Virus record (IMG/VR): IMGVR_UViG_3300047560_001714
Coordinates: 32,001 to 96,000 of that record
Source of the DNA: a virus
Length of the DNA stretch: 64,000 nucleotides
Strand: one strand, 5' to 3'
Within the stretch, counting starts at the first letter, position 1, and every line of letters begins with the position of its first letter. A program made the position numbers and the translations under genes. The notes beneath the pieces were generated by a model. It was not told the DNA's origin, did no database searches, and worked only from the letters and a program-made list of their open reading frames with translations. Below are positions 1-64,000 of the stretch, one piece after another.

Positions 1-8
1 CTGCTAGA

Positions 9-1736
9 ATGAAATTTATTAAGGAATATTATAATGCAGCGTCGGATGGTCTCTTCACTCTTGCCACTCCTGTTCTTGCTGGTCTTGGAACTCCAACAAA
101 ACAATTTTCTTCTTGCGTCCTTATTAGGAGTGCCGACGATCTTGACAGTATATTTGCTTCTGGTGAGATGATGGCAAAATATGCTAGCAAGCGTGCTGGC
201 ATAGGTTTAGAAGTCGGCAGATTACGTCCACTTGGCTCACCAATTCGTAATGGTGAAATCATGCACACTGGTTACATTCCATTTTTAAAGAAATGGTTAG
301 GTGACCTCAAATCTTGCTCACAGGGCGGAATTCGTAACGCAAGTTGTACGACATTCTACCCAATTTGGCATTACCAATTTGACGACTTAATTGTTCTCAA
401 AAATAACCAAGGAACTGAGGAAACTCGTGTTAGACACCTTGATTACGGGGTTGTCCTATCTGGATTTTTCTGGCGTAGATTTAAAAATCGTGAAAATATC
501 ACATTCTTTGATCCAAACCAAGTACCAGATTTATATGAAGCATTCTATCAAGATTCTAATTTATTTGAGGAACTTTATGTAAAGTATGAAAAACGTAAAG
601 ACCTTCGTAAAAAAACAATGAGTGCCGAGGAGGTATTCAAAGGTGGTGTATTAAAAGAACGCTCTGATACTGGTCGCATTTACTTAGTCAATATTGACAA
701 CGTAATGAACCAAGGTGCGTTTGATCCATTAGTGCATACAGTATACCAATCCAATCTCTGTGTTGAAATTGTATTACCAACCAAACCATTTAAACGGTTA
801 GACGATGCCGATGGGCGTATTGCTTTATGCACGTTGGGAAGTATTAATTGGGGTGCTTTCAGAAACCCAGAAGATATGCGCCGTTCAGCTAGATTGTTAC
901 ACCGCAGTTTAAACAATATCTTAGATTACCAAGATTTCCTAAGTATTCAAAGTGAGCTTAGTAACCTAGAAATTAGACCAATTGGTATTGGTATCACTAA
1001 CTTAGCATACTGGGCAGCTAAACGTAATTACAAATACGGCGAAGCTGATATGCTAGCCGAAGTTAAAACATGGATTGAACATCAAATGTTCTATTTGACT
1101 GAATCTAGTGTTGAATTAGCTGAAGATCGTGGACCGTGTTTACATAGCCATTTGACTCGATATGGACAAGGTATTTTTCCGTGGGAAAATCGTGCCGCTG
1201 GTGTAAATGAGTTAACCGATTTCACACCAGAAATTGACTGGGAACCATTACGCGAAAGAATGAAAAAATCTGGTGTACGCAACGCTGTTAATGGTGCAAT
1301 TGCGCCTGTTGAATCTAGCTCAGTTGTTATCAATTCAACCAATGGTATCGAAATGCCTATGCAATTGATTCAAACAAAAGAATCAAAAGCCGCTTCGTTA
1401 ACACAAGTTGTTCCAGAATTCCATAAACTAAAAAACAAGTATCAATTGTTATGGGACCAAACTGATTGTATAGGTTATTTGAAAACTGCAGCCGTATTAG
1501 CAGCATACATCGACCAAAGTATTTCTACTAATACGTTCTATAATCCAGCACATTTTGAAAATAGAAAAGTCCCAGCAACCCTAATTGCTAAAAACTTAAT
1601 GTTATTCCAAAAATGGGGCGGAAAAACTGTATACTACAGTCTTATCAATAAACAAGGTTCAAAAGCCGATGACGTTGAATTACCAAGCAGTGTTGTTGAT
1701 GATTTTGATGATGATTGTGAAGCATGTAAATTATGA
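9..1736 (+). CDS. nrdA: Ribonucleotide reductase class Ia alpha subunit, 5'-truncated by the window edge
   Basis: TPVLAGLGTPTKQFSSCVL, QSNLCVEI (thiyl Cys), APVESSS and C-terminal DCEACKL motifs; frame is open from the window start. Confidence 0.97.
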   Translation: MKFIKEYYNAASDGLFTLATPVLAGLGTPTKQFSSCVLIRSADDLDSIFASGEMMAKYASKRAGIGLEVGRLRPLGSPIRNGEIMHTGYIPFLKKWLGDLKSCSQGGIRNASCTTFYPIWHYQFDDLIVLKNNQGTEETRVRHLDYGVVLSGFFWRRFKNRENITFFDPNQVPDLYEAFYQDSNLFEELYVKYEKRKDLRKKTMSAEEVFKGGVLKERSDTGRIYLVNIDNVMNQGAFDPLVHTVYQSNLCVEIVLPTKPFKRLDDADGRIALCTLGSINWGAFRNPEDMRRSARLLHRSLNNILDYQDFLSIQSELSNLEIRPIGIGITNLAYWAAKRNYKYGEADMLAEVKTWIEHQMFYLTESSVELAEDRGPCLHSHLTRYGQGIFPWENRAAGVNELTDFTPEIDWEPLRERMKKSGVRNAVNGAIAPVESSSVVINSTNGIEMPMQLIQTKESKAASLTQVVPEFHKLKNKYQLLWDQTDCIGYLKTAAVLAAYIDQSISTNTFYNPAHFENRKVPATLIAKNLMLFQKWGGKTVYYSLINKQGSKADDVELPSSVVDDFDDDCEACKL

Positions 1737-1756
1737 AAACTATATCATAGGATAAT

Positions 1757-2041
1757 ATGAAATTCTTTTCAACCCAAACTCGTCGTGAAGGCGATGTTTT
1801 AAAAATTAACTCAATTTTTACTTGGGGCAGGAGTATCAGCCCAACCAACGAACCAGATGGATGGTACTTTATAGTATCATTCCCATTTGGGATTACTAGA
1901 AACTATACCGACCCATGCACGTTTAAACCAAAGATTGGTAAATGTTATTATACTATTATGTTTAGACGTAGATACAAATATGAACAAATATTTGTAGCTA
2001 AGATGTGGCGACCACTTACACAGGAACTTGCAAATGGATGA
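1757..2041 (+). CDS. Hypothetical protein
   Basis: 94-aa ORF after a GGA SD, between nrdA and nrdB. Confidence 0.5.
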   Translation: MKFFSTQTRREGDVLKINSIFTWGRSISPTNEPDGWYFIVSFPFGITRNYTDPCTFKPKIGKCYYTIMFRRRYKYEQIFVAKMWRPLTQELANG

Positions 2042-2225
2042 CGCAGAAAATTTAGCAGAAATCGCAAAACAATTAAAAGATAAATTAAAATACTGGGGAG
2101 TACCCGATGATTTCTATATAGAAGATGAAGCAAAAGAGTTTATTCTGACTGCACTATCATCGGAAAAGATATCAAGTGTTTACATAGACAAAGACAATGG
2201 ACTTTGCATCGACGAATTTGAATAA
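2028..2225 (+). CDS. Hypothetical protein
   Basis: 65-aa acidic ORF overlapping its neighbours in operon fashion. Confidence 0.5.
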   Translation: MQMDDAENLAEIAKQLKDKLKYWGVPDDFYIEDEAKEFILTALSSEKISSVYIDKDNGLCIDEFE

Positions 2226-2235
2226 AGGAATATAC

Positions 2236-3336
2236 ATGTCAGATCAACAATACGATTTAAATACAAAAACTGATTATCTTCAACGTAAGATGTTCCTTGA
2301 CCCAGCTGGTCCAGTAACCATTCAACGCTTTGAAGAAGTTAAGTACAACAAACTTGCAAAGTTTGAGCAAACTCAACGTGGATTCTTTTGGATTCCAGAA
2401 GAAATCAATTTGTCAAAAGATGCCAATGATTTCAAAGATGCAAGCGACGCGGTTAAACATATTTTTACCAGTAACTTACTACGCCAAACCGCACTAGATA
2501 GTCTACAAGGCCGCGCACCTGTTCAAATTTTCAGTCCAGTTGCTAGTATCCCAGAACTTGAGGCATTAGTATCTATATGGTCGATGTTTGAAACCAACAT
2601 CCATAGTCGTAGTTATAGTCATATTATTAGAAATATCTATTCAATACCAAAAGACGTATTTAATACTATTCACAATACACAAGAAATCATTGATATGGCA
2701 TCTAGTGTTGGTAAATACTATAACAGACTACACAAACTTAATTGTCAAAAAGAATGTGGAATTGATGTTCCTATTAAAGAACATATTAAAGCAATTTGGT
2801 TGGCACTTCATGCAAGTTATGCGTTAGAAGCATTCAGATTTATGGTTTCATTTGCAACTAGTTTAGCAATGGTGGAAAACAAATTATTCATCGGCAATGG
2901 TAATATTATTGCGCTGATCTTACAAGATGAATTATTACATCGAGACTGGACTGCGTTTCTTATTAACCAAGTCATCAAAGAAGATAACAGATTCTTAGAA
3001 ATTAAAGATGAATGCGAAGCTGAGGTATATGGGATGTACATGGATGTTATCCGTGAAGAAAAAGCATGGGCAGATTACCTGTTCCAGAAAGGTCCAGTTA
3101 TTGGACTTAACGCAAACATTTTATGTGATTTTGTTGATTACACCGCTGTTGCAGCATTAAAAGAGGTTGGTATTAAATATTTAGGCACAGCACCTAAAAC
3201 AACACCAATCCCTTGGTTCAATAAGCATAGTGATCCAAGCAAAAAACAAACTGCACTCCAAGAAAGTGAGAGTGTAAACTACGTCATTGGCGTAATGAGC
3301 GACGAACTTGATTACGACGCTCTACCAGCAATATAA
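2236..3336 (+). CDS. nrdB: Ribonucleotide reductase class Ia beta subunit
   Basis: FFWIPEEINLSKD, ETNIHSRSY, EAFRFMVSF, QDELLH, QESESVNY motifs; ATG 2236 follows AAGGAA SD. Confidence 0.97.
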   Translation: MSDQQYDLNTKTDYLQRKMFLDPAGPVTIQRFEEVKYNKLAKFEQTQRGFFWIPEEINLSKDANDFKDASDAVKHIFTSNLLRQTALDSLQGRAPVQIFSPVASIPELEALVSIWSMFETNIHSRSYSHIIRNIYSIPKDVFNTIHNTQEIIDMASSVGKYYNRLHKLNCQKECGIDVPIKEHIKAIWLALHASYALEAFRFMVSFATSLAMVENKLFIGNGNIIALILQDELLHRDWTAFLINQVIKEDNRFLEIKDECEAEVYGMYMDVIREEKAWADYLFQKGPVIGLNANILCDFVDYTAVAALKEVGIKYLGTAPKTTPIPWFNKHSDPSKKQTALQESESVNYVIGVMSDELDYDALPAI

Positions 3337-3345
3337 GGAAATAAT

Positions 3346-3816
3346 ATGGCTAATTTTAAAAGTGAATTACTTGTCGAAAAAAGTAAATTAGAAAAAATGA
3401 TTGCAGAATGTTCTGCAAGCGATGCCGCGTGGGAGCTGCATAGAGTGGCTGGATTAAAAGCCAACTTAGCTGCGTGTGAGAAAAAACTTAAAATTATCGA
3501 AGATGACGCACACCAAGTGGTGGTGGATGAAATGAAATATTTTGTCAACCTTAACCGCGAACTTGATTCAAAATATAGTTGCAGAACCGTTCGTGCATTA
3601 TATGCAATCGCTGAGTGGTGTGAAAAACCACGTTCTCATAGTATCGCTACTTGGTGCCGTGATTTTGCTATGAAAAAAATTCATGCACCAGTTTGCTCGA
3701 TTGGTAAACCACCAGCTGCTAAATACAAGAAACCAGAAATTATTGGTACTATCTCTGATAGGGAAAAAGATGCCCTTATTGCCAGAGATATAATTGATAT
3801 AGTAGCAAAAGGATAA
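3346..3816 (+). CDS. Hypothetical protein
   Basis: 156-aa ORF with AAGGAA SD. Confidence 0.6.
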   Translation: MANFKSELLVEKSKLEKMIAECSASDAAWELHRVAGLKANLAACEKKLKIIEDDAHQVVVDEMKYFVNLNRELDSKYSCRTVRALYAIAEWCEKPRSHSIATWCRDFAMKKIHAPVCSIGKPPAAKYKKPEIIGTISDREKDALIARDIIDIVAKG

Positions 3817-3825
3817 GGAAAAATT

Positions 3826-3993
3826 ATGGCAAAGATTCAAGAAGAAATTTATGTTTTACGTTTAAGCAAATTAGTTAGAGATGATACTAACGATGTATCA
3901 AAAATTGCGGATATCAACTTTAATGATAATATCGCAGCAGTTGCACAAGAATTACTTGGCGCTGGTGTAATGGTTGAAGTGATTAAAGAATAG
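3826..3993 (+). CDS. Small hypothetical protein (MAKIQEEIYVLRLSKLVRD..., 55 aa), not in the ORF track
   Basis: AAGGAA SD, ATG 3826, TAG 3991-3993; fills the gap before glutaredoxin. Confidence 0.65.
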   Translation: MAKIQEEIYVLRLSKLVRDDTNDVSKIADINFNDNIAAVAQELLGAGVMVEVIKE

Positions 3994-4001
3994 AGGGTAA
4001 C

Positions 4002-4241
4002 GTGTCAGAAACCTTTATTATTTGGGGCAAAGATCAATGCCCAATGTGTGACCAAGCAAAGAATTTACTTAAATCAAAAGGTTTAAGTTATGAGGAACGT
4101 AACCTGTCAGCTGGCGTATGGACCAGAGAACAATTATTAGAAGCTGTCCCAGATGCGCGTTCCGTTCCACAAATTTTCGTTAACGAAACCCACCTAGGTG
4201 GGTTTTCAGAATTAAGACAATACTTACAAGAGGCTGTATAA
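4002..4241 (+). CDS. Glutaredoxin
   Basis: CPMC active site, RSVPQIFV and HLGGF motifs; next to nrdAB. Confidence 0.93.
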   Translation: MSETFIIWGKDQCPMCDQAKNLLKSKGLSYEERNLSAGVWTREQLLEAVPDARSVPQIFVNETHLGGFSELRQYLQEAV

Positions 4242-4528
4242 TGTTAATCAATAAAGGTGCGTCAGTTGGTGACGTGGTAACTATGAAATTAGTGTCAGGT
4301 GAGGAATTACTTGGAACATTACGTGAGGAAACTGATTCATACGTCAAGGTTTCTAAACTAAAAGCGCTTACCTCGACCAAAGAAGGGCTTGGTATGATGC
4401 AATATGTTTTAACGGTTGATCCCGAACAAGACATCAAAGTAAATCGTGCAGTAATTATTATGATGGAACCAACTGATAAAGAGTTTGCGTCATCATATAC
4501 TAAAGCAACAACCGGATTGATACTATAA
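4241..4528 (+). CDS. Conserved phage hypothetical protein (possible Sm-like fold)
   Basis: GDVVTMKLVSGEELLG pattern; translationally coupled to glutaredoxin. Confidence 0.6.
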   Translation: MLINKGASVGDVVTMKLVSGEELLGTLREETDSYVKVSKLKALTSTKEGLGMMQYVLTVDPEQDIKVNRAVIIMMEPTDKEFASSYTKATTGLIL

Positions 4529-4830
4529 TGGCGGAGGTTGCGCGTGGTAGTAGCACTGATACTGTAGCAACTGGCCACGGGTGTACAAGTACAACCAAAA
4601 CCGACAAATGCTCAACTAATGTTTTTGCCAATAGCAAAGGTATTTGTCGAAAAGGGGATGCAATTTTATCCCATACCAAACCATCTGGCAATAACTGTGT
4701 ATCTCACAGTGCAAATATATCCGGTGGGTCTAACAATGTGTTTGTAAATAATATAGCATTATCTAGAAAAGGCGATGCCGCTGATTTAGGGTCAATTTCG
4801 TCTGGTAGTGCTAATGTATTCGCAAACTAA
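4528..4830 (+). CDS. PAAR-repeat baseplate spike tip protein
   Basis: ARGSSTDTVATGHGC, GSANVFAN, repeated SxNVFvN motifs. Confidence 0.85.
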   Translation: MAEVARGSSTDTVATGHGCTSTTKTDKCSTNVFANSKGICRKGDAILSHTKPSGNNCVSHSANISGGSNNVFVNNIALSRKGDAADLGSISSGSANVFAN

Positions 4831-4839
4831 ATATTTTTA

Positions 4840-4868
4840 TTGACATACTAATTATATATTAGTATAAT
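4840..4868 (+). promoter_or_regulatory. Sigma70-type promoter
   Basis: TTGACA(4840-45)-17 nt-TATAAT(4863-68), perfect consensus. Confidence 0.85.
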
Positions 4869-4889
4869 TACTAATCATTGGATATTAAA

Positions 4890-5130
4890 TATTTAATGAT
4901 ATAAACTGTTTCGTAAGAAACTAAGATAGATGGACTGAATAGAGGTATCGTTCAGTCCGCGAGTCTTGGCCAATGAAGGAACCCGAAGTCGGGAAGCCAT
5001 ACTCGCCTAAGCATTTAAGTGCAAGTTGAATGCTGATGGAGAAAACGCCACTAACGAAGGGTTAGCAACCTTGGCTGTTATCTCCCTTAATGTAATGTGT
5101 TGCTGTTTTAGAACACACCAAGTGAAAGGA
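4890..5130 (+). ncRNA. Candidate structured 5' leader of rlpA
   Basis: Several hairpins, including GTTTC-gtaa-GAAAC 4908-21, GGACTGAA/TTCAGTCC 4932-58 and AGCATT/AATGCT 5010-34, in a ~260-nt UTR. Confidence 0.45.
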
Positions 5131-5136
5131 GAAAAA

Positions 5137-5715
5137 ATGAAAAATTCACTTATACCACTGGTTATTTCAATCGGTGTTGCTTTACCGTCTGTTGCTTATA
5201 CGAACAATGTTTCTCCAAGCAAACAGATTGAAAATGTTGCACATAAAAAAAGTGCAACCACAAAAAAAGATGTTAAAGCGGTACATAAAAAATTCAAAGT
5301 ACCACATAAACATCATCGACATATCCACAATGCAGTTGTGTCAAAAAGAAAAACCCGCCATCAAGATAAAGTCGCAAGAAAACAACGTGGGCATTCCTTT
5401 AAAGTGGTTGATGCTATTATGGACCCATCTAGTTTATTAGTTGGCACCGCATCATATTATGGTGGTGCGTTCCAAGGTAAAAAAACTGCATCTGGCGAGC
5501 GATTCAATCAAAGAGTTTTGACTGCTGCACATAGAACTATTCCGTTAAACTCATTAGTCGAGGTTACTAATTTGAAAAATAATAAAAAGGTAATTGTTCG
5601 TATTAATGACAGAGGTCCTTGGATTAAAAATAGGATTATCGATTTGTCAAAAGCGTCAGCGGACAGATTAGGAATTGGTGGAATAGCACAAGTTTCATTA
5701 AGAGTTTTAGAATGA
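5137..5715 (+). CDS. rlpA: RlpA-family (double-psi beta-barrel) septal lytic transglycosylase
   Basis: GTASYYG...TASGERFN...TAAHRTIP...VRINDRGP...RIIDLSKASA; signal peptide; AAGGAG SD before ATG 5137. Confidence 0.92.
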   Translation: MKNSLIPLVISIGVALPSVAYTNNVSPSKQIENVAHKKSATTKKDVKAVHKKFKVPHKHHRHIHNAVVSKRKTRHQDKVARKQRGHSFKVVDAIMDPSSLLVGTASYYGGAFQGKKTASGERFNQRVLTAAHRTIPLNSLVEVTNLKNNKKVIVRINDRGPWIKNRIIDLSKASADRLGIGGIAQVSLRVLE

Positions 5716-6767
5716 ATAAATCACTAACTGGCGATTATATAACAGGATACTTAACATTAATAAGTGGATTGTCAATCTCATCAGTTGCTATATATTATTC
5801 GGTAATTGGGTTAGTCAGTATATTTTCATCCGCAGCTATGCCTATTATGATTATGGGCATAGTGTTGGAAATAAGTAAACTCATAGCCACAGTATGGCTT
5901 AAACGTCATTGGTCTGATGGGCCAGTGATGTTTAAGTCATTTTTTATTATAGCTGTTTTAATTTTTATGTTTATCACATCAATGGGGATTTTTGGGTTTT
6001 TATCACGGGCACATTCCGACCAAGCGGTTCCATTTGGTGACACCATAGAAAAAATTGAAATTATCGATGAAAAAATCAAGACACAACAAGAGAATATCAC
6101 TATAGCACGTAAAGCAATTTCCCAAATGAATGAGGCGGTCGATCAAACTATGGCTAGATCCACTTCAGAGGGCGGTGCTGCAAAAGCTATACAAATTCGG
6201 AAAGTTCAAGCAAAAGAACGTATCCAACTACAAAATGATATTACCACCGCACAAAATGAAATTTCAAACTTGCATACATTAAAAGAACCACTAGCGGCAG
6301 CAATGCGTCGAGCGGAAGCTGAGGTGGGTCCAATAAAATATATTGCGGCAATGATATATGGTGATACCTTAGATGCATCACTTTTGGAACATGCTGTTAG
6401 ATGGGTTATAATATTAATTGTTGTGGTATTTGACCCAATGGCTGTGATGTTGTTACTTGCGTGTCAACATACCTTTAATCAAATTCATATTAAGCAACAG
6501 GTGGAAATTCCGACAGTCGAATTACCCAGTATAAAAGCGAAACCTATTGTAAAAGAACCTATTGTACACGAATCAATTGTACAAGAACCAATTACTGAAA
6601 ATGATAGTATTTCTAATGTTTTTATTGACGAAATAGTAAATACAGGTGATGCGTTTCCAATCTCAGCAGAGATTGGCCAAGAGTTTACCAGAATAGATTA
6701 CAATCCACCACGCTCGTTCATATTCAATGGCGATCAATGGGTTGACGCAGAAAATTACAAAGTATAG
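5712..6767 (+). CDS. Membrane protein with long coiled coil
   Basis: Three N-terminal TM segments, a coiled coil, and EVGPIKYIA/IVVVFDPMAV motifs seen in large-phage hypotheticals. Confidence 0.7.
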   Translation: MNKSLTGDYITGYLTLISGLSISSVAIYYSVIGLVSIFSSAAMPIMIMGIVLEISKLIATVWLKRHWSDGPVMFKSFFIIAVLIFMFITSMGIFGFLSRAHSDQAVPFGDTIEKIEIIDEKIKTQQENITIARKAISQMNEAVDQTMARSTSEGGAAKAIQIRKVQAKERIQLQNDITTAQNEISNLHTLKEPLAAAMRRAEAEVGPIKYIAAMIYGDTLDASLLEHAVRWVIILIVVVFDPMAVMLLLACQHTFNQIHIKQQVEIPTVELPSIKAKPIVKEPIVHESIVQEPITENDSISNVFIDEIVNTGDAFPISAEIGQEFTRIDYNPPRSFIFNGDQWVDAENYKV

Positions 6768-6775
6768 AAGGGTTT

Positions 6776-7195
6776 ATGAACTTAGGAAATATCACAATTT
6801 TAACACCACCAGATAAAATATTTAATTTAAATATAAGTTACTTACTGGTAAGTCCATCGATGACTGTTAAACAACAATTCCAAACAATTCTGAGTAAAAT
6901 TCCAGATGCAATAAATGTGTTTATGTACGAATCGGACGAAACAGATATTGATTGGTTGTTAAGTGTCGGAATGATGGCTGATGTTGTTATTATTGACATA
7001 GATAATTGTAACCAAATTACAAAAACATTTATTTCAGTGTTGTTAGCACAACCAAATGTTCATTACATTACAACAGATGAAATAACCCCATACGGTCTAG
7101 TATCCAAGAATAGAATATATAACTTGGACTGGATAGTTGAAAATATAGACGATATTATAGATGAGGATAACGATGATAATCAATCAGAAGACTAG
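6776..7195 (+). CDS. Hypothetical protein
   Basis: 139-aa ORF with SD. Confidence 0.65.
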   Translation: MNLGNITILTPPDKIFNLNISYLLVSPSMTVKQQFQTILSKIPDAINVFMYESDETDIDWLLSVGMMADVVIIDIDNCNQITKTFISVLLAQPNVHYITTDEITPYGLVSKNRIYNLDWIVENIDDIIDEDNDDNQSED

Positions 7196-7403
7196 AACAG
7201 GTGTGTTAGTACGTGAAAGTGATAACATTAACCAATCACTTAGAAAATTCAAAAAGAAAGTTGAGGAATCTGGTAAATTAGATGACTTGCGAAAAAATGA
7301 ATTTTACGAAAAGCCAACCACCACTCGTAAACGTGCCAAAGGCGCGGCTCGTGCTAGACTTAAGAAAAAACTTCTGAAAGAAGCCCTTCCAAAAAAACAT
7401 TGA
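7173..7403 (+). CDS. rpsU: Ribosomal protein bS21
   Basis: VLVRESDNINQSLRKFKKKVEESGKLDDLRKNEFYEKPTTTRKR matches the bS21 pattern. Confidence 0.9.
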   Translation: MIINQKTRTGVLVRESDNINQSLRKFKKKVEESGKLDDLRKNEFYEKPTTTRKRAKGAARARLKKKLLKEALPKKH

Positions 7404-7458
7404 CATATTACATACCCTCTGATAGAATATATTTTTTATATTCATAGAGGGTATTTTT

Positions 7459-7746
7459 ATGGCAACATTAAGCAGTTTTTCCTATACACTAGTTCTAATC
7501 ATCAACAATGTTCAAGGTTCTCCAATATATGCGGAGACTTTAAAAGTATGTGAAACTAACGCAAAAATAATTGTTGAGGCGTTAAAAAAAGATGGTAATC
7601 AACATAGTACTATTAAAACTGTTTGTTTGCCATTGTTTGAAGCAAAGAGCAGAGAACAACAACCGACCACTGCACCAAAAGAAATTAACATATCAAAACA
7701 GCCAATTGTCGCGTTACTATCCAAACCAAACACAATGGTGAAATGA
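7459..7746 (+). CDS. Hypothetical protein
   Basis: 95-aa ORF after a promoter-like TTGACA and a GAGG SD. Confidence 0.5.
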   Translation: MATLSSFSYTLVLIINNVQGSPIYAETLKVCETNAKIIVEALKKDGNQHSTIKTVCLPLFEAKSREQQPTTAPKEINISKQPIVALLSKPNTMVK

Positions 7747-7928
7747 TGTTCATCGCTTTCGTATGGTTGACAATAGGGTTTTGTATCTTATTAAGTGGAT
7801 TGGTTTGCTTGGTCATTGACTATAATAAAAAAATATCATTCCAATTAATACATGCGGGAATCGTGTCAATGATTCTTAGTATTATATACCATTTCTATAT
7901 AGGAGAATACCAAGTATGGATGACATAA
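7743..7928 (+). CDS. Small two-TM membrane protein
   Basis: Two hydrophobic segments. Confidence 0.5.
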   Translation: MMFIAFVWLTIGFCILLSGLVCLVIDYNKKISFQLIHAGIVSMILSIIYHFYIGEYQVWMT

Positions 7929-8476
7929 TGATAGATTTAGAAACATTATCCACTGCTACCAATGCGGCAATATTAACAATCGGGGCGGTTAGATTTAATC
8001 CATATGGTGATGAAACAACAACTCCCGAAATGATCGAATTCTATTATAAAATAGATTTAGATTCGTGCGAAGAATTAGATTTAGATATTGACGAAAATAC
8101 CATCAACTGGTGGGCACGTCAATGCACCGAAGCCAAAGATGAGGCATTCAGTGAGCATAACCGGATTAAACTAGAAGAAGTGTTCAAAGAATTATCGAAA
8201 TTCTGCAAAGGTGCAAAACGAATCTGGTCAAATGGTGCTGGGTTCGATGTTGTAATATGTGAAACAATATTCAAGCGGCTATGCCTTCCAATTCCTTGGA
8301 AATTTTGGAACATTCGTGATTGTAGAACATATTATGATCTAGGAATCGATCCAAAAATGCCAAGTATCACGGCACATAACGCACTTGCTGATGCTAAGGC
8401 ACAAGCAATTGCAATTCAGAATGTCTCGCGTATAATGAAATACGCAAGTTTTAAACCATTACAAAAAAATTCATAA
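7916..8476 (+). CDS. DEDD-family 3'-5' exo(ribo)nuclease (Rv2179c-like)
   Basis: IMIDLETL, WSNGAGFD, HNALADA motifs. Confidence 0.85.
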   Translation: MDDIMIDLETLSTATNAAILTIGAVRFNPYGDETTTPEMIEFYYKIDLDSCEELDLDIDENTINWWARQCTEAKDEAFSEHNRIKLEEVFKELSKFCKGAKRIWSNGAGFDVVICETIFKRLCLPIPWKFWNIRDCRTYYDLGIDPKMPSITAHNALADAKAQAIAIQNVSRIMKYASFKPLQKNS

Positions 8477-8562
8477 AGTTGTTGCATTTTTTACAACAAC
8501 TGGTATAATTTAACCCGTGGAGGATAGACTTCCACGGTTTCTTAACTAAAAGGGGTTCTTTT

Positions 8563-9603
8563 ATGAAAAAATTAAAAACAATCGTCTACATCGGTAGATT
8601 TAGCCCATTTCATAATGGTCACGCAAATACCATTATAGAGGCAATGGAACAATGCGAACAACTAATCATAATCATCGGTTCATCTGATGCGCCACGATCA
8701 TTCAAGAATCCGTGGACATACGAAGAAAGATGGCAAATGATTAGAACTGCAATAACCGATGATCTTGATCTAAGATTTGAAAACATCATTATCAAACGTG
8801 CGGTTGATTACAAATACAACGATACTCGATGGGCAACCCAAATCCAAGATATTGTGTCACAGTTTAATTCCGATGACAAATCAATCGGTATCATTGGGTA
8901 TGAAAAAGACGAATCATCTTTCTACATTAAGATGTTTCCACAATGGAAACGTGTCAATGTTCCAGCATTCGAATCCAACGGGAAAGTAATTAATGGCACC
9001 GATATCAGACAAGTTGTCGAAGAAGGTTGGGATTTTAAAAAAATAGTTGACATTGTTCCATATTCCGTGTATTCTTTCCTTCAACAATACAGTACTTGGC
9101 CTGCAAGAGATAACCTAAAAAAAGAACGGGCTTTTATTAACCTGTATAAAGAACAGTTTAGCAAATGTCCATATCCACCAGTATTTGTCACCGCTGATGC
9201 GATGGTGATTCAAAGCGGTCATGTTCTGATGGTTAAACGAAAAGATTATCCAGGTAAGGGTCTTTGGGCATTACCAGGCGGGTTCTTGAATGCAGGTACC
9301 GATAAAAGTATCGTGGATTGCATGATACGGGAACTAAAAGAGGAAACAAAAATTAAATTACCAGAGGCGGTTTTACGTGGTAATATAATTGACGAACATG
9401 TGTTTGACGCAATCGATAGGTCCGCACGTGGCAGAACTATAACACACGCGTTCTATATCGATTTACCAAACTCAGGCGATTTTCCAAAAATCAAGGGGTC
9501 TGATGATGCTGAAAAAGCTAAATTTATCCCATTACGCGAAGTGGCTAGAAATAAATGTTTTGAGGACCACTTTGATATTATCTCATATTTTACAGGTATC
9601 TAA
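8563..9603 (+). CDS. Bifunctional NMN adenylyltransferase / ADP-ribose pyrophosphatase (NadM-Nudix)
   Basis: GRFSPFHNGH HxGH motif, NPWTYEER, Nudix box GGFL...RELKEET, ARGRTITHAF. Confidence 0.93.
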   Translation: MKKLKTIVYIGRFSPFHNGHANTIIEAMEQCEQLIIIIGSSDAPRSFKNPWTYEERWQMIRTAITDDLDLRFENIIIKRAVDYKYNDTRWATQIQDIVSQFNSDDKSIGIIGYEKDESSFYIKMFPQWKRVNVPAFESNGKVINGTDIRQVVEEGWDFKKIVDIVPYSVYSFLQQYSTWPARDNLKKERAFINLYKEQFSKCPYPPVFVTADAMVIQSGHVLMVKRKDYPGKGLWALPGGFLNAGTDKSIVDCMIRELKEETKIKLPEAVLRGNIIDEHVFDAIDRSARGRTITHAFYIDLPNSGDFPKIKGSDDAEKAKFIPLREVARNKCFEDHFDIISYFTGI

Positions 9604-9605
9604 TT

Positions 9606-9836
9606 ATGGATTTACCCATTGTACTAGCATTATCAATCGCTGCAGTCAGTGCGGTTGGAGTATTGCTGTATCGTTCTAAAATGTTTCACCAAAATCTTTA
9701 CGAAGCAATCATAGTATTATTGTTGCTTATAGCAATAGATTATCTAAGTTACACTAGAACTAGACTTTCTATTGAACAAGCGTTTGCCGATGTAACTATT
9801 TGCGAGAAAAAAGCAGATAACGGTATTAACGCTTAA
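9606..9836 (+). CDS. Small membrane protein
   Basis: Two TM segments. Confidence 0.5.
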   Translation: MDLPIVLALSIAAVSAVGVLLYRSKMFHQNLYEAIIVLLLLIAIDYLSYTRTRLSIEQAFADVTICEKKADNGINA

Positions 9837-9946
9837 TAAAAATCCCGGCAATATTTTTTTGCCGGGTACTTGACAACCTAGTTTGGTTGTTGTAGAATAG
9901 ACACACTTGAAAATGATTTTCAATTACACACATAAAAGGATTTATA

Positions 9947-12900
9947 ATGTCGATTTCGATAAACGGCAAGAATGCCGAAATACACGTATTTTCAACCCAC
10001 AACTTTTCAGGAAAATTAAACGCTAACCAAGTATTGTTGTATCTTACACCATTCAAGCTTGGGAAAGTATCAAGAAATTCATCAGCTGGTTTAACACCAG
10101 ATCGTGCTTTTAGGGAACGTTATAAAAATCAACGTTCATCAATGGCTGGAAATATGATAGCATCAGATTTCTTTGTCGTTGATAAGAATAAAGGTGAAGA
10201 ATATGATTATGATGAAGCATTTCGCAAATATATTCATATATTATTTAAAGCTGGATTAATTCCTTTCGATGCATTGTACAAAGGATATCAAAAACCTGGG
10301 CAAAATGCCGAAGCATTAATTAATTTTGACAGAGACAGCGACCTCGAAACACTTAAAGAAGTGCTCAGAAATTTCTGTGGACTTTCTGATTCGTTCAACT
10401 CAAAAGAAAGTATTAGCTGGAGATATAAACAGTTTGAGGATGCTATCGAAATTGTGGAAAAATTAGAAACACATTCTATTTGTTTATACGCAGCACATAC
10501 CGCGAGAGGGAAAACTAAAATTGCATCTGAAGTTGCCGCTAGATTATTACCAACTGGTGGTATTGTTTTAGTAACAACGCCTATCACTGATACCAAAAAA
10601 TCGTTTGAGGATAATATCAAAAACTATCATTTTGGTCCAAATAGAGATATGTCAGCAATATATCTCGATAATGCGGAATTCAATAAGTATTCTATTTCGG
10701 AATTACGTGATAAAGCAAATAATGGCGAATTAGTGTATGTTGTTCTAACAGTACAAGATGCTCGATATAACGATTCATATGATTTATCGGATGATGTGCT
10801 TCGTGAAAAATATGCGGAACTTTCTGATAACATTGATTTGTGGATTCGAGATGAACGCCATTTTCAATACAATGGTGATAAAACTAGTAAACGTCTAGCA
10901 AACATTGATGCACGATATATTCTTGACTTAACAGCAACACCATATAACGTATTAGATAAATATTCAGCAGATCAAATTATCGCTAGAACGTTACCTTGGG
11001 GATTACAACATAAAAATCATACAAAATTGCCAAATATTGCAATTAACGCAATTAACACACCATTTTGTAATGTAAATAATAATATTTCACATTTGTTTTC
11101 GACAGAGGAAGGGTTTACACCAATTAAACTATTCTTACGTCAAAATAATCAATTTTTGATGCAATCTGATATCGTTGAAACCTTTGATAGATTTTATCAT
11201 AGCCCAATAAGCCGTAATAAAAATCCATTAAGTATTATCAATGATCCAGAATTAAGTATGGTTTCAAAAAACTGTGGACTTGTTGTATTACCAGCTGGTC
11301 AAGGAAATGATAGTGCTAACAGTTATATTCCGGCGTTAGCAAAAATGTTAAACGCATCATCCAAAACATTTTTCATTGATAGTTATTCATTAGAAAAAAT
11401 GTGCCCAGATGATACCAGCATTGGCGATTATGTTGATACCTTAATTAGTAAACACGGTCGTGTGATTATTCTAACTTGTGGTAAATTTCTCACCGGTACC
11501 GATATTCCAGCTCTTGGACATATTGTACTGTTTGATAAAATGGATAGTATTTCTAGTTTTGAGCAATTACTAGGTAGAATGATTCGAAACTATGATGGAA
11601 AAGATGATGTAAAATTATATGCACTTTCACCAGGGGCATCATTACAAATAGTATTAGGTCGGTTAGCTAAGTCAAATGCTATATTAAATGAAGGCACCGA
11701 ATATGACTTTTTAGACTGCATTCCGTTAAGTGAATATGTGGCCGATAAATATGTTGTTGTTGATCCAGACACTATTATGGACTCGACCCGTGCTTGGTGT
11801 AAAGACCAAGTTAGTGTTACTTTATCAACGACACAATTGCAGTCAGCGTTAAAAAACATTGATCTTAGTTTTTTTCGTTATTCAAACTTACAGTCAGGAA
11901 TACAATCAACTGAAACCACGCTTACTGATGTGACTGGGGCGGTTGATAAAGTTCAAACCAAACCTGACCGTAAAGAATCATCGGATGACAAAATATCAAA
12001 CAATGATCTCGAAAAAGCAATTACTTTAATAAAAGCGATCTCATTAGAAGCATCTTGGGTCGCATATAGTATGAACAATTACAACTTTGAGGATGTATAT
12101 ACATCTGATGCAATCACTGGTATGTTTGGTTCCGATATCATTCAGCATTTACTTATCGTTATAAGTAATAGTGAAAAATTAGAACAACTTATCAGATCAG
12201 ATTTACTAAAAAAGCAGCAAGCATTTGCTGCGTTACCACCTAGAGAGGTTTATTCAGACCTTTTTAAAAATTCAGCAATGAAACAAAAACTAGGGTTAGT
12301 TTATGTCGATTTCGAGGTGGCCGATAAGTTAGTATCAGAAATCCCATTTGTTGACACGGATGAGTCGATAACTGTGGATCTGGTCGTATTTAATGCGTTA
12401 AATGGGACAATCCCACTGGCGATTAAAGATCGATACAGTAATGTTAATGTAACTTGTGTTGAAACATTCCCATATTTCAACGCACATTTATCACAACTCG
12501 GATTTAATGTAATTCCGTGGGATGATTTTATAACTATGAACAAGGAGGTTCATTTGAGTAAGTTTTCAGTATACGTGGGGAATCCACCATATCAACAACA
12601 AGATGGTGGGAATGGCTCTAGTGCTAAACCTATATATCAATTATTTGTAAATAAAGCAATCGAGGATGATCCCGAACACATCTTAATGATTACTCCGTCG
12701 AGATGGATGACTGGTGGTAAAGGATTAGATAAGTTTCGCGCACAAATGTTAGCCGATACTAGAATAAATGTGATTCATGATTACCATAGTTCAAAGGAAC
12801 TATTCCCAAATGTCGAAATCAAAGGTGGCGTTTGCTATTTTAGATGGGATCGAGATGGGTCAGGTGATTGCCAAATATTCCAACACTATTCAAATGGTGT

Positions 12901-13510
12901 TGTTTCTGAGGCAACCCGGCCATTAAAAGAACCCGGTAACAAGGTGTTTATTAGAAATAATGATGCAATTCAAATTTTGAAGAAAGTGCAAGCACTGAAA
13001 GAACAGTCAATGTTTGAAACAGTACACCCACGTAACCCATTTGGGCTTGTGAGTAATTTTACAAACTTTCACGAAAATGAATTTCCAAATTCAGTTAAAA
13101 CATACGCAAGACATAAAATCAGATATACCGATTATGCTGTGATTCCTAAAAATCACGAGTTAATTGAAAAGCATAAGGTTTTAGTTCCAAATGCCACTGG
13201 TTCTGGCGATGGTCTCAAAGACGTACTCAAACCAATATATGGCGAACCAGGGTCTTGCTGTACTGAAACATATATTGTAACTGGTGCATTTGATACCGAG
13301 GATGAAGCAAGAAATCTTATTTCGTATATCAATACTAAATTCTTTCATTTCATGCTTACCTTGAAAAAGAATACCCACGTAACATCTAGAAAAGAATATA
13401 TGTTTATTCCTGTTCAAGATTTTACAAAACCTTGGACCGACGAGGAATTGTTCAATAAATACGGACTAACTGATGATGAGGTCGCAAACTTGTTAGGGTC
13501 GGTAAGATGA
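9947..13510 (+). CDS. Type IIG-like restriction-modification fusion (putative nuclease, SF2 helicase-like, N6-adenine MTase, TRD)
   Basis: TARGKT, DERH, LTATPY, EQLLGRMIR helicase motifs; VGNPPY and ITPSRW Eco57I-type MTase motifs. Confidence 0.8.
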   Translation: MSISINGKNAEIHVFSTHNFSGKLNANQVLLYLTPFKLGKVSRNSSAGLTPDRAFRERYKNQRSSMAGNMIASDFFVVDKNKGEEYDYDEAFRKYIHILFKAGLIPFDALYKGYQKPGQNAEALINFDRDSDLETLKEVLRNFCGLSDSFNSKESISWRYKQFEDAIEIVEKLETHSICLYAAHTARGKTKIASEVAARLLPTGGIVLVTTPITDTKKSFEDNIKNYHFGPNRDMSAIYLDNAEFNKYSISELRDKANNGELVYVVLTVQDARYNDSYDLSDDVLREKYAELSDNIDLWIRDERHFQYNGDKTSKRLANIDARYILDLTATPYNVLDKYSADQIIARTLPWGLQHKNHTKLPNIAINAINTPFCNVNNNISHLFSTEEGFTPIKLFLRQNNQFLMQSDIVETFDRFYHSPISRNKNPLSIINDPELSMVSKNCGLVVLPAGQGNDSANSYIPALAKMLNASSKTFFIDSYSLEKMCPDDTSIGDYVDTLISKHGRVIILTCGKFLTGTDIPALGHIVLFDKMDSISSFEQLLGRMIRNYDGKDDVKLYALSPGASLQIVLGRLAKSNAILNEGTEYDFLDCIPLSEYVADKYVVVDPDTIMDSTRAWCKDQVSVTLSTTQLQSALKNIDLSFFRYSNLQSGIQSTETTLTDVTGAVDKVQTKPDRKESSDDKISNNDLEKAITLIKAISLEASWVAYSMNNYNFEDVYTSDAITGMFGSDIIQHLLIVISNSEKLEQLIRSDLLKKQQAFAALPPREVYSDLFKNSAMKQKLGLVYVDFEVADKLVSEIPFVDTDESITVDLVVFNALNGTIPLAIKDRYSNVNVTCVETFPYFNAHLSQLGFNVIPWDDFITMNKEVHLSKFSVYVGNPPYQQQDGGNGSSAKPIYQLFVNKAIEDDPEHILMITPSRWMTGGKGLDKFRAQMLADTRINVIHDYHSSKELFPNVEIKGGVCYFRWDRDGSGDCQIFQHYSNGVVSEATRPLKEPGNKVFIRNNDAIQILKKVQALKEQSMFETVHPRNPFGLVSNFTNFHENEFPNSVKTYARHKIRYTDYAVIPKNHELIEKHKVLVPNATGSGDGLKDVLKPIYGEPGSCCTETYIVTGAFDTEDEARNLISYINTKFFHFMLTLKKNTHVTSRKEYMFIPVQDFTKPWTDEELFNKYGLTDDEVANLLGSVR

Positions 13511-13914
13511 ACATAGAACAGATTATAGAACATTGCAGAAACCATGGTTATATGTCTGGGGTTGATCGTGAAGCAAGTCGTATCAGAGAAACCGCTGAGG
13601 TATTTACACCATACTTTTTAGTTAGTGAGATGTTAGATACCTTACCACAAGAACTGTTTAGTGATGCCAGTAAAACATTTATTGACAATTCGTGTGGGGA
13701 TGGGCAGTTTTTATCCGAAGTATTGATACGCAAAGTTTCAAATGGTATTGATTTTGAAACCGCATTATCGTCAATTTATGGGGTGGATTTAATGCCAGAT
13801 AATATTGAATTATGCCGAAACCGATTACTTTGCGGTCAAGAACATCTCAGACATATCGTTGAAAAAAATATAGTATGTCATGATGCATTGACATATGACT
13901 ATTCATTTAACTAA
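13507..13914 (+). CDS. Stand-alone SAM-binding half of a DNA methyltransferase
   Basis: AEVFTP, FIDNSCGDGQFL (motif I), YGVDLMPDN; ends without NPPY. Confidence 0.8.
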   Translation: MNIEQIIEHCRNHGYMSGVDREASRIRETAEVFTPYFLVSEMLDTLPQELFSDASKTFIDNSCGDGQFLSEVLIRKVSNGIDFETALSSIYGVDLMPDNIELCRNRLLCGQEHLRHIVEKNIVCHDALTYDYSFN

Positions 13915-14069
13915 GATAAATAATGATGGATTTAGAAATAAATCCATCAAATATTTCTTGACAAAATTTATTAATTATTTTATAATAATGATAAATAAAA
14001 TTAGTAAACGCCGATTGGGTTTACAAAACTGGCATAGTGCCAAACAACTCGCTTAATAGGAGAATTACA

Positions 14070-15980
14070 ATGAGTAAAATTATAGGTATTGACTTAGGTA
14101 CAACAAATTCGTGTGTTGCCATTTTAGAAAATGGTGTTTCAAAAGTTATTGAAAATTCTGAAGGCACGAGAACAACCCCCTCAATCATTGCATATACTGA
14201 CAATGAAATCTTAGTTGGTGCTGCGGCGAAACGCCAAGCAGTTACTAACCCAAAAAATACAATTTATGCTGCAAAACGCTTAATTGGACGTAAGTTCGAA
14301 GAAGATGCAGTTCAAAAAGACATCTCACTTATGCCATATGCAATCGTCAAAGCCGACAACGGTGACGCTTGGATTGAAGCAAATGGTGAAAAACTTGCAC
14401 CCCCACAAATTTCCGCTGAAGTACTTCGTAAAATGAAAAAAACCGCTGAGGATTATCTTGGCACCGAGGTCACTCAAGCTGTTATTACTGTTCCTGCTTA
14501 CTTTAACGATTCACAACGCCAAGCAACAAAAGATGCTGGTCGTATCGCTGGATTAGAAGTATTACGTATTATCAATGAACCAACTGCGGCGGCATTGGCC
14601 TATGGTGTTGACAAAACTGATAATAAAGATCGTAAGATTGCGGTTTACGATTTGGGTGGTGGTACATTTGACATCTCAATCATTGAAATCGCTAACATCG
14701 ATGGTGAAAAACAAATCGAGGTATTATCAACAAACGGTGATACTTTCTTAGGTGGTGAGGATTTTGATCAAAGACTAATGGATTATTTGGTCGATGAATT
14801 CAAAAAAGACACCGCTGTCGATTTAAAAAATGATACGATGGCATTGCAACGATTAAAAGAGGCTGCTGAAAAAGCAAAAATCGAATTATCGTCATCAGAA
14901 CAAACTGATGTAAATTTACCATACATCACAGCAGATGCATCTGGTCCAAAACATCTAAACGTCAAAATCACTCGTGCTAAATTCGAAGCACTGGTTGAAG
15001 ATTTGATCGAACGTAGTATTACACCATGTAAAATCGCTATCAAAGATGCTAAAGTTAGTTTAAGTGATATCGATGAAGTTATTTTAGTCGGTGGTCAAAC
15101 TCGTATGCCAAAAGTACAAGCGGCGGTTGAAGCGTTGTTTGGAAAATCCCCACGTAAAGATGTTAATCCAGATGAAGCTGTCGCGGCTGGTGCAGCTGTA
15201 CAAGGTGCGGTATTAGCTGGCGATAAAACAGACGTGTTATTGTTAGACGTAACACCATTAAGTTTGGGTATTGAAACAATGGGCGGTGTATTCACCAAAT
15301 TGATTCAAAAAAATACCACTATCCCAACTAAAGCAAGTCAAACCTTCTCGACAGCCGATGATAATCAACCAGCGGTAACTATCAAAGTTGCGCAAGGTGA
15401 ACGTGAGTTATATCAATATAACAAACAGCTCGGTGAATTCAACCTTGACGGTATCAACCCAGCACCCCGTGGTGTACCACAAATTGAGGTAACGTTCGAT
15501 ATCGATGCAAATGGTATTATGCACATTTCAGCATCCGATAAAGCAACTGGAAAGAAAAACCATATTACTATTAAATCAGATTCTGGCTTATCAGAGGACG
15601 AAATTACACGTATGGTTAGAGATGCTGAGGAAAACGCGGAGGCTGATAAAAAAGCTAAAGAATTGATTGAAGCTCGCAACCAAACAGAAGCACAACTTCA
15701 TAGTATTCAAAAAGATTACAATGAAGTTAAAGATGAACTATCTGATGATGAAAAAGCGGCGATTGATGAAGCTATCACCAACGTGAATACTGCGGTAACT
15801 AGCGATGATATTGAGAAAATGAAAGAGTCAACATCAAAGCTAATGGAATCAGCAACCCCAGTTTTTGCTAAAAAGCAAGAAAAAGCCTCAGCACAAGAGC
15901 CAACATCATCCGATGAGGTTCCTATCCAAGCTGAGTTTACTGAGGTTGAAACCCCAAATTCTACTGAAGATAAAAAATAA
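14070..15980 (+). CDS. dnaK: Molecular chaperone DnaK (Hsp70)
   Basis: [27 protein letters not shown], proteobacterial-type sequence; AGGAG SD. Confidence 0.98.
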
Positions 15981-16045
15981 TACCAAGTGTAATATTGCCC
16001 CTAGAATGGGTATTCTAGGGGTTCTCTTGTAAAGGATTTTTAGTT

Positions 16046-16474
16046 ATGACTCCAACAGTAAAGGTAATCGATACCGCAACATTAGCACAATTAAGCAGAG
16101 CACTTATCGGATTTGACCGTATATTTAATAATATAGAATCAAGAAACTCATCGAGTAATTATCCACCATATAACATTCTTAAATATGATGAAAACAACTA
16201 CGAAATTGAAATCGCGGTTGCCGGATATGATAGAGATGAAATCGAGGTATTAGTCGATCAAGATCAATTAATAATTCGTGGTGACCGTCGTAAAGATGAA
16301 GACCCATCATTGTATATTCATCGTGGATTGGCATCACGCGCATTTGAAAAGTCATTTACACTTCCACAATATATGGAAGTCGTAAATGTAGGGTTGACGA
16401 ATGGAATTTTATATGTTAAACTGCTCCTCGAAGTTCCAGAAACGCTTAAACCGCGTATTTTAAAAATACAATAA
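16046..16474 (+). CDS. Small heat shock protein Hsp20 (IbpA-like)
   Basis: NYPPYNI, EIAVAGY, YIHRGLASRAF, LTNGIL. Confidence 0.93.
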   Translation: MTPTVKVIDTATLAQLSRALIGFDRIFNNIESRNSSSNYPPYNILKYDENNYEIEIAVAGYDRDEIEVLVDQDQLIIRGDRRKDEDPSLYIHRGLASRAFEKSFTLPQYMEVVNVGLTNGILYVKLLLEVPETLKPRILKIQ

Positions 16475-16525
16475 TTTTTTCAACTGAGGGGGATTTCCCC
16501 CTCACCTTTTATGGGGATACACATT

Positions 16526-16828
16526 ATGTCTACTGACATCGCAGTTAAAGAACGCACACGAATTAAAATCTCAGAACCTAAAAAATGGAGTGTAATCATT
16601 TTAAATGATGACCACACCTCATTTGAATTTGTTATTTCCATGTTAATTCAAGTTTTCAACCATTCTATCGATTCGGCAAATGAAGTAACAAAATCAGTAC
16701 ACGAACAAGGCGCTGGTGTAGCTGGGGTTTATGATTTTGAAATTGCGGAGGTTAAAGCCGTTGAAGCAACTAAAATGGCACGTGAAAATGGGTTTCCATT
16801 GCAAATTAAAATCGAAAGCGAGGGTTAA
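16526..16828 (+). CDS. clpS: ATP-dependent Clp protease adaptor ClpS
   Basis: VIILNDDHTSFEFV, VHEQGAGVAGVY, FPLQIKIE. Confidence 0.92.
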   Translation: MSTDIAVKERTRIKISEPKKWSVIILNDDHTSFEFVISMLIQVFNHSIDSANEVTKSVHEQGAGVAGVYDFEIAEVKAVEATKMARENGFPLQIKIESEG

Positions 16829-17362
16829 ATGAGTTTAAAAGAAATCACAAAAGAATTGCACACAGAAGCCGAGAAATCGGCTTTTGCTAAACTATTGTTA
16901 AGTGGTAATATTACCAAAGAAAAGTATGTGCAATACTTAACAGAAATGCAACCAATTTATCAGTTGATTGAAAAACACGCATCCGCACAAGGGATATTAG
17001 ACACCTTGCCTGGTATTAAACGTGCTAATGCTATTTTAGAAGATATCAGAGAGCTGTCAGATGTTGTACCATCCTCTGTGTTAAAACCAACCGTTGATTA
17101 TCTTATATACTTAGATAAATTATGTGAGGACGTGGCGACTAAACACCTAATTAAAGCTCATCTATATGTCAGACATATGGGCGACTTATTTGGTGGTCAA
17201 TTCATTGCAAAAAAAGTTCCGGGTTCTGGTAAGTTTTACCAATTTGATAACCCAGATGAACTGAAAGTTGCCATTAGAGAGTTGCTCACAGATGATCTAG
17301 GGGATGAAGCGAAAGTTGCATTCCAATGGGCAATAAAAATTATGGATGCGCTCGGTGAGTAA
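16829..17362 (+). CDS. Heme oxygenase (HemO/Ho1-like)
   Basis: LKEITKELHTEAE, AHLYVRHMGDLFGGQ, AFQWA. Confidence 0.92.
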   Translation: MSLKEITKELHTEAEKSAFAKLLLSGNITKEKYVQYLTEMQPIYQLIEKHASAQGILDTLPGIKRANAILEDIRELSDVVPSSVLKPTVDYLIYLDKLCEDVATKHLIKAHLYVRHMGDLFGGQFIAKKVPGSGKFYQFDNPDELKVAIRELLTDDLGDEAKVAFQWAIKIMDALGE

Positions 17363-18032
17363 CGTTTGGGATACCTTAGTATCAATTCAAATACATTTTG
17401 AAAAAATGATTGGTACTAACGGTATAGAAATCAACGAAAAAGGCATGGATAGATTCAACCAACCTGGTTGGATTAACCGTGTCTGGACCAGTGAAGCATT
17501 TCGTAGAGCGCACATTGATGTTGTGGATGCTAGAGAGAGTAAAGGGTTGTGGATGATGCATTGTTGTATTTTTCCACACACTCATAATGCGGCACCAATA
17601 TTTGGGTTTGACGTTGTTGCAGGTCGAAATAAAATCACTGGCTGTTTTTATGATTTTAGCCCATCTGGTTCATCAAATCACGAAATGGCGGAATGGTTTG
17701 ATGAAAGTGTTAAAGATCTTGAGTGGAAAAAGACACGCGAATTACCACCTTGGGCTGAACGTATTTTTAGTCATAATATGATTGCGGCAAGTAATGTTCA
17801 ATCAGATGATGAATTAAAACAGATCCACGAAATGGCAACATCTGGTATTGATTTCTATCTACAACAAGTTGGTACGTATAACAATACCACAAAAGATGTT
17901 ACCGCGTTGCATAACTTTTATGCACAGAACCAAAAACAAAATCCACATACCCCAAAAGTTATGGCAGCACTTGGGTTAGATGAGGATGATGTTAAGGTGT
18001 TCATCAATGACTGTCTGTTCCCAGAACTCTAA
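17355..18032 (+). CDS. Ferredoxin-dependent bilin reductase (PcyA/PcyX family)
   Basis: RRAHIDVVD, MMHCCIFP, PIFGFDVVAG, RELPPWAERIFS, QKQNPHTPKVM; probable GTG start overlapping the heme oxygenase stop. Confidence 0.88.
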   Translation: MSNVWDTLVSIQIHFEKMIGTNGIEINEKGMDRFNQPGWINRVWTSEAFRRAHIDVVDARESKGLWMMHCCIFPHTHNAAPIFGFDVVAGRNKITGCFYDFSPSGSSNHEMAEWFDESVKDLEWKKTRELPPWAERIFSHNMIAASNVQSDDELKQIHEMATSGIDFYLQQVGTYNNTTKDVTALHNFYAQNQKQNPHTPKVMAALGLDEDDVKVFINDCLFPEL

Positions 18033-18054
18033 TTAACTACTAGTTTTATTATAT

Positions 18055-18088
18055 AAAGCTCCTTCTTAAATAATTAAGAAGGAGCTTT
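18055..18088 (+). terminator. 15-bp hairpin acting as terminator and masking a late promoter and SD
   Basis: AAAGCTCCTTCTTAA-ataa-TTAAGAAGGAGCTTT; TAAATA at 18067-72; AAGGAG in the 3' arm; U-run follows. Confidence 0.75.
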
Positions 18089-18092
18089 TTTT

Positions 18093-18572
18093 ATGACTAA
18101 AATTATAGGTTTATTACTTATACTTGTTTGTTCGCAAGCACTATCCGCCGAATTGGTACATCAATTTAATAGTCCATCATTTAGTGGTATTGGTTACAGT
18201 GCGCACGTACTTACTATAAACCAATTAGAAAATCAAGCGGCAGATAAAAATAAAGCATTAGCTGATTCTATAAAAGCAAAGGCGGAGGCGGCAGCATTGA
18301 ATACCCCCGAAGCTAAATTCTTGGCTAACTTAGAATCTAGAATATACTCACAACTCGCAAAACAATTAACTGATACTATGTTTAGCGAGGGAAATACTTG
18401 TAATATCCCAGGAACAGTTTGTGGCTCAATACCAGATTTGGGCGGAAACCATGTTACATGGAGTTTGGGCGCAGGGACTGATCAAGGAATGATAATCATT
18501 GATATTGTCAATAACTCTAACCCAGCGCAAACAACGTCGATGAAGGTACCATCCGGTTCATTTTACTTTTAA
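18093..18572 (+). CDS. Curli assembly protein CsgF-like
   Basis: Signal peptide then ELVHQFNSPSFSG; KFLANLESRIYSQLAKQL. Confidence 0.8.
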   Translation: MTKIIGLLLILVCSQALSAELVHQFNSPSFSGIGYSAHVLTINQLENQAADKNKALADSIKAKAEAAALNTPEAKFLANLESRIYSQLAKQLTDTMFSEGNTCNIPGTVCGSIPDLGGNHVTWSLGAGTDQGMIIIDIVNNSNPAQTTSMKVPSGSFYF

Positions 18573-18574
18573 CT

Positions 18575-19405
18575 ATGAAAAAAATTATACTATTATTCGT
18601 TATATTAATATTACAAGGGTGTGCAACAACAAGTGAATTGCATAAATTAATTACTGGCGATCAATTCGATGATCCAGTGATTGAAAAGCAATCTTATCTT
18701 ATCAAAGACGAAAGTTGGATTGCACCACCAACAAATGGGGCAATTCCAATTGCAGTGTATGGGTTTGTGGATAAAACTGGGCAACGTAAAGCTGTCCCTA
18801 ATATCGCATCCTTAAGTTCGGCTGTTACACAAGGTGCAGAAAGTTATTTGATTAAGTCGTTACAAGACGTGGGTGAATCAAAATGGTTCACTGTGGTTGA
18901 ACGAGTTGGTCTGGATAATTTAATTAAAGAACGACAAATGATTCGTCAGACTAGAGAACAATTCCAAGGCCGTGATGCACAACAATTACCAGCAATGACA
19001 TTTGCGGGAATAATTGCCGAAGGTGCTATCGTCGGTTATGATTCTAACACAACCACTGGTGGTGCTGGCGTCAGATTATTTGGAATCGGTGGTGAAACTC
19101 AGTATCAAAGCGACACAGTCACTGTTAGTTTAAGAACAGTATCAGTTACGTCTGGTGAAATATTAACATCAGTGTTAGTAACAAAAACAGTATTGAGTTA
19201 CGTGGATAAAGCTGGTGTATTAAAATTTGCTGCATCAGGTACATCAGCAATAGAGGCCGAGGTCGGTGGAAGTATAAATGAAAGTATAAACAGAGCAACC
19301 AATAAAGCGATCCAAGCTGCAGTACTCGATACAATTAAAGAAGGGGCGCGTAAAGGTCACTGGGCAATTCAATCTGTTCCAAATCCTTACGTATTAAACC
19401 ATTAA
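18575..19405 (+). CDS. Curli secretion channel CsgG-like lipoprotein
   Basis: Lipobox LQGC, FVDKTGQRK, WFTVVERVGLDNLIKERQMIR, GAIVGYD. Confidence 0.9.
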   Translation: MKKIILLFVILILQGCATTSELHKLITGDQFDDPVIEKQSYLIKDESWIAPPTNGAIPIAVYGFVDKTGQRKAVPNIASLSSAVTQGAESYLIKSLQDVGESKWFTVVERVGLDNLIKERQMIRQTREQFQGRDAQQLPAMTFAGIIAEGAIVGYDSNTTTGGAGVRLFGIGGETQYQSDTVTVSLRTVSVTSGEILTSVLVTKTVLSYVDKAGVLKFAASGTSAIEAEVGGSINESINRATNKAIQAAVLDTIKEGARKGHWAIQSVPNPYVLNH

Positions 19406-19441
19406 GGAGCATTGGCAAATAATATTGTTCAATGATAATAA

Positions 19442-20221
19442 ATGAAAACATTAACATTATTTCTACTTTCGATTTTATTTTTTTCTAACGCGTATGGCGC
19501 GGCAGCTGGTGAAAATAAAGTATATATAGAGCAAGCTGGTAACACCAATACCATTACAATAGACCAAATAGGTGGTGGTAATATGGTCGGAGGTACAACC
19601 TCAACAACAATAGCCGTGAATGGCGCAGGGGTGACAACTATCACACCTGCTAGTCCTAGTTCATCTAACTACGCGTTGATAACTGGGAATACAAATAGTT
19701 TAACATTAAACCACTTAGGTGATACTAACTGGGCTCAATATGTCATTACTGGGAGTAATAATATCTACTCTAATAAAATTACTGGGAATAGTAATATATC
19801 AATTCTAACAATCGGAAAAGTATTACCAACTCCTATGGCAAATCTTAGAAATAATATAAATGAAGAAATAATTGGTAATACTAATTATACAATCCAATCT
19901 ATTTCCAATGATGATATTATTAGTAACTTAAAAATAACCGGCGATCAAAACCAAGTTACCACAGACTTAGGTTCTAGTTTTGGAAAAGTAAATACAGTTA
20001 TCACAGGCGGAAATAATATTCTATTCAATACTCAAGCTGGTGTTGCTACTGGTCATGATCTTACTCAAGATATTCTAGGCAGTTTTAACTCAATATCAAC
20101 TCAACAGTTGGGTGTAAATGATTCCATAATAGATATTAAAGTTAATGGCGATCATAATACGATTACAGTTCATTCAAGTGATAGCACTATTGCGTCACCA
20201 TTAATTGCAACACCACGATAA
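19442..20221 (+). CDS. Secreted curlin-like beta-repeat protein
   Basis: Signal peptide; repeated xIxQxGxxN and ITGxxN motifs. Confidence 0.7.
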   Translation: MKTLTLFLLSILFFSNAYGAAAGENKVYIEQAGNTNTITIDQIGGGNMVGGTTSTTIAVNGAGVTTITPASPSSSNYALITGNTNSLTLNHLGDTNWAQYVITGSNNIYSNKITGNSNISILTIGKVLPTPMANLRNNINEEIIGNTNYTIQSISNDDIISNLKITGDQNQVTTDLGSSFGKVNTVITGGNNILFNTQAGVATGHDLTQDILGSFNSISTQQLGVNDSIIDIKVNGDHNTITVHSSDSTIASPLIATPR

Positions 20222-21306
20222 TGTACATTATAGCCTTATTATTTTTGTTTATTTCTAATTCATACGCTGGTATTGGTACCGTTGTTGATGCAACTGGTAC
20301 CAATTGCACAATAGAGCGTAGTTCTAAAAAAATCTCTGGTGAAAAAGGGGCGATAGTTGAAAGTATGGATACCTATATTACTGGTAGTTGTGTAAGTAAT
20401 ATAACTTTTGACGATGGTACCAAAGTTAAAGTAAACGAAAATAGTAAGCTATTCATAGATGAATTTGTTTACGATCCAAAACAATCAGATGCAGGTAAAC
20501 TAGCTATCAAAGTCGGAATGGGTACTGTTCGTTATGCATCTGGTCAAATAGCTAAAAACAATCCACAAAAAGTTGATATAAAAACACCGACGGCAGCAGT
20601 TGCAGTGCGTGGTACTGACTTTACTATGACTGTCGATGAGATTGGTCAAAGCTTAGTGGTACTTGTTCCAAGTTGTAAAGATGAAAAAGATGTAAAAAAG
20701 TATGAACTACAAGAAAACACTTGCCAAGTTGGTAGAATAATAGTTTCAAATGGTATGGGTTCTGTTGAACTATCCGAGGCATACCAAGCTACTTTTGTTA
20801 ACAGCAATGTGGTGCAACCAACACCACCAGTTGTAATCAATATGACTGAGGGGCAAATTGGGAATAATCTTATCATATTGAAACCAGCGGAAATTCAAAA
20901 AGCGGTTAAAGAAAATACCAGAACCCAAAAAGACTCCGAGAATGATGCAGCTGAGGATGAAACCGCCAGACGCTCAACTAGTATGGCACTGAAATCCGCC
21001 GAACTAAATGATGCAAAAATATCCTCATCTAAAAAACTACAAATTGATAAATCTTGTAACCCATCCTCATCAGTATGTGTGGCTTGGGAAAATAAAGATG
21101 CCGAGGGGCAAGCAAAAGGAATTGGGGTAGCGTATAGATTCCAACCGGATGAACATTATACTGAAATAAAGACACAAGGTTATACCTCTAATACCTCAAT
21201 ATCAATAACACAAAACGATGAATTCGCATCGACCGTCATAGGGGATGGTGCCGCCGGTGGAAACATCATTACTATCAAACAACAAAATGGAGTGTTAAAT
21301 AAATGA
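20221..21306 (+). CDS. FecR-domain protein
   Basis: FDDGTKVKVNENSKLFIDEFVYDP, IKTPTAAVAVRGTDF. Confidence 0.85.
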   Translation: MYIIALLFLFISNSYAGIGTVVDATGTNCTIERSSKKISGEKGAIVESMDTYITGSCVSNITFDDGTKVKVNENSKLFIDEFVYDPKQSDAGKLAIKVGMGTVRYASGQIAKNNPQKVDIKTPTAAVAVRGTDFTMTVDEIGQSLVVLVPSCKDEKDVKKYELQENTCQVGRIIVSNGMGSVELSEAYQATFVNSNVVQPTPPVVINMTEGQIGNNLIILKPAEIQKAVKENTRTQKDSENDAAEDETARRSTSMALKSAELNDAKISSSKKLQIDKSCNPSSSVCVAWENKDAEGQAKGIGVAYRFQPDEHYTEIKTQGYTSNTSISITQNDEFASTVIGDGAAGGNIITIKQQNGVLNK

Positions 21307-21764
21307 GACATTTGTTACTTTTTCTTTTATGCTCTATATGTTACGCTGATAATTTAACATCAGTTAACCAAATTGGTAATAGCAACGATATTGAAATTAA
21401 CCAAATAGGTGATGTAAATAATATATCGTATTCTGGTAATGGTTCCTTTAATACCGTCAATGTTGAACAAATCGGTAATCAAAAAACTGCAAACTTAACT
21501 GTTATTAATAATAACAATATCATAGACGTATCACAAAGTGGTACTGGGATTGATTCGGCAACAATAGCGGTTAGTGGTGGACTTAAAAATATATCAGTAA
21601 CACAAGAAGGTTCCGGGTCACATTCAGCAACCATAAACTTATCTGGAACACCTATTACATTTGATCTAACTCAATCTGGAGTTAATAATCAAACATTTTC
21701 AATCACGGCAAATTGTGCCCTAGTGGGCGGTTGCGCCGCAGTTCAAGTCATTCAAAATCAATAA
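21303..21764 (+). CDS. Secreted curlin-like repeat protein
   Basis: VNQIGNSN, INQIGDVN, VEQIGNQK, VSQSG, VTQEG repeats. Confidence 0.75.
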   Translation: MRHLLLFLLCSICYADNLTSVNQIGNSNDIEINQIGDVNNISYSGNGSFNTVNVEQIGNQKTANLTVINNNNIIDVSQSGTGIDSATIAVSGGLKNISVTQEGSGSHSATINLSGTPITFDLTQSGVNNQTFSITANCALVGGCAAVQVIQNQ

Positions 21765-21802
21765 TCGATAAATACAATAGCTAGTTCAGCAAGGAGGCAG
21801 CT

Positions 21803-21877
21803 ATGAAGTGGACCACACCAACATTCGTTGATATTCGATTAGGGTTTGAAGTAACACTGTATATCTATAACCGCTAA
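21803..21877 (+). CDS. pqqA: PQQ precursor peptide PqqA (MKWTTPTFVDIRLGFEVTLYIYNR), not in the ORF track
   Basis: AAGGAGG SD 21791-97, ATG 21803, TAA 21875-77; 24 aa with the PqqA hallmark W..P...D.R.GFEVTxY. Confidence 0.92.
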   Translation: MKWTTPTFVDIRLGFEVTLYIYNR

Positions 21878-21920
21878 TCTTTTGTGCTGGATGTTTCTAG
21901 CACCAATAATAAGGATAGCA

Positions 21921-22793
21921 ATGTCAGTTATAATACTAACAAAACCCGATAAAAACGATTTTGAAACTAACAAACTTATAGAGGAATTTGAAAATCGGCA
22001 AATCCAAGTTCGGGTTTGCCAATTCAAACACTTTGACGTAATAATTAATAAAGGTATATTTTACAAAGGCAAACATATTGAACCACCAAAAGTTGTATTA
22101 GTAAGACTAGGCGCAGGAATCACTCGTAAAGAATTAGCAGTAATACGGTACTTTGAGTTATCTGGTATTAAATGTTTCAATTCTAGACATAGTATCAATT
22201 TAGTTCAAGATAAATTACATACTAGTGAAATCTTAGCACAATCAGGTATCGCAGTACCCACAACAATGGTTGTCAAATTTCCAGTAAAACATAACTTAGT
22301 TCAAACTCACATAGGATTTCCTTGTATTGTAAAAGTTGTGGTTGGGAGTTTTGGCGAAGGTGTATATATGTGCCAGACAGAACAAGAATATAATAGAATT
22401 ATAGAATTTGTGGATAGTCTTAGTACAGATAAAACTCTGATCGTTCAAGAATACTTAGGTGATAACCCAGGTACAGATTTACGAGTGTTCGTTATTGGGG
22501 GTAAGGTTATCGGTGCAATGAAAAGAACCGCACCAGTCGGTGATTTCCGGGCGAATATCACAATAGGCGGTTCTGGTGAATCATACCCAGTAAATAAAGA
22601 AATCGAAGATATTGTTCTTAATACCACTAAAATCCTTGGGTTAGATATTGCTGGCATTGACCTATTATTTGATAACCGTGGTTTCCGTGTTTGCGAAGCC
22701 AATTCGAATCCAGGATTCTCTGGGTTTAACAAATACTGCGATGTTAATATCCAAGAACACATCGTTGATTTTATACAAGGACACTTACCGTGA
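21921..22793 (+). CDS. RimK-family ATP-grasp ligase
   Basis: QDKLHTSEIL, IVQEYL, DLRVFVIG, FRANITIGG, AGIDLLF, CEANSNPGF. Confidence 0.9.
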   Translation: MSVIILTKPDKNDFETNKLIEEFENRQIQVRVCQFKHFDVIINKGIFYKGKHIEPPKVVLVRLGAGITRKELAVIRYFELSGIKCFNSRHSINLVQDKLHTSEILAQSGIAVPTTMVVKFPVKHNLVQTHIGFPCIVKVVVGSFGEGVYMCQTEQEYNRIIEFVDSLSTDKTLIVQEYLGDNPGTDLRVFVIGGKVIGAMKRTAPVGDFRANITIGGSGESYPVNKEIEDIVLNTTKILGLDIAGIDLLFDNRGFRVCEANSNPGFSGFNKYCDVNIQEHIVDFIQGHLP

Positions 22794-22956
22794 AACAGAA
22801 AAAATTATTAAAAAAAGTAATGAAAGCGTCTTTAGAAAATGACACTAAAGCAATCGATAAGCTTAGAATGGAAGAATATGAAAAAATATTTGAACGTAAA
22901 GCACAAAACAAACCATTCACAACACGTTGGACACTTGTGTCAATTTAGGATAATGC

Positions 22957-24303
22957 ATGAGAATTAAAGAATTTCTATTTGAATCAGCGGGTGGTAATAT
23001 GTTAATTAAAAATGGATTAACATACTTACCATTGGCATCTTGGTTAAAACAAGAACTCGGTGATTCACCTGATACCGAAATGGACGAAGCATTTGGGAAG
23101 TTAAACGCACCTGGTAAAGAGGTATCAGATACCAGTATTGGTGATTTCTTAAAAACGATTAAAGATGAACAATTATTAAAAATCACCAAAGAAAAATTAA
23201 ACCCAAATAATGCAAAATTCAAAAATAATCCCAAGAAATATAACGCAGCAGTCGAGAGAAAACAAGCGGCTATCGCTGAATTAGAAAAACGTGATATACA
23301 ACCAACTAATCGGTCGCCAGAACAATATAAAAAAGATTTTATTACAAAACCACATGTTCACGCAACCCCAATTAAATTCATAGATAATGGTACAGAGGTT
23401 GACGTTGAACATATTCGTAATATCATTCTTCAACGCCCAGCTGAAATACTTGGTTCAAATGCAAAAATGGACCATAGTGGCGGCGTTGACCAAGTATACT
23501 TTAAAGTCGGATTACCCGCACTTAGAGGAATGGCAATCGATGAGGAAACTGGTAAATTCATTTACGTAAACACTTGCCCAGGTGCAGGAAGTTGTAAAGT
23601 TGATTGTTTTGCTAAGAAAGGAAACTATGTGGTATTCCCAGGGGTTTGGCAGCATTCGACACAAGTGTTGAATTATTTAATAAATGATCCAGATGGATTC
23701 ATGCAACAATTACACAATGAGATATTAAAAAAAGTTAAGTTATATGAACCACAAAATATTAAAGTTGGTATAAGATGGCATGATTCCGGTGATTTCTTTA
23801 GTCCAGAATACGCTGATATGGCATACAAGTTAGCCAGAAGTCTTCCAAACGTGGATTTCTTTGCTTATACTAAATTTGCATCAGCAATGACTGCCGATAA
23901 ACCTGATAACTTTATTACTAACTGGTCAGAAGGTGCAACACCGGCACAAGATAAAGCGGTTGCATCGCACGCGGCGGAATTGGGTGATAAGTTTAAGCGT
24001 TCAATCATTGTCCCAAAAGAGGCATTTAAACACTTAGTACACAAAGTTACTCCAGTACATGCTAAGGGCAAAAAGAATGAGGTCCTTCAATCAGAGTGGA
24101 ACTCGCCCGAAGCTGAACAAGAATTTAAACAGTGGATGGCACACGCTTACAATTTACCAATTGAATCCATTATTTCATATAATGATTTGGTAAAAATGCC
24201 AAAAACTAATGAACCTAAATGGAACGTAATCGTTAAAACTGGCGACGGTGACATCAGTGCTAATCGCAGAGATGTAATCGGTACTTACCTATTTGCACAT
24301 TAA
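22957..24303 (+). CDS. Gp88-like phage protein (Cys-cluster, radical-SAM-like)
   Basis: NTCPGAGSCKVDCFA, RWHDSGDFFS, FAYTK. Confidence 0.65.
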   Translation: MRIKEFLFESAGGNMLIKNGLTYLPLASWLKQELGDSPDTEMDEAFGKLNAPGKEVSDTSIGDFLKTIKDEQLLKITKEKLNPNNAKFKNNPKKYNAAVERKQAAIAELEKRDIQPTNRSPEQYKKDFITKPHVHATPIKFIDNGTEVDVEHIRNIILQRPAEILGSNAKMDHSGGVDQVYFKVGLPALRGMAIDEETGKFIYVNTCPGAGSCKVDCFAKKGNYVVFPGVWQHSTQVLNYLINDPDGFMQQLHNEILKKVKLYEPQNIKVGIRWHDSGDFFSPEYADMAYKLARSLPNVDFFAYTKFASAMTADKPDNFITNWSEGATPAQDKAVASHAAELGDKFKRSIIVPKEAFKHLVHKVTPVHAKGKKNEVLQSEWNSPEAEQEFKQWMAHAYNLPIESIISYNDLVKMPKTNEPKWNVIVKTGDGDISANRRDVIGTYLFAH

Positions 24304-24317
24304 TTTAAAATAAAGAT

Positions 24318-25319
24318 ATGATTAAGAAAATACTACTCAGCCATTGGACAGCACTAATAACACTAACCTTAGTTGTGCTAGTTCGCGTAATAGATCCATC
24401 ATTTGTTGAAAGTATCCGTTTAAGATACTTCGATACATTGATAACAGCTAAAGCACCCACAGAAAACAATATTATTTCTGTTAATATAGACGAGGATGCT
24501 CTTGATAAGTATGGCCAATGGCCATTTAGTCGAGATATATACGGTTCTATAATCGAGGATTTATACCAGCGAAATGCTGGGTTAGTGGTATTCAATGTCT
24601 TAATGCCAGAAAAGGATAGACTAGGTGGTGATGCGGCATTGGCAAAAACAATCGCTAATAATCCCGTTATCATTCCAAGCGTTGCATCTATAAAATCAAA
24701 AAATACACCAAAAAACCCAGGGGCATCTGTCATTGGTGCGGATTATGCTGATATGATAGTCCAGTTTCCAGGTATAATTTCATCGATTGATATTATCAGT
24801 GAACATGCGGCTGGTGTTGGTATCATCAATACATTACCGGAAATAGATGGCGTCAATAGACGTTTACCTATGTTAGTAACCGCCAAACATACGTTGTATC
24901 CATCACTAAGTATGGAGGTTCTTCGTGTGGTGGCCGGTGATCCATCGTTTCAAGTCAAACTGAATAACTTTGGTGTTGAAAAAATGCGTATACCAGCGTT
25001 TGGTGTAATATCAACCGATTCGTTAAGTCGTGTGTGGATTGATTGGAGTCAACATAATCAAAGTATTAGTTTATCACAGCTACCAAATGATTTTGGTGGT
25101 GCGATAGTAATAGTCGGACCAACCGCCGCTGGTATTAGTAACCCAATCTCTACTCCAAAAGGTCCAATCTTCCCAAATGATATTCAAGCGGCGATGATTG
25201 GTACTATGATGAATAAAGTAACCATCAACAGACCGGACTATTCGGACGGTGCTGAAATTTTAGTTGGTGCCGTTTGTGGTATCTTGTTAATTATAGGTTC
25301 GTTATGGCGGAAGAGATAG
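24318..25319 (+). CDS. CHASE2 sensor domain, N-terminal part of a split adenylate/guanylate cyclase
   Basis: LRYFD, VNIDEDALDKYGQWPFSR, DGVNRRLP; ends after one TM segment. Confidence 0.88.
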   Translation: MIKKILLSHWTALITLTLVVLVRVIDPSFVESIRLRYFDTLITAKAPTENNIISVNIDEDALDKYGQWPFSRDIYGSIIEDLYQRNAGLVVFNVLMPEKDRLGGDAALAKTIANNPVIIPSVASIKSKNTPKNPGASVIGADYADMIVQFPGIISSIDIISEHAAGVGIINTLPEIDGVNRRLPMLVTAKHTLYPSLSMEVLRVVAGDPSFQVKLNNFGVEKMRIPAFGVISTDSLSRVWIDWSQHNQSISLSQLPNDFGGAIVIVGPTAAGISNPISTPKGPIFPNDIQAAMIGTMMNKVTINRPDYSDGAEILVGAVCGILLIIGSLWRKR

Positions 25320-25349
25320 TAAATCCACTAACATTTGATAAATAATATT

Positions 25350-25922
25350 ATGAGAATATATATTATTACAAATTTATCAAACAATCATCGATATGTCGGA
25401 ATGACTACTAAAACATTAGCAGAACGGTGGGCGCAACATAAAGCGGATGCTAAGAGAAATAAACCTTGGATTTTACATAAAGCATTGCGAAAATATGGGT
25501 ATGAGAATTTCAAAATAGAATTATTAGAGGAATGTAATGCTAATTCACTGACAGAATTAGGACTTATTGAAACTAATTACATAACAACACTAAAACCAGA
25601 ATATAATATGACATCTGGTGGTGAAGGGCATAGTGGTATTTCAGCAAAAGGTGAAAAGAACGGGATGTTTAATAAAAAGCACAGTGAAGAAACAAAAGAA
25701 AAAATAAGTATCAACCGAAAAGGAAAAGGAGGACAAGTTGGGGAATTAAATCCTCGATATGGTAAACCTGGTACATTTCTCGGATGTCAGCATTCCGATG
25801 AAACTAAATCAAAAATGCGAAAACCTAAATCAATACCTAGACAACGTGTTTCTTGTGAATTCTGTGGTAGAGAAATAGCCATAAATGCAATCGGGCAGCA
25901 TAAGAGAGCACACCATGAATAA
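25350..25922 (+). mobile_element. Free-standing GIY-YIG homing endonuclease with NUMOD3 repeats
   Basis: IYIITN...YVGMT, YNMTSGGEG, HSEETKEKIS, HSDETKSKMR; GATAAATA late promoter 25337-44. Confidence 0.9.
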
Positions 25923-26982
25923 ACATCTAAGTTATATATTACCACTATTTTTTATTATTATAATATCATTTTTCAGTTTTCATGAATACCAAAATGAACA
26001 CATTCTGTTCGATGTAACATTTCCAGTTATAACAATTGTTCTAGTTACACTACATATTAACACTGTTCGATTTATTACAGAATTAACCCTTAAATTACAA
26101 ATAAAAAAACAATTTGGCACATACCTAAGTGCAGCATTAGTTGAAAAATTGCAGAAAAACCCAGATTTACTCCATTTAGGGGGCGACAGTAGAGAATTAT
26201 CCATTCTCTTTTCCGACGTAAGAGGATTCACATCTATCTCTGAACACTATGGCGAAGATGTCCAAGGGCTTACAAAGATTATGAATAGATATATGACAGC
26301 AATGACAGCAGAAATATTAACAAATGATGGCACACTTGACAAATATATTGGTGATGCTAAAATGGCTTTCTGGAATGCTCCACTTGATGATCCACATCAT
26401 GCAAAAAATGCTGTAAAAACCGCATTACAAATGTTAAAGAACTTGGAGAAGTTTAATAATGAAATCGAAAAAGAAGGAGTTCCAGCTTTCGGGATGGGCC
26501 TTGGTGTTAACACTGCCACTGTGGTTGTTGGCAATATGGGTAGTGATCAGCGTTTCGATTATACCTGCCTTGGTGATGGGGTTAACCTCGCGTCACGGCT
26601 TGAAGGACAATCAAAATCGTATGGGGTTAAAATCGTTCTGGGTCCGAAAACAGCCGACTATGTCAAAGACGAATACTTAGTTCTTGAACTAGACCTACTT
26701 GCAGTTAAAGGTAAAAAACAAGGTGTCACAATCTTTACGGTCTTAGGTGAGAATGATCCCAAATATACAACGCATGATATAAAAATGCATAATAGAATGC
26801 TTGAGTTATATCGCAAACAACGTTGGGATGAAGTTATTCATGCTTGCAATCCATTAAAAAAAGCTTTCAGTGGCGAAATGAAAAAGTATTATGAAATGAT
26901 GCAAGAACGTGCTACTGAATATAGCCAAACTAATAAATTTATTGAAAACTGGGATGGCGTGTACGTTGCCACAAGCAAATAG
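25915..26982 (+). CDS. Class III adenylate/guanylate cyclase, C-terminal part of the split CHASE2 cyclase
   Basis: ILFSDVRGFT, DKYIGDA, GNMGSDQRFDYTCLGDGVNLASRLEG, VKGK. Confidence 0.92.
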   Translation: MNKHLSYILPLFFIIIISFFSFHEYQNEHILFDVTFPVITIVLVTLHINTVRFITELTLKLQIKKQFGTYLSAALVEKLQKNPDLLHLGGDSRELSILFSDVRGFTSISEHYGEDVQGLTKIMNRYMTAMTAEILTNDGTLDKYIGDAKMAFWNAPLDDPHHAKNAVKTALQMLKNLEKFNNEIEKEGVPAFGMGLGVNTATVVVGNMGSDQRFDYTCLGDGVNLASRLEGQSKSYGVKIVLGPKTADYVKDEYLVLELDLLAVKGKKQGVTIFTVLGENDPKYTTHDIKMHNRMLELYRKQRWDEVIHACNPLKKAFSGEMKKYYEMMQERATEYSQTNKFIENWDGVYVATSK

Positions 26983-26990
26983 GATTATTC

Positions 26991-27857
26991 ATGAGAGCAT
27001 ACGAATTCAGCATTATAAAAGAACTAATTGAACCAAAAGCACCTGGTAATTTAAAGAAATCGACTATTACCAAAGCTGGTACTCAAGGTTCACCTGTTAA
27101 AATAAATCAACGGCAATTTACAACGTCTAAAGGAAATGTTGTAAAAGTACATTTCAAACCATTTATCGAAGATAATTTGAAAGCTGTCGATGTATCGTTT
27201 TTTGTAAATGATACAATGGATGATGAAGCAAGTGGACAACGCGATTCAGAAATTTTACCACAAGTGTTACATACTGTTCTTGCATATGCGAAAACATCAA
27301 AGGTACAACGAATTACATTTTCAGCGGTCGCTGGTAGTGGTGATACAAAAACAAAGTTCAATATACCATTAGACCGACATGTTGCATCACTTAAATCAGC
27401 AATAGCGGTATTTTATAAAAAACTGATAGCAATTGAAATTACACCAGAAATGGAAAAAGATGAATTAGATCGTGTTAATGCCATATACGCAAAAATAGGA
27501 AAGCCATTAAAAACATCAGCTACAGTAATGTACAAAGATGAATTAATCGCAGTGTTAAAACAAATCATGGATTTCATTGATAATCTAACGCCATCTGAAA
27601 ATTCTGGTAACGAATTTAATGCGTTATATCAAGAATTTATGAAATATATTAAACGAACTGATAATTGGCCCGAATTTCATGCATTGCTTAAAGAATTCAG
27701 CAATATGGCCGCAGTTCTTTATAGTTATACAAAACATGGTGCTATGATTAGCAAGAATAGAAGATTAGATCTTTATACCAAGCTGGTTCAAAGATACTTT
27801 GCAAAGGATTGGGATATTTCTATCACTGGGACGTCATTTGGACTGACTAGAAAATAA
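26991..27857 (+). CDS. Hypothetical protein (possible head-internal protein)
   Basis: 288-aa ORF; MRAYEF N-terminus. Confidence 0.6.
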   Translation: MRAYEFSIIKELIEPKAPGNLKKSTITKAGTQGSPVKINQRQFTTSKGNVVKVHFKPFIEDNLKAVDVSFFVNDTMDDEASGQRDSEILPQVLHTVLAYAKTSKVQRITFSAVAGSGDTKTKFNIPLDRHVASLKSAIAVFYKKLIAIEITPEMEKDELDRVNAIYAKIGKPLKTSATVMYKDELIAVLKQIMDFIDNLTPSENSGNEFNALYQEFMKYIKRTDNWPEFHALLKEFSNMAAVLYSYTKHGAMISKNRRLDLYTKLVQRYFAKDWDISITGTSFGLTRK

Positions 27858-27934
27858 TTCTACACTTCGTGGGATATTGGTAGCGAATCAATATCCCACA
27901 GGTGGTAGACACCTCGCCTGCCCGTAGGCTATTA

Positions 27935-28339
27935 TTATTTATCTGTTTCACTAAAAACCTTAGACTTAGATGTAAAATCCGCTTTCCGCATAATAGACTT
28001 CAACACGACATTTCTTTCAGAACCTTTATCCCCTATAATAACAAACATAAGATTAAGATTAGATGTTGGGTCTTTCATTACTGCATGATAAGGGTTAGGT
28101 AATTTAGTGATCGCTTTAAGAGCATTGGATTTTATTCTATGCAACAATTGTAGAACTTCGTTTACTTCGATAGCTGGTTTATTACGTGGGTCATTTAACC
28201 GCTGTGCAAAATGTGTACCAAAACTTACTTTAACACCAAATGGTGACCACTGTCGATTCACATGATTTACCAATTCTTCCATTTCATAATCAGAAATATT
28301 ATTGGCATTCATATTTTCAAATAATTCACGTAACTTCAT
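27935..28339 (-). CDS. Hypothetical protein
   Basis: FGTHFAQRLNDPRN motif seen in T4-like phage hypotheticals. Confidence 0.65.
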   Translation of the reverse strand: MKLRELFENMNANNISDYEMEELVNHVNRQWSPFGVKVSFGTHFAQRLNDPRNKPAIEVNEVLQLLHRIKSNALKAITKLPNPYHAVMKDPTSNLNLMFVIIGDKGSERNVVLKSIMRKADFTSKSKVFSETDK

Positions 28340-28725
28340 TTCTTTACTCGTCTATTGGTTGGTTTTTTAGCCAACTCTTCTTTTAATTCTTCTTTTATTT
28401 CTTCAGCTAAATCTTCTTTGGCCTCTTTCTTTTCTTTGTCATGGAAATTTTGATTGATTAAATACTCAGCCTCAATACGTTCCCATTCAAGTGTTTTTCC
28501 ACGAAGGTGTAAAACTGTATTAACTTTTTGATTTAGACGAATAAGGTCATTATCCAATACTCTGATACGATCAATCAATGCCACTAGTACGGTATTTGCT
28601 TCACCAATTACTGGCTTTACTTCTTTGGTTGACCATTCCCAGACATATTTGATAATATATCCCATTCCAACCGCCATAACAATTGGGAATCCAAACTTAT
28701 TAATTAGATCGGTGACTTTTTCCAT
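28336..28725 (-). CDS. Membrane hypothetical protein
   Basis: GFPIVMAVGMGY, LIDRIRVLDNDLIRL. Confidence 0.7.
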   Translation of the reverse strand: MEKVTDLINKFGFPIVMAVGMGYIIKYVWEWSTKEVKPVIGEANTVLVALIDRIRVLDNDLIRLNQKVNTVLHLRGKTLEWERIEAEYLINQNFHDKEKKEAKEDLAEEIKEELKEELAKKPTNRRVKK

Positions 28726-29129
28726 TATTCACAGTTCCATCTGCTTCTAGCTTTACAGATTGGTTTATCTGGCGTGGATGAACAATCGATGTGGTGCATT
28801 TTCTTTTGACCATTTGATCTTGCACAAAAGCTACTTCTACGTTTTGAATCCTTACTACCTTTTTTTAATTTACTTGGATCAGTGGTCACTGCTGTTTTTA
28901 ACTTTGAACCAGGGTTTTCTTTTTTATACGCGTTGACCGCTTTTTTACTCATCCCATCAGTGTTATCTTTCTTATTAACAGATTGCCAATCTTCCTCAAT
29001 CCCTTCGTTACTTGGTACACAGTTTGGAACAGTTTTACCACTTTTCTTTTTTGTACCAACTGGATGATACCCTTTCCAACAAGGGTTTTTAGTTTTTAAA
29101 CTTTCTGTAATTATTTCTGCAACTTTCAT
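28725..29129 (-). CDS. Basic hypothetical protein with CWKGY...VPNCV and RRSSFCAR motifs
   Basis: Motifs common in T4-like phage hypotheticals. Confidence 0.7.
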   Translation of the reverse strand: MKVAEIITESLKTKNPCWKGYHPVGTKKKSGKTVPNCVPSNEGIEEDWQSVNKKDNTDGMSKKAVNAYKKENPGSKLKTAVTTDPSKLKKGSKDSKRRSSFCARSNGQKKMHHIDCSSTPDKPICKARSRWNCE

Positions 29130-29132
29130 ATT

Positions 29133-29414
29133 CTAATCTCGTCTGGAATCTGTTTTACCGTCAGAACGTGCAATACGCTCTAAATCGGGCTTTAACCCAA
29201 TTGCACTACTAATCAAAGCATCAACCCGAACAACCTCATGTGTCATAGTTCTAACACGATTATCAAGGCCAGTAATAATCCCAGCCATTCCTTTGATAGA
29301 ACCAAGCACCCCTTGTAACAATAATTTTATGGTTAGATACACAAAATATCCACCAGCTAATGCCGCTACGATTGGCATACCCAATTCTGAAATTAGTTTA
29401 AATATATCATCCAT
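29133..29414 (-). CDS. Membrane hypothetical protein (related to 28336-28725)
   Basis: LGMPIVAALAGGY, LDNRVRTM. Confidence 0.65.
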   Translation of the reverse strand: MDDIFKLISELGMPIVAALAGGYFVYLTIKLLLQGVLGSIKGMAGIITGLDNRVRTMTHEVVRVDALISSAIGLKPDLERIARSDGKTDSRRD

Positions 29415-29419
29415 ATCAA

Positions 29420-30004
29420 TTACTCCGTAATATCGTATTTATCGTTCTTACCGAGTTTTCTAAATGCCCATATACGCTCGTTACATTGCCAACACATATT
29501 ACACGGCGTTAATGCCTGTTCCGTACAAGAATGGGTTATGTTCAACAACGGTTCAATATTATATGCATATACCATCTCAATAATATGTGTTTTATATAGA
29601 TCAAAAAACGGAACTTTTAAATTTTCAACATTAGATGTATCAACCCTTACCGGTGCTAGACCCACTAACGGTTCTGGTGGGATTGCATTAGTTCCCATAT
29701 ATATCACATCGATCTCTGGGTGGGATTCTATAATATCAAAATATGCCGAACGAGTTTGCTGGGTATGATGTAATATACTGTCGCCAACTGGGATAGTTGG
29801 TGGTAAGCTGATACCAAACATATCATTAAAGTAATCTAAAATCTTTGGTACAAACTCATATGATCTATCAGATTTCTCAATAGTAAATGGTTGAATATAT
29901 GGCGTTATCTGTTTATTTTTACATTCTAGTAACATCAAATAAAGTAACACAGCACTATCAAGCCCACCACTTAACAGTATTCCATATTTCAAATCAGCTG
30001 TCAT
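29420..30004 (-). CDS. QueC-like PP-loop ATPase
   Basis: LLSGGLDSAVL PP-loop; THSC...CNMCWQCNER Zn site; likely start ATG 30004. Confidence 0.8.
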   Translation of the reverse strand: MTADLKYGILLSGGLDSAVLLYLMLLECKNKQITPYIQPFTIEKSDRSYEFVPKILDYFNDMFGISLPPTIPVGDSILHHTQQTRSAYFDIIESHPEIDVIYMGTNAIPPEPLVGLAPVRVDTSNVENLKVPFFDLYKTHIIEMVYAYNIEPLLNITHSCTEQALTPCNMCWQCNERIWAFRKLGKNDKYDITE

Positions 30005-30367
30005 GTCTATAGTTATATTCATATAAATATTTATATCTATCACTATTACCATTAATAACATCATGAAAAAATTATTATCATTATTATCCAGCATTGGTAC
30101 TATCTTATTGTTCATCGTATTCTTCGTTGCGGCATATGTATCATTTACATCGTGTTACCACATAATAGCCGATCAACAAAAAAATGAAATAAAAATTGTG
30201 TTGTTTAAAAGGTCTTGATTTGTATATCATTGACATAAATACTCCCATCAATGCATTGAGAAATATTTAAAAAGTCGTTGACAATTAGTTTTATTCGTGT
30301 ATAATATACTCAACTTAGCAACAATAAGCATATTAGATTTATTAGTGTGCTTATTATTGTTGTAATT

Positions 30368-30700
30368 CCTTCAAAGTGAAGGCATTCAAGACGGGGGTTC
30401 GACTCCCCCCAGTTCCACCATAAAACACATTAGAGGTATCAGAGTGGGGCCATAGCCATAAACTTCCTGCCCCCCCCTAAAAGGGAAGTGCTAGTGTGTT
30501 TTATAATGGGGCTGTCATGGTTTCGATTGGGTGAGATAATGGAGACGGCAACAGGTGAGGTGACTGTCCTAAACAGCGCAAAACAAGTAATCGCAAACGA
30601 TTCAAATTTCGAATTCTATACATTAGATAACATCGATTTAGATGTTATGGCTGCTTAATAACCAGCCGATTCCGGGGCATGTATGCCCTGTTACCTAAAA
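30368..30700 (+). ncRNA. ssrA: Two-piece (circularly permuted) tmRNA
   Basis: T-arm plus CAGTTCC-A-CCA ending at 30420 precedes the GGGGCTG 5' end at 30508 (G3.U70); tag ORF 30593-30658 ANDSNFEFYTLDNIDLDVMAA*. Confidence 0.9.
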
Positions 30701-30707
30701 TACAACT

Positions 30708-30732
30708 AAGCTGCCTTCGGGCAGCTTTTTTT
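30708..30732 (+). terminator. Rho-independent terminator after tmRNA
   Basis: AAGCTGCC-ttcg-GGCAGCTT plus U-run. Confidence 0.9.
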
Positions 30733-30748
30733 ACATCAAATATCATAG

Positions 30749-31117
30749 GTGTCAGACAATATGAACAGAAAAATTACACCAGAAACATACAGTTATATCA
30801 ATTCAACATTAGAAAAGTTGAGATATGAAATAATGTATATAGATCACGGTGCAACACGCATAGCATTAATGGAACACCGTGACGCTATGAAACGTATTAT
30901 TGACGGGCATCCGTTTAAGACGATGTCCCCTCCTCTTCCACCACACAAACCGCAATATCGCAATCAAAACGGAATGACTGGATTTAATCCTCCACCTCCA
31001 TTAAAATCACTATATGAACTTCCTGATCCACCTGCAGGATTAGAGAGTTGTGATGCTTTTTGTAATGAACCTGTATTTCCACGTTGGATGTACGCACTAA
31101 TGGGGAGATTAAAATGA
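30749..31117 (+). CDS. Hypothetical proline-rich protein
   Basis: ORF track; no recognisable motif. Confidence 0.45.
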   Translation: MSDNMNRKITPETYSYINSTLEKLRYEIMYIDHGATRIALMEHRDAMKRIIDGHPFKTMSPPLPPHKPQYRNQNGMTGFNPPPPLKSLYELPDPPAGLESCDAFCNEPVFPRWMYALMGRLK

Positions 31118-31127
31118 GGATAGTAAG

Positions 31128-31358
31128 ATGAATTCTGATGTAATAGCATTTATAAGTGTATGGTGTGCTTATTTCTTTTTAAGCACGTGTGCCCTAGATT
31201 TCTTAAACATATTCGATGACAAGATTAAAGCGAAATGGTATTTTAAACCATTAACTATATTTTGTTTTTTCGTGTGGCCGGTACCAGTTGCATTATTGAT
31301 GGTGTATGCAATTGCGATTGTTCCTTTTGTCAAACTTTTTAAAACATTGAGAGGTTAA
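31128..31358 (+). CDS. Small membrane protein
   Basis: Two TM segments, FFVWP motif. Confidence 0.5.
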   Translation: MNSDVIAFISVWCAYFFLSTCALDFLNIFDDKIKAKWYFKPLTIFCFFVWPVPVALLMVYAIAIVPFVKLFKTLRG

Positions 31359-31461
31359 TTATGCCTTTAGTACCGATAGCGTTAGTAGTTGGAACCTTAT
31401 TTGGGGTTGCAATATCAAAAACAATAGATTCTTTCAAGAACATCGATAAGGTGAAAAAGAA

Positions 31462-31902
31462 ATGAGAGTAATAACCGGAGATTTAATACAACTTGCATTA
31501 CAAGAACGATTTGATGTTATTGTGCATGGTTGTAATTGTTTTAATACAATGGGCGCAGGTATTGCTAAACAACTTGCAATGCGATGGCCACAAGTAGCAG
31601 AAGTTGATCGTACTACTAGCATGGCTGACAAAGCTAAACTTGGAACATTCACTGTTGCAGAAACTCCATGTTGTAAAGTAGTTAATGCGTATACGCAATA
31701 TCATTATGGACAAGCATTTGGTGTTCCTTTTGATTACCAAGCATTTGAAGAAGTATTACACAAGATAGGAAAACACTTTCCTAAAGATACTAAGTTTGGA
31801 TTTCCTATAGGCTGCGGATTAGCAGGTGGCGATCCAATTAAAGTAATGCTCATACTTTCTGAATGGGCAATCGACAGAGATGTTATCTTGGTACGATTGT
31901 AA
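31462..31902 (+). CDS. Macro domain (ADP-ribose processing) protein
   Basis: VITGDL, IVHGCNCFNTMGAGIAKQL, VVNAYTQ, IGCGLAGGD. Confidence 0.9.
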   Translation: MRVITGDLIQLALQERFDVIVHGCNCFNTMGAGIAKQLAMRWPQVAEVDRTTSMADKAKLGTFTVAETPCCKVVNAYTQYHYGQAFGVPFDYQAFEEVLHKIGKHFPKDTKFGFPIGCGLAGGDPIKVMLILSEWAIDRDVILVRL

Positions 31903-31911
31903 GGAACCAGT

Positions 31912-32112
31912 ATGGAATCTCATAAAAGAACCGCAATAAAAACTATAACCTATCGTTTTTTCGCTTGGTTATTAACTATCGCGTTAACATTTTTCTATAC
32001 AAACGACCTATCAAACTCAACCACATTTGCATCCATTCTTCACGTTGTTTTATGTATCATATATTATATACACGAAAGAATATGGATTAGAATTAAGTGG
32101 GGGAAACTATAA
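31912..32112 (+). CDS. DUF2061-like membrane protein
   Basis: ESHKRTAIKTITYR...YYIHERIW. Confidence 0.8.
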   Translation: MESHKRTAIKTITYRFFAWLLTIALTFFYTNDLSNSTTFASILHVVLCIIYYIHERIWIRIKWGKL

Positions 32113-32179
32113 CCCGGTTTATCCGGGTTTTTTATTGCCCATAGAAAATTTGATAAATATTCATAAACAAGGATTTACT

Positions 32180-33967
32180 ATGCGTTTTAATGAATTTAAA
32201 GTAGAATTAAATGAAGTGTCAATGGCACCAACCAGTCTTGCAAAGATGGCCGGTGAAATTGATGCAACTTGTGGTATAGAATTTGAAATGTATGTACCAA
32301 TAGAACAAGCACCAGGTGAAATGTCTGAACGTGAAGATCCACGTTGCCGCAGCATTAACCAAGTTATAGATTTTTTCAATGATTTAGATATGGGTGTTGA
32401 CACCAATTCCATGCGTGATACCCTGCAAGAGAAATATTACGAATTTCTTGATAACAAGCGGCAAGAGGCGTGGGACGATGAGAGTGAAGAATATGTCCGT
32501 AATTACATAGAAGAAAATTGGGACGAAGATAGCAAATACGAGGAAGCATATGAAGATATGGGGCTTGATGAAGACGAAATATCAGAGGCCGAAGATGCTA
32601 GATCATCAAGAGATAAACAAGCACCTGGGTATGATAATTATATAACGGCAAAAGAACGTGTTGAAGAAATGTTACAAGATGATGTTGATTATTCAATGCA
32701 ACGCCACGACTCATATTACGATAATGCCAGAGAAGAATGGGATAACGATTACTACGATAATAATGATGAATCTGATTTCTTTGAAGCTGAACGGTGGCAC
32801 ACTATGTCAGATATCGCGGATGAATTAGGTGGAGGATGGGACTTTGAGGAGGAGGGATTCTCCAAACTCGATATTGATTTCTTAGCGGAAATAATGACAG
32901 ATATACTAGGTGCAGAAGTTGTCGGTTGTGATAGTTATCATGGATGCCAAGGTGACAAAGGTAAAAAATATGTCGTTGAGTTCGATTCTAGTTTAGATAA
33001 TGGCGGTGATGAATTCAAAGGTGTAGAATTGGTGTCACCAGCACTACCATTAGAAGAAATGATAGCACAAATTGATAATGTTAAACGCATGGCTAACAAA
33101 CTTAATTGTTTTACCGATGAAAGCACTGGTCTACATATGAATATCAGTTTAAACAATGTTGACTTAGAATCAATCGACTATGTTAAATTAGTGTTATTCC
33201 TTGGCGATAAGTATGTATTAGATTCATTTGACCGCAGTACTAATGCGTATTGCAAAAGTGCGATGGCACATCTTGAATCATATATGCAATCATATAGTTA
33301 TGGCCCAAACACTATGAAACTTGAGGTGTTAGAGTTACTTCAGAAATCACTTTCAACAATTGCATCACGTATCATATTCCAACAGTTACCATCAAATCGT
33401 GGTAGTGTTAATGTCGCACACATTTCTAACATGGATCTAGCCAGTAGACGTATTGAATTCAGAAGTCCAGGTGGTGATTGGATTTCAACTGATAGTAAAA
33501 AATTAATCAGTACTATTAACAGATTCGTGGTTGCATTAGATATAGCGTGTGATCCATCTAAACACCAACGAGAATATGCTAAAAAACTTTATAAATTGAT
33601 TAATCCGTCGCACCCCCGTGTTGGCGAGGCTATTAACATCTTTACACAATACAAAGCTGGTGAAATTGATGCAGCCACCTTGAAATCATCTTTACAAACG
33701 CTTGAGCTTAGACGTTCTGTTAAAAAAGAAAAAGAGGCACCACAGGCACCACACACCGGTAATCAATTGTGGACGGTTCAATTACCACCAAGAAATCCGT
33801 TGGAAATCAATGCAAACAGTGCGTCGGCTGCTATCAAAGCGTATCGCGCACAATTTAAATTAAACACGGTCGCATACCCAGATTCAGCATTTACGGCGGT
33901 TCCGGCTAACCAAGCACAAAATAATCCAGAAATTGAAAAAAATATCTCGACAAATGATCAATTATAG
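32180..33967 (+). CDS. Putative amidoligase-domain protein with acidic insert
   Basis: CGIEFEM, FDSSL, GVELVSP, TGLHMNIS, IEFRSPGG; start at 32180 after GATAAATA and an AAGGA SD. Confidence 0.75.
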   Translation: MRFNEFKVELNEVSMAPTSLAKMAGEIDATCGIEFEMYVPIEQAPGEMSEREDPRCRSINQVIDFFNDLDMGVDTNSMRDTLQEKYYEFLDNKRQEAWDDESEEYVRNYIEENWDEDSKYEEAYEDMGLDEDEISEAEDARSSRDKQAPGYDNYITAKERVEEMLQDDVDYSMQRHDSYYDNAREEWDNDYYDNNDESDFFEAERWHTMSDIADELGGGWDFEEEGFSKLDIDFLAEIMTDILGAEVVGCDSYHGCQGDKGKKYVVEFDSSLDNGGDEFKGVELVSPALPLEEMIAQIDNVKRMANKLNCFTDESTGLHMNISLNNVDLESIDYVKLVLFLGDKYVLDSFDRSTNAYCKSAMAHLESYMQSYSYGPNTMKLEVLELLQKSLSTIASRIIFQQLPSNRGSVNVAHISNMDLASRRIEFRSPGGDWISTDSKKLISTINRFVVALDIACDPSKHQREYAKKLYKLINPSHPRVGEAINIFTQYKAGEIDAATLKSSLQTLELRRSVKKEKEAPQAPHTGNQLWTVQLPPRNPLEINANSASAAIKAYRAQFKLNTVAYPDSAFTAVPANQAQNNPEIEKNISTNDQL

Positions 33968-33981
33968 TGTATAATCGCATC

Positions 33982-34500
33982 TAATAATTAAGGCACCTAT
34001 CAGGCAACACTCAGGCACACACACTTCATATGATACTCGCACCGGTAAGGAAAATAGGTGCCGCGAGATAAGGGATGTACTCCGCTTAGAGCGAACTGGG
34101 ATGAAGCAGTAAACTTAGCAACTACCCGAAAGGATGATGATTGGACATGCCTTCCCATATAACCAATTTTGCTATTTTAAGGAACCATAGGCTAAATGAG
34201 GGTTAAAAACCCACCTTATACATATATGATTAGTGTATATATGTATAAGCACCGTCAGACATAAGAAACAAAAACGCGCTTCGAGGTACCGGCTGACCGC
34301 CTCTGTAATTAGCGTAACACTAGTGTCCGTGATTAAGTAACTCAGATGAAATCACTGGATAATTTTTGAATACCATTTGTATTCAAATTTTTTTGCTCCC
34401 GTAAGGGGGCAATAATGTCCGAAATATCATAATCTAGATGAATATATATAAAGAAACATAATTAAACATCATGTCTCTATAATTAATTAAAAAAGATTGT
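33982..34500 (+). ncRNA. Candidate large structured non-coding RNA or replication origin
   Basis: ~520 nt with no long ORF, behind TCGACA-17-TATAAT (33947-75); many hairpins. Confidence 0.45.
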
Positions 34501-34555
34501 GAGGAACGTAAGTGACGAACAGGGGAACATTGTTCCCCTTAACATTATATAAAAC

Positions 34556-35077
34556 ATGATTAAATATATTTCACCTATAAATTTAAATATTGATTTAGAT
34601 TATATTAAAAAATTAGTATTGAATTCATTATGTGTGGATACCTCGGATAGAAAATATTCAACATTGAGATTTTGCTGTGATGATGAATATATGGCATCTT
34701 TACATAATAAATGGTATTGGATGTCTAATAAATATAATATACTATATACATCAAATGGTATTGGATTTCCTATTCATGTTGATATAGCTAGATTAAGTGC
34801 ATTAAATATTCCTATTCATGGAGGTGAGCATTCTAGTACTATATTTTATGAATCAATTGGTGAAATGAAGACTTATACGTCACCTAATGAAAGAGGATAT
34901 TTACTATTATCTGATACATCCGAAGCATATAGATTTACATTATCCGAGCCAACTATAATAAATACACAAGCGATTCATTCCGTTGATGTTGCAGATAATT
35001 CTGAACGTATAATAATAAGTTGGGGTTCTAATGCATCATATGAAGAAACGATTGAATTGTTTAATAAACAGATTTAA
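34556..35077 (+). CDS. Hypothetical protein (possible cupin / 2OG-Fe(II) oxygenase-like fold)
   Basis: PIHVD...HSV...RIIISW pattern. Confidence 0.5.
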   Translation: MIKYISPINLNIDLDYIKKLVLNSLCVDTSDRKYSTLRFCCDDEYMASLHNKWYWMSNKYNILYTSNGIGFPIHVDIARLSALNIPIHGGEHSSTIFYESIGEMKTYTSPNERGYLLLSDTSEAYRFTLSEPTIINTQAIHSVDVADNSERIIISWGSNASYEETIELFNKQI

Positions 35078-35170
35078 AACCACTTTTTTAAATAATTTGC
35101 TAAATAAAAACATAATACTTGACAAAATAATTTTTGATAGTATAATCTAACACAACTTAAAGGAATTAAG

Positions 35171-35278
35171 ATGATTAACAAAATTAACGGAATACAACTC
35201 AACGGACAATATAGCCACGGCTATTCTTCGCCTGTTAATCCGGAGTATTGCACATCATCTAAGGGTTATAAGTTATAA
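35171..35278 (+). CDS. Putative attenuator leader peptide (MINKINGIQLNGQYSHGYSSPVNPEYCTSSKGYKL)
   Basis: TTGACA/TATAAT promoter 35119-46, AAGGA SD, followed by a terminator. Confidence 0.55.
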   Translation: MINKINGIQLNGQYSHGYSSPVNPEYCTSSKGYKL

Positions 35279-35309
35279 AGTAATATTCATTTGTTTACTT
35301 TCCTTATAT

Positions 35310-35340
35310 AACCCGATACTAACACTATCGGGTTTTTTGT
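35310..35340 (+). terminator. Rho-independent terminator overlapping an antiterminator
   Basis: AACCCGATA-ctaacac-TATCGGGTT plus U-run; GGGTTATA 35263-70 pairs with TATAACCC 35307-14. Confidence 0.75.
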
Positions 35341-35496
35341 TTTAAGGGATTTAAAAAAAGCTTGACAAGATGGGAATAACAGTATAGAATATTACTACAG
35401 TGAACGATGTACCTGCATCGAACAACACTTAAACAAGTTCAGTTAAAGGGGGTTCTGGAGATGGATAATCAATAGACAAGTTATCGACGTGATAAC

Positions 35497-35628
35497 ATTA
35501 ATTTTAAATCTTCTAGCTTGGCTAGTATATAAGAGTATACTTAATCGGGTCAACGAGCCTTTGCTTATCCCGAAGAGTGGTACATATAATGTGGCACCTT
35601 GTATAGTGCTGGTGGATTTAAAATTAAT
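35497..35628 (+). ncRNA. Candidate multi-branched small RNA
   Basis: Perfect 14-bp closing stem ATTAATTTTAAATC/GATTTAAAATTAAT enclosing four hairpins. Confidence 0.4.
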
Positions 35629-35648
35629 ATGAGAAAACTATATGGAAA

Positions 35649-35906
35649 ATGTACAAGATTATAAAACTTGGCGTGATAAGTTTTTTTGAAACAACCGTCA
35701 CTCAAGAAGCAAAAGAAGATATGAATAATCCAAATGGTATTGATATACGTGGTGTTATTGATGGGTTATTTCAAGCTATCATCAATTCTGTTCATAGACC
35801 AGAAACCATGGAAAAATGTTTTTATGAAAATGACACATTTAGCGATGGGTATAACATTGTAGTTGACAAATATGAAAAATATTGTAAAAAAGATGTTGAC
35901 AAATAG
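35649..35906 (+). CDS. Hypothetical protein
   Basis: ORF track. Confidence 0.45.
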   Translation: MYKIIKLGVISFFETTVTQEAKEDMNNPNGIDIRGVIDGLFQAIINSVHRPETMEKCFYENDTFSDGYNIVVDKYEKYCKKDVDK

Positions 35907-36008
35907 TTTTAAACGTGTATAATAACCCCATCATTAGGAAATAACGATGGAAACACAAGAAATTAAATATACACTTGAATTTCTTGAAAAAGAAGTATAA
36001 AAAATATT

Positions 36009-36093
36009 GGAGGTCGAGCGGCATAGGTGACTGCAGCGGACTGTAAATCCGTGCCTTTTACGGCACCTGGTTCGAATCCAGGGACCTCCACCA
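36009..36093 (+). tRNA. tRNA-Tyr(GTA)
   Basis: Cloverleaf, loop CTGTAAA, long variable arm, CCA. Confidence 0.93.
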
Positions 36094-36101
36094 AATATAA
36101 T

Positions 36102-36175
36102 TGGGATATAGTGTAATGGTAACACAACAGATTTTGATTCTGTCATTCTAGGTTCGAGCCCTAGTATCCCTGCCA
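36102..36175 (+). tRNA. tRNA-Gln(TTG)
   Basis: ACAGA-TTTTGAT-TCTGT, CCA. Confidence 0.93.
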
Positions 36176-36180
36176 AATGT

Positions 36181-36277
36181 TAGATTAAGATATAACAGGT
36201 TCGAATCCTGTCGTTCAAGGACAACCCCATAGGGGACGACTTACACTTGTGATCAAAGGAGATTTTATCTTAATCTG
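36181..36277 (+). ncRNA. CAGCA-stem family variant carrying a T-arm
   Basis: 11-bp stem AGATTAAGATA/TATCTTAATCT, terminal T.G, TAACAG linker running into ACAGG-TTCGAAT-CCTGT. Confidence 0.6.
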
Positions 36278-36282
36278 TTTTA

Positions 36283-36366
36283 GCTCTGGTGGCGAAATGG
36301 TAAACGCGGTGGTCTTAGAAACCACTACCGAAGGGTTTGGGAGTTCAAGTCTCCCCTAGAGTACCA
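36283..36366 (+). tRNA. tRNA-Leu(TAG)
   Basis: GTGGT-CTTAGAA-ACCAC, variable arm, CCA. Confidence 0.93.
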
Positions 36367-36383
36367 AATAAGACACATTAGGT

Positions 36384-36457
36384 GTGACTATGACGGAATT
36401 GGTAGACGTCCTCGATTGTGATTCGAGATTTTGTGGGTTCAAGTCCCACTAGTCACC
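36384..36457 (+). tRNA. tRNA-His(GTG), no encoded G-1 or CCA, acceptor extended by a 10-bp flanking inverted repeat
   Basis: CTCGA-TTGTGAT-TCGAG; ACACATTAGG/CCTAATGTGT flanks. Confidence 0.85.
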
Positions 36458-36479
36458 CCTAATGTGTTTAAAAATGATT

Positions 36480-36554
36480 GTCGCTATCGTCTATCGGTTA
36501 GGACACAAGATTTTCATTCTTGTAAGCGGGGTTCGACTCCCCGTAGCGACGCCA
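36480..36554 (+). tRNA. tRNA-Glu(TTC)
   Basis: CAAGA-TTTTCAT-TCTTG, CCA. Confidence 0.93.
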
Positions 36555-36563
36555 ATTAACAAA

Positions 36564-36640
36564 CTCCCATTAGCGCAGTCTGGTAGCGCGATCCGTTTGG
36601 GGCGGATAGGTCGGCGGTTCGAATCCGTCATGGGAGACCA
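36564..36640 (+). tRNA. tRNA-Pro(TGG)
   Basis: ATCCG-TTTGGGG-CGGAT, CCA. Confidence 0.93.
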
Positions 36641-36644
36641 AATA

Positions 36645-36708
36645 TAGGATGGTAACAGCAAATCTTTAGCCTTAGAATTCGGATCTAAACAGCCTAAACC
36701 CCATCCTG
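36645..36708 (+). ncRNA. CAGCA-stem element A (Leu-TAG-like loop)
   Basis: AGGATGG-TAACAGCAA...CCATCCT-G; CTTAGAA at 36671-77. Confidence 0.75.
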
Positions 36709-36718
36709 CTTTACAATC

Positions 36719-36777
36719 TAGGATACAACCAGCAACAATTACGCCAGACTGATAATCTGAAAATGTAACGTATCCTG
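36719..36777 (+). ncRNA. CAGCA-stem element B (Ile-GAT anticodon arm)
   Basis: AGGATAC-AACCAGCAA...GTATCCT-G; CAGA-CTGATAA-TCTG 36745-59. Confidence 0.8.
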
Positions 36778-36800
36778 TTTTTATAACTAATCGGACAACT

Positions 36801-37055
36801 ATGAAAGTAACAAAACTTGACAAACGATTTACATTATATCACAGGGGTTATATTCACGCTGTCATTGATGTTGAACAGTATGGTCCATTTATGGATCATG
36901 TTAAAACCTACTTTGCAGATAAAAAACATTTGTATGATTTTACCACCCAACGTAAACGAATTCATGGGTTGCCTTCTTACCGACGCAGTGTAGCTGTAAT
37001 CGGTTTTAGACGCGAAGAAGATTTAACTATGGTCCTATTATCTTTTAACAATTAA
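36801..37055 (+). CDS. Hypothetical protein, paralog of 37751-37990
   Basis: MKVTKLDKR...IGFRREEDLTMVLL versus MKIIKLDKR...IAFKREEHLTLALL. Confidence 0.65.
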   Translation: MKVTKLDKRFTLYHRGYIHAVIDVEQYGPFMDHVKTYFADKKHLYDFTTQRKRIHGLPSYRRSVAVIGFRREEDLTMVLLSFNN

Positions 37056-37099
37056 CGATTATTCCAGATTTATCAAAATAAAAACAATAAAGGTACAAT

Positions 37100-37327
37100 A
37101 TGAATAAAGAAGAATTACGCGAAATATTTTCAGAACAAACCACGAAATCGTCATCTGTGATGTTTATGATATCAACTTTAAAAGAAGTAATTGATGATAA
37201 ACAACATATTAGTTTACAAGTGTTAACCACTGAATCTGAAAAAATTGATGAACTGTTAGATAACGAATTGGTGGGATGTGAATTCGAATCATATGTGAAC
37301 GATATTCCAAAGTTCGTAAAACAATAA
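37100..37327 (+). CDS. Hypothetical protein
   Basis: ORF with AAGG SD. Confidence 0.5.
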   Translation: MNKEELREIFSEQTTKSSSVMFMISTLKEVIDDKQHISLQVLTTESEKIDELLDNELVGCEFESYVNDIPKFVKQ

Positions 37328-37442
37328 CAAATTATATGGATGAATACCGCATTTTTAGCTGGCTTACGATCGTTCATTATTAACAAATGTCATCGTCGGC
37401 TTGCAGACAAAAATCATCCAGCTTTAACCACAGGATAATATT

Positions 37443-37748
37443 ATGTTTTTTAATAAAGAATTACTAAACCAAATAGCGAAACTCACCACAATCGCTGAAA
37501 AGCTTCACGATGAAAATACAATGATGCGTAACACTTTTACAATGCTTGGGGAAACCATCAAAGAAATGGACGCTAAAATTAGCACATTAGAAGGTGAGGT
37601 TAAGAATTTAAGGACTCTGAATCAACTTGACCACCAGTACCCAATCGCAGTTAATAAGTGGGGAAGATGGAATTCTCACGGAGTTAAGAACCAAACGCCC
37701 CCAGATAAAGATTCTGGATGTAATCGTAAACACTGTGAATGTGACTAA
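37443..37748 (+). CDS. Coiled-coil hypothetical protein
   Basis: AGGA SD; heptad pattern. Confidence 0.5.
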   Translation: MFFNKELLNQIAKLTTIAEKLHDENTMMRNTFTMLGETIKEMDAKISTLEGEVKNLRTLNQLDHQYPIAVNKWGRWNSHGVKNQTPPDKDSGCNRKHCECD

Positions 37749-37750
37749 TA

Positions 37751-37990
37751 ATGAAAATTATTAAATTAGATAAACGCCATCGACTTTACTGTGAAGGATA
37801 TCGTTATGCAATTTCTAAAATTTATTTGGATAGAGGTATTGCAAAACATATCCGCAAGTATTATAATAAAGATTCGGAGATATTCAAGCAATATGCAACA
37901 ATCAATCGAACTTTTTTACCTTATGGATACATTGCATTTAAACGTGAAGAACATTTAACGCTGGCGTTGTTATCCTATGAAAATTATTAG
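37751..37990 (+). CDS. Hypothetical protein, paralog of 36801-37055
   Basis: Shared N- and C-terminal motifs. Confidence 0.65.
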   Translation: MKIIKLDKRHRLYCEGYRYAISKIYLDRGIAKHIRKYYNKDSEIFKQYATINRTFLPYGYIAFKREEHLTLALLSYENY

Positions 37991-38029
37991 TTGACAAATG
38001 AAAATGATGCTGTATAATAGCTAACAAAT

Positions 38030-38106
38030 GGCGGTGTAGCTCAGTTGGTTAGAGCAATCCTTTCATACGGGATAGGTCGTAGGTTCGATTCCTACTGTCG
38101 CCACCA
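38030..38106 (+). tRNA. tRNA with CAT anticodon (elongator Met or Ile2)
   Basis: ATCCT-TTCATAC-GGGAT, CCA; TTGACA/TATAAT promoter 37991-38018. Confidence 0.85.
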
Positions 38107-38114
38107 ACTAAATT

Positions 38115-38189
38115 GCCCTTATCGTTTAATGGATAGGACATGGGATTTCTACTCCCAGAATGGAGGTTCGATTCCTTCTAAGGGTGCCA
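38115..38189 (+). tRNA. tRNA-Arg(TCT)
   Basis: TGGGA-TTTCTAC-TCCCA, CCA. Confidence 0.9.
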
Positions 38190-38276
38190 GTGGTGCTAGA
38201 TATGGCCCACGTTAAAAACAGAATATATCAAACTGATTAGTTTGTGGTGTTAGTTGTGACCCACGTTAAAAACAGA
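38190..38276 (+). repeat. Two 33-nt direct repeats, each a GTGG/CCAC hairpin with an A-rich tail (preQ1-I-like)
   Basis: GTGGTGCTAGATATGGCCCACGTTAAAAACAGA (38190-222) and GTGGTGTTAGTTGTGACCCACGTTAAAAACAGA (38244-276). Confidence 0.7.
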
Positions 38277-38287
38277 TAACAATTTAT

Positions 38288-38362
38288 GCCCCTATAGCTC
38301 AATGGTAGAGCGTATTCCTCATAAGAATTTGGTTATAGGTTCGAACCCTGTTGGGGGCACCA
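38288..38362 (+). tRNA. tRNA with CAT anticodon (Ile2 or Met)
   Basis: GCCCCTA acceptor, ATTC-CTCATAA-GAAT, CCA. Confidence 0.88.
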
Positions 38363-38368
38363 ACAAAT

Positions 38369-38443
38369 ATATCGGTGGTGTAATGGTAACATACGGGCCT
38401 CCAAAGCCTTGAGATTAGGGTTCAAATCCTTACCGGTATGCCA
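38369..38443 (+). tRNA. tRNA-Trp(CCA)
   Basis: GGGC-CTCCAAA-GCCT, CCA. Confidence 0.9.
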
Positions 38444-38454
38444 AACAAAAAATA

Positions 38455-38544
38455 GGAAGAGTGGCAGAGTGGTTTAATGCAGCGGTCTTGAAAACCGCCG
38501 ACGGTTAGTCCCGTCCGTGAGTTCGAATCTCACTTCTTCCGCCA
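38455..38544 (+). tRNA. tRNA-Ser(TGA)
   Basis: GCGGT-CTTGAAA-ACCGC, long variable arm, CCA. Confidence 0.93.
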
Positions 38545-38548
38545 AATA

Positions 38549-38605
38549 TTGGATGCTAACAGCAATTACTTATAATTTCTTTTGGTGAAACTTAAATGCA
38601 TCCAG
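38549..38605 (+). ncRNA. CAGCA-stem element C (Gln-TTG anticodon arm)
   Basis: TGGATGC-TAACAGCAA...GCATCCA-G; TTTC-TTTTGGT-GAAA; near-identical to 45935-45990. Confidence 0.8.
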
Positions 38606-38615
38606 CTTAAATAAT

Positions 38616-38697
38616 GTTCTGTCGTATAACAGCTACATAGTAGTGAAATATGTCCCACACCACTGGGGAAGATATTGGTGAAAATCCATTCAGAACT
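38616..38697 (+). pseudogene. Degenerate tRNA-like element (Asp-like body, broken anticodon loop)
   Basis: GTTCTG/CAGAAC acceptor, TCCCA-caccac-TGGGG arm, GGTGAAAATCC T-arm-like, no CCA. Confidence 0.4.
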
Positions 38698-38726
38698 AAC
38701 ATTTCTAAACAACTTGAGAGATTATT

Positions 38727-38996
38727 ATGAAAAAATTACTTTTACTTGCTGGCCTAACTTTATTAGTAACTGGTTGTGCTGCAACCGGTGAATTAGATAC
38801 AGTTCCGGACCGTGTTAACAAACTAGAAGCCGCTGATAAGGTATTCAAAACCGATTTGAAAACTTTAACTGATAAAACCGCATCGTTGACAAATACACAA
38901 CAACAATGTATTAATCATTGTAAACTTTCTTCAAGTCGAATGAACAATTTCGATAGAAAACTTGATAACGCTTTCAACAAAGCACTAATTAAGTAA
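38727..38996 (+). CDS. Lpp/OprI-like outer-membrane lipoprotein
   Basis: Lipobox VTGC, coiled coil, C-terminal KLDNAFNKALIK ending in Lys. Confidence 0.65.
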   Translation: MKKLLLLAGLTLLVTGCAATGELDTVPDRVNKLEAADKVFKTDLKTLTDKTASLTNTQQQCINHCKLSSSRMNNFDRKLDNAFNKALIK

Positions 38997-39052
38997 TTTA
39001 AAAAAATCCTTGACAAATCTATAAACACACACTAGAATAACCTTTTATTTAA

Positions 39053-39265
39053 TTGGAGGTAAACACGATGTCTGAACAACTTAGTAGAATGATGTACACT
39101 GGCTTATTCCTTTTAATATTTGCGGTTATCTGTTCGACGTTTGGTGGATATGTCGTATATAACCACATGAGTAAAAATTATTTCCCAATCCAAGATAGCA
39201 ATATCGGTGGGTTTGTGTTTAGAAAAGGAAAAGTTTATTCATTAGAAGAAGTCAAGGATTTATAA
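39053..39265 (+). CDS. Small single-TM protein
   Basis: One TM segment; GGAGG SD (true start may be a few codons downstream). Confidence 0.5.
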   Translation: MEVNTMSEQLSRMMYTGLFLLIFAVICSTFGGYVVYNHMSKNYFPIQDSNIGGFVFRKGKVYSLEEVKDL

Positions 39266-39798
39266 TGAAAACTTTATCAACTATATTTTTTCTATTACTA
39301 TCACACTCAGCGTGTGCTGATGTGGTCAAAGTGATCGATACAAAGACCGGTAATATTGAATTAGTTAAAACACGTTCTTTCTCTCTAGCTAAAAATATAG
39401 ATAAAAAGATTTATTCAAAAGCTGACATAAATCGATTTGTCAAATTAGCATCAATTAAGAACAAGGTTGACGAAAAACTGATTCACGCTGTTATTAAGGC
39501 TGAAAGTAGTTATAGAAAAAATGCAATAAGTAAAGTAGGCGCAGCTGGTTTGATGCAACTCATCCCAGCAACTGCCACTAGATTTGGTGTGACCGACCGA
39601 TTTGATGTTAAACAGAATATTGACGGTGGTACCAAGTATCTTAAATTCCTACTAAATACGTTTAAGAACACACCACTTGCTCTGGCTGGTTATAATGCAG
39701 GGGAAAATGCAGTCATTAAATATAACTACAAAATTCCCAACTACCCAGAAACTAAAAATTATGTTAAAGTGGTGATGGAAAATTACGTAACGGAATAG
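39265..39798 (+). CDS. Soluble lytic transglycosylase (SLT domain)
   Basis: AVIKAESSY, SKVGAAGLMQLIPATA, NIDGGTKYL, ALAGYNAGE, ETKNYV. Confidence 0.93.
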   Translation: MKTLSTIFFLLLSHSACADVVKVIDTKTGNIELVKTRSFSLAKNIDKKIYSKADINRFVKLASIKNKVDEKLIHAVIKAESSYRKNAISKVGAAGLMQLIPATATRFGVTDRFDVKQNIDGGTKYLKFLLNTFKNTPLALAGYNAGENAVIKYNYKIPNYPETKNYVKVVMENYVTE

Positions 39799-39801
39799 AC
39801 T

Positions 39802-40563
39802 ATGATAACACTACTTAATATATATAAACAATCACTGTTAATGGCTAAACTAAGTTCATTGGCATATAATACTGACCAATCATTCAAAGATCTCGGATAT
39901 GATAGTAAGTATATATTTAGGAAAGGTTCCGAAGCATATGTTTTGTGGGATAACGACGATTTTATTATAGTTTGTCGTGGTACACAACCAAATAAGTTTG
40001 AAGACATTATAGCTGATATTAGACTCAATTTGGTACCTAGCTATTCTAACCGTGGTAGAGCGCACGCCGGATTTAAACACAGCGTCGATCTATTGTGGCC
40101 AGAACTGGAAAAACTTATTATTAAGTATGGTTCAAACAGAAAAATCTGGTGTACTGGACACAGTCTAGGTGCAGCAATGGCAACATTGATTACAGCAAGG
40201 TTGCCATTATTAAAGACCACTACCCCAACATTATTTACATTTGGTAGCCCTCGTGTTGGCGATGCTGATTTACACGATTATCTAATCGAGTTAGGTGTTG
40301 AACATCATAGATGGGTCAATAATGCGGATATGGTTACACGTAACCCAGTATTCCCATATCGTCATCACGGTATACTATATTATATGAATCATCATGGTGA
40401 ACTTGCCACGATGAGTATAATTAGAACCGCGATTGATAGAATTAAAGGTTTCATTACTGGTATTAAGAAAGGAAAAGTAAATTTCTTTGTTAATCACTTC
40501 ATTGAAAATTATATTAACAACATAGAAAAAATGGTTGATGATGAAAAAAATAGCAATTCCTAA
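39802..40563 (+). CDS. Class 3 lipase
   Basis: VCRGTQ, HAGF, TGHSLGAAMA, TFGSPRVG, VNNADMV. Confidence 0.92.
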   Translation: MITLLNIYKQSLLMAKLSSLAYNTDQSFKDLGYDSKYIFRKGSEAYVLWDNDDFIIVCRGTQPNKFEDIIADIRLNLVPSYSNRGRAHAGFKHSVDLLWPELEKLIIKYGSNRKIWCTGHSLGAAMATLITARLPLLKTTTPTLFTFGSPRVGDADLHDYLIELGVEHHRWVNNADMVTRNPVFPYRHHGILYYMNHHGELATMSIIRTAIDRIKGFITGIKKGKVNFFVNHFIENYINNIEKMVDDEKNSNS

Positions 40564-40816
40564 TTTTACGGATGATGAATCCGACCCTTTCTGGTGGGAT
40601 AAATTTGCGTCAGACATCGGGTATCTTGACATACAGGAATACCAATATGATGAATATGCAAAAATATTAACGAATAAAGCCAATAACATATTATTAGAAT
40701 ATAATGCCACATTTGAGTTATCACTAATGGCCGATCCAAGTGCTATTTGTGATTATGCAGTTATTACCTTTAAAGATGAAGCAAAGTATAATTGGTTTTT
40801 ACTAAAATACACATAA
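40535..40816 (+). CDS. Hypothetical protein
   Basis: C-terminal ITFKDEAKYNWFLLKY motif typical of a small phage family. Confidence 0.55.
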   Translation: MMMKKIAIPNFTDDESDPFWWDKFASDIGYLDIQEYQYDEYAKILTNKANNILLEYNATFELSLMADPSAICDYAVITFKDEAKYNWFLLKYT

Positions 40817-41490
40817 TGCGGTCGGATGAATATAAAAATAAAATAATAAATAACCTTTCATCACCGTATAGGATTGATAATTTTATAACAGAAACTGAGC
40901 GTAATTTATTAAAAGACTATTTTAACGATAGTTCACATAAAATAATTAAAAATACTGGACCTATTGTACTACATCTATCTGAATATGATTACCAGAATGA
41001 AGTACTGTATGGTATAAAAACTAGAGTTGAGCAATTATTAAATTCATCTGTATATTTTGGGCATTTTTTCTATACGAATCGACCACATATAATTCATAAT
41101 GATGATAGTTTAAGTATCAACGTGCCGTATAAAGGTATAAACATACCAATCGAAACGTGTGAGGAAACATCATTGTGTATTTTTGATCAATTCTACCTAG
41201 ATGGCCCATGTAAATTTTTTAATGGGTCAACTGATATACCAACCTATCATAATTTACAAAAATATGAATATTCTGGTGTTCAAGGATTGGTCGATGGTGA
41301 TTTTGATGAAAGTTTTCGTATAAAACATTTAAACCATTTAGAACCATCATGGTTACAAGGGCTTTCTATAAAAGAAATGATTCAGCAAACCATGAATTGT
41401 GGTATAGTATTTGATACAGTAAACTTACACTGTTCAACAAATTTTAAACAATCCAAACTTGGATTAAGTTTTTTTACACATTTGATATGA
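40792..41490 (+). CDS. Hypothetical protein (possible oxygenase-like fold)
   Basis: PHIIHND...NLHCS pattern; start probably near 40813. Confidence 0.55.
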   Translation: MVFTKIHIMRSDEYKNKIINNLSSPYRIDNFITETERNLLKDYFNDSSHKIIKNTGPIVLHLSEYDYQNEVLYGIKTRVEQLLNSSVYFGHFFYTNRPHIIHNDDSLSINVPYKGINIPIETCEETSLCIFDQFYLDGPCKFFNGSTDIPTYHNLQKYEYSGVQGLVDGDFDESFRIKHLNHLEPSWLQGLSIKEMIQQTMNCGIVFDTVNLHCSTNFKQSKLGLSFFTHLI

Positions 41491-42026
41491 TCAACAAAGA
41501 TGCGTTCTCGAATGGCCAAATTGATAGTAAACTATGGTTATGCCAAGAATTAGAAAATTTAGAATGGACGTCAGAACTAACGCAAATATACGGTGGATGG
41601 TATGGAATTACCGCATTTTTATTATTAAGTCGTGAAAAATTCAAAGTAACGCGCATAGAAAGTTATGATATTGACCCATCGTGTCAGGTTATTGCTGATA
41701 TGATTAATGAAAATTGGGTATTTAAAAATTGGCAATTTAAAGCACATACCGCTGATTGTAATAATATATTAACACAGCCAGATTTAATTATTAATACCTC
41801 AACTGAACATTTTGATGAAATGGACTGGTTTCATAACATAAAACCAGGTACACGAGTGATATTACAAGGCAACAATATGCCACATGACGATCACTTTATA
41901 CACAGTCAATCACTTAAAATGTTTATTGACAACTACCCATTAACTAGTATATACTATACTGGTGAATTAGATTTTAAATACCCATCTTGGGGATTCACTA
42001 GATACATGATTATCGGTGTGAAATAA
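41487..42026 (+). CDS. Class I SAM-dependent methyltransferase-like protein
   Basis: DAFSNGQIDSKLW, YGGWYG, SYDIDP, LIINTSTEH. Confidence 0.7.
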   Translation: MINKDAFSNGQIDSKLWLCQELENLEWTSELTQIYGGWYGITAFLLLSREKFKVTRIESYDIDPSCQVIADMINENWVFKNWQFKAHTADCNNILTQPDLIINTSTEHFDEMDWFHNIKPGTRVILQGNNMPHDDHFIHSQSLKMFIDNYPLTSIYYTGELDFKYPSWGFTRYMIIGVK

Positions 42027-42046
42027 TCATATCACTAAATATTGTT

Positions 42047-42502
42047 ATGTTAAATATATACACAAAAGAATTGATGGGTAGTTTTAAAAATATTAATGAT
42101 AAGATTGACAAATTAAACGAAATTGGTGTAACATATACACGGATTGATCTTGATGGTAGTTACATTGGTGAAATAAAGTTCTTGCATAATGTTCCTTATC
42201 ATGATACAATATCTGTAAATGAAAATACTGAGAATTATCCAGAATTAAGAAACAAGTTTAAACGTGAACATACTCATGATGACTTTGAAATGAGATTATT
42301 CACACACGGTACAGCATCTTTTTTCATAAATGCTAATGATTTAGTTTATGAATTAGTTGTTGGACCAGCTGATTTAATCAGTATACCAGCTAATACCAAA
42401 CATTGGTTCGATGCTGGTGACAACCCAGACTTTTCGGCAATTAGGTTTTTTACAGACGAAGATGGATGGATTGCAAAATATACTGATGAAAAAAATGCTT
42501 GA
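42047..42502 (+). CDS. mtnD: Acireductone dioxygenase (methionine salvage, cupin)
   Basis: EHTHDDFEMRLF, DLISIPANTKHWFDAG, AIRFFTDEDGWIA. Confidence 0.88.
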   Translation: MLNIYTKELMGSFKNINDKIDKLNEIGVTYTRIDLDGSYIGEIKFLHNVPYHDTISVNENTENYPELRNKFKREHTHDDFEMRLFTHGTASFFINANDLVYELVVGPADLISIPANTKHWFDAGDNPDFSAIRFFTDEDGWIAKYTDEKNA

Positions 42503-42562
42503 CAAGTTAAAAAGATAAGTGTATAATTTGTCACATATTGAAACAGTTCTTTAACAAATTAT

Positions 42563-42639
<77 letters not shown>

Positions 42640-42642
42640 ATA

Positions 42643-42775
42643 TAGGATCTTAACAGCATATTCTATTTGCCTTCTAAGCACGAGATGTGGGTTCGAATCC
42701 CACACGTAATTTGCGGACTAATGTAGCAAATAACGTTAGCTTAACGGGATAGAGCACGATAAAAATAAGATCCTG
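42643..42775 (+). ncRNA. CAGCA-stem element D: circularly permuted tRNA-Arg(TCT)-like body
   Basis: AGGATCT-TAACAGCAT...AGATCCT-G; order is anticodon arm, T-arm, loop-closed acceptor, D-arm. Confidence 0.85.
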
Positions 42776-42782
42776 ACCCTTA

Positions 42783-42900
42783 TAGGTTTCTAACAGCAAG
42801 TATTATGGGGATCGGAAATGGTAGGTTCGAGTCCTACTATGCAGTCGTATGATTGCATAAGGGCTACGGGTGGTGCCGCCGATTATAAAAATGAAACCTG
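42783..42900 (+). ncRNA. CAGCA-stem element E: YrlA-like permuted tRNA body
   Basis: AGGTTTC-TAACAGCAA...GAAACCT-G; ATCGG/CCGAT stem, T-arm GTAGG-TTCGAGT-CCTAC, 9-bp closed acceptor, D-like arm. Confidence 0.85.
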
Positions 42901-42909
42901 TTAATTTTA

Positions 42910-43025
42910 TGAATGCTAACAGCAATTTAATAACACCTGACGTGTCGTGAGTTCGAATCTCACCGTGTAAGTAATTACACGTAGCTCAGTTGGTAGAGCA
43001 TCTGGCCATAAAAAAATGCATTCAG
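42910..43025 (+). ncRNA. CAGCA-stem element F: YrlA-like permuted tRNA body
   Basis: TGAATGC-TAACAGCAA...GCATTCA-G; GTGAG-TTCGAAT-CTCAC, CGTGTAA-gtaa-TTACACG, canonical D-arm GCTCAGTTGGTAGAGC. Confidence 0.85.
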
Positions 43026-43034
43026 TATATATTT

Positions 43035-43096
43035 TGGTTGTTTTCAGCAATTTTAAAGATTCGATTTCTTATTTTTCCCAGGTGGGATACAACCAG
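43035..43096 (+). ncRNA. CAGCA-stem element G (T-loop mimic)
   Basis: TGGTTGT-TTTCAGCAA...ACAACCA-G; AAGA-TTCGATT-TCTT. Confidence 0.75.
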
Positions 43097-43343
43097 TAAC
43101 TTTTGACTTTTGGTAACACTATGTTTATACTTATTACTGCTGAATCAATTATATTATTATTAACAATATACTTTGGTTGGCGTATTTGGACAAAGATTTC
43201 AAACAAAATTACGGAGTTTTTCAAATGACTACTGATACATCGGATGATGAAGCTGTTTTAACAATGGACCCCGAAACTTTTGCAAAACTGTTTCGAGATG
43301 AACTTGAAAAGCTTAAACAAAAGCAGAACGACGCACAATAATT

Positions 43344-43430
43344 GGAAGGTTGCCAGAATGGTATTGGAGCGGATTGCTAATCCGTCAACGGGAAACCGTT
43401 GTATAGGTTCGAACCCTATACCTTCCGCCA
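43344..43430 (+). tRNA. tRNA-Ser(GCT)
   Basis: GCGGA-TTGCTAA-TCCGT, long variable arm, CCA. Confidence 0.93.
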
Positions 43431-43443
43431 ATTACCTATAAAT

Positions 43444-43510
43444 TGGATACATACAGCATATTTAAAATCACTGCAAATGACCTTTCCGGGTGATAACCGG
43501 AGGTATCCAG
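43444..43510 (+). ncRNA. CAGCA-stem element H (Cys-GCA anticodon arm)
   Basis: TGGATAC-ATACAGCAT...GTATCCA-G; TCA-CTGCAAA-TGA 43468-80. Confidence 0.8.
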
Positions 43511-43532
43511 ATTAAATTTTAAGGAGACATTT

Positions 43533-43760
43533 ATGAGAATAGTAGTCCCAGCGTACCACGTACCAGTTGTTGCAAATTATATTTCAAGAGCACCATATGT
43601 AATTTGCCCAAAAGATGCGTTGGTATTAAATCGTTATGATGTTGGAACACAAAAAGAAACTGCTGATGTATTATTCTATACATTATATGCAGGTGGTGGG
43701 ATACATATGCATCGCGTTAAAGATGTGTCTGAAATAAACACAATAAACGTATACGCATAA
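43533..43760 (+). CDS. Hypothetical protein
   Basis: AAGGAG SD directly after element H. Confidence 0.55.
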   Translation: MRIVVPAYHVPVVANYISRAPYVICPKDALVLNRYDVGTQKETADVLFYTLYAGGGIHMHRVKDVSEINTINVYA

Positions 43761-43784
43761 AAATTTAACAATAAAAAATAATAT

Positions 43785-43859
43785 TCCCTAATAGCTCAGT
43801 GGTAGAGCAGACGGCTGTTAACCGTCCGGTCGGTGGTTCGAGCCCATCTTAGGGAGCCA
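43785..43859 (+). tRNA. tRNA-Asn(GTT)
   Basis: GACGG-CTGTTAA-CCGTC, CCA. Confidence 0.95.
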
Positions 43860-43883
43860 ATTTAACATTAAAAAGGAAATGCT

Positions 43884-44036
43884 ATGAGCAATTGGCACGG
43901 TGGAAAGGGTTCTAAACAACGACCCTTTGATAGACAAAAATTTTCAGACAACTGGGACGCTATCTTTAAAAAAACCCCAGATAACGTCCAAGAAAATAAA
44001 CCAAACCAAGAAAAAGATGACAATGAAAAAAAATAA
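43884..44036 (+). CDS. Small conserved phage protein (MSNWHGGKGSKQRP..., 50 aa), not in the ORF track
   Basis: AAGGA SD; GGKGSxxRP...NWDAIF motif. Confidence 0.65.
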   Translation: MSNWHGGKGSKQRPFDRQKFSDNWDAIFKKTPDNVQENKPNQEKDDNEKK

Positions 44037-45540
44037 AATAGTAATTGTCGGGGGCGGTTCAGCTGGATGGATTACGTTATCATATTTATCAGCAACCACC
44101 GACGCTGAACTAGTATTAATCCACTCAAATGAAATCGATTCTATTGGAGTTGGCGAAAGCACAACACCAACTATTAAACATATTGCGGAAACCGTTGGCG
44201 TACCGGAATACGAATGGATGAAACAATCCAAAGCAACATTTAAATACGGTGTTGATTTCCATGACTTTAACAGTTTAGGTTCACGATGGGTACATACCTT
44301 TGATGATATGATACCACATCAGGCATTTACTAGACCATTATGCGATAATGGTAAAGAAGAATTTAAACGTGATTTGACTAGTGTTGATTATTTTTTACAT
44401 CATTATGGTAAAGATGTTTCATTATTTAACGAAACCCATGGACCACAAGAATACTTGATAAAAAATAAATTAAGTCCATTTAATAAAAATGGAATTAACA
44501 ATATAAACAAATTTCCAGGATATGGGTATCATGTTAATGCATTTGAATTTGGAAAATGTTTAAAAAATCACGTACCAGAAACCCGATATGAAGAAATAAA
44601 CGCAACCATAATTGAAGTTGTAGAAAATAATGATGGTATTGAGTACGTTGTATTAGACACTGGTGAAAAAATCTATGGTGATATATTCTTTGATTGCTCT
44701 GGGTTTACTAGGGTACTTATGAAAAATCTATCAACCTGGGATTCATATACTGAATTAGTAAATGACCGTGCAATATGGGGTGAAATTCATAATGTTACCT
44801 CAGACGAACCAGTTACGGGTGTATATGCGCAAGAATCAGGATGGATATGGACTATCCCAACATGGAACCAAATTGGTTCTGGGTATGTATATTCTAATAA
44901 ATTTAGTTCTGATGAACGGGCCGAAGAAGTAATTACAGACTTTTGGCGTGAACGTGGTTACAAATTTGTTAAAAGAAAACAAGTTGCGTTTGACGCCGGA
45001 AGATTAAACAATGTTACATTTAAAAATGTAATTAGCAATGGATTGGCCCAAAGTTTTATAGAACCATTGGAAGCCACCAGCTTAATGATTACGTGCGTAA
45101 CAGTACGCAGTTTTAGTGATTTATACAATAAGCATAAAATATGGAGTGCAAAAACTAGTTCAATTCATGATCGAATAATGAAACGGTTTATTGACCATAC
45201 TAAAAAGTTTGTTCTATATCATTATAGACTATCTGAAAGAATAGATACACCATATTGGCGGTCAGTTGGTAACGATCCAACCGCAGTGCAAGAGGTATCT
45301 GATTATATAGATATTTTGGCATCAAGTAAATGGGTTGGCAAAGGGGATACCCTATTGAATCAATGGAACTGGGTAAGTATGCTCCTTGGCTTTAATAAAA
45401 AATATACTAATAAATTAAAATCAGATGTTGACATTGACGATTATTTATTATATAATAAAACCTTAATTTATCATTACCAGTCATTAGTTGGTCAAAATAT
45501 TCCAATACTTGATTTGTTAAATAAAATTAATAATACTTGA
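44017..45540 (+). CDS. Flavin-dependent tryptophan halogenase family protein
   Basis: IVGGGSAGW, IGVGESTTP, FFDCSGF, GWIWTIP, FIEPLEATS. Confidence 0.9.
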   Translation: MTMKKNKIVIVGGGSAGWITLSYLSATTDAELVLIHSNEIDSIGVGESTTPTIKHIAETVGVPEYEWMKQSKATFKYGVDFHDFNSLGSRWVHTFDDMIPHQAFTRPLCDNGKEEFKRDLTSVDYFLHHYGKDVSLFNETHGPQEYLIKNKLSPFNKNGINNINKFPGYGYHVNAFEFGKCLKNHVPETRYEEINATIIEVVENNDGIEYVVLDTGEKIYGDIFFDCSGFTRVLMKNLSTWDSYTELVNDRAIWGEIHNVTSDEPVTGVYAQESGWIWTIPTWNQIGSGYVYSNKFSSDERAEEVITDFWRERGYKFVKRKQVAFDAGRLNNVTFKNVISNGLAQSFIEPLEATSLMITCVTVRSFSDLYNKHKIWSAKTSSIHDRIMKRFIDHTKKFVLYHYRLSERIDTPYWRSVGNDPTAVQEVSDYIDILASSKWVGKGDTLLNQWNWVSMLLGFNKKYTNKLKSDVDIDDYLLYNKTLIYHYQSLVGQNIPILDLLNKINNT

Positions 45541-45576
45541 CATTATAAATAAATACTGATATAATAGGTACATAAA

Positions 45577-45765
45577 ATGACAGTAGCTAGTAAAGCAAAC
45601 CGAAAAGCGAATCCGCTTAAAACTAAAAATGACAAAACACGTATTAACGTGTTAAGTGACAAACAGTTAGTATTAGCATTAGAAAAAGCAACACGCGGCC
45701 GTGATAAATCAAAAATCAGAAGTCGTATTGCATTTAAACTTAAAAATCATTCACAACAACCCTAG
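45577..45765 (+). CDS. Small basic hypothetical protein
   Basis: Behind TTGACA-17-TATAAT (45537-65). Confidence 0.55.
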   Translation: MTVASKANRKANPLKTKNDKTRINVLSDKQLVLALEKATRGRDKSKIRSRIAFKLKNHSQQP

Positions 45766-45774
45766 AGGTGTATT

Positions 45775-45921
45775 ATGGCAGTAGAAGTAAAAAAATGTAA
45801 TTGCAGTGGTTCACTAGCGGCTAAGTTCCAAGATAAAGAATATGGTCAAGGAATGCGCGTTATGAATCAAACCTTGAAAAAAGAATACAATTGTACAGTT
45901 TGTGGTGCAAAACACAAATAG
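45775..45921 (+). CDS. Small Zn-ribbon-like protein (48 aa), not in the ORF track
   Basis: GAGGTG SD; CNC...FQDKEYGQGMRV...CTVCG. Confidence 0.65.
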   Translation: MAVEVKKCNCSGSLAAKFQDKEYGQGMRVMNQTLKKEYNCTVCGAKHK

Positions 45922-45934
45922 TTACACCTAATTT

Positions 45935-45990
45935 TGGATGCTAACAGCAATTACTTATAATTTCTTTTGGTGAAAATAAAATGCATCCAG
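45935..45990 (+). ncRNA. CAGCA-stem element I (Gln-TTG anticodon arm), duplicate of element C
   Basis: TGGATGC-TAACAGCAA...GCATCCA-G. Confidence 0.8.
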
Positions 45991-46003
45991 CATAAATTAA
46001 TAT

Positions 46004-46079
46004 GCCACCGTAGCTCAATCGGTAGAGCGCCTCACTTGTAATGAGGATGTTGAGGGTTCGATTCCTTTCGGTGGCTCCA
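46004..46079 (+). tRNA. tRNA-Thr(TGT)
   Basis: CCTCA-CTTGTAA-TGAGG, CCA. Confidence 0.95.
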
Positions 46080-46102
46080 TTCACAATAACTTAAATGATC
46101 TT

Positions 46103-46309
46103 ATGACACCGGAACCAGACGATTTAGAAAACATTTTAAATAATCTTACTGATGACGATTTCGACAGCATCAACGAATCTATAAATTCTGACATTGACGA
46201 CGAGTTCGACGACGATGAGGAACTGTCGATTGAAGAAATGAAAGATATTTGGGGCGTAGACTTTGATGACGATGATTTAGACCCATTTGATATCCCTGGC
46301 GACAGGTGA
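46103..46309 (+). CDS. Very acidic small protein
   Basis: About 40% Asp/Glu by eye. Confidence 0.5.
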   Translation: MTPEPDDLENILNNLTDDDFDSINESINSDIDDEFDDDEELSIEEMKDIWGVDFDDDDLDPFDIPGDR

Positions 46310-46319
46310 TAACCACTTT

Positions 46320-46376
46320 TGGATACTTACAGCATATTAACTTCGACTTGAAACTTGAAAACAACTATGTATCCAG
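46320..46376 (+). ncRNA. CAGCA-stem element J (Ser-TGA-like loop)
   Basis: TGGATAC-TTACAGCAT...GTATCCA-G; CTTGAAA 46347-53 inside a TTCGA/TTGAA stem. Confidence 0.78.
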
Positions 46377-46400
46377 AATTAAACATGTAGTGTAATCTGA

Positions 46401-46471
46401 GCGGGATTGGTATATAGGTTGTGCCTTAGCCTTCCAAGCTAATGAAACGAGTTCGACTCTCGTATCCCGCT
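46401..46471 (+). tRNA. tRNA-Gly(TCC), no encoded CCA, acceptor extended by a 10-bp inverted repeat
   Basis: TTAGC-CTTCCAA-GCTAA; TGTAATCTGA/TCAGATTACA flanks. Confidence 0.88.
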
Positions 46472-46498
46472 CAGATTACAATCCGTGTAACTCTTACA

Positions 46499-46688
46499 AG
46501 AATAGTTTCAGCAACATACTACAAATAACTTACTGGAAATGGTATTTTATCGTGGGTTTTAGCCCAACAAAACCGATGGAATATCTAGTGTTGGTAGAAT
46601 ACCAAATAGGCTAGTAGAATACTAGATAGGATCTGGTTGGGTAGACCGAGACTGACTGAAAACTAATTTCACCCAAAAAGCTATTCTG
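46499..46688 (+). ncRNA. CAGCA-stem element K, large multi-hairpin insert
   Basis: AGAATAG-TTTCAGCAA...CTATTCT-G enclosing about 165 nt of hairpins. Confidence 0.7.
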
Positions 46689-46716
46689 TTTCCTTTAACC
46701 TTACAATGAGAAAAAT

Positions 46717-46989
46717 ATGTCTAATATTACAGCAAACCATATCTTAGTAGAAACGCTTGAACAAGCACAAGACTTACAACGCCAGTTATCGGAAGGCGCA
46801 TCATTCTCAGACTTAGCAAAATCTCACAGCAAATGTCCGAGTGGTACACGTGGCGGTGATTTAGGTTCATTTGGTAGAGGCCAAATGGTACCAGAATTTG
46901 AAAATGCCGCATTTGGCTTAGATGTCGGTGGGTTTAGTGAACCAGTACAAACACAATTTGGATACCATTTAATTAATCGCACCGCTTAA
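46717..46989 (+). CDS. ppiC: Parvulin-type peptidyl-prolyl isomerase
   Basis: ANHILV, FSDLAKSHSKCPS, GGDLGSFGRGQMVPEFE, TQFGYHLI. Confidence 0.95.
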   Translation: MSNITANHILVETLEQAQDLQRQLSEGASFSDLAKSHSKCPSGTRGGDLGSFGRGQMVPEFENAAFGLDVGGFSEPVQTQFGYHLINRTA

Positions 46990-46990
46990 T

Positions 46991-47278
46991 ATGGATTACA
47001 CTGTATTATATGATCGGGTTTTAATTAAACCGATTGAAGAAAACAAAACATTAAGTTCTGGTATTGTTTTAGTAGCAGAACAAAAAAGTACAACCACCAC
47101 TGGTACAGTAATTGCAATTGGTGATGGAAAACAGTATGATAATGGTAAGATAATCCCATTAACAGTCCAAGTTGATGATAATGTGTTATTCATGAAAAAT
47201 ACCGGTATCCCAACTAAATTAGATGGCGTTGAATATCTTATCTTGCGAGAATCAGAAATTCTTGGTATCATAGAATAA
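46991..47278 (+). CDS. groES: Co-chaperonin GroES
   Basis: LYDRVLIK, SSGIVL, GTVIAIGDG, VQVDDNVLF, ILRESEILG. Confidence 0.9.
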   Translation: MDYTVLYDRVLIKPIEENKTLSSGIVLVAEQKSTTTTGTVIAIGDGKQYDNGKIIPLTVQVDDNVLFMKNTGIPTKLDGVEYLILRESEILGIIE

Positions 47279-47291
47279 AATATAGTATTAA

Positions 47292-47387
47292 AGGTTAATT
47301 TCCGCATACCATTTTTCTCCAGAGATGTACAAGACCCCATTGATCAGTGGTGAGATATGAAAAATCTCAAATATGATCATTAACCTG
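47292..47387 (+). ncRNA. CAGCA-stem variant L (CCGCAT linker)
   Basis: AGGTTAA-TTTCCGCAT...TTAACCT-G; inner TGATCA/TGATCA and TGAGAT-atgaaaa-ATCTCA hairpins. Confidence 0.5.
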
Positions 47388-47402
47388 ATTACCCATACCA
47401 AT

Positions 47403-47477
47403 GCACCAGTGACAGAATGGCTATGTAGCAGTCTGCAAAACTGTTTAATGCAGGTTCGACTCCTGTCTGGTGCTCCA
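47403..47477 (+). tRNA. tRNA-Cys(GCA)
   Basis: GCAGT-CTGCAAA-ACTGT, T discriminator, CCA. Confidence 0.95.
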
Positions 47478-47508
47478 AATAAATATGTTATAAACTAGGA
47501 GTATTGAC

Positions 47509-47808
47509 ATGCATCACGAACGATTATCAGAATATGCTGTAATCAGAGATAAACTTTCAACCCGCCGGGCATTTTTATTACATCTCATCGATGAGGATTC
47601 ATATGAACTTGTTGGAATCGTAAACTTTGAAACCGGCGAATTCCAAACAGAAAATATCGTTGAACCGGAGCACGATTTAGATGATTACCCATTTCTTTAT
47701 ACTGTAAAGGATACAGATTGGTATTGTCATCCAGATGATCACGACGCAATGATTAAAAAATATGCGGAAGAAAGTCTTAAAGAAACATTTAAAAAATTAA
47801 ATATTTAA
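47509..47808 (+). CDS. Hypothetical protein
   Basis: AGGAG SD. Confidence 0.55.
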   Translation: MHHERLSEYAVIRDKLSTRRAFLLHLIDEDSYELVGIVNFETGEFQTENIVEPEHDLDDYPFLYTVKDTDWYCHPDDHDAMIKKYAEESLKETFKKLNI

Positions 47809-47850
47809 TTTTACTTGACAACCGCCAAAAACCTGGTATAATTACCCACA

Positions 47851-47887
47851 TAGATTAGATACAGCAACTATTTTTTACACTAAACTG
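47851..47887 (+). promoter_or_regulatory. Minimal CAGCA-stem element M in the 5' UTR of the DUF2828 gene
   Basis: T-AGATTAG-ATACAGCAA...CTAAACT-G directly before the AAAGGTGA SD; promoter TTGACA 47815-20 / TATAAT 47837-42. Confidence 0.7.
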
Positions 47888-47900
47888 AAAGGTGAATTAC

Positions 47901-49304
47901 ATGACATTAATTGCAGAAAAAACAACAACAACAACAACAAATGGTATGGCGGCGTTAAACACATCAACGACAGCCCTTACCGATTTATTCTTTAACATTG
48001 GTGCTATGCGTGGTAAAGATATTATTCCACAATTCACCAGTGCATTATCTGAAAATCGTGAGTTAGCATTACGAATTGCACTATGGTCGCGTGATGCTCG
48101 TGGTGGCGCTGGTGAAAGACAACTTTTCAGAGATATTCTAAATCATTTAGAAAACACCGATGTTTCCGCCGCCGAAGCATTAGCAAACCGCGTTGGTGAA
48201 TTGGGCAGATGGGATGATTTGTTTGTGTTTAAAACCAAACATATGAAAGAATTTGGGTTTGAGTTAATTAAACAAGCGTTGGCAGCTAAGAATGGATTGG
48301 CAGCTAAATGGACCCCACGTAAAGGACCAATTTCGGTTGAATTACGCAAATACTTGGGTTGGAGTCCAAAGCATTATCGTAAAACATTGGTGGCATTGAC
48401 ATCAGTGGTTGAAACCCAAATGTGTGCTAATGATTGGGATAACATCAATTTCAGCCACGTGCCATCTGTTGCTAGTGCTAGATACAAAAAAGCTTTCAAT
48501 AGACATACACCTAAGTTTGCTGAATATGTTAATGCACTGGTTTCTGGTGATACATCAGTTAAAGTCAATGCTGGTGCAATCTATCCATATGATGTTTTAA
48601 GTGCGTTGAAAGGTTATAATGTTGATTCAACGATTAAAAACCATGTTATTGCACAATGGGCCGCATTACCAAACTTTGTTGGTGACGCTAATATTTTACC
48701 ATTAGTTGACGTTAGTGGTTCTATGTCGTGTTCAGCGGGTGGTAAAAACGCATCTCTAACTTGTATGGATGTTGCAGTTTCCCTTGGGTTGTATCTTTCA
48801 GATAAAAACTTAGGTGAATTCAAAAACAAGTTTATTACGTTTCATGAAAAACCAGAATTGATAACACTTGAAGGGGATATTGTTCAACAGAACCAGCAAA
48901 TGCTAAGATCAAAATGGGGCATGAGTACAAACTTGGAATCAGCATTTAACTTGATTTTAAATTTAGCAACCAGTTGCAATGTTCGTAACGCAGATATGCC
49001 AGAAATTTTGTTGATTTTATCGGATATGCAATTTAACCAGGCGGTTACATCTCCAAGTGATACCGCAATGGAAATGATTGAACGTGCATATGCCGCTGCT
49101 GGATATTCTGTTCCTAAAATTGTATTCTGGAATTTAAATGCAAGTGGGAATGTCCCAGTAACATCGGATAAATCTGGCGCAGCATTGGTATCTGGGTTCT
49201 CACCATCAATTATGACTAGTTTATTATCTGCCGATATGTCTGAGTTTACACCATACGGCATTATGATTAAAACAATCATGAATGAACGGTATGACCACCA
49301 GTAA
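47901..49304 (+). CDS. DUF2828-family protein (TROVE/Ro60-like helical ring plus vWA domain)
   Basis: RDARGGAGER, LGRWDDL, LAAKWTPR, VPSVASARY, MIDAS LVDVSGSM, SDMQFN, IVFWNL, ALVSGFS. Confidence 0.85.
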   Translation: MTLIAEKTTTTTTNGMAALNTSTTALTDLFFNIGAMRGKDIIPQFTSALSENRELALRIALWSRDARGGAGERQLFRDILNHLENTDVSAAEALANRVGELGRWDDLFVFKTKHMKEFGFELIKQALAAKNGLAAKWTPRKGPISVELRKYLGWSPKHYRKTLVALTSVVETQMCANDWDNINFSHVPSVASARYKKAFNRHTPKFAEYVNALVSGDTSVKVNAGAIYPYDVLSALKGYNVDSTIKNHVIAQWAALPNFVGDANILPLVDVSGSMSCSAGGKNASLTCMDVAVSLGLYLSDKNLGEFKNKFITFHEKPELITLEGDIVQQNQQMLRSKWGMSTNLESAFNLILNLATSCNVRNADMPEILLILSDMQFNQAVTSPSDTAMEMIERAYAAAGYSVPKIVFWNLNASGNVPVTSDKSGAALVSGFSPSIMTSLLSADMSEFTPYGIMIKTIMNERYDHQ

Positions 49305-49309
49305 TAACA

Positions 49310-49336
49310 GTGGAGGGGTTTTACCCCTCCTTTTTT
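49310..49336 (+). terminator. Rho-independent terminator
   Basis: GGAGGGGT-ttt-ACCCCTCC plus U-run. Confidence 0.8.
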
Positions 49337-49359
49337 CAACCCCCTTATATATAAAACAA

Positions 49360-49647
49360 ATGAATATTGAGATTGCACCAACCGACCATATATTAACAAA
49401 TTGGAAAGATGCCAACAGTTATTGCGAACATTTAGATTATGGTGGGAAACATGATTGGCGACTTCCGACTGTTGCTGAACTTGAAGAATTGCAACAAAGT
49501 TCAGAATATTCATACAAAGAGTTTTACTGGGCAAACAAAGCACAAAGTTACTTTTTATCTTGGGCAACAAATATGAGTACCGGGCTGTCAAAGTTGATTT
49601 TTAAAGACTATAAAGCATACGTGCTTCCAGTTAGAACAGTATCTTGA
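49360..49647 (+). CDS. DUF1566 (Lcl C-terminal) domain protein
   Basis: NWKDANSYCEHL...DWRLPTVAEL...YW. Confidence 0.8.
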   Translation: MNIEIAPTDHILTNWKDANSYCEHLDYGGKHDWRLPTVAELEELQQSSEYSYKEFYWANKAQSYFLSWATNMSTGLSKLIFKDYKAYVLPVRTVS

Positions 49648-49785
49648 TTTTTAGGCAGTTTCGGCACTGTATAACAGTATTACTGCCTCGGCTGAAGCGA
49701 AATGACCGAAATGGGCTGCTCTCACGGGGTTTCTGTAGTTGTACCTGACACACGAGAACAACTACATCTATTTTATGTGGATAAT

Positions 49786-50169
49786 ATGACAATTGAACCA
49801 AAACAAGTAATTGTAGTAAGAAAAGACCTTAACATGCGCAAAGGTAAAATGATAAGCCAAGGCTGTCACGCATCCGTAGGCGCAGTTCTTAAATGTATGA
49901 ACAAAGTGAACAAAGGTGATGATAGTAATTTTGATGCCTTAGAAGAATGGTTAGCCGGTCGATTCACCAAAATTTGTGTGTATGTTGAAAGTGAAAAAGA
50001 ACTATTAGATATCTACGCAAATGCAAAGGATGCCGCACTTAATGTTAAATTGATTAAGGACGCTGGTTTAACTGAATTTAATGGGGTACCGACTTTAACT
50101 TGCTTGGCAATTGGGCCAGATTACCCAGACAAAATAGATAAAATAACTGGCCATTTAAAGCTGTTATAG
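49786..50169 (+). CDS. Peptidyl-tRNA hydrolase type 2 (Pth2)
   Basis: KQVIVVRKDLNMRKGKMISQGCHAS, FTKICV, DAGLTEF, TCLAIGP. Confidence 0.92.
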   Translation: MTIEPKQVIVVRKDLNMRKGKMISQGCHASVGAVLKCMNKVNKGDDSNFDALEEWLAGRFTKICVYVESEKELLDIYANAKDAALNVKLIKDAGLTEFNGVPTLTCLAIGPDYPDKIDKITGHLKLL

Positions 50170-50256
50170 AATATTTTCTCGGCTGATACTAGAGGTTGTA
50201 CCAAGTGTACAATATTTTGGTATCGGCCTTTACACTTCAAATCAATACAACTATTT

Positions 50257-50496
50257 TTGATGCTGTGTTTTCCACATATTAAACCAATGAACTATATAAA
50301 CCAACGATTACGAAAAATAACTCAATATTTTACTGAACAAAATTATACACTAAGCGAACACGATATAGATTTTATCGGTGACATTTTAGCAAATGCTATT
50401 ATTGCTGGTAAAATTGATGATGAATTATTCCGAGATGCTATAAAATGGCGACAAGAACTTAGAGACACTAAAAATGACACTATTAACGAAAATTAA
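50257..50496 (+). CDS. Hypothetical protein
   Basis: ORF track; start uncertain. Confidence 0.4.
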   Translation: MMLCFPHIKPMNYINQRLRKITQYFTEQNYTLSEHDIDFIGDILANAIIAGKIDDELFRDAIKWRQELRDTKNDTINEN

Positions 50497-50911
50497 AGAA
50501 GATCAGTTTGCCGCGAGAAAAAACGGAACTGATAAAATTAAAATATCATTACTTACCGTACTATTTAACGAAGCTATTAACGTGGGTTTCAATGATGGTA
50601 AACGTGACACCACCGATGCTGAAGTAATTACAGTAATAAAAAAATTGTTAAAAAGTATTGATGAATGTATTTCAGCCGGTTCGTCTAAAGGAATCGATAT
50701 CAGCCCATACGAGGTGGAACGAGATATTCTGAATACCTATTTACCCCAACAATTAACGTCCGCTGAGATTAAAGAATTAATACAAGACATCATCAAGCAC
50801 GGTGGTAAACCTGCTGGGATGAAATTTTTAAAAGAGAATCATGCCGGTAAATATGATGGTAAAATTGCATCCGCTGCCATCGATGAATTGCTCACCCAAA
50901 GTACTGGCTAA
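50474..50911 (+). CDS. GatB/YqeY domain protein
   Basis: IKEDQFAARK, EVITVIKK, ILNTYLPQQLT, MKFLKENHAGKYDGK. Confidence 0.85.
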   Translation: MTLLTKIKEDQFAARKNGTDKIKISLLTVLFNEAINVGFNDGKRDTTDAEVITVIKKLLKSIDECISAGSSKGIDISPYEVERDILNTYLPQQLTSAEIKELIQDIIKHGGKPAGMKFLKENHAGKYDGKIASAAIDELLTQSTG

Positions 50912-51230
50912 ATTTTTTCAATTCACCCTCTGAAAGATTATTCTTTGCGCGATTCGCACGAAATGATATTATTTCAATATTATCCTTAACATAACCCAAA
51001 GATGAATCTTTTCTATCAAAAGAATACGAGTCATCTTTGGGTGCTCCTCTATTCCATTTCAATGGTATCCCTAAGATTGGGCAAGTCAATGGCATCCCAA
51101 TTTCTTCAATATCTGAAACAGTTAAATCAAAATAAATCCCTCTTTTTTTAGCTGAACTTTTTAATCTTTTAATAATCTCTGCTGATGCTAATGGTTTTAA
51201 CAGTGTATTCATAATAATATTTATTGACAT
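50892..51230 (-). mobile_element. Small HNH-like endonuclease inserted antisense
   Basis: CPILGIPL, SFDRKDSSLGYVKDNIEIISFRANRAKN. Confidence 0.75.
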
Positions 51231-51281
51231 TTATTTTTTATTGTGTATAATTTGTATTTTATAACACAACTGGAGAATACA

Positions 51282-51656
51282 ATGACAGACTTTAACGCTG
51301 CGGCGGAATTGAAAGGGTTGCAAACCCAACTTGCAAAATCTATCGCAAACAAAGAGATTTTGCAAAATGATGTAAAACTTAAACAAAAAGAACTTGCTGA
51401 ATTGACAGATAAAATCAACGGTATGCAAACTAGAATTGCTGAAATAACATCCGATGAAAAAGAGCCTGTAATATCTGAACACGCTATTTTACGATATCTT
51501 GAACGTATTAAAGGACTTGATATTACGGCAATTAAAGATGAAATCTTGGATGAAAAAACCATTGCAAATATTAAGTTTATAAAACGTAATGGTAAAATTA
51601 AACGTGACGCGTTTAATTTAGTGGTTAAAGATAATATTGTGGTATCCATTTACTAA
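51282..51656 (+). CDS. Coiled-coil hypothetical protein
   Basis: GGAG SD; ISEHAILRYLERI motif. Confidence 0.65.
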   Translation: MTDFNAAAELKGLQTQLAKSIANKEILQNDVKLKQKELAELTDKINGMQTRIAEITSDEKEPVISEHAILRYLERIKGLDITAIKDEILDEKTIANIKFIKRNGKIKRDAFNLVVKDNIVVSIY

Positions 51657-51665
51657 GGAGGAAAC

Positions 51666-52217
51666 ATGGCGGTATATATAACTAGTGACTTGCATTTTCA
51701 TCACAAAAACATTCTTACGTTTAATAGTAACACTAGACCGTATCAATCAGTAGAACACATGAACGCAGAAATCATTCGTGAATGGAATAACACTGTTACT
51801 GATGATGATACCGTCTATATTTTAGGTGATGTTGGGTTGTGTTCACAACGTAAAGCTATCGATGCGATGGCGGCGTTAGCCGGAAGTAAAATTTTGATTC
51901 AAGGCAACCATGATAAGTACTTTGTTCAAAATAAACACTTTGTAAACTGCTTTACTGAAATTCATCAATATCTCGAAATAAAACATAACAAACATAAAAT
52001 ATGTATGTTTCATTTCCCTATATCAGAATGGCATGCGTGCCACCATGGAAGTATCCATCTACACGGACATTTACATGGGGCACCATCTGGACTTGAAAGG
52101 TATAGAGTTAGAGATGTTGGGATGGATGCAACTGGTAAAGTTGTATCATTGCTAGACGACATTTTAGCAGACGCATTAACAGGTGAAATTAAAAATCATG
52201 GTGGAATAAATGGATAG
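51666..52217 (+). CDS. Calcineurin-like metallophosphoesterase
   Basis: SDLHFHH, ILGDVG, QGNHD, LHGHLHG, DVGMD. Confidence 0.9.
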   Translation: MAVYITSDLHFHHKNILTFNSNTRPYQSVEHMNAEIIREWNNTVTDDDTVYILGDVGLCSQRKAIDAMAALAGSKILIQGNHDKYFVQNKHFVNCFTEIHQYLEIKHNKHKICMFHFPISEWHACHHGSIHLHGHLHGAPSGLERYRVRDVGMDATGKVVSLLDDILADALTGEIKNHGGING

Positions 52218-53109
52218 ATATATTACTAGTGCCGATATGAAACAATTTGTAGAAACCAATCCAGAATTGGTAACATGCAAACAATCATCCTATGATAATG
52301 TTTATGTGTTGAAATACAAACGTAAAGTATTCTATGATAATTTATGGAATGACTTTTTGGAAGAATGTCGTGGTACATTAGTCGATAAAGATTATAACGT
52401 GGTATCACGACCATTTACTAAAATCTATAACTACGGTGTTGAAGAAAATGCTCCAAAGTTAGATGATGCTACACGGGTGCGAGCGTTTAGAAAAGTCAAT
52501 GGTTTCATGGTGGCAATTACTTGGCATAACGGTGATATACTAGTTAGCACCACTGGCTCAACTGATTCTGATTTTGTGAAAATGGCATACGACCATATTG
52601 ATATTGCCGCATATCGTGAAGTATGTCACAATTGGAACGGCTATACGTTTATGTTTGAATGTGTTCATGAAAATGATCCACATATTATCCAAGAAAAAAC
52701 AGGAATGTATGTACTTGGCTTTCGTAAGAATTCTTGGATTAGTAATGTTGAAGTAGATCCAGGTGTGCTGTATGTGTTGGCAAAACAATTTAACTGCTAT
52801 ACACCAGAATTTATTGAAACGAATGTGTGTAATTTGATTAGATTGGCCAAATGTGTAAAACATGAAGGCTATGTCGCATACACGGCCAACGGGTATCATT
52901 CATTTAAAATAAAATCACCTTTCTACTTAGTGTCAAAACTAATGGCAAGAGTGAAAGATACTAGTAAACTACTTGGTAATAATGTCAAAAATCGAGTGGA
53001 TGAAGAATTCTACCCATTGGTTGACCACATTAAATCCAATGTTGAAAGTTTTGAAATCATGACAGAACAACAACGTCTGCAATTAATTAGAGAATTTCTC
53101 GGATCATAA
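52210..53109 (+). CDS. RNA ligase 1 (T4 RnlA-like)
   Basis: ECRGTLVD, SRPFTKIYN, RKVNGFM (motif I), STTGS, TFMFE, EGYV, FKIKS. Confidence 0.85.
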   Translation: MDRYITSADMKQFVETNPELVTCKQSSYDNVYVLKYKRKVFYDNLWNDFLEECRGTLVDKDYNVVSRPFTKIYNYGVEENAPKLDDATRVRAFRKVNGFMVAITWHNGDILVSTTGSTDSDFVKMAYDHIDIAAYREVCHNWNGYTFMFECVHENDPHIIQEKTGMYVLGFRKNSWISNVEVDPGVLYVLAKQFNCYTPEFIETNVCNLIRLAKCVKHEGYVAYTANGYHSFKIKSPFYLVSKLMARVKDTSKLLGNNVKNRVDEEFYPLVDHIKSNVESFEIMTEQQRLQLIREFLGS

Positions 53110-53110
53110 T

Positions 53111-53746
53111 ATGGTTTTGACGTTGAATACCTCTGGAAGTACTGCTGACCCAAAATGTATCACACATCAAAATATACTTCATCATGCACAAAGATGCGTC
53201 GATGAGGTTAATTTGACCAGTTCAGACATTGTGTTGGACGTATTTCCATCTAACGTGATTGCACATTACACTATAACAGCGGTACCAGCGTTAATTGCTG
53301 GTGCCCATTTAGTTTCAATGATGTTCGACCCATACCAATATATAAAAACATTTAATCAATATCAGCCAACGTATATTTCATTGATCCCTAGACATATTAC
53401 CATTCTAGAAAAAACAAAAGAATGGGCAAATTTAGATATGTCATCGGTTAGGTATATGGTCACGGGCAGTCAGCCTGTACCACAACAGATGATTGATATG
53501 TTACTTTCAAAAGGTGTGAAATTGGTTGCTAACTGGTATGGAATGACAGAATTCCCTCCACCCGTGATGATTGGGTATAATTCAGAATGCTTTGAAACAA
53601 TCTCTAACCATTATGCGGTAACTTTTGCACAAGATGGTGAATGTATAATAAATGGCGCACCAACTGGTGATATATTTGATACAACCAGAAATTTATTTCT
53701 GTATAGAAAAAATGGCAATCAAAATTTAACTTGGAAAACCAAGTAA
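53111..53746 (+). CDS. Short AMP-binding (acyl-CoA synthetase-like) protein
   Basis: TSGSTADPK, NWYGMTE, TGDIF. Confidence 0.75.
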   Translation: MVLTLNTSGSTADPKCITHQNILHHAQRCVDEVNLTSSDIVLDVFPSNVIAHYTITAVPALIAGAHLVSMMFDPYQYIKTFNQYQPTYISLIPRHITILEKTKEWANLDMSSVRYMVTGSQPVPQQMIDMLLSKGVKLVANWYGMTEFPPPVMIGYNSECFETISNHYAVTFAQDGECIINGAPTGDIFDTTRNLFLYRKNGNQNLTWKTK

Positions 53747-54346
53747 ATCTAATGCTAATTTACGCTCGTTGTAATAATTATCCACATTTATTCGCCATAC
53801 TGTTTGAGATGTTGAATAAAGCATAAAATTGTCATAAACTTTTTCAATCACCCCAGTCTTTGCCACTAATGGCATTATTCGTGAATCTAATCGTTGACTA
53901 GACGCAAAATGGGTCTTATTAGAGAGGTTATTAGTAGTTAAATAGAACTCAGCGTTATTATATAAACTAGAAATATATTCAATTTGTAGCCACAAGAATA
54001 AACTAATATGCATACCGGTATGCATAACATTTTTACTAAATCTATTTGACAATAAATATCCTGGTAGTTGCGCCCCTCTGAATAAACATCTCCACGCATT
54101 CTCACCAATTTCAGGAAGTTGATGTACCCCAGCCAAAGACCATATCTTATTTTGTAAATGATCAAATCCAATAAAAAAAGCCCCATATGGCATTACCATC
54201 GTCTGTAATTTAATTGAATTAAAATCACTATTATTTGCCCATCCGAATTCTTTACATGTATTGCAAAATACTTGTAACTTTGGAAAATCCGAAACTTGCA
54301 GCAGTCTAATTTCTAAATGTGGGTGGGTTGGGATAAAAAAATTCAT
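53726..54346 (-). CDS. Hypothetical protein (possible GNAT-like)
   Basis: 206-aa ORF coupled to the upstream oxygenase. Confidence 0.5.
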   Translation of the reverse strand: MNFFIPTHPHLEIRLLQVSDFPKLQVFCNTCKEFGWANNSDFNSIKLQTMVMPYGAFFIGFDHLQNKIWSLAGVHQLPEIGENAWRCLFRGAQLPGYLLSNRFSKNVMHTGMHISLFLWLQIEYISSLYNNAEFYLTTNNLSNKTHFASSQRLDSRIMPLVAKTGVIEKVYDNFMLYSTSQTVWRINVDNYYNERKLALDLLGFPS

Positions 54347-54993
54347 ACCATCAAACTCAATAGTATGTCGTGGGTTCGTTGATTTAATTTAACTGTTAAA
54401 ATTAAATTATATAAATTATCAGTAAAACTAATTACACTATGCGAAATTTGAAAATTTACAAAATAAACATCCCCTGCGTCTGGATAGAATGGTTTCTGTC
54501 CTAAAATTTGAACATAATCTGTGTTCTTACAATTTCCAAATACACAACAGATTCGAAAGTATTCTGGGGCAATGCCTTGAAAGTCTCTATGTGGCGGAAA
54601 ATATCCACCCGTATCAACCCTCAATAAATGTACCCGCCCAATATCTGGGTTAAATAAATCCACTAATTTTCTTAATTCTGGTATTTTATAATAAACCTCA
54701 GTTGGTGTTGTAAAATCCGACTCTTGTAACAACGTATTATGATATTTCTGCATATAACCAAAACTATTTAAATGGTAATTATCCATTACATCACCGCTGT
54801 GGCTGGTGATCGGCAAACCCCATCTATTATTATTTTTGTCTTTTTTAATGTTATATGGGCACCAATTATCTTGAAATTCCACCAACTGCTGTATTACCTC
54901 ATCTTGTAAAATACTAATATTTAACTTACGGAAAGGTGCGGTTTTCACTAGGTTATCCCATAATAATGCGCGGTCTATTATATCTGAATTCAT
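54343..54993 (-). CDS. AspH-like 2OG-Fe(II) oxygenase
   Basis: RVHLLRVDTGGYFPPHRD...HSV...NLIL. Confidence 0.75.
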   Translation of the reverse strand: MNSDIIDRALLWDNLVKTAPFRKLNISILQDEVIQQLVEFQDNWCPYNIKKDKNNNRWGLPITSHSGDVMDNYHLNSFGYMQKYHNTLLQESDFTTPTEVYYKIPELRKLVDLFNPDIGRVHLLRVDTGGYFPPHRDFQGIAPEYFRICCVFGNCKNTDYVQILGQKPFYPDAGDVYFVNFQISHSVISFTDNLYNLILTVKLNQRTHDILLSLMV

Positions 54994-55083
54994 AATTCAT
55001 ATTTAGTATACTGATAATGAATAACTTGCGATTTTTCATAAATACAAGAAAGATCTAATGATCATAAAACATGGAGATAGCAA

Positions 55084-56079
55084 ATGTCGCTACGATTAAG
55101 ACGAGGAACGGATGCAGATAGACAATCAGGTATTATCTTTGATCCGGGCGAATTAGTTTATACAACAGATACAAAAAAACTATATATAGGTGACGGGGTG
55201 GCGAATGGTGGAAACCACGTTTTAAAAACTTCCGCTGGTGTTGGATTAGTTTGGGATGATAGCACACAAACATTAAACATTGGTGCTGCAAACCTATCAA
55301 CTGGGTACATCAGTGAGGATTCAACCCACTTATATTTCACACCAGAACGCGCACAGGATGCGGTTGCAGGACTTTTTACGCATTCAACCCATAGTGGTAT
55401 AACATATGCGTACAATGACGTTGATAATATAATAACATCAACTGTAACCGTAAATATTGAATCAGATACATCACCATCATTGGGTGCGAATTTAGATTTG
55501 AATAGTCACAATATTACAGGAACTGGTAATATTAATATAGATGGTTCATATACTAATACCGCGTTAACATTATCAGCTAGTGTATTTACAACCGGTGATA
55601 ACGGATTAACTGTAAATTCAACTAGATCCAGAGTATTAGACCTGGTTACATTATCATCGCAAAATAGTATTCAAGGTATTTCTCATCTTGCTATCAGCGC
55701 ATCTAATGGTACGTTGGGTTCACCAACCCCGCTTGCATCCGATGACCATATAGGTGGTTTACTGTTCCGTGGATATAATTCATCAGCCAGCTGGACCGTT
55801 ACCTCTGGAATTTATTCTAAGTTGTCCGATTCCGCCGATATTGATACGCAGTTCCCATCATCCATTGTAAATATTTTTACTGGGACTAATTCGTCATCAA
55901 TGAATACGTTTTCGTTTACTGAAAAAGGTGTACTTAGCGCCCCGATTCTGAAAACAGCGTCGTATGCAACGAGTAATTACCCATCGACCCCCGAAGCTGG
56001 ATGGATTATCTACGATTCAACATTAAATCAATTCATTGGATATGCTGGTTCAACCAGAGGATGGATTGTTTTAGGGTAA
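55084..56079 (+). CDS. Virion structural (tail fibre/adhesin-like) protein
   Basis: LRLRRGT...GELVYTTDTKKLYIGDG N-terminal motif; EAGWIIYDST C-terminus; CATAAATA late promoter upstream. Confidence 0.75.
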   Translation: MSLRLRRGTDADRQSGIIFDPGELVYTTDTKKLYIGDGVANGGNHVLKTSAGVGLVWDDSTQTLNIGAANLSTGYISEDSTHLYFTPERAQDAVAGLFTHSTHSGITYAYNDVDNIITSTVTVNIESDTSPSLGANLDLNSHNITGTGNINIDGSYTNTALTLSASVFTTGDNGLTVNSTRSRVLDLVTLSSQNSIQGISHLAISASNGTLGSPTPLASDDHIGGLLFRGYNSSASWTVTSGIYSKLSDSADIDTQFPSSIVNIFTGTNSSSMNTFSFTEKGVLSAPILKTASYATSNYPSTPEAGWIIYDSTLNQFIGYAGSTRGWIVLG

Positions 56080-56123
56080 ATCACATAAATTAATGGCACT
56101 AATATAGTGCCATTAACATTTTT

Positions 56124-56630
56124 TTAAAAAGTATCTAAAATACTATTTATAATGTCATATGTTTCTTTACTAGAACCTAATTTAATTTCAAGGTAATAAA
56201 CACCATTGATAAAACTATGAAATGATATGTGCTTGCTAGTATTAAACAAATACAACGAATTTACTTGAATATTAACAATCTCACTATTTGAAACTAAATT
56301 GACATGTCCTTCATAATAATCACCAAAAAATAAAAATAGTGAAATAGTTTTAGGGTGATTATAAAATTCTGGAATATATCCCCCTAATGTAACTTTACGA
56401 ATATCTGCGCTTATTATTACCGCACTATCAAAAATATTCAAGACATTGGAAAGTTCATCACAGTTAATAATATCATTGGCCGTATTCGCTGGAATAGTTA
56501 AGATATTATTCTTATATTCACCCCACTGTATATCACCTTTAATATATTGATCCATATTATGAAACCTAGGTGACAACTTAATAAAATTACCCAGATTAAA
56601 TAAACTGCTACTATAAATGTCAAACTCCAT
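56124..56630 (-). CDS. Hypothetical protein (degenerate AspH-like)
   Basis: LGNFIKL, GGYIPE, LYLFNTSKHIS resemble the flanking oxygenases. Confidence 0.45.
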   Translation of the reverse strand: MEFDIYSSSLFNLGNFIKLSPRFHNMDQYIKGDIQWGEYKNNILTIPANTANDIINCDELSNVLNIFDSAVIISADIRKVTLGGYIPEFYNHPKTISLFLFFGDYYEGHVNLVSNSEIVNIQVNSLYLFNTSKHISFHSFINGVYYLEIKLGSSKETYDIINSILDTF

Positions 56631-56631
56631 T

Positions 56632-57342
56632 TTAATGCCTATGTAATAAATGTGACATGACTACCGCAACATTATCAGAGGTCAATGGTATATTTAATAT
56701 TAAATGAATACTGTCATCCACCCAAGATATTGTTCTATGAGTTTGCATTGTGTTTACATAATATGCTCTCCCCATCTCAATAGACATCTTTTTATCGACC
56801 CCTTGAATCCAATCATAATCCATGGGTGAACAGTTATTTAAAAAGACCACAATACGAAATACATCTCTAGGCATTACAGGGTGATCTCTGTGTGGAACAA
56901 AATATCCGCCTATATTTGACTTTATTAAAAATGATCTGCCTAGCGAATCGAATAAACTTAATATTGGGCGTAAACTATGACAACTATGATACACATCGGT
57001 TGGTGAATTGAATAATAACTCCGAAAGTTTGTTTCCGCCAGCCCGAACAATTGCTTCTGCTAAACTAGGATCCTCATTATGCAATTTTCCTGGTAAATTA
57101 TATAACACCAATGCTTGTCTATTGTTAACACGGTCGGTTCTTGGTAAGTAATCCACCCATTCCCCATCATATTTTGCTATTTCTTGCATAAATGACGCAC
57201 AATCAATCTTTATATCTAACGGCTCAAAATCGCCAATTTTGGACAAAGATACCTCATTTGCTAGTGTTTCTAAATTGATATTTTCCGAATTATATATTGG
57301 TCGTTGACCAGATGATCCAGGCGGTACTTTTATTTGTTCCAT
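56632..57342 (-). CDS. AspH-like 2OG-Fe(II) oxygenase
   Basis: GGYFVPHRD, YYVNTMQTHRT, IHLILN. Confidence 0.75.
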   Translation of the reverse strand: MEQIKVPPGSSGQRPIYNSENINLETLANEVSLSKIGDFEPLDIKIDCASFMQEIAKYDGEWVDYLPRTDRVNNRQALVLYNLPGKLHNEDPSLAEAIVRAGGNKLSELLFNSPTDVYHSCHSLRPILSLFDSLGRSFLIKSNIGGYFVPHRDHPVMPRDVFRIVVFLNNCSPMDYDWIQGVDKKMSIEMGRAYYVNTMQTHRTISWVDDSIHLILNIPLTSDNVAVVMSHLLHRH

Positions 57343-57409
57343 AATGAGTTGTCTCCGAAAATATCACGTATTTAGTAATACGGTATGCACACAACCATAA
57401 ATATAAATC

Positions 57410-58078
57410 ATGAATACAATCTATATAGGATATGACGAAAACAGTCCAGTTACCTATCACGTCTGTTCAAACAGTATTATTAGAAAAAGTACCACACCGG
57501 TAGCGTTAATACCATTAGTATTACCATCGTTGCCATATAACGAAACCCATACTGATGGCAGTAACCGATTCGTATACTCTCGATTTTTGGTACCATATTT
57601 ACAAAACTTTACTGGGTGGGCATTATTTATAGATGGGGATATGGTCGTGACCGATGATATTACCACATTATTTACAGAGTTCTTAGACCCATCTAAAGGG
57701 GTGGTTGTTGTTAAGCATTCTTATACAACCAACTCTAAAATAAAATATCTAAACCATACGAATGATGATTATCCGAGAAAAAATTGGAGTAGTGTAATAT
57801 TATGGAATTGTTCCTATTACAAAAATAAAATATTAACCCCAAAAACAATATCTGAATCAACCGGTAGTTTCTTACATAGGTTTTCTTGGTTGGACGATTT
57901 TGAGATAGGAGAATTACCGATCGAATGGAACTGGTTACCTGATGAATTTGGTGAAAATCCAAAAGCAAAAATAATTCATTACACATTAGGTGCACCGTGC
58001 TTTAATGGATACGAAACTACGCCAATGAATGAATTATGGCATCAAGAATTGAAAAACACAATATATTGCGTACAATAA
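57410..58078 (+). CDS. Glycosyltransferase (GT8-like)
   Basis: IYIGYD, FVYSRFLVP, FIDGDM, YPRKNWSSVILWNC, IHYTLGAP. Confidence 0.88.
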   Translation: MNTIYIGYDENSPVTYHVCSNSIIRKSTTPVALIPLVLPSLPYNETHTDGSNRFVYSRFLVPYLQNFTGWALFIDGDMVVTDDITTLFTEFLDPSKGVVVVKHSYTTNSKIKYLNHTNDDYPRKNWSSVILWNCSYYKNKILTPKTISESTGSFLHRFSWLDDFEIGELPIEWNWLPDEFGENPKAKIIHYTLGAPCFNGYETTPMNELWHQELKNTIYCVQ

Positions 58079-58080
58079 TT

Positions 58081-58968
58081 ATGAGACCAAGTTGGAAAAT
58101 AGAAAAATATAATAATACAAAAATAAATTTGGCAAATAACGTTTGTTATGATACAATTTTGCTAAACCAAGTATCAAGTTTAATTAAATCGACAAAAATC
58201 GACTTACGGCAATACCCAGAGGAGGTTCATGTTTATAGAGCTATATCTGCACATCATGAAATATCAATGGATAATATTGCAATTGGGTTTGGGATTGGTG
58301 AACTAATAGTTAGAGTATTGAATCTTAAACAAAATAAAAAAATATCAATTGTTAGCCCAACCTGGCCGATGGTTGAAACATATAGTGAAATATTTAATAT
58401 AGAGTATTGTACTAAATTTGATGAAACAGCAACCACCTTATATTTGGCTAATCCAAATGGAATGTCTGGTGAATGCCTCACTAGACAACAAGTATTAGAG
58501 TTATTACCGAAATTTGATTTAGTAATAGTGGATGAAGCATACGGCGAATTTGCAACTATACAATACAGCGTGATAGATATAGCTGCAAAGGTTGATAATT
58601 TAATAGTTTTAAAGACATTTTCTAAAAGTTTATCACTAGCTGGTATACGATTAGGGTATGCCATTGCTAACACAGAAATAATAAAGCAGCTTCAGTTAAC
58701 ACGCCCAAGTGGTGTACCTTGTGGGATTATTACCCCGATAATAACAGATTTATTTAATTTGATTCCATCGCACGTAAGTAGGATGAACGAAACCCGTAAT
58801 TTCTTAGAATCTAATTTTGATTGTATTCCGTCAAATGGGAATTTTGTATTAATGAAAGAACCACCAATTGGGTTGAGTGATCATTTTTTAATGCGAACCC
58901 TTGATAATGGTATTTGTAGAATGGCACTTGCCGACTTGACTATGATAAAAAATGCTTGTAAATTTTAA
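58081..58968 (+). CDS. HisC-like PLP-dependent aminotransferase
   Basis: ANPNG, VDEAYGEF, KTFSKSLSLAGIRLGY, GNFVL. Confidence 0.85.
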   Translation: MRPSWKIEKYNNTKINLANNVCYDTILLNQVSSLIKSTKIDLRQYPEEVHVYRAISAHHEISMDNIAIGFGIGELIVRVLNLKQNKKISIVSPTWPMVETYSEIFNIEYCTKFDETATTLYLANPNGMSGECLTRQQVLELLPKFDLVIVDEAYGEFATIQYSVIDIAAKVDNLIVLKTFSKSLSLAGIRLGYAIANTEIIKQLQLTRPSGVPCGIITPIITDLFNLIPSHVSRMNETRNFLESNFDCIPSNGNFVLMKEPPIGLSDHFLMRTLDNGICRMALADLTMIKNACKF

Positions 58969-59764
58969 CACACTTCGAGAAATGCAATCACACGGGGTTA
59001 CTGATTTATTATCAACTTTGCGTGTCGTAGAAATAAACCCAATTGATGCTTGTAATCGTTCGTGTTCCTTTTGCCCAAGAAGTATTAAAGAATACTCGGC
59101 TAACAAAATCAAACTATCATTAGATACTATAAAAAAGATAGCAACGGATTTGCAAGAAATATCATTTGATGGACGTATTAGTTTTGCTGGATTTGGTGAG
59201 CCAACTTTATACAAACATCTAATTGAATCAATTTCAATAATTCGAAGTACCGTACCAACCGCCAAGTATATTGAAATAATTACAAATGGTGATTTATTAA
59301 CAAAGCCAATGGTTGCCGAATTGGAAACTGCTGGGTGCACTAACGTCACCATTAGTATGTACGATTACGATAAAACGGCAATTATTGCACCATTATTCGA
59401 AAATACGTCTATTCAGTTGACACTAAAAGATTCATACAATGGTTTTGCAATGGTAAATCGAACTGAAATATTTTCAGAATCAGCCACATTATATAAACAA
59501 AAAGAATGTTATCTACCATTTTATAAAATGTTTATAGATACAGATGGAAATGTGATATTATGCGCAAATGATTGGAAACGTACCTCAATTATAGGGAATG
59601 TGTTAGATGAAACTATACAAGCTATATGGTTAGGTGAGGGATATAAACAATACCGGCAACATTTATTACAACAAACCAGAGATTTAATTCCTTGTAAATT
59701 TTGTAATATTGATGGTACATTGTACGGACGCGCTAGTTTTATAAAATGGTCAACAAATGATTAA
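58952..59764 (+). CDS. Radical SAM protein with SPASM/twitch domain
   Basis: CNRSCSFC, GFGEPTL, TNGDLL, CYLPF...CAND...CKFC. Confidence 0.88.
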   Translation: MLVNFNTLREMQSHGVTDLLSTLRVVEINPIDACNRSCSFCPRSIKEYSANKIKLSLDTIKKIATDLQEISFDGRISFAGFGEPTLYKHLIESISIIRSTVPTAKYIEIITNGDLLTKPMVAELETAGCTNVTISMYDYDKTAIIAPLFENTSIQLTLKDSYNGFAMVNRTEIFSESATLYKQKECYLPFYKMFIDTDGNVILCANDWKRTSIIGNVLDETIQAIWLGEGYKQYRQHLLQQTRDLIPCKFCNIDGTLYGRASFIKWSTND

Positions 59765-60440
59765 AGAATTGCAACAATTACTAGATGAATGGGATATACA
59801 TGTTGCATATCGGTTCCATAATAATATTTATATAAATATTGGTCCTGAAGATCAATATATGTGGAAACGTACTGAAAATGGTGTTTTTATGTGGAAACAG
59901 TATAAAGCATTTTTCTTTCATAATAATGGTATGGTTTATAAACTAACAAATTGGGAAAAAGTCAATGATTGGGCCAATCATGCTAATTTATACAAAATAT
60001 CCTCTAACAATCAAAAATTTTGTATAGAGAAACCAATTGAGTTTCAAACATTTGAACATAATAAAGAATTATGGTTATATTACGTTGTACAACGACCTTG
60101 GGGGAGGAATGGGTGTACTTTTATGGAGGATATACTCCGAGAACATACCGATACTGAGTATTTTTTAAAACTAGTCGATGACCACTCATCACTTTTAAAA
60201 TATTTAAAAATATTAAACTCTATGACTAAGTGTAATTTACCAGCTATTACACCAAAGCGAATAATATACAATGATATGATATGCTGGACTGATTTTAAAG
60301 ATTGGTCACTAACCCCATCCCAATACATAGCCAATACAACCGCATCCATATATCATAGTATGCTAGCAATTGAATCGATGACACGTAAAAAGTTAAATAA
60401 AAAAGCAGTGATAGAAAGGATAACTGATACATGGAAATAA
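59757..60440 (+). CDS. Hypothetical protein
   Basis: 227-aa ORF coupled to the radical SAM gene. Confidence 0.55.
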   Translation: MIKELQQLLDEWDIHVAYRFHNNIYINIGPEDQYMWKRTENGVFMWKQYKAFFFHNNGMVYKLTNWEKVNDWANHANLYKISSNNQKFCIEKPIEFQTFEHNKELWLYYVVQRPWGRNGCTFMEDILREHTDTEYFLKLVDDHSSLLKYLKILNSMTKCNLPAITPKRIIYNDMICWTDFKDWSLTPSQYIANTTASIYHSMLAIESMTRKKLNKKAVIERITDTWK

Positions 60441-60676
60441 CCGCAAACTATATTATGTATAAAAATGGTACTCTTATCAATAGTGCTGAAGTGCCAATTG
60501 ACTTGCTATTGATTTTAGCACCAATACGGCATACCGGAGTTTATGACCGACTGTATATAGAATTCAATGGCTCAACTCATAATTTTAATCCGTGTTCATA
60601 TGACCATACAATTGATTCTGATATAACACTAGCCGAACATAATAATTTAATACAACCGCAAATGTATATACATTAA
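60431..60676 (+). CDS. Hypothetical protein
   Basis: ORF track. Confidence 0.4.
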   Translation: MEITANYIMYKNGTLINSAEVPIDLLLILAPIRHTGVYDRLYIEFNGSTHNFNPCSYDHTIDSDITLAEHNNLIQPQMYIH

Positions 60677-60746
60677 AAATTTGACAACTAGTTTGTAATC
60701 TTATATAATATCAATTTTTAACTATTCGGTGCTTAGTATGAGAATT

Positions 60747-61061
60747 ACTTTTATTTTACTTATGTTGACTTTTATTACATCTGCATATGCTGAAAGTCCA
60801 TACGATAAATTTTCTACAGCTGATAATTACACCAACAAAGTAACCGTCGAATGGCAATCTGCCGATGACATACAAACAGCGTGTAATAAACAACGTACTG
60901 ACAATGGTGAACAACCATATACCTATGCTGTACAAGCTTGCTCTATATGGTATGCAAATGGTCAAAAATCAACGTGTACCATTATCACAAGTAAAAATGT
61001 ATCTATGTGGTCAATAGGACATGAAATTAGACACTGCTTTCAAGGAGCTTTTCATAAATGA
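60747..61061 (+). CDS. Secreted protein with an HExxH motif
   Basis: Signal peptide; GHEIRHCF. Confidence 0.6.
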   Translation, partial: TFILLMLTFITSAYAESPYDKFSTADNYTNKVTVEWQSADDIQTACNKQRTDNGEQPYTYAVQACSIWYANGQKSTCTIITSKNVSMWSIGHEIRHCFQGAFHK

Positions 61062-61489
61062 ACGATTTAAATGATTTAGAGGATGACGACTTTGATTTTT
61101 CTGCGTTCCTTGCCGGATTAAGGATACGAGATGATAAAATGTCGCCTGAACATAATATGGAATATACCATGATGAACACCGAATGGTTTGTTGAAAAAGT
61201 TAAACAATCCGAAAGTTATTCACAAAATTTATACGCAGCCCTGTGCAATAATGATTTTGCAGAATTGGACGATACTTGGAGTATCCTTAACGAAGATTGG
61301 TGGTCATGTTCATGGCGTACAGCTGGTGGAATTGTTGCTAACTTGCGTGATGAGGGTGATTACTTAGATTGGTATTGTTCTGGTATGAAAGGTTCATCAG
61401 ATAGTAATAGTGATGTTTCAGAAGGTTATGTAACTGAAGAAATCAAAGAAGATTTAAAAAAACTGGGATGGGCCCCAGTTAGAAATTAG
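61058..61489 (+). CDS. Conserved phage hypothetical protein
   Basis: YSQNLYAALCNNDF, WSCSWRTAGGIVA, DYLDWYCSG, VSEGYVT. Confidence 0.75.
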   Translation: MNDLNDLEDDDFDFSAFLAGLRIRDDKMSPEHNMEYTMMNTEWFVEKVKQSESYSQNLYAALCNNDFAELDDTWSILNEDWWSCSWRTAGGIVANLRDEGDYLDWYCSGMKGSSDSNSDVSEGYVTEEIKEDLKKLGWAPVRN

Positions 61490-61506
61490 GAGAAACTTAA
61501 AAATAC

Positions 61507-61722
61507 ATGAAAGAAGATTTAATAGAAATGACAGGTGTGGTTAATGACGTGCTGCCTGGCAATATGTTTAAAGTGCAAATCGATGATACCACGCATGAAC
61601 TAATTTGCTACTTAGGAGGAAAGCTTAAACAACACAAGATTCGAGTAATTATGGGTGACAAGGTGAAAATTGAGGTCAGTCCATATGATTTAAACCGTGG
61701 TCGAGTAATTTACCGTTTATAG
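61507..61722 (+). CDS. infA: Translation initiation factor IF-1
   Basis: KEDLIEMTGVV...LPGNMFKV...GKLKQHKIRVIMGDKVKIEVSPYDLNRGRVIYR. Confidence 0.95.
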   Translation: MKEDLIEMTGVVNDVLPGNMFKVQIDDTTHELICYLGGKLKQHKIRVIMGDKVKIEVSPYDLNRGRVIYRL

Positions 61723-61731
61723 GACACTATC

Positions 61732-62580
61732 ATGACAGACAAATTTCGCATAAAACTAGTTTCAGACTTGCATTTGGAGTTCAGTCCAATTGTAATACCA
61801 AATGATCAGAATTACGATTTACTCATTTTATCGGGTGATATCTTGATATCACAATATCTACATGATTATTCGGAAAACGATGAAAGTGAATCTGGGTATG
61901 CTGATCTTGCACAAAGATTTAGAGAATTTCTCACACAAGTAAATAATGATTTTCCAAAAGTAATCTATGTTGCGGGTAACCATGAACTATATCATGGTGG
62001 ATTTAACAAAGGTATTCAATATCTTTATGATGAATGCGCCAAATATCCAAACGTATTCTTTTTAGAAAAAGATTATTGTATTATTAATGATACAGCTTTT
62101 ATTGGCGCAACGTTATGGACTGATTGTAATAAAAATGACCCATTAAGTTCACACGTGGTACAAGGTAGTTTAAATGATTATCGCTTGATTAGAGATGATA
62201 CAAATGGGTATCGTAAAATCACAGCACTTGATACCATTGCACGCCATTATAAGACTATACTTTATTTTGATACCACTATTACCCAATTACAAGACTCTGG
62301 GATTGAGAAATTTGTAATAGTAGGGCATCATAGTCCCAGTTTTAAAAGTTTATCAACTAAATATCCAGCGAATTCGCAGGTAAACTATGCGTACCATAAC
62401 AATTTGGATGAGTATATCTTAGAACATCCAGAAATTGTATTATGGACACATGGACATTCGCATTGTCCAATGGATTATTGTATAGGAACTACCCGCATTG
62501 TATGTAACCCACGTGGGTACGAAGGATCTTCATATAATGAATGTACCGGTTGGGACCCAAATATATTAATTGAAATTTAA
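61732..62580 (+). CDS. Metallophosphoesterase
   Basis: VSDLHLEF, LSGDI, AGNHELY, GATLWTD, WTHGHSH, CNPRGY. Confidence 0.9.
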   Translation: MTDKFRIKLVSDLHLEFSPIVIPNDQNYDLLILSGDILISQYLHDYSENDESESGYADLAQRFREFLTQVNNDFPKVIYVAGNHELYHGGFNKGIQYLYDECAKYPNVFFLEKDYCIINDTAFIGATLWTDCNKNDPLSSHVVQGSLNDYRLIRDDTNGYRKITALDTIARHYKTILYFDTTITQLQDSGIEKFVIVGHHSPSFKSLSTKYPANSQVNYAYHNNLDEYILEHPEIVLWTHGHSHCPMDYCIGTTRIVCNPRGYEGSSYNECTGWDPNILIEI

Positions 62581-62634
62581 TTGTTGACATTTTAATAAAA
62601 CTTGGTATAATATCATTTCATTTTGGAGAATACG

Positions 62635-62814
62635 ATGACCGATGAAAAACTATCAGTTAGTAAACTATTGCGAACAACTGTTACAAATAGTAATGACTTT
62701 TATATGCAAGTTGCTGACCACATCGACAAGCTTGAACAAACAATTCGTGAACTAACGACCGAACTCAATGATTTGAAAAAAACGTTAGACAACGAAATTG
62801 ACGATCACAAATAA
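62635..62814 (+). CDS. Small coiled-coil hypothetical protein
   Basis: GGAG SD behind a TTGACA/TATAAT promoter. Confidence 0.55.
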
Positions 62815-62837
62815 TTTTAACTTTACTGGAGACACAC

Positions 62838-63419
62838 ATGGCTGGATTAATTCCAATGGTTGTAGAACAAGAAGCACACGGCGAACGATCTTATGACATC
62901 TATAGCAGATTATTAAAAGATCGTATCGTAATGCTTGACACAGATGTAAATGAACATTCTGCAAGTGTTATTGTTGCGCAACTTCTATTTTTAGAAAGTC
63001 AAGGCAATGATGATATTAGCTTCTTTATTAATAGTCCAGGCGGTTCAGTAACCGCTGGTATGGCTATCTATGATACAATGAACTTTATTAAACCAGACGT
63101 CTCGACGATTGTAATGGGGCAAGCGTGCAGTATGGGTAGTTTGCTCGCATCCTCTGGTGCAAAAGGCAAACGTAAAATTCTGCCATCCGCACGGCATATG
63201 ATTCATCAAGTTAGTTCCGGTACTCGTGGTACCGCAATTGATATGAAAATTGCGCTCGAAGAAACATTGAAGTTAAATAAGTACTTAACTGAGGTGTATG
63301 TGAAAAACACTGGACATTCTTACGAAAAGCTTGAACAGGATATGAGTCGTGACTATTACATGAGTGCGCAAGAAAGCGTTGATTACGGGCTTGCAGATTT
63401 AATTATTACATCACGTTAA
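62838..63419 (+). CDS. clpP: ATP-dependent Clp protease proteolytic subunit
   Basis: [45 protein letters not shown]. Confidence 0.97.
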
Positions 63420-63464
63420 TTTCAACGGTACCACCCTTCGGGGTGGTCTTTTTTAAGGATTATT

Positions 63465-64000
63465 ATGCTTACACCATACCAAGCTATTATACAACTTCGA
63501 ACTACAAACAGTAGATTAGAGAAAGTAGGATATATTAAACACCAAGCAAATGTAAATAATACTGAATTTTTTGAAGGATGTCGTCTTGCATTAGACAACA
63601 TGATTACGTTTGGGGTAAAGAAAGTCCCAATTAAGAAAGACGCCGACGGACCTGGGTTATCGTGGGAGGATTTCTTAACTGTTGCAAACGATTTAAGATC
63701 ACGCAAACTAACTGGTAATGCTGCCAAAGCCGCAATTGACACACTTATGGCATCTGCGACTGATAAACAATGGAATCGATGGTATCGCCTTATTCTGATT
63801 AAAGATCTAAAATGTGGAGTTAATGTTAAAACTCTTAACAGCGCTATTATGGATTCGTCACATCCAGAATTTACTGTCCCAGTCTTTCAATGTCAATTGG
63901 CTAAAGATATTGATAAACACGCCGCAAAAGGTGTTGGTAAGAAATTACTCGAATTTAAACTGGATGGCGTTAGAGTGTTAACGGTGGTCTACCCAAATGG
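63465..64000 (+). CDS. ATP-dependent DNA ligase, 3'-truncated by the window edge (not in the ORF track)
   Basis: ATG 63465 after an AAGGA SD; IKDLKCGV, FQCQLAKD, motif I EFKLDGVR. Confidence 0.9.
   Translation, partial: MLTPYQAIIQLRTTNSRLEKVGYIKHQANVNNTEFFEGCRLALDNMITFGVKKVPIKKDADGPGLSWEDFLTVANDLRSRKLTGNAAKAAIDTLMASATDKQWNRWYRLILIKDLKCGVNVKTLNSAIMDSSHPEFTVPVFQCQLAKDIDKHAAKGVGKKLLEFKLDGVRVLTVVYPN

What the first reader, a model, noticed from the sequence alone, without database searches (positions are those of the whole stretch)
21777..22793. Phage-encoded PqqA precursor peptide next to a RimK-type ATP-grasp ligase
Seen: a 24-aa ORF too short for the track, MKWTTPTFVDIRLGFEVTLYIYNR, with a strong AAGGAGG SD after a GATAAATA late-type promoter, 43 nt before an ATP-grasp gene. 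No pqqBCDE is in the window. Established: PqqA supplies the Glu and Tyr (EVTxY) of PQQ, the cofactor of methanol dehydrogenase. Inference: it is an auxiliary metabolic gene boosting PQQ supply in a methylotrophic or methanotrophic host. Alternatively the peptide (K, four T, D, E) is a substrate of the adjacent ATP-grasp enzyme, as in graspetide clusters. The leader also folds ATAGCT-AGTTCAGCAA-GGAGGC-AGCTAT-G, a CAGCA-like stem that would hide the SD, so it may be tied to the DUF2828 system.
Basis: partly seen in the sequence, partly recalled or inferred. Interest (0 to 1): 0.8.

Follow-up and report, generated by a model that had tools for sequence, protein, structure and literature searches.

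The report
Phage copy of PQQ precursor gene
A giant T4-related phage carries a real 24-codon copy of pqqA, the small peptide bacteria use up to make the redox cofactor PQQ, most likely to keep the host's PQQ supply going during infection; such viral copies are already known, and the RimK-type ligase next door looks like an unrelated neighbour.

Summary
A 24-codon ORF (21803-21877, +) with a strong Shine-Dalgarno sequence lies 28 nt after a GATAAATA motif and 43 nt before a RimK-family gene. It scores 45.2 bits on TIGR02107 (cut-off 20) and 41.4 bits on PF08042 (cut-off 21.1), keeps the Glu-x3-Tyr pair, and is under purifying selection.

The record is half of a roughly 370-kb T4-related phage. 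Neither it nor 12 large relatives, three of them complete, encode pqqB, C, D or E, so the peptide must feed host enzymes.

The RimK link does not hold:
- The closest relatives have the same promoter-rimK junction without pqqA.
- Complete relatives carry pqqA 29-37 kb from rimK.
- One complete relative has rimK and no pqqA.
- At least 120 other viral contigs carry pqqA and none has rimK nearby.

The leader hairpin is weak (z = -1.0), is not conserved, and does not fit the CAGCA handle.

A methylotroph host is unproven. This peptide is closer to Burkholderiaceae and Enterobacterales PqqA (62-73%) than to methylophage PqqA (50-58%).

Viral pqqA was published in 2020 (PMC7678222), and this scan has already noted it in at least 107 other genomes. 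This is a new member of a known kind. In one relative, pqqA is split by a group I intron.

The parts
21767..21774 (+). GATAAATA, a T4-type late-promoter-like motif (7 of 8 matches to TATAAATA)
   Evidence: 24 of 65 ATAAATA copies lie in the 5.9% of the genome that is intergenic. 21 of 41 plus-strand NATAAATA sites end within 60 nt upstream of a start codon. The motif is conserved at the same spot before pqqA (L009-L011) or directly before rimK (L006, L007, L012, L019). The family is T4-related: Gp23 capsid protein in 5 of 5 relatives. 'Late' timing is inferred.
21777..21804 (+). Weak leader hairpin (6-bp palindromic stem, loop holding CAGCA and the SD)
   Evidence: -7.8 kcal/mol, z = -1.03. 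Not conserved in L009-L011. Does not fit the CAGCA-handle consensus. Probably incidental.
21791..21797 (+). Shine-Dalgarno sequence AAGGAGG, 5 nt before the ATG
   Evidence: Read directly. An SD-like motif is present in all 121 distinct phage pqqA contexts surveyed.
21803..21877 (+). pqqA, the 24-aa PQQ precursor peptide (cross-link pair Glu15 and Tyr19)
   Evidence: TIGR02107 45.2 bits against cut-off 20; PF08042 41.4 bits against 21.1. Orthologues in L009-L011 score 33.8-43.8 bits. Many synonymous changes with a near-invariant core.
21884..21903 (+). Hairpin after pqqA with no T-run; candidate attenuator or 3' stabiliser
   Evidence: -12.5 kcal/mol, z = -2.35. Non-homologous hairpins sit at the same place in L009 and L011 but not in L010. 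No terminator was called here. 95 of 121 phage pqqA contexts have a downstream hairpin of -8 kcal/mol or stronger.
21921..22793 (+). RimK-family alpha-L-glutamate ligase (290 aa), probably co-transcribed with pqqA; substrate unknown
   Evidence: TIGR00768 230.6 bits against cut-off 143.4. PF18030 plus PF08443 cover the full length. Below the equivalog cut-offs for RimK, MptN, LysX and CofF. Closest solved structures are RimK 7QYS, 5ZCT and 4IWX. Belongs to a viral clade of at least 80 IMG/VR loci.
22790..22948 (+). Conserved 52-aa ORF overlapping the rimK stop codon (GTGA); function unknown
   Evidence: Homologues at 36-48% identity lie near rimK in L035, L047, L051, L052 and L083. No Pfam or NCBIfam hit.

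Best explanation
This is a genuine pqqA gene carried as a small auxiliary cassette by a giant T4-related phage. Shown: the ORF, its SD and its family membership; purifying selection; its position between a conserved late-type promoter motif and the phage's own rimK; the absence of every other pqq gene from this phage and from complete relatives. Inferred: the gene is transcribed with rimK from the GATAAATA promoter, and the hairpin after the ORF stabilises or attenuates the transcript. The 24-aa peptide is then bound by the host's PqqD, cross-linked between Glu15 and Tyr19 by host PqqE, trimmed, and finished by host PqqB and PqqC into PQQ. One peptide is consumed per PQQ molecule. A phage copy would therefore keep precursor supply, and with it PQQ-dependent periplasmic dehydrogenases and respiration, running once host transcription falls. 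RimK is an independent phage gene that happens to lie downstream.
For: HMM scores are twice the curated cut-offs and cover the full model. Four orthologues keep residues 10-19 except position 18, despite many synonymous changes, e.g. Ser TCA against AGT. The cassette (SD, ORF, hairpin) fills a roughly 155-nt gap in the window and L009-L011, where L006, L007, L008, L012, L019 and L057 have about 30 nt between the same promoter motif and rimK. pqqA is present in 3 of 4 relatives that are at least 90% complete, while pqqC and pqqE are present in 0 of 12. There is no PqqD or PqqB in the record. At least 120 further IMG/VR contigs carry clean 23-25-aa pqqA ORFs. Cultured methylophages carry it unannotated. 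One relative maintains the gene across a group I intron. Viral PqqA has already been proposed as an auxiliary gene (PMC7678222).
Against: There is no expression or biochemical data. The host is unknown, so the presence of host pqqBCDE is assumed. The record is only about 51% complete, although complete relatives lack pqqC and pqqE. The PqqC control search rang in no control genome, so that negative rests on the model working, as it did for PqqE, PqqB and PqqD. Late timing is inferred from a motif. The benefit of extra precursor during a short infection is untested.
Confidence: 0.7

Rival explanations
1. The peptide is the substrate or partner of the adjacent RimK-type ligase, giving a RiPP-like pair that is glutamylated or cross-linked as in graspetide clusters.
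For: The two genes are 43 nt apart with no terminator between them. pqqA lies within 1.1 kb of rimK in three arrangement types: window with L009-L011, L066, and L054. That is roughly 3-8 times more often than uniform placement would give.
Against: rimK stands directly behind the same promoter without pqqA in the closest relatives, L006 and L019 at 67% identity. Complete genome G411 has rimK but no pqqA. G409, G410, G417, G418 and G420 have pqqA 29-105 kb from rimK. None of at least 120 pqqA contigs has rimK. In L066 a canonical terminator and a separate promoter motif lie between the two genes. The enzyme is RimK-type and the peptide ends in Asn-Arg, not the acidic C-terminus used by RimK or LysX. 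Four of the six adjacent cases belong to one clade, and the region is an accessory-gene island.
Confidence: 0.05
2. The leader hairpin is a CAGCA-type handle through which the phage's Ro60-like (DUF2828) protein controls pqqA translation.
For: A 6-bp stem, a CAGCA in the loop and a closing G are present.
Against: The fold is not better than shuffles (z = -1.03). CAGCA and the palindrome are absent from the L009, L010 and L011 leaders. The genuine elements have a 5' T, a 7-bp WGGWT-type stem and a 3-nt linker, none of which is met. About seven similarly loose short hairpins occur in the window.
Confidence: 0.03
3. The gene is a neutral passenger picked up from a host pqq operon, or a decoy that ties up host PqqD/PqqE to shut PQQ synthesis down.
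For: It is a small cassette with patchy presence inside its clade. No function has been measured.
Against: Purifying selection. Presence in 3 of 4 complete relatives and in at least 120 other viral contigs. It has its own strong SD everywhere. It is retained across an intron. The Glu and Tyr are intact, so it is a substrate rather than a dead-end inhibitor.
Confidence: 0.1

Closest known systems
Viral PqqA of Lake Baikal Methylophilaceae phages (Coutinho et al. 2020, Microbiome 8:163, PMC7678222)
   Same: A stand-alone pqqA on a viral contig without pqqBCDE, read as an auxiliary gene for host PQQ supply.
   Different: Those phages were assigned to methylotrophs and one population also carried methanol dehydrogenase. 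Here the phage is a roughly 370-kb T4-related type with no PQQ dehydrogenase, an unknown host and a different peptide type.
Unannotated pqqA of cultured methylophages (Melnitz, P19250A, MEP301/401/402, Venkman)
   Same: A 23-24-aa ORF passing TIGR02107 (Melnitz 34 bits), with no other pqq gene nearby. Melnitz also shares the curli csgGF genes and a two-piece tmRNA.
   Different: Core EMRFGFEVTMY (94 of 120 IMG/VR copies) against DIRLGFEVTLY here, 12 of 22 core identities. No rimK adjacency. CsgG is only 45% identical.
Bacterial PqqA (TIGR02107 / PF08042), e.g. of Ralstonia, Paraburkholderia, Rahnella, Klebsiella
   Same: Same length and same W-x2-P ... G-x-E-V-T-x-Y architecture, 62-73% identity.
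   Different: The bacterial genes head pqqBCDE operons, as in the bacterial contig mislabelled Acinetobacter phage MD-2021a. The phage gene stands alone.
RimK, ribosomal protein S6 L-glutamate ligase (E. coli 4IWX/5ZCT; 7QYS/7QYR), and cyanophage 'S6 glutaminyl transferase' genes
   Same: Full-length match, pre-ATP-grasp plus ATP-grasp domains. About 40% identical to S-RIM8, S-RIM12, S-RIM32 and S-CAM8 genes.
   Different: Scores 158 bits against the 331-bit equivalog cut-off, so S6 specificity is not established. It belongs to a viral clade whose best cellular relatives reach only 44%.
Graspetide (microviridin-type) clusters
   Same: A short peptide gene next to an ATP-grasp gene.
   Different: The ligase is of the RimK family, the peptide is a bona fide PqqA, and co-occurrence is not conserved.

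Membership tests
PqqA (TIGR02107 / PF08042) | Profile score above the curated cut-off over the full model | tested here: met
   45.2 bits against 20 (positions 1-21 of 21); 41.4 bits against 21.1
PqqA (TIGR02107 / PF08042) | Short peptide (about 20-40 aa) with the Glu-x3-Tyr pair that becomes PQQ | tested here: met
   24 aa with Glu15 and Tyr19; the pair is invariant in all phage copies aligned
PqqA (TIGR02107 / PF08042) | Encoded with pqqB, C, D, E in the same genome | tested here: not met
   None in the 188-kb record or in 12 large relatives. The pathway must be the host's, as for other viral and orphan bacterial copies.
PqqA (TIGR02107 / PF08042) | Converted to PQQ by PqqE, PqqD, PqqB and PqqC | not testable with these tools
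   Needs complementation or an in vitro assay
Phage auxiliary pqqA (as in PMC7678222) | Lies in a bona fide phage genome, conserved among related phages and under selection | tested here: met
   Virus record; Gp23 in relatives; orthologues and synonymous changes; 3 of 4 complete relatives carry it
Phage auxiliary pqqA (as in PMC7678222) | Host is a methylotroph with PQQ-dependent methanol dehydrogenase | tested here: inconclusive
   Peptide type is nearer Burkholderiaceae and Enterobacterales than methylophage copies. Beta-type tmRNA and a Polynucleobacter-1 RNA are only weak host hints. The genome search by taxon gave nothing usable.
RimK family (TIGR00768) | Subfamily profile above cut-off, with both the RimK N-terminal and ATP-grasp domains | tested here: met
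   230.6 bits against 143.4; PF18030 and PF08443
RimK proper (S6 glutamate ligase, NF007764), MptN, LysX, CofF | Equivalog-level score | tested here: not met
   158 against 331; 158 against 350; 153 against 276; 90 against 300
Graspetide cluster | Graspetide-type ATP-grasp macrocyclase and a precursor that co-occurs with it across relatives | tested here: not met
   Best families are all RimK-like. rimK occurs without pqqA and pqqA without rimK.
CAGCA-handle (Y-RNA-like) elements of this phage | 5' T, 7-bp WGGWT-type stem, 3-nt linker, CAGCA, closing stem, G; conserved in relatives | tested here: not met
   Only CAGCA, a different 6-bp stem and the closing G are present. The motif is absent from the L009-L011 leaders.
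T4-type late promoter | TATAAATA-like box 20-40 nt upstream of genes, in a T4-related phage | tested here: met
   7 of 8 match; positional enrichment; conserved in relatives; Gp23 family. gp55 and expression timing were not tested.

The most novel reading that the evidence does not exclude
The repeated placement of pqqA within about 1 kb of rimK (three arrangement types, two peptide types) reflects function. Under this reading the RimK-type ligase adds glutamate to the PqqA peptide or to a PQQ intermediate, giving a phage-specific variant of the pathway.
Probability: 0.05. Interest if true: 0.75.

Novelty: new member of a known kind. Interest (0 to 1): 0.3.

Why it matters
It adds a giant T4-related phage family to the viruses that carry only the consumable precursor of a cofactor pathway. 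It also shows that this tiny gene is systematically missed by gene callers. The peptide type suggests that viral support of PQQ metabolism may extend beyond methylotrophs to other PQQ-using bacteria, which would widen the ecological reading of this auxiliary gene. The biology itself, a phage supplying PqqA to host enzymes, was proposed in 2020 and remains untested experimentally. The value here is therefore confirmatory plus comparative detail.

Tried and rejected
- **Mistyped scan:** the IMG/VR pattern scan had one N too many (55-nt matches). Its two hits, L004 and L005, are chance. It was redone correctly.
- The contexts of the nearest RimK homologues (P0001 at 90%, P0003 at 71%) could not be read.
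- **Host inference failed:** The genome search needed a G handle. The 401-genome phylum search with the 24-aa protein raised no usable candidates and reports no taxonomy, so it is uninformative. The picocyanobacterial genomes carrying the nearest cellular RimK have no pqqA. A text search for printed PqqA motifs found nothing.
- **PqqE candidate rejected:** the radical SAM/SPASM protein at 58952-59764 scores 31.6 bits against a 381-bit cut-off and sits with an aminotransferase and a glycosyltransferase-like gene.
- **Mislabelled record:** the 'Acinetobacter phage MD-2021a' hit is a bacterial contig with fur, ppk and pqqBCDE.
- **No constant rimK partner:** neighbours across 80 loci are heterogeneous.
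- **No terminator or promoter signal:** no intrinsic terminator, and no above-chance sigma-70 promoter signal, in 21300-23000.
- **No solved relative:** the PDB holds no sequence relative of the peptide.

Full report
**What is there.** The window is bases 32001-96000 of a 187,935-bp IMG/VR virus record that CheckV rates about 51% complete. A 24-codon ORF occupies 21803-21877 on the + strand and encodes MKWTTPTFVDIRLGFEVTLYIYNR. AAGGAGG lies at 21791-21797, 5 nt before the ATG. GATAAATA lies at 21767-21774, 3 nt after the stop of the upstream curlin-repeat gene. A hairpin at 21884-21903 follows the ORF (-12.5 kcal/mol, z = -2.35). The ATP-grasp gene starts at ATG 21921, 43 nt after the pqqA stop. 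That start is fixed by an invariant Met1 in 29 aligned homologues.

**Is it PqqA?** Yes. TIGR02107 gives 45.2 bits (cut-off 20) over all 21 model positions, and PF08042 gives 41.4 bits (cut-off 21.1). A six-frame search of the whole record finds this site alone, and no control genome exceeds the cut-off. The Glu15-x3-Tyr19 pair is present. Orthologues in three related contigs pass the same model at 33.8-43.8 bits. They differ by as many synonymous-codon as non-synonymous-codon changes, while residues 10-19 vary only at position 18. That pattern indicates purifying selection on the peptide.

**What kind of genome.** GC content is 36%. Complete relatives of 361-372 kb have direct terminal repeats and Gp23-type capsid genes at 268-327 bits, so the family is giant and T4-related. 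The gene sits in an island of host-like accessory genes:
- DnaK, Hsp20, ClpS, heme oxygenase and bilin reductase
- CsgF, CsgG, curlin-like proteins and a FecR-domain protein
- then pqqA, RimK and a GP88-like protein
- and a CHASE2-cyclase

The nearest GenBank phages by CsgG are pelagimyophage HTVC008M and methylophage Melnitz, at 45% identity.

**No other pqq genes.** PqqB, PqqC and PqqD give no hit in the record. PqqE gives only a generic radical-SAM match far below cut-off. That protein (58952-59764) is a radical SAM/SPASM enzyme scoring 31.6 bits against 381, and it lies in an unrelated cluster. The record is half a genome, so I also searched 12 large relatives, including three complete ones. 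PqqC was found in 0 of 12, PqqE above cut-off in 0 of 12, and pqqA in 5 of 12, or 3 of the 4 that are at least 90% complete. No PQQ-dependent alcohol dehydrogenase occurs in the record or in five relatives.

**The promoter motif.** GATAAATA is not over-represented by count. However, 24 of 65 ATAAATA copies lie in the 5.9% of the genome that is intergenic, against about 10 expected. Also, 21 of 41 plus-strand NATAAATA sites end within 60 nt of a start codon. The motif is conserved at the orthologous position in eight relatives. Reading it as a T4-type late promoter is therefore reasonable. The timing remains inferred.

**Linkage to rimK.** The RimK protein belongs to a viral clade: 80 IMG/VR loci at 48-67% identity. 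The best cellular relatives reach 44%, in picocyanobacterial MAGs that lack pqqA. The family gene order is curli-like operon, rimK, CHASE2-cyclase.
- In L006, L007, L008, L012, L019 and L057, about 30 nt holding the promoter motif separate the curlin-like gene from rimK.
- In the window and L009-L011, the gap is about 155 nt and holds an SD, pqqA and usually a hairpin.
- On the quick maximum-likelihood RimK tree, pqqA-bearing and pqqA-free loci are interleaved inside this clade. L010 is sister to L019, and L011 is sister to L008 and L012. This implies ancestral presence with repeated loss, or cassette exchange.
- Two other clades show other arrangements. In L054, pqqA lies 1 kb downstream on the opposite strand. 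In L066, an intron-split pqqA is followed by a canonical terminator and a separate promoter motif before rimK.
- In whole-contig searches, pqqA lies about 29, 37, 37, 54 and 105 kb from rimK in G409, G410, G417, G418 and G420. There it is a free-standing cassette with an SD and a canonical terminator. Complete genome G411 has rimK but no pqqA.
- None of at least 120 further pqqA contigs has a RimK homologue, and rimK has no constant neighbour.

Adjacency is roughly 3-8 times more frequent than uniform placement would give. Four of the six adjacent cases belong to one clade, and the region is an accessory-gene island. I read the adjacency as shared ancestry plus island structure, not functional coupling.

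**RimK itself.** It passes the RimK subfamily model but none of the equivalog models. It matches solved RimK structures over its full length. It is about 40% identical to cyanophage genes annotated as S6 glutaminyl transferase. Its substrate is unknown. The peptide's Asn-Arg C-terminus is unlike known RimK or LysX acceptors.

**The leader hairpin and CAGCA.** The palindrome folds no better than shuffled sequence. The palindrome and the CAGCA are both missing from the L009, L010 and L011 leaders. Compared with the window's own CAGCA elements, whose coordinates I took from earlier notes as a lead, the leader lacks the 5' T, the 7-bp WGGWT-type stem and the 3-nt linker. This link is not supported.

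**How common, and what is known.** All 120 hits are clean 23-25-aa ORFs starting with Met, and 94 share the EMRFGFEVTMY core with cultured methylophages P19250A and Melnitz. In GenBank those phage copies are unannotated or overlain by a wrong-strand call, and the Melnitz paper does not mention pqqA. Coutinho et al. 2020 reported a viral PqqA in Lake Baikal phages and proposed the auxiliary-gene role. This scan has noted phage pqqA in at least 107 other genomes.

**Host.** Unresolved. The window's core, DIRLGFEVTLY, is a minority type. It shows 12 of 22 core identities to methylophage copies, and 62-73% identity to plasmid-borne PqqA of Ralstonia, Paraburkholderia, Rahnella and Klebsiella. A Betaproteobacteria-type two-piece tmRNA and a Polynucleobacter-1 RNA in the window hint at a betaproteobacterial host. 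Phage tmRNAs need not match their host, as the Melnitz paper shows. A methylotroph host is possible but not shown; I put it near 40%.

**Mechanism and verdict.** The best-supported reading is a precursor-supply auxiliary gene, with confidence 0.7. The phage makes the one component of PQQ synthesis that is consumed stoichiometrically, and host PqqE, PqqD, PqqB and PqqC do the chemistry. This is a new member of a known kind, and the RimK and CAGCA ideas are not supported.

**Limits.** One scan was mistyped and repeated. The taxon-wide genome search was uninformative. The RimK tree is the quick search, not the finished careful one.

Noticed in passing
L066:3608-3914 (IMGVR_UViG_3300027741_003327): In this related phage, pqqA is split by a group I intron of about 230 nt (Rfam RF00028, 93.9 bits against gathering 50). 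Exon 1 ends ...GGCT after a U.G pair in a P1 helix UUGGCU/GGCCAA. The intron ends in G. The joined exons read as a perfect 24-aa PqqA. The intron sits just before the Phe-Glu-Val-Thr codons, the most conserved part of a 75-nt gene.
   Followed up: partly
window 24318-26982: The CHASE2-adenylate/guanylate cyclase gene is split by a free-standing GIY-YIG/NUMOD3 homing-endonuclease ORF (25335-25922). The two halves align to residues 1-332 and 349-689 of the single 689-aa protein in L006. No intron was detected by Rfam.
   Followed up: partly
window 18093-21764: The curli-like module here includes CsgF, CsgG, two curlin-repeat-like proteins (19442-20221; 21303-21764, which has Curlin_rpt and weak CsgA/CsgB hits) and a FecR-domain protein. 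The Melnitz paper reports that marine relatives lack fibre subunits, so this family may encode a complete secretion-plus-fibre set.
   Followed up: no
window 30306-30730 and 34034-34177: A two-piece tmRNA best matched by the Betaproteobacteria model (123.5 bits) and a Polynucleobacter-1 RNA motif (53.6 bits), plus at least 17 tRNA genes between 36102 and 47474.
   Followed up: no
window 14037-18032: A run of host-like genes: full-length DnaK (870 bits), Hsp20, ClpS, heme oxygenase and a ferredoxin-dependent bilin reductase. In many relatives this block, rather than the curli module, lies directly upstream of rimK.
   Followed up: no
L003:6001-6072 (Melnitz-1, MZ577095.1) and L294:3001-3066 (P19250A, KX815270.1): Cultured methylophages carry pqqA unannotated. 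In Melnitz a hypothetical CDS is called on the opposite strand over it, and the gene sits just before a tRNA-Leu. In P19250A it lies in an unannotated gap next to a GGDEF/EAL gene.
   Followed up: partly
L295 (CAKLQF020000010.1, 'Acinetobacter phage MD-2021a'): This 144-kb 'phage' record is a bacterial chromosomal contig (fur, ppk, pqqB-E, dipeptidase). It contaminates phage-database hits for pqqA.
   Followed up: yes
window 22790-22948: A conserved 52-aa basic protein whose GTG start overlaps the rimK stop. Homologues lie near rimK in at least five other contigs. There is no family hit.
   Followed up: partly
window 58036-59764: A histidinol-phosphate-aminotransferase-like gene overlaps a 270-aa radical SAM/SPASM gene, next to a weak glycosyltransferase-8-like gene. 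This is an unassigned tailoring module, not PqqE.
   Followed up: partly
window 9947-13510: A 1187-aa protein with ResIII helicase and Eco57I methylase domains: a restriction-modification-like enzyme in a phage.
   Followed up: no

What the first reader, a model, noticed from the sequence alone, without database searches (positions are those of the whole stretch)
36645..46376. Lone anticodon arms mounted on CAGCA stems: a possible decoy panel against anticodon nucleases
Seen: the short elements carry canonical 7-nt anticodon-loop sequences (YT-NNN-RN) with little else. These are B CTGATAA (Ile GAT, 4-bp stem), C and I TTTTGGT (Gln TTG, near-identical copies 7.4 kb apart), H CTGCAAA (Cys GCA), J CTTGAAA (Ser TGA) and A CTTAGAA (Leu TAG; weaker stem). 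Most sit directly after a real tRNA or just before one. Established: several anti-phage systems (PrrC, RloC, PARIS/AriB, some retron effectors) cleave specific tRNAs, and phages counter them with tRNAs and RNA repair. Inference: these minimal arms are sacrificial substrates or sensors displayed on a protein-bound scaffold.
Basis: partly seen in the sequence, partly recalled or inferred. Interest (0 to 1): 0.75.

Follow-up and report, generated by a model that had tools for sequence, protein, structure and literature searches.

The report
Anticodon-arm copies on Ro60-partner RNAs
A large phage scatters small RNA genes through its tRNA cluster that share one conserved "handle" and display exact copies of tRNA anticodon loops; they are most likely partner RNAs of the phage's Ro60-like ring protein, and whether they act as decoys for tRNA-cutting defence enzymes is possible but untested.

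Summary
Twelve elements (36646-47886, + strand) share a covarying 7-bp closing stem plus NWA-CAGCA-A. In the window, B is a clean anticodon-arm look-alike. H, C and I are acceptable. A and J are not: their 7-mers lie outside hairpin loops.

In 80 related phage loci, 62 of 99 short cargos hold an exact 7-nt anticodon loop of the phages' own tRNAs (27 expected). These loops mostly sit on 5-bp stems. All 46 pattern-matching loops carry an anticodon these phages use, and none has A34. Long members are permuted whole tRNA mimics.

The "protein-bound scaffold" has a concrete candidate. The adjacent DUF2828/vWA gene (47901-49304) folds like Ro60. The handle sits beside this gene in Felix O1-like, T4-like and mycobacteriophages, and a cargo-free copy lies in the gene's own leader. 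These RNAs are therefore most likely Y-RNA-like partners (YrlA/YrlB analogues) with a different protein-binding motif.

The decoy-against-anticodon-nucleases idea is neither supported nor excluded. I found no RtcB or Rnl2-type ligase in near-complete relatives, and no cleavage data exist.

This scan had already noted the same family in at least 11 other genomes. I found it neither in Rfam nor in the papers searched.

The parts
36646..36707 (+). Element A: handle AGGATGG-taa-CAGCA ... CCATCCT, 5 nt after tRNA-Pro. The claimed CTTAGAA (36671-36677) lies in a stem, not a loop; the predicted loop is ATTCGGA.
36720..36776 (+). Element B: handle AGGATAC-aac-CAGCA ... GTATCCT. Its cargo hairpin CAGA-CTGATAA-TCTG (36745-36759) copies the tRNA-Ile(GAT) anticodon loop.
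38550..38604 (+). Element C: handle TGGATGC-taa-CAGCA ... GCATCCA, 5 nt after tRNA-Ser(TGA). The candidate arm is TTTC-TTTTGGT-GAAA (38576-38590), Gln-like but with G37.
42644..42774 (+). Element D: long member, a circularly permuted tRNA-Arg(TCT) mimic. It reads anticodon loop CTTCTAA (42671-42677), T arm, acceptor closed by a loop, then D arm.
42784..42899 (+). Element E: long member with a T arm. No consistent anticodon arm was found.
42910..43024 (+). Element F: long member with T arm, GTAA-capped acceptor and D arm. It is the best match to the tRNA-like module of YrlA (37.7 bits, below the gathering score of 69).
43035..43095 (+). Element G: short member whose cargo is a T-arm look-alike, AAGA-TTCGATT-TCTT (43056-43070), plus a small CCCA/TGGG hairpin.
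43444..43509 (+). Element H: 13 nt after tRNA-Ser(GCT). CTGCAAA (43471-43477, the Cys loop) has a 3-bp stem. There is also a stable TTCCGG-GTGATAA-CCGGAG hairpin (43484-43502).
45935..45989 (+). Element I: near-identical copy of C, 14 nt before tRNA-Thr.
46320..46375 (+). Element J: handle TGGATAC-tta-CAGCA ... GTATCCA, 25 nt before tRNA-Gly. CTTGAAA is tandemly repeated (46347-46360) with no flanking stem.
46499..46687 (+). Element K: 189-nt member with non-tRNA cargo. It has no Rfam match.
47852..47886 (+). Cargo-free handle copy (AGATTAG-ata-CAGCA ... CTAAACT, one mismatch) in the leader of the Ro60-like gene. It lies between a perfect TTGACA-16-TATAAT promoter (47815-47842) and the Shine-Dalgarno sequence.
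47901..49304 (+). Gene for the Ro60-like protein (Pfam DUF2828 + DUF7788/vWA, with a DVSGSM MIDAS motif). It is the candidate binder of the handle.

Best explanation
The short CAGCA-stem elements are small non-coding RNAs. They are cut out of tRNA operon transcripts and belong to one family with the long, permuted-tRNA members.

All members share a handle: a 7-bp closing stem (consensus AGGAT-NN / NN-ATCCT) followed on the 5' side by an unpaired NWA-CAGCA-A. By inference, this handle is the docking site for the phage's Ro60-like ring protein, encoded at 47901-49304. That makes these RNAs functional analogues of Y RNAs: the long ones resemble YrlA and the short ones resemble YrlB.

The variable apical module of the short members copies a tRNA anticodon arm, typically a 5-bp stem with a C-U-NNN-A-A loop carrying an anticodon these phages use. 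By analogy with Y RNAs, which tether Ro60 to other proteins or gate its cavity, the anticodon arm is a bait. It would bring the ring to, or hold away from real tRNAs, a factor that reads anticodon loops, such as a nuclease, a modification enzyme or the decoding site.

The cargo-free handle in the gene's own leader suggests the protein also limits its own translation.

Shown here: the family, the stem covariation, the anticodon-loop mimicry, the Ro60 fold, and the pairing of gene and handle across phage families. Inferred: binding, tethering, and the identity of the baited factor.
For: Family and handle:
- There are 12 clustered + strand copies.
- In 1.05 Mb of related loci the architecture occurs 323 times on the gene strand and 28 times on the other.
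- In a test that does not presuppose the stem, both variable stem positions are complementary in 211 of 233 cases (about 15 expected), using 13 dinucleotide types.

Protein:
- The AlphaFold model matches Ro60 over its full length. Foldseek probability is 1.0. VIA-align Z is 13.8 (phage phiLo Ro60), 11.1 (human), 10.2 (Xenopus) and 9.7 (Deinococcus), while vWA-only matches reach at most Z 6.9.
- It matches PHROG 850, 'RNA-binding protein'.

Pairing of gene and handle:
- Two or three elements lie directly upstream of the gene in nearly all 80 loci.
- The handle is also present beside the gene in E. coli phage wV8, Citrobacter phage Ci1 and Mycobacterium phage Lolly9.
- Among loci fetched by the pattern alone, 13 of 25 stem-closed loci of at least 8 kb hold the gene, against 0 of 19 chance matches.

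Mimicry. Long members re-permute into tRNAs that aragorn calls with the expected anticodon.

Transcription: perfect sigma-70 promoters head the units, and 189 of 276 elements abut a tRNA or another element within 30 nt.

Precedent: Y RNAs are encoded next to Ro60, include tRNA-like modules and short hairpin forms, and tether Ro60 to PNPase (PMC4201824, PMC12135203).
Against: - No binding, expression or processing data exist.
- The Ro60-binding motif of known bacterial Y RNAs (GNCGAAN0-1G) is absent.
- The Rfam YrlA model matches only the tRNA-like core of D and F, below its gathering score.
- Pfam TROVE does not hit the genome record that holds this gene, and a sequence profile of the protein finds no Ro60 in the PDB. 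The homology therefore rests on a model with mean pLDDT 69.
- The gene always lies in or beside tRNA clusters, so part of the co-location could reflect a shared neighbourhood rather than a partnership.
Confidence: 0.65

Rival explanations
1. Decoy or sensor panel. Each anticodon-arm RNA is a sacrificial substrate, competitive inhibitor or trip-wire for a host anticodon nuclease such as PrrC, RloC, PARIS AriB, a retron effector or a HEPN nuclease. The Ro60-like ring holds or protects the RNA. This is a special case of the bait model, not an alternative to the Ro60 partnership.
For: - The loops are exact anticodon loops, with anticodons the phages use and no A34.
- The family displays many different anticodons (Thr, Ser, Cys, Lys, Ile, Met, Gln, Glu, Asn, Phe, Arg).
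- These phages carry very large tRNA sets (1034 tRNA genes in 71 of the loci plus the window), a trait linked to tRNA-targeting defences (PMC11464382, PMC12409363).
- Cellular Ro60/Y RNA genes sit in an RNA-repair operon that is induced by damaged tRNAs (PMC7790460).
- Mycobacteriophage LeBron encodes a Ro-like protein, an RNA ligase and a polynucleotide kinase (PMC13148394).
Against: - There is no evidence of cleavage or protection.
- I found no RtcB or Rnl2-type ligase in this record or in three 94-100% complete relatives.
- The anticodon changes among related elements while the loop frame is kept.
- Unmodified mini-arms may be poor substrates for nucleases that need modified wobble bases (from my own knowledge of PrrC).
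- Stoichiometric decoys would need to be very abundant.
Confidence: 0.25
2. Inherited remnant. The short members are deletion derivatives of the whole-tRNA mimics. They kept the anticodon arm only because it is a stable hairpin that spaces or stabilises the handle RNA, and nothing reads the loop itself.
For: - Long members have the same arm in the same place, directly after the CAGCA linker.
- Some members carry other cargo instead, such as a T arm (element G) or 9-nt loops in the gene-proximal copies.
- A and J in this window have degraded arms.
Against: Neutral drift should produce unused anticodons, A34 and off-size loops. Instead:
- 46 of 46 loops (15 of 15 distinct triplets) carry anticodons the phages use.
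- A34 occurs in 0 of 46, against a 46% A background.
- C32 is enriched about fourfold over background.
- Stems are mostly exactly 5 bp, with compensatory changes.
- The same design is found in a GC-rich mycobacteriophage.
Confidence: 0.07
3. Processing punctuation or a selfish repeat. The stem-CAGCA units are RNase recognition or spacer structures that help cut tRNA polycistrons, or miniature mobile repeats that spread in tRNA clusters, unrelated to the Ro60-like protein.
For: - The elements sit 5-25 nt from tRNA ends.
- They have terminal inverted repeats.
- Copy number varies between relatives: 12 here against about 4-5.
Against: - The strict strand bias (323 against 28) and the covariation in the stem argue for selection at the RNA level, not for transposition.
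- A handle copy lies in the Ro60-like gene's own leader.
- The handle follows the gene across phage families with different tRNA-cluster layouts.
- The cargo is selected for anticodon mimicry, which punctuation would not need.
Confidence: 0.03

Closest known systems
Bacterial and phage Y RNAs bound by Ro60/Rsr: YrlA and YrlB (Rfam RF02553; Chen et al. 2014, PMC4201824) and Yrl1/Yrl2 of Thermus phage phiLo (PMC12135203)
   Same: - The RNAs are encoded next to, and on the same strand as, a Ro60-fold gene.
- The 5' and 3' ends pair in a closing stem that is followed by a conserved unpaired motif.
- One class carries a T arm, a closed acceptor and a D arm; another class is a short hairpin.
- Several different RNAs serve one protein.
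   Different: - The conserved motif is NWA-CAGCA-A, not GNCGAAN0-1G/CGAA.
- The protein is the DUF2828/DUF7788 branch, which Pfam TROVE does not hit.
- There are up to 12 RNAs, dispersed through about 11 kb of tRNA operons.
- Long members keep an anticodon arm and so are whole permuted tRNA mimics.
- Short members display an isolated anticodon arm, which the Y RNA papers I read do not describe.
Phage-encoded tRNAs that counter tRNA-targeting defences (for example T5 tRNA-Lys against PARIS, PMC11464382)
   Same: Both are phage RNAs in tRNA clusters that carry real anticodon loops, and both lie in phages with large tRNA repertoires.
   Different: The T5-type molecules are complete, chargeable tRNAs that replace cleaved host tRNAs. 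The elements here have no free acceptor end, or no tRNA body at all, and so cannot decode.
Dictyostelium Class I RNAs (PMC7919456)
   Same: Both are about 60 nt long, with a 6-bp closing stem whose sequence varies through compensatory changes, a conserved motif directly after the 5' strand, and a variable remainder. The paper gives T3, C6, C9, A10 and A11 of the motif as near-invariant. That fits ..UUACAGCAA, as I recall the motif, and it matches this handle.
   Different: Class I RNAs are eukaryotic, are reported to bind an RRM protein (Rnp1A), and have no described tRNA-like cargo. The motif letters come from my memory, not from a tool result, and a link to a DUF2828 protein in amoebae was not tested.

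Membership tests
Y RNA / YrlA (Rfam RF02553) | Encoded close to, and on the same strand as, a Ro60 orthologue (Chen et al. used 4 kb) | tested here: met
   All 12 copies are on the gene's strand. J, K and the leader copy lie within 1.6 kb of the gene and the rest within 11.3 kb. In relatives, 2-3 copies lie within 550 nt upstream.
Y RNA / YrlA (Rfam RF02553) | Closing stem formed by the 5' and 3' ends | tested here: met
   A 7-bp stem. Its variable positions are complementary in 211 of 233 cases against about 15 expected, and 5 of 7 pairs show compensatory changes.
Y RNA / YrlA (Rfam RF02553) | GNCGAAN0-1G (CGAA) motif near the 5' end, the presumed Ro60 contact | tested here: not met
   The position is occupied by NWA-CAGCA-A in every copy.
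Y RNA / YrlA (Rfam RF02553) | Score at or above the Rfam gathering threshold (69 bits) | tested here: not met
   F scores 37.7 bits and D 21.8 bits, covering model positions 27-81 only. The short elements have no match.
Y RNA / YrlA (Rfam RF02553) | Physical binding to the Ro60 protein | not testable with these tools
   This needs co-purification or a gel-shift assay.
Ro60 / TROVE + vWA protein (for the gene at 47901-49304) | HEAT-repeat ring followed by a vWA domain | tested here: met
   Foldseek probability is 1.0 to ten Ro60 entries. VIA-align Z is 9.1-13.8 over 348-380 residues spanning model residues 10-470 across the ten rows. vWA-only matches reach at most Z 6.9. The model's mean pLDDT is 69.
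Ro60 / TROVE + vWA protein (for the gene at 47901-49304) | MIDAS motif (DxSxS) in the vWA domain | tested here: met
   D273-V-S275-G-S277 is invariant across 32 homologues.
Ro60 / TROVE + vWA protein (for the gene at 47901-49304) | Match to Pfam TROVE (PF05731) | tested here: not met
   TROVE has no match in the genome record. Pfam assigns DUF2828 + DUF7788 instead. A sequence profile against the PDB finds no Ro60.
tRNA anticodon-arm mimic | 7-nt loop with U33 and a purine at 37 on a stem of about 5 bp | tested here: met
   In the family: 46 of 99 cargos against 5.1 expected, and stems are mostly exactly 5 bp. In the window: met by B and by H's GTGATAA hairpin; marginal for C, I and H's CTGCAAA; not met by A and J.
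tRNA anticodon-arm mimic | Triplet at positions 34-36 is a real anticodon, and the loop equals that of a cognate tRNA | tested here: met
   46 of 46 loops, and 15 of 15 distinct triplets, are among the 31 anticodons used by the phages' tRNA genes (41% expected). None has A34. The 7-mers are identical to cognate tRNA loops.
Anticodon-nuclease decoy or counter-defence RNA | Cleaved by, or protective against, an anticodon nuclease | not testable with these tools
   This needs infection or co-expression assays and mapping of cleaved ends.
Anticodon-nuclease decoy or counter-defence RNA | Accompanied by RNA-repair enzymes (RtcB, Rnl), as in known tRNA-repair systems | tested here: not met
   Neither RtcB (PF01139) nor RNA_ligase (PF09414) was found in this record or in three 94-100% complete relatives. 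The Rnl1 search was uninformative because its control found nothing in any control genome.

The most novel reading that the evidence does not exclude
The phage carries a panel of Ro60-tethered anticodon-arm and whole-tRNA mimics. These trap, titrate or report on host enzymes that attack or read specific tRNA anticodon loops. This would be an RNA-based counter-defence present in hundreds of cultured phages (Felix O1-like, T4-like, Listeria, Staphylococcus and mycobacteriophages). It may share its handle with the unexplained Class I RNAs of Dictyostelium.
Probability: 0.25. Interest if true: 0.85.

Novelty: new variant of a known kind. Interest (0 to 1): 0.72.

Why it matters
Ro60 and its Y RNAs are conserved from bacteria to humans, yet nobody knows what the tRNA-like part of bacterial Y RNAs is for. 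This branch of the system has a different handle, and its RNAs display isolated, exact anticodon loops. That points to factors that read anticodon loops as the partners.

The branch occurs in easily handled coliphages (wV8 and other Felix O1-like phages) and in mycobacteriophages. Binding, knock-out and defence-system assays are therefore straightforward. Neither Rfam 15 nor the papers I searched contained the RNA family, and genome annotations either miss these genes or call them pseudo-tRNAs.

Tried and rejected
I fetched relatives with the search for related loci instead.
- A megablast of the region against cultured phages found only tRNA-sized matches.
- Rfam found nothing on the handle or the short elements, at either the gathering or the E-value threshold.
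- Minimum-energy folding of single AU-rich short elements often missed the arm or gave competing folds. I therefore used explicit searches for a stem plus loop, with shuffled controls.
- RNAalifold on a mixed alignment predicted only the closing stem. The anticodon-arm stem was then tested with a structure I specified. Those 21 sequences were chosen because they have an arm, so the percentage paired is biased. The test anchored on the loop is the unbiased one.
- I considered whether the match between mimic anticodons and phage tRNA anticodons is trivial. The phages use 31 anticodons, so the expectation is already 41%. The result of 15 of 15 distinct triplets is still significant.
- I considered kissing-loop capture of tRNAs with complementary anticodons and dropped it, because most mimic anticodons have no complementary tRNA anticodon (reasoning only).
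- Searches for RtcB, Rnl2-type ligase and canonical TROVE were all negative.
- The literal Dictyostelium motif string was not found in the held text of the paper or in the library.

Full report
WHAT IS THERE

The window comes from a 187,935-bp viral record that CheckV rates 51% complete, probably a jumbo phage. Bases 36009-47477 hold 17 tRNA genes, all on the + strand.

A script found 11 units built as a 7-bp stem, 3 nt, CAGCA, cargo, and the complementary 7 nt. All lie on the + strand between 36646 and 46687. Shuffled genomes give about 5.6 such architectures over both strands of the whole record. A twelfth copy, without cargo, lies at 47852-47886.

Six perfect TTGACA/TATAAT promoters head the transcription units. 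The elements sit 5-25 nt from tRNA ends. They would therefore be released from tRNA precursors by ordinary tRNA processing. That last step is an inference.

CHECK OF THE OBSERVATION IN THE WINDOW

- B folds as CAGA-CTGATAA-TCTG, and the loop equals that of tRNA-Ile(GAT).
- C and I are near-identical copies 7385 nt apart. They can form TTTC-TTTTGGT-GAAA, but this is not the minimum-energy fold, and G37 departs from the phage tRNA-Gln loops.
- H has CTGCAAA on only 3 bp, plus a stable TTCCGG-GTGATAA-CCGGAG hairpin.
- In J, CTTGAAA is a tandem repeat with no stem.
- In A, CTTAGAA lies within a stem.
- G carries a T-arm look-alike.

The window alone therefore gives a mixed picture.

CHECK IN RELATIVES

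The neighbouring gene at 47901-49304 has thousands of homologues. I fetched 80 related viral loci. In 1.05 Mb of these loci the architecture occurs 323 times on the gene strand and 28 times on the other. Two or three copies lie directly upstream of the gene in almost every locus.

The consensus is AGGAT-NN-NWA-CAGCA-A ... A-rich ... NN-ATCCT. To avoid circularity I anchored only on the 5' motif and on the reverse complement of its first five bases. Both variable stem positions were then complementary in 211 of 233 cases (about 15 expected), using 13 dinucleotide types.

Results for the short cargos:

- 46 of 99 unique short cargos have a stem of at least 4 bp with a YT-NNN-RN 7-nt loop, against 5.1 +/- 2.0 in dinucleotide shuffles.
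- The loop logo is C32, U33, three variable positions, A37, A38. C32 is about fourfold over background.
- All 46 triplets, and 15 of 15 distinct ones, are anticodons used by the phages' own tRNA genes (41% expected). None begins with A, although A makes up 46% of the cargo.
- The 7-mers are identical to the loops of the cognate phage tRNAs.
- Anchoring on the loop instead of the stem, 62 of 99 cargos hold such a 7-mer, against 27.1 +/- 4.5 in shuffles. Of 69 occurrences, 36 are flanked by at least 4 bp, and 28 by exactly 5 bp, the length of an anticodon stem. Only 5.3% of all positions are flanked like this.
- On 21 elements chosen for having an arm, four of the five arm pairs show compensatory changes.

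THE LONG MEMBERS

D, F and many relatives read, in order: anticodon-like hairpin, about 5 nt, T arm, acceptor stem closed by a loop, D arm. I cut 29 such cargos at the acceptor loop and rejoined them without the linkers. Aragorn then called a tRNA in 22 of them. The dominant anticodon equalled the hairpin's triplet in the clear cases: window D gives Arg TCT, and relatives give Ile GAT, Cys GCA and Arg TCT.

Rfam matches only the T-acceptor-D core of F and D to YrlA, the bacterial Y RNA, and both scores are below the gathering threshold. The short members look like the long ones with the tRNA body removed.

THE PROTEIN

Pfam assigns DUF2828 + DUF7788 to the gene product. A DxSxS MIDAS motif is invariant. 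PHROGs calls the family an RNA-binding protein.

The AlphaFold model has a mean pLDDT of 69. It matches Ro60 structures over its full length, with Foldseek probability 1.0 and VIA-align Z of 9.1-13.8. The best hit is the Ro60 of Thermus phage phiLo. Matches limited to the vWA domain stop at Z 6.9. Pfam TROVE and a sequence profile against the PDB do not detect the relationship.

Homologues occur in 710 cultured-phage records. Some mycobacteriophage copies are annotated "Ro-like RNA binding protein".

In E. coli phage wV8, Citrobacter phage Ci1 and Mycobacterium phage Lolly9 the gene lies in or beside the tRNA genes, and CAGCA-handle elements are present next to it. Lolly9 has three elements directly after the gene: one short, one with a tRNA-like body, and one with TTTCA-CTGCTAA-TGAAA.

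In the reverse direction, I fetched loci by the handle pattern alone. Of 43 loci with a stem-closed match, all 43 hold tRNA genes, and 13 of the 25 that are at least 8 kb long hold the gene. Of 35 chance matches, none holds the gene.

HOW IT MOST LIKELY WORKS

Known Y RNAs are encoded beside Ro60. They pair their ends into a stem with a conserved unpaired motif that Ro60 contacts. They come as tRNA-like forms and short hairpin forms, and they tether Ro60 to other proteins such as PNPase, or gate its cavity (PMC4201824, PMC12135203).

The elements here have the same plan with a different motif. I therefore read them as the partner RNAs of this Ro60-like protein. The anticodon arm, or the whole tRNA mimic, would be the module that engages a third party. 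The cargo-free handle between the gene's promoter and its ribosome-binding site fits feedback control by the protein. Binding, tethering and the identity of the third party are all inferences.

THE DECOY IDEA

The decoy idea is a specific version of the bait model.

In its favour:
- The loops are exact anticodon loops carrying many different anticodons.
- The phages have large tRNA sets.
- Cellular Ro60/Y RNA genes are linked to tRNA damage and repair (PMC7790460).

Against it, or at least not for it:
- I found no RtcB or Rnl2-type ligase in this record or in three 94-100% complete relatives.
- Within groups of related elements the anticodon shifts between Lys, Thr and Asn while the loop frame is kept.
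- No cleavage data exist.

I put the decoy idea at about 0.25.

A pure "remnant" reading is unlikely, given the selection seen on the loop frame and on anticodon legality. A punctuation or mobile-repeat reading does not explain the strand bias, the copy in the leader, or the way the handle follows the gene across phage families.

NOVELTY

Ro60 with Y RNAs in phages is already known for mycobacteriophages, CcrColossus, Bacillus phage G and phiLo (PMC4201824, PMC12135203), and a review of jumbo phages mentions TROVE proteins with tRNA-like partners (PMC7824862).

I found three things neither in Rfam nor in the papers searched: the CAGCA handle, its pairing with the DUF2828 branch, and the display of isolated anticodon arms. 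I class this as a new variant of a known kind.

Earlier notes of this scan report the same family in at least 11 other genomes. I reached the Ro60 reading before consulting them. One of those notes supplied the Dictyostelium Class I RNA lead, which I could check only partly.

Noticed in passing
window 30306-30730: A permuted, two-piece tmRNA of the beta-proteobacterial type (Rfam tmRNA_permuted 132 bits, beta_tmRNA 123.5 bits). Aragorn reads a 21-residue tag.
   Followed up: no
window 34034-34177: A Polynucleobacter-1 RNA motif above its gathering score (53.6 bits). Together with the beta-type tmRNA, this hints at a freshwater betaproteobacterial host.
   Followed up: no
window 36183-36280: A 12-bp inverted repeat (TAGATTAAGATA ... 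TATCTTAATCTG) encloses a T-arm-like ACAG-GTTCGAATC-CTGT and further hairpins. It has taACAG but no full CAGCA, so it may be a divergent or decayed family member.
   Followed up: no
L087 (Escherichia phage wV8) 9707-9772, 9873-9930, 10269-10336, 10356-10481: Four handle RNAs lie just downstream of the 'RNA-binding protein' gene. Their stem is AGACC-NN / NN-GGTCT, and one has a T arm, a closed acceptor and a D arm. The record does not annotate them. This phage would be a convenient laboratory model.
   Followed up: partly
L088 (Mycobacterium phage Lolly9) 5428-5690: Three handle RNAs with a GGAC-NNN stem lie directly after the DUF2828 gene in a GC-rich phage. One matches the YrlA core at 37.7 bits, and one displays CTGCTAA (the Ser GCT loop) on a 5-bp stem.
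   Followed up: partly
L044 9475-9638 and 9648-9876 (and the same places in many loci); window 46499-46687: Handle RNAs with large cargos of about 160 nt and 230 nt and no tRNA features are conserved just upstream of the Ro60-like gene in relatives. They have no Rfam match.
   Followed up: partly
handle motif, all copies: The handle resembles Dictyostelium Class I RNAs: about 60 nt, a 6-bp covarying closing stem, and an 11-nt motif with near-invariant T3, C6, C9, A10 and A11 (PMC7919456). I recall the motif as CCUUACAGCAA. I did not test whether dictyostelids have a DUF2828 protein.
   Followed up: partly
window 36801-37055 and 37751-37990: Two small ORFs (84 and 79 aa) between the tRNA blocks look like paralogues, with similar N- and C-terminal wording in the DNA. 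Neither has a Pfam or PHROG match.
   Followed up: no

What the first reader, a model, noticed from the sequence alone, without database searches (positions are those of the whole stretch)
47815..47903. Cargo-less CAGCA stem at the SD of the DUF2828 gene suggests autoregulation
Seen: after TTGACA/TATAAT, the transcript should begin almost exactly with T-AGATTAG-ATACAGCAA-(12 nt)-CTAAACT-G, immediately followed by the AAAGGTGA SD and ATG 47901. This copy has no tRNA cargo and one stem mismatch. Element H likewise lies just upstream of the SD of ORF 43533. Inference: the protein binds its own leader and represses translation, titrated by the free CAGCA RNAs. This is the best sequence-level link between motif and protein.
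Basis: partly seen in the sequence, partly recalled or inferred. Interest (0 to 1): 0.75.

Follow-up and report, generated by a model that had tools for sequence, protein, structure and literature searches.

The report
RNA handle before Ro60-like gene
A giant freshwater phage places a stripped-down copy of the RNA "handle" shared by its Y-RNA-like small RNAs at the very start of the messenger for its Ro60-shaped RNA-binding protein, touching the ribosome-binding site; most related phages do the same, so the protein probably binds its own messenger and limits its own synthesis, but no binding has been shown.

Summary
At 47851-47887 an 8-position helix (one A.A mismatch) encloses ATACAGCAA plus 12 nt. 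It lies between a perfect sigma-70 promoter (47815-47842) and the SD/ATG (47891/47901) of a DUF2828/DUF7788 gene.

- **The protein is Ro60-shaped.** The model has pLDDT 92 and aligns to Xenopus Ro at Z 22.4.
- **The element is a real family member.** A covariance model built only from relatives' leaders finds it at E=0.007. It also finds seven of the window's other handles.
- **The helix covaries.** Five of 8 pairs show compensatory changes.
- **The position is conserved.** In 151 unique homologous phage loci, a handle ends 30 nt or less before the ATG in 77 of 85 loci at 50% protein identity or more. Chance expectation is 0.008 per locus.
- **Cargo-less leaders go with their own promoter** (12/19 versus 8/73).
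- **Leader helices are weaker** than those of free handles.
- **The motif tracks the gene in distant phages.** It clusters beside the gene in Felix-O1-like, Listeria, Campylobacter, Klebsiella, Bacillus and mycobacterial phages, but there it is often downstream.

Autoregulation is plausible (about 0.45) but untested. The main rival is a co-transcribed minimal Y-like RNA whose position reflects linkage and tight gene packing. This scan reached the same reading earlier on two other phage genomes.

The parts
47815..47842 (+). Sigma-70-type promoter: TTGACA (47815-47820), 16-nt spacer, TG-extended TATAAT (47837-47842). Expected transcription start about 47848-47850, 1-3 nt before the helix.
   Evidence: 12 of 12 consensus, TG before -10; sequence. 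The same promoter-then-handle spacing (-10 ends 9-13 nt before the arm) occurs in 12 of 19 cargo-less leaders of relatives.
47851..47858 (+). 5' arm of the handle helix (TAGATTAG).
   Evidence: Pairs with 47880-47887 at 7 of 8 positions (U.G, A-U, G-C, A.A, U-A, U-A, A-U, G-C). Homologous helix covaries in relatives.
47859..47879 (+). Loop: conserved ATACAGCAA (CAGCA 47862-47866), then a 12-nt U-rich stretch ending ACA. No cargo hairpin or tRNA-like domain.
   Evidence: CAGCA is invariant in 53 unique relatives' leaders and in all 19 short-class leaders.
47880..47887 (+). 3' arm (CTAAACT) plus the conserved terminal G.
   Evidence: The terminal C-W-G is invariant or nearly so.
47888..47903 (+). 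Shine-Dalgarno region AAAGGTGA (core GGTGA 47891-47895) starting directly after the handle, and the start codon ATG 47901.
   Evidence: In relatives the SD begins 0-4 nt after the terminal G, and in L019, L022, L028 and L153 that G is part of GGAG.
47901..49304 (+). Gene for a 467-aa Ro60-shaped protein (Pfam DUF2828 + DUF7788; PHROG 850 'RNA-binding protein'): a helical-repeat ring plus a vWA domain with an intact MIDAS motif.
   Evidence: D270, S272, S274, T343, D375 invariant; pLDDT 92; top 13 Foldseek hits are all Ro60/TROVE; Z 22.4, 405 residues, rmsd 4.0 to 1yvr.
49312..49336 (+). Intrinsic-terminator-like hairpin plus T run, 8 nt after the stop codon. Promoter, handle, gene and terminator therefore look like one self-contained transcription unit.
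36644..47388 (+). The other handle-bearing elements of the window, i.e. the presumed free RNAs.
- A 36644-36708, B 36718-36777, C 38547-38606.
- D 42642-42775, E 42782-42901 and F 42908-43024, with tRNA-like cargo.
- G 43033-43095, H 43442-43510, I 45932-45991, J 46317-46376.
- A long-cargo element 46499-46688, and a CCGCA variant 47291-47388.
   Evidence: R1 hits with E<0.01 for A, B, C, G, H, I, J; Rfam YrlA sub-threshold hits inside F, E=2.6e-5, and D, E=1.

Best explanation
The element is a minimal, cargo-less copy of the 'handle' that closes this phage's Y-RNA-like small RNAs. The handle is a helix formed by the 5' and 3' ends, followed by NNN-CAGCAA. This copy forms the extreme 5' end of the mRNA of the Ro60-shaped protein.

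The proposed mechanism runs as follows. The protein recognises the handle on the free Y-like RNAs. Once those are saturated, it also binds the weaker copy on its own leader. The ring-shaped protein of about 50 kDa then sits 3 nt from the Shine-Dalgarno sequence, blocks 30S binding, and so caps its own synthesis in proportion to the pool of partner RNAs. This is autogenous translational repression by ligand mimicry, as in thrS and the ribosomal-protein operons.

Shown here:
- the element is a bona fide family member;
- the helix covaries;
- the position next to the SD is conserved;
- the protein has the Ro60 fold;
- motif and gene co-occur across distant phages.

Inferred:
- the protein binds the handle;
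- the handle stays attached to the mRNA;
- binding represses translation;
- free RNAs titrate the protein.
For: 1. **Family membership.** R1, built without window sequence, hits 47849-47889 at E=0.0068. It also hits seven other handles in the window, and noise starts at E=1.
2. **RNA helix.** 95% of cells are paired, against 22-49% when the partners are slid. Five of 8 pairs show compensatory changes. RNAalifold finds the same helix independently. All 64 R1 hits in 93 further loci are on the gene strand.
3. **Conserved position.** A handle ends 30 nt or less before the ATG, mostly 11-17 nt, in 92 of 151 unique loci. That is 59/62 at 60% identity or more and 18/23 at 50-60%. Chance is 0.0076 per locus. 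Stem sequence (20 haplotypes), cargo and upstream context all change while the position holds.
4. **Cargo is dispensable when the gene has its own promoter.** 12 of 19 short leaders have a near-consensus promoter that starts transcription at the helix, against 8 of 73 others. Fisher p=9e-6, though lineages are not independent.
5. **The SD begins 0-4 nt after the terminal G** and sometimes includes it.
6. **Leader helices are weaker than free ones.** 38/68 leaders have 1 or fewer G-C pairs in the 5-bp core, against 19/182 free handles. A lower-affinity operator would look like this.
7. **The protein is Ro60-shaped with conserved basic residues**. Solved Ro60 proteins bind the closing helix of Y RNAs (PMC4201824, PMC12135203).
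8. **Motif and gene are linked in five whole cultured phage genomes** and in Bacillus phage Thrax1.
Against: - No binding or expression data exist.
- The window's own helix has an A.A mismatch and is not stable alone (MFE 0).
- Gaps between neighbouring features in this RNA cluster are all 6-24 nt. Once the gene order is given, abutting the SD needs no special explanation.
- Handles also precede other ORFs: about 22 of 386 strict handles, including a recurrent PPIase-GroES pair.
- In distant homologs the handles lie downstream or 70-90 nt upstream of the gene, so a leader copy is not required by the family.
- Y RNAs encoded just upstream of Ro60 genes and processed from one precursor are already known in M. 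smegmatis, D. radiodurans and Thermus phage phiLo, with no claim of autoregulation (PMC4201824, PMC12135203).
Confidence: 0.45

Rival explanations
1. Linkage and compaction only. The leader element is the last, smallest Y-like RNA gene of the cluster, comparable to YrlB lying between YrlA and rsr in M. smegmatis. It is co-transcribed with its partner protein's gene and cut off. Its contact with the SD reflects tight phage gene packing, not regulation.
For: - Y RNAs lie immediately upstream of Ro60 genes and are processed from a common precursor in known systems (PMC4201824; phiLo Yrl1/Yrl2 in PMC12135203).
- All inter-feature gaps in this cluster are 6-24 nt.
- 13 leaders carry a full tRNA-like cargo and 60 carry a hairpin cargo, so they look like ordinary family members.
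- Handles also abut other ORFs.
Against: - A 37-nt cargo-less, marginally stable hairpin has no module other than the handle, yet CAGCA and pairing are maintained in 19 short leaders at 45-69% protein identity.
- Those short leaders are the ones given a promoter that starts at the helix.
- No terminator or recognisable processing signal separates the handle from the SD.
- Leader helices differ systematically from free ones.
Confidence: 0.3
2. Positive cis role. The 5'-terminal helix, alone or clamped by the Ro60-like ring, protects the mRNA's 5' end from 5'-end-dependent decay. Alternatively it loads newly made protein onto RNA in cis. Either way it raises expression rather than lowering it.
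For: - The predicted transcription start lies 1-3 nt before the helix, here and in 12 short-class relatives.
- 5'-terminal stem-loops are established mRNA stabilisers in bacteria (general knowledge).
- The SD itself is left unpaired in all folds.
Against: - The helix is too weak to protect on its own.
- Most leaders (72 of 92) are not promoter-proximal and lie inside longer transcripts.
- A bulky protein 0-4 nt from the SD is more likely to hinder 30S binding than to help it.
Confidence: 0.13
3. The handle is a processing or recognition signal for a nuclease or another factor, not for the Ro60-like protein. In the leader it only marks where upstream RNAs are separated from the mRNA.
For: - Handles flank tRNAs and other RNAs inside polycistronic clusters.
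- No experiment links the protein to the motif.
Against: - In five complete cultured phage genomes the only R1 hits lie within 2 kb of the Ro60-like gene, on its strand.
- The same holds across hosts of four phyla. This fits a dedicated partner protein better than a host nuclease.
- The architecture, a closing helix plus a conserved internal-loop motif, parallels the Ro60 site on Y RNAs (PMC12135203).
Confidence: 0.07
4. In this particular genome the copy is a decaying remnant with no function. It carries a stem mismatch, ATA instead of TAA, and no stable fold.
For: - Lowest R1 score among the cargo-less copies apart from H.
- MFE 0 kcal/mol.
Against: - CAGCAA, the G-C at position 3, the U-A at position 6 and the terminal CUG are all intact.
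- A mismatch at the same helix position occurs in the L003/L005/L017 leaders, which keep everything else.
- The promoter, SD and spacing are all optimal.
Confidence: 0.05

Closest known systems
Ro60 (Rsr) with Y RNAs encoded next to its gene: M. smegmatis YrlA/YrlB, D. radiodurans Yrn1/Yrn2, Salmonella rsr-yrlBA, Thermus phage phiLo Ro60 with Yrl1/Yrl2 (PMC4201824, PMC12135203; Rfam RF02553)
   Same: - A ring-shaped helical-repeat plus vWA/MIDAS protein (Z 22.4 to 1yvr).
- Partner RNAs on the same strand within a few kb.
- A closing helix formed by the 5' and 3' ends, with a short conserved motif in the adjoining loop.
- Some partners carry a T-arm / acceptor-like stem / D-arm module that gives a sub-threshold YrlA hit.
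- Small RNAs lie directly upstream of the protein gene.
   Different: - The protein matches Pfam DUF2828/DUF7788, not TROVE. The sequence profile reaches Ro60 only at E=0.014, over the MIDAS region.
- The loop motif is CAGCA(A), not GNCGAA/CGAA.
- The leader copy has no second module.
- The copy abuts the SD, and no autoregulatory role has been described for Ro60. A search of the held library found no such report among the ten listed titles and abstracts; none was opened.
Autogenous translational repression by ligand mimicry: E. coli thrS operator (tRNA-Thr anticodon-arm mimic just upstream of the SD), ribosomal-protein operators, phage T4 RegA/gp32, MS2 coat protein operator (general knowledge)
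   Same: - An RNA-binding protein's own mRNA carries, at or next to the ribosome-binding site, a copy of the structure the protein binds on its main RNA ligand.
- The copy is weaker than the main ligands.
- The free ligand pool would set the level of repression.
   Different: - Nothing has been measured here.
- The protein family is different, and the operator lies at the extreme 5' end of the transcript.
- In many relatives the 'operator' is a complete small-RNA-like element with cargo.
5'-terminal stabilising stem-loops of bacterial and phage mRNAs, such as the ompA 5' UTR (general knowledge)
   Same: A helix starts within 1-3 nt of the predicted 5' end of the mRNA.
   Different: - The helix is weak.
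- It carries a sequence motif shared with a family of small RNAs.
- In most relatives it is not at a transcript's 5' end.

Membership tests
CAGCA-handle Y-like RNA family of DUF2828-encoding phages (defined here; not in Rfam) | 7-8 bp closing helix with W-A/G-C at the base, a conserved G-C at position 3 and U-A at position 6, and a terminal C-W-G | tested here: met
   TAGATTAG / CTAAACTG pairs at 7 of 8 positions, with G-C and U-A in place and terminal CUG. R1 gives 26.1 bits, E=0.0068.
CAGCA-handle Y-like RNA family of DUF2828-encoding phages (defined here; not in Rfam) | CAGCA(A) three nucleotides after the 5' arm, on the transcribed strand | tested here: met
   ATA-CAGCAA at 47859-47867. 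The motif is invariant in relatives.
CAGCA-handle Y-like RNA family of DUF2828-encoding phages (defined here; not in Rfam) | Location within a few kb of a DUF2828/DUF7788 gene on the same strand | tested here: met
   The element ends 13 nt before the gene's ATG. The rule holds.
Rfam YrlA (RF02553) / canonical bacterial Y RNA | tRNA-like module (T-arm, acceptor-like stem, D-arm) | tested here: not met
   Only 12 nt lie between CAGCAA and the 3' arm. No YrlA hit falls at 47850-47890 at E<=5. Elements D and F of the window do give partial hits.
Rfam YrlA (RF02553) / canonical bacterial Y RNA | GNCGAA(N)G Ro60-binding motif near the 5' end (PMC4201824) | tested here: not met
   The motif here is ACAGCAA. 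The YrlA model matched only positions 27-81 of 114 in D and F, not the stem part.
Ro60 / TROVE protein family (for the downstream gene) | Ring of helical repeats followed by a vWA domain with a MIDAS motif | tested here: met
   AF2 model pLDDT 92. Foldseek's top 13 hits are all Ro60/TROVE. VIA-align gives Z 22.4, 405 aa, rmsd 4.0 to 1yvr, against Z about 10 for vWA-only hits. DxSxS...T...D is invariant.
Ro60 / TROVE protein family (for the downstream gene) | Match to the Pfam TROVE model PF05731 | tested here: not met
   No PF05731 match in the protein or in the 188-kb contig. The family profile reaches Ro60 chains only at E=0.014-0.18.
Ro60 / TROVE protein family (for the downstream gene) | Binds Y RNA through the closing helix | not testable with these tools
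   Only co-occurrence of motif and gene is available.
Autogenous translational operator (thrS / ribosomal-protein type) | The operator resembles the protein's main RNA ligand | tested here: met
   The same model detects the leader and the free handles, provided the handles are the protein's ligands, which is inferred.
Autogenous translational operator (thrS / ribosomal-protein type) | The operator overlaps or abuts the ribosome-binding site | tested here: met
   The core SD (GGTGA, 47891-47895) begins 3 nt after the helix here (the purine-rich AAAGGTGA run abuts it); the range is 0-4 nt in relatives, and the terminal G is sometimes part of the SD.
Autogenous translational operator (thrS / ribosomal-protein type) | The protein binds the operator and represses translation | not testable with these tools
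   Needs EMSA, toeprinting and reporter assays.

The most novel reading that the evidence does not exclude
The CAGCA handle is an address tag read by a phage Ro60-like ring. By placing a weakened tag on its own mRNA, and perhaps on the PPIase-GroES and small-ORF messages that also follow handles, the phage would run a small post-transcriptional regulon. Its set-point would be the pool of tRNA-mimic and anticodon-mimic Y-like RNAs. This would be the first feedback circuit described for any Ro60-type protein.
Probability: 0.2. Interest if true: 0.75.

Novelty: new variant of a known kind. Interest (0 to 1): 0.6.

Why it matters
Ro60 and Y RNAs are conserved from bacteria to humans, yet how their relative amounts are set is unclear, and no feedback on Ro60 synthesis has been described.

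Here a very large phage family of Ro60-shaped proteins carries its partner-RNA handle on the protein's own messenger. The family has 6,090 clusters at 50% identity and homologs in 710 cultured phage records, including Felix-O1-like, Listeria, Campylobacter and mycobacterial phages.

This gives a simple hypothesis that can be tested with EMSA, toeprinting and reporters, using cultured phages. It also defines the minimal RNA likely to be sufficient for protein binding, which would help structural work. The handle motif itself is absent from Rfam, and in GenBank records it is often buried under spurious 'hypothetical protein' calls.

Tried and rejected
- **Chance match:** rejected (R1 E=0.0068 window-wide; conserved in relatives).
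- **DNA-level operator or inverted repeat:** rejected. The arms covary freely instead of keeping a sequence. A U.G wobble closes most helices. All 64 model hits are on the gene strand.
- **Terminator or attenuator:** rejected. The T run is inside the loop, not after the stem, and the terminator scan finds none there.
- **Known Rfam family:** none covers 47850-47890, even at E<=5.
- **Canonical TROVE protein elsewhere on the contig:** none found.
- **Thermodynamic support:** folding this copy alone or with its mRNA start gave none (z-scores +0.6 to +1.0). The structure rests on comparative evidence only.
- **Alternative hairpin:** one that presents CAGCAA as a hexaloop is predicted for L035 (shown by fold; L036 and L043 share the same sequence features), with a related but shifted hairpin in L038, but it is not general.
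- **Pattern scan noise:** my scan is noisy when lenient (306 reverse-strand against 730 forward hits). I therefore used only the 30-nt leader window (chance 0.0076 per locus), plus a CAGCA-only, fixed-spacer scan for the leader-versus-free comparison (24 reverse against 254 forward).
- **Bacterial and MAG contigs**: these gave a weak signal with this pattern. Many instead show T-arm-containing elements ending in ...CUUG just upstream, so the handle diverges there.
- **Literature:** a search for Ro60 autoregulation returned nothing relevant among the top hits. The Annual Review on bacterial Ro60 was not held.
Full report
**What is there**

The window is part of a 188-kb IMG/VR viral contig. It carries 17 tRNA genes, a permuted tmRNA and many small intergenic elements.

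- TTGACA at 47815-47820, a 16-nt spacer, and a TG-extended TATAAT at 47837-47842, 12 of 12 consensus;
- an expected transcription start about 47848-47850;
- TAGATTAG at 47851-47858;
- ATACAGCAA at 47859-47867;
- twelve U-rich nucleotides at 47868-47879;
- CTAAACTG at 47880-47887;
- AAAGGTGA at 47888-47895, and ATG at 47901.

The arms pair at 7 of 8 positions, with one A.A mismatch. A terminator-like hairpin with a T run follows the stop codon at 49312-49336. Promoter, handle, gene and terminator therefore look like one compact transcription unit.

**The element belongs to a family**

At least twelve other elements on the same strand between 36.6 and 47.4 kb share the architecture. Each has a closing helix made by the two ends, three nucleotides, CAGCA(A), a variable 'cargo', then the complementary arm ending C-W-G.

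Three of them (D, E, F) enclose a T-arm, an acceptor-like stem and a D-arm. Two give sub-threshold hits to Rfam YrlA, restricted to the tRNA-like part of that model.

To test the leader copy without circularity, I built covariance model R1 from 44 leader elements of related phages only. Run over the whole window with filters off, it finds 47849-47889 at 26.1 bits, E=0.0068. It finds seven other handles at E<0.01, and the next hit is at E=1.

**It is an RNA helix under selection**

All 77 related viral loci that had enough upstream sequence, out of the 80 kept (63-70% protein identity; 53 unique upstream sequences), carry a handle directly before the gene.
- On the 44-row alignment, 95% of cells pair, against 22-49% when the partners are slid. 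Five of eight pairs show changes on both sides; for example position 4 is A-U, G-C or U-A.
- RNAalifold predicts the same helix without being told it.
- Twenty arm haplotypes occur.
- All 64 R1 hits in 93 further loci lie on the gene's strand.

**The protein is Ro60-shaped**

Pfam sees only DUF2828 and DUF7788, and PHROG 850 is named 'RNA-binding protein'. No TROVE model match exists on the contig.

An AlphaFold model from an 84-sequence alignment has pLDDT 92.
- Foldseek's first 13 PDB hits are all Ro60/TROVE, including the Thermus phage phiLo protein.
- VIA-align gives Z 22.4 over 405 residues to Xenopus Ro, well above vWA-only hits at Z about 10.
- The MIDAS residues are invariant.
- The sequence profile reaches Ro60 only marginally.

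The protein is therefore a remote, fold-level relative. The family is huge: 6,090 clusters at 50% identity and homologs in 710 cultured phage records.

**The motif follows the gene across phyla**

Two to four handles lie within about 2.5 kb of the gene on the same strand in six unrelated cultured phages:
- a Felix-O1-like coliphage;
- a Klebsiella phage;
- mycobacteriophage Finnry;
- a Campylobacter Fletchervirus;
- a Listeria Pecentumvirus;
- Bacillus phage Thrax1.

In the five complete genomes searched, these are the only R1 hits at E<=0.1. This is the best available evidence that the protein and the handle are partners. It parallels Ro60 with Y RNAs, where a closing helix plus a short loop motif (GNCGAA/CGAA) is the binding site (PMC4201824, PMC12135203).

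**How conserved is the leader position?**

I pooled 151 unique loci. A handle ends 30 nt or less before the ATG, mostly 11-17 nt, at these rates:

| Protein identity to the window's protein | Loci with a leader handle |
|---|---|
| 60% or more | 59 of 62 |
| 50-60% | 18 of 23 |
| 40-50% | 14 of 48 |
| below 40% | 1 of 18 |

Chance expectation is 0.0076 per locus.

Variant motifs occur in some clades: CCGCA, and UCAACA in Salmonella phage 7t3. The counts for distant clades are therefore underestimates.

The SD starts 0-4 nt after the terminal G. In several lineages that G is part of GGAG.

Distant clades place the handles downstream of the gene, or 70-90 nt upstream.

**Evidence for a cis role rather than mere adjacency**

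Leaders fall into three classes: short (19, no cargo, like the window's), medium (60, one hairpin) and long (13, full tRNA-like cargo).
- Twelve of the 19 short leaders have a near-consensus sigma-70 promoter whose -10 box ends 9-13 nt before the arm, so the transcript starts at the helix. Only 8 of 73 others do. Fisher p=9e-6, though lineages are not independent.
- When the gene acquires its own promoter, the cargo is lost but the handle, its CAGCA and its pairing are kept.
- Leader helices are weaker than free ones. 38/68 leaders have 1 or fewer G-C pairs in the 5-bp core, against 19/182 free handles. Cargo is also shorter, median 32 against 84 nt.

Both features are what a lower-affinity operator would show.

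**Evidence for caution**

- The window's copy does not fold stably on its own.
- Every gap in this RNA cluster is 6-24 nt, so touching the SD follows from gene order plus compaction.
- Handles also precede other ORFs. Examples are the PPIase-GroES pair at 46717-47278, recurrent in relatives, and ORFs at 43533 and 36801.
- Known Ro60 loci already place small Y RNAs just upstream of the gene and process them from a precursor, with no autoregulation claimed (PMC4201824, PMC12135203).
- No expression or binding data could be obtained.

**Verdict**

With high confidence (about 0.9), the element is a minimal copy of the partner-RNA handle, placed at the 5' end of the Ro60-like gene's transcript.

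I put about 0.45 on its acting as an autogenous translational operator titrated by the free handle RNAs. That figure roughly multiplies three inferred steps: the protein binds handles (about 0.8), the handle stays on the mRNA (about 0.7), and binding 3 nt from the SD represses (about 0.7-0.8).

The main rival, at about 0.3, is a co-transcribed minimal Y-like RNA with no regulatory meaning.

Two earlier follow-ups of this scan on other phage genomes (e1-5750612, e1-5710865) reached the same reading. My tests here were independent of them.

Noticed in passing
window 46499-46688, then 46717-47278: A long-cargo handle (AAGAATAG ... CTATTCTG, about 190 nt) ends 28 nt before a parvulin-type PPIase ORF (90 aa), which is followed by a GroES/Cpn10 ORF. 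The same handle-then-90-aa-ORF junction recurs in L003, L005, L006, L009, L017 and L107.
   Followed up: partly
window 30306-30749: Phage-encoded permuted tmRNA (Rfam tmRNA_permuted and beta_tmRNA; the ARAGORN tag peptide ends in ...DLDVMAA).
   Followed up: no
window 34034-34177: Full-length hit to the Rfam Polynucleobacter-1 RNA motif (53.6 bits, above gathering). The motif has no known function and here sits in a phage.
   Followed up: no
window 43900-45540: A 546-aa tryptophan-halogenase-family (flavin-dependent) ORF (Pfam E=2e-84) is embedded in the tRNA / Y-like RNA cluster.
   Followed up: no
window 49702-50169: A PTH2-type peptidyl-tRNA hydrolase gene lies just downstream of the Ro60-like gene. 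Relatives carry RtcB or Rnl RNA ligases nearby (L087 in 7t3, L091 in the Listeria phage), so the neighbourhood is themed on tRNA and RNA repair.
   Followed up: no
L086:3926-4189 (Mycobacterium phage Finnry) and L090:2784-2923 (Campylobacter phage F367): Handle elements in GenBank phage records are overlain by annotated 'hypothetical protein' CDSs (Finnry gp55, F367_017). These CDSs are probably spurious calls over non-coding RNA genes.
   Followed up: partly
L093-L105 leaders; L087:2890-2960 (Salmonella phage 7t3); L311, L320, L327 and L342 (gut Firmicutes contigs): The loop motif and 3' end of the handle vary by clade: CCGCA instead of CAGCA, UCAACA in 7t3, and a ...CUUG 3' end in gut Firmicutes contigs. 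A single motif model will therefore miss parts of the family.
   Followed up: partly
L035:341-360 (also L036, L043): In some short leaders an alternative 7-bp hairpin (UUAGUAA / UUACUAA) is predicted that would present CAGCAA as a hexaloop and compete with the closing helix. This could be a switch or a coincidence.
   Followed up: no
window 47922-47942: The Ro60-like ORF begins with a run of seven ACA codons (poly-Thr, residues 8-14). This run is absent from the family consensus and looks like a recent trinucleotide expansion.
   Followed up: no
window 47291-47388: A CCGCA-variant handle (AAGGTTAAT ... ATTAACCTG) with about 75 nt of cargo lies directly upstream of tRNA-Cys. R1 does not detect it.
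   Followed up: partly
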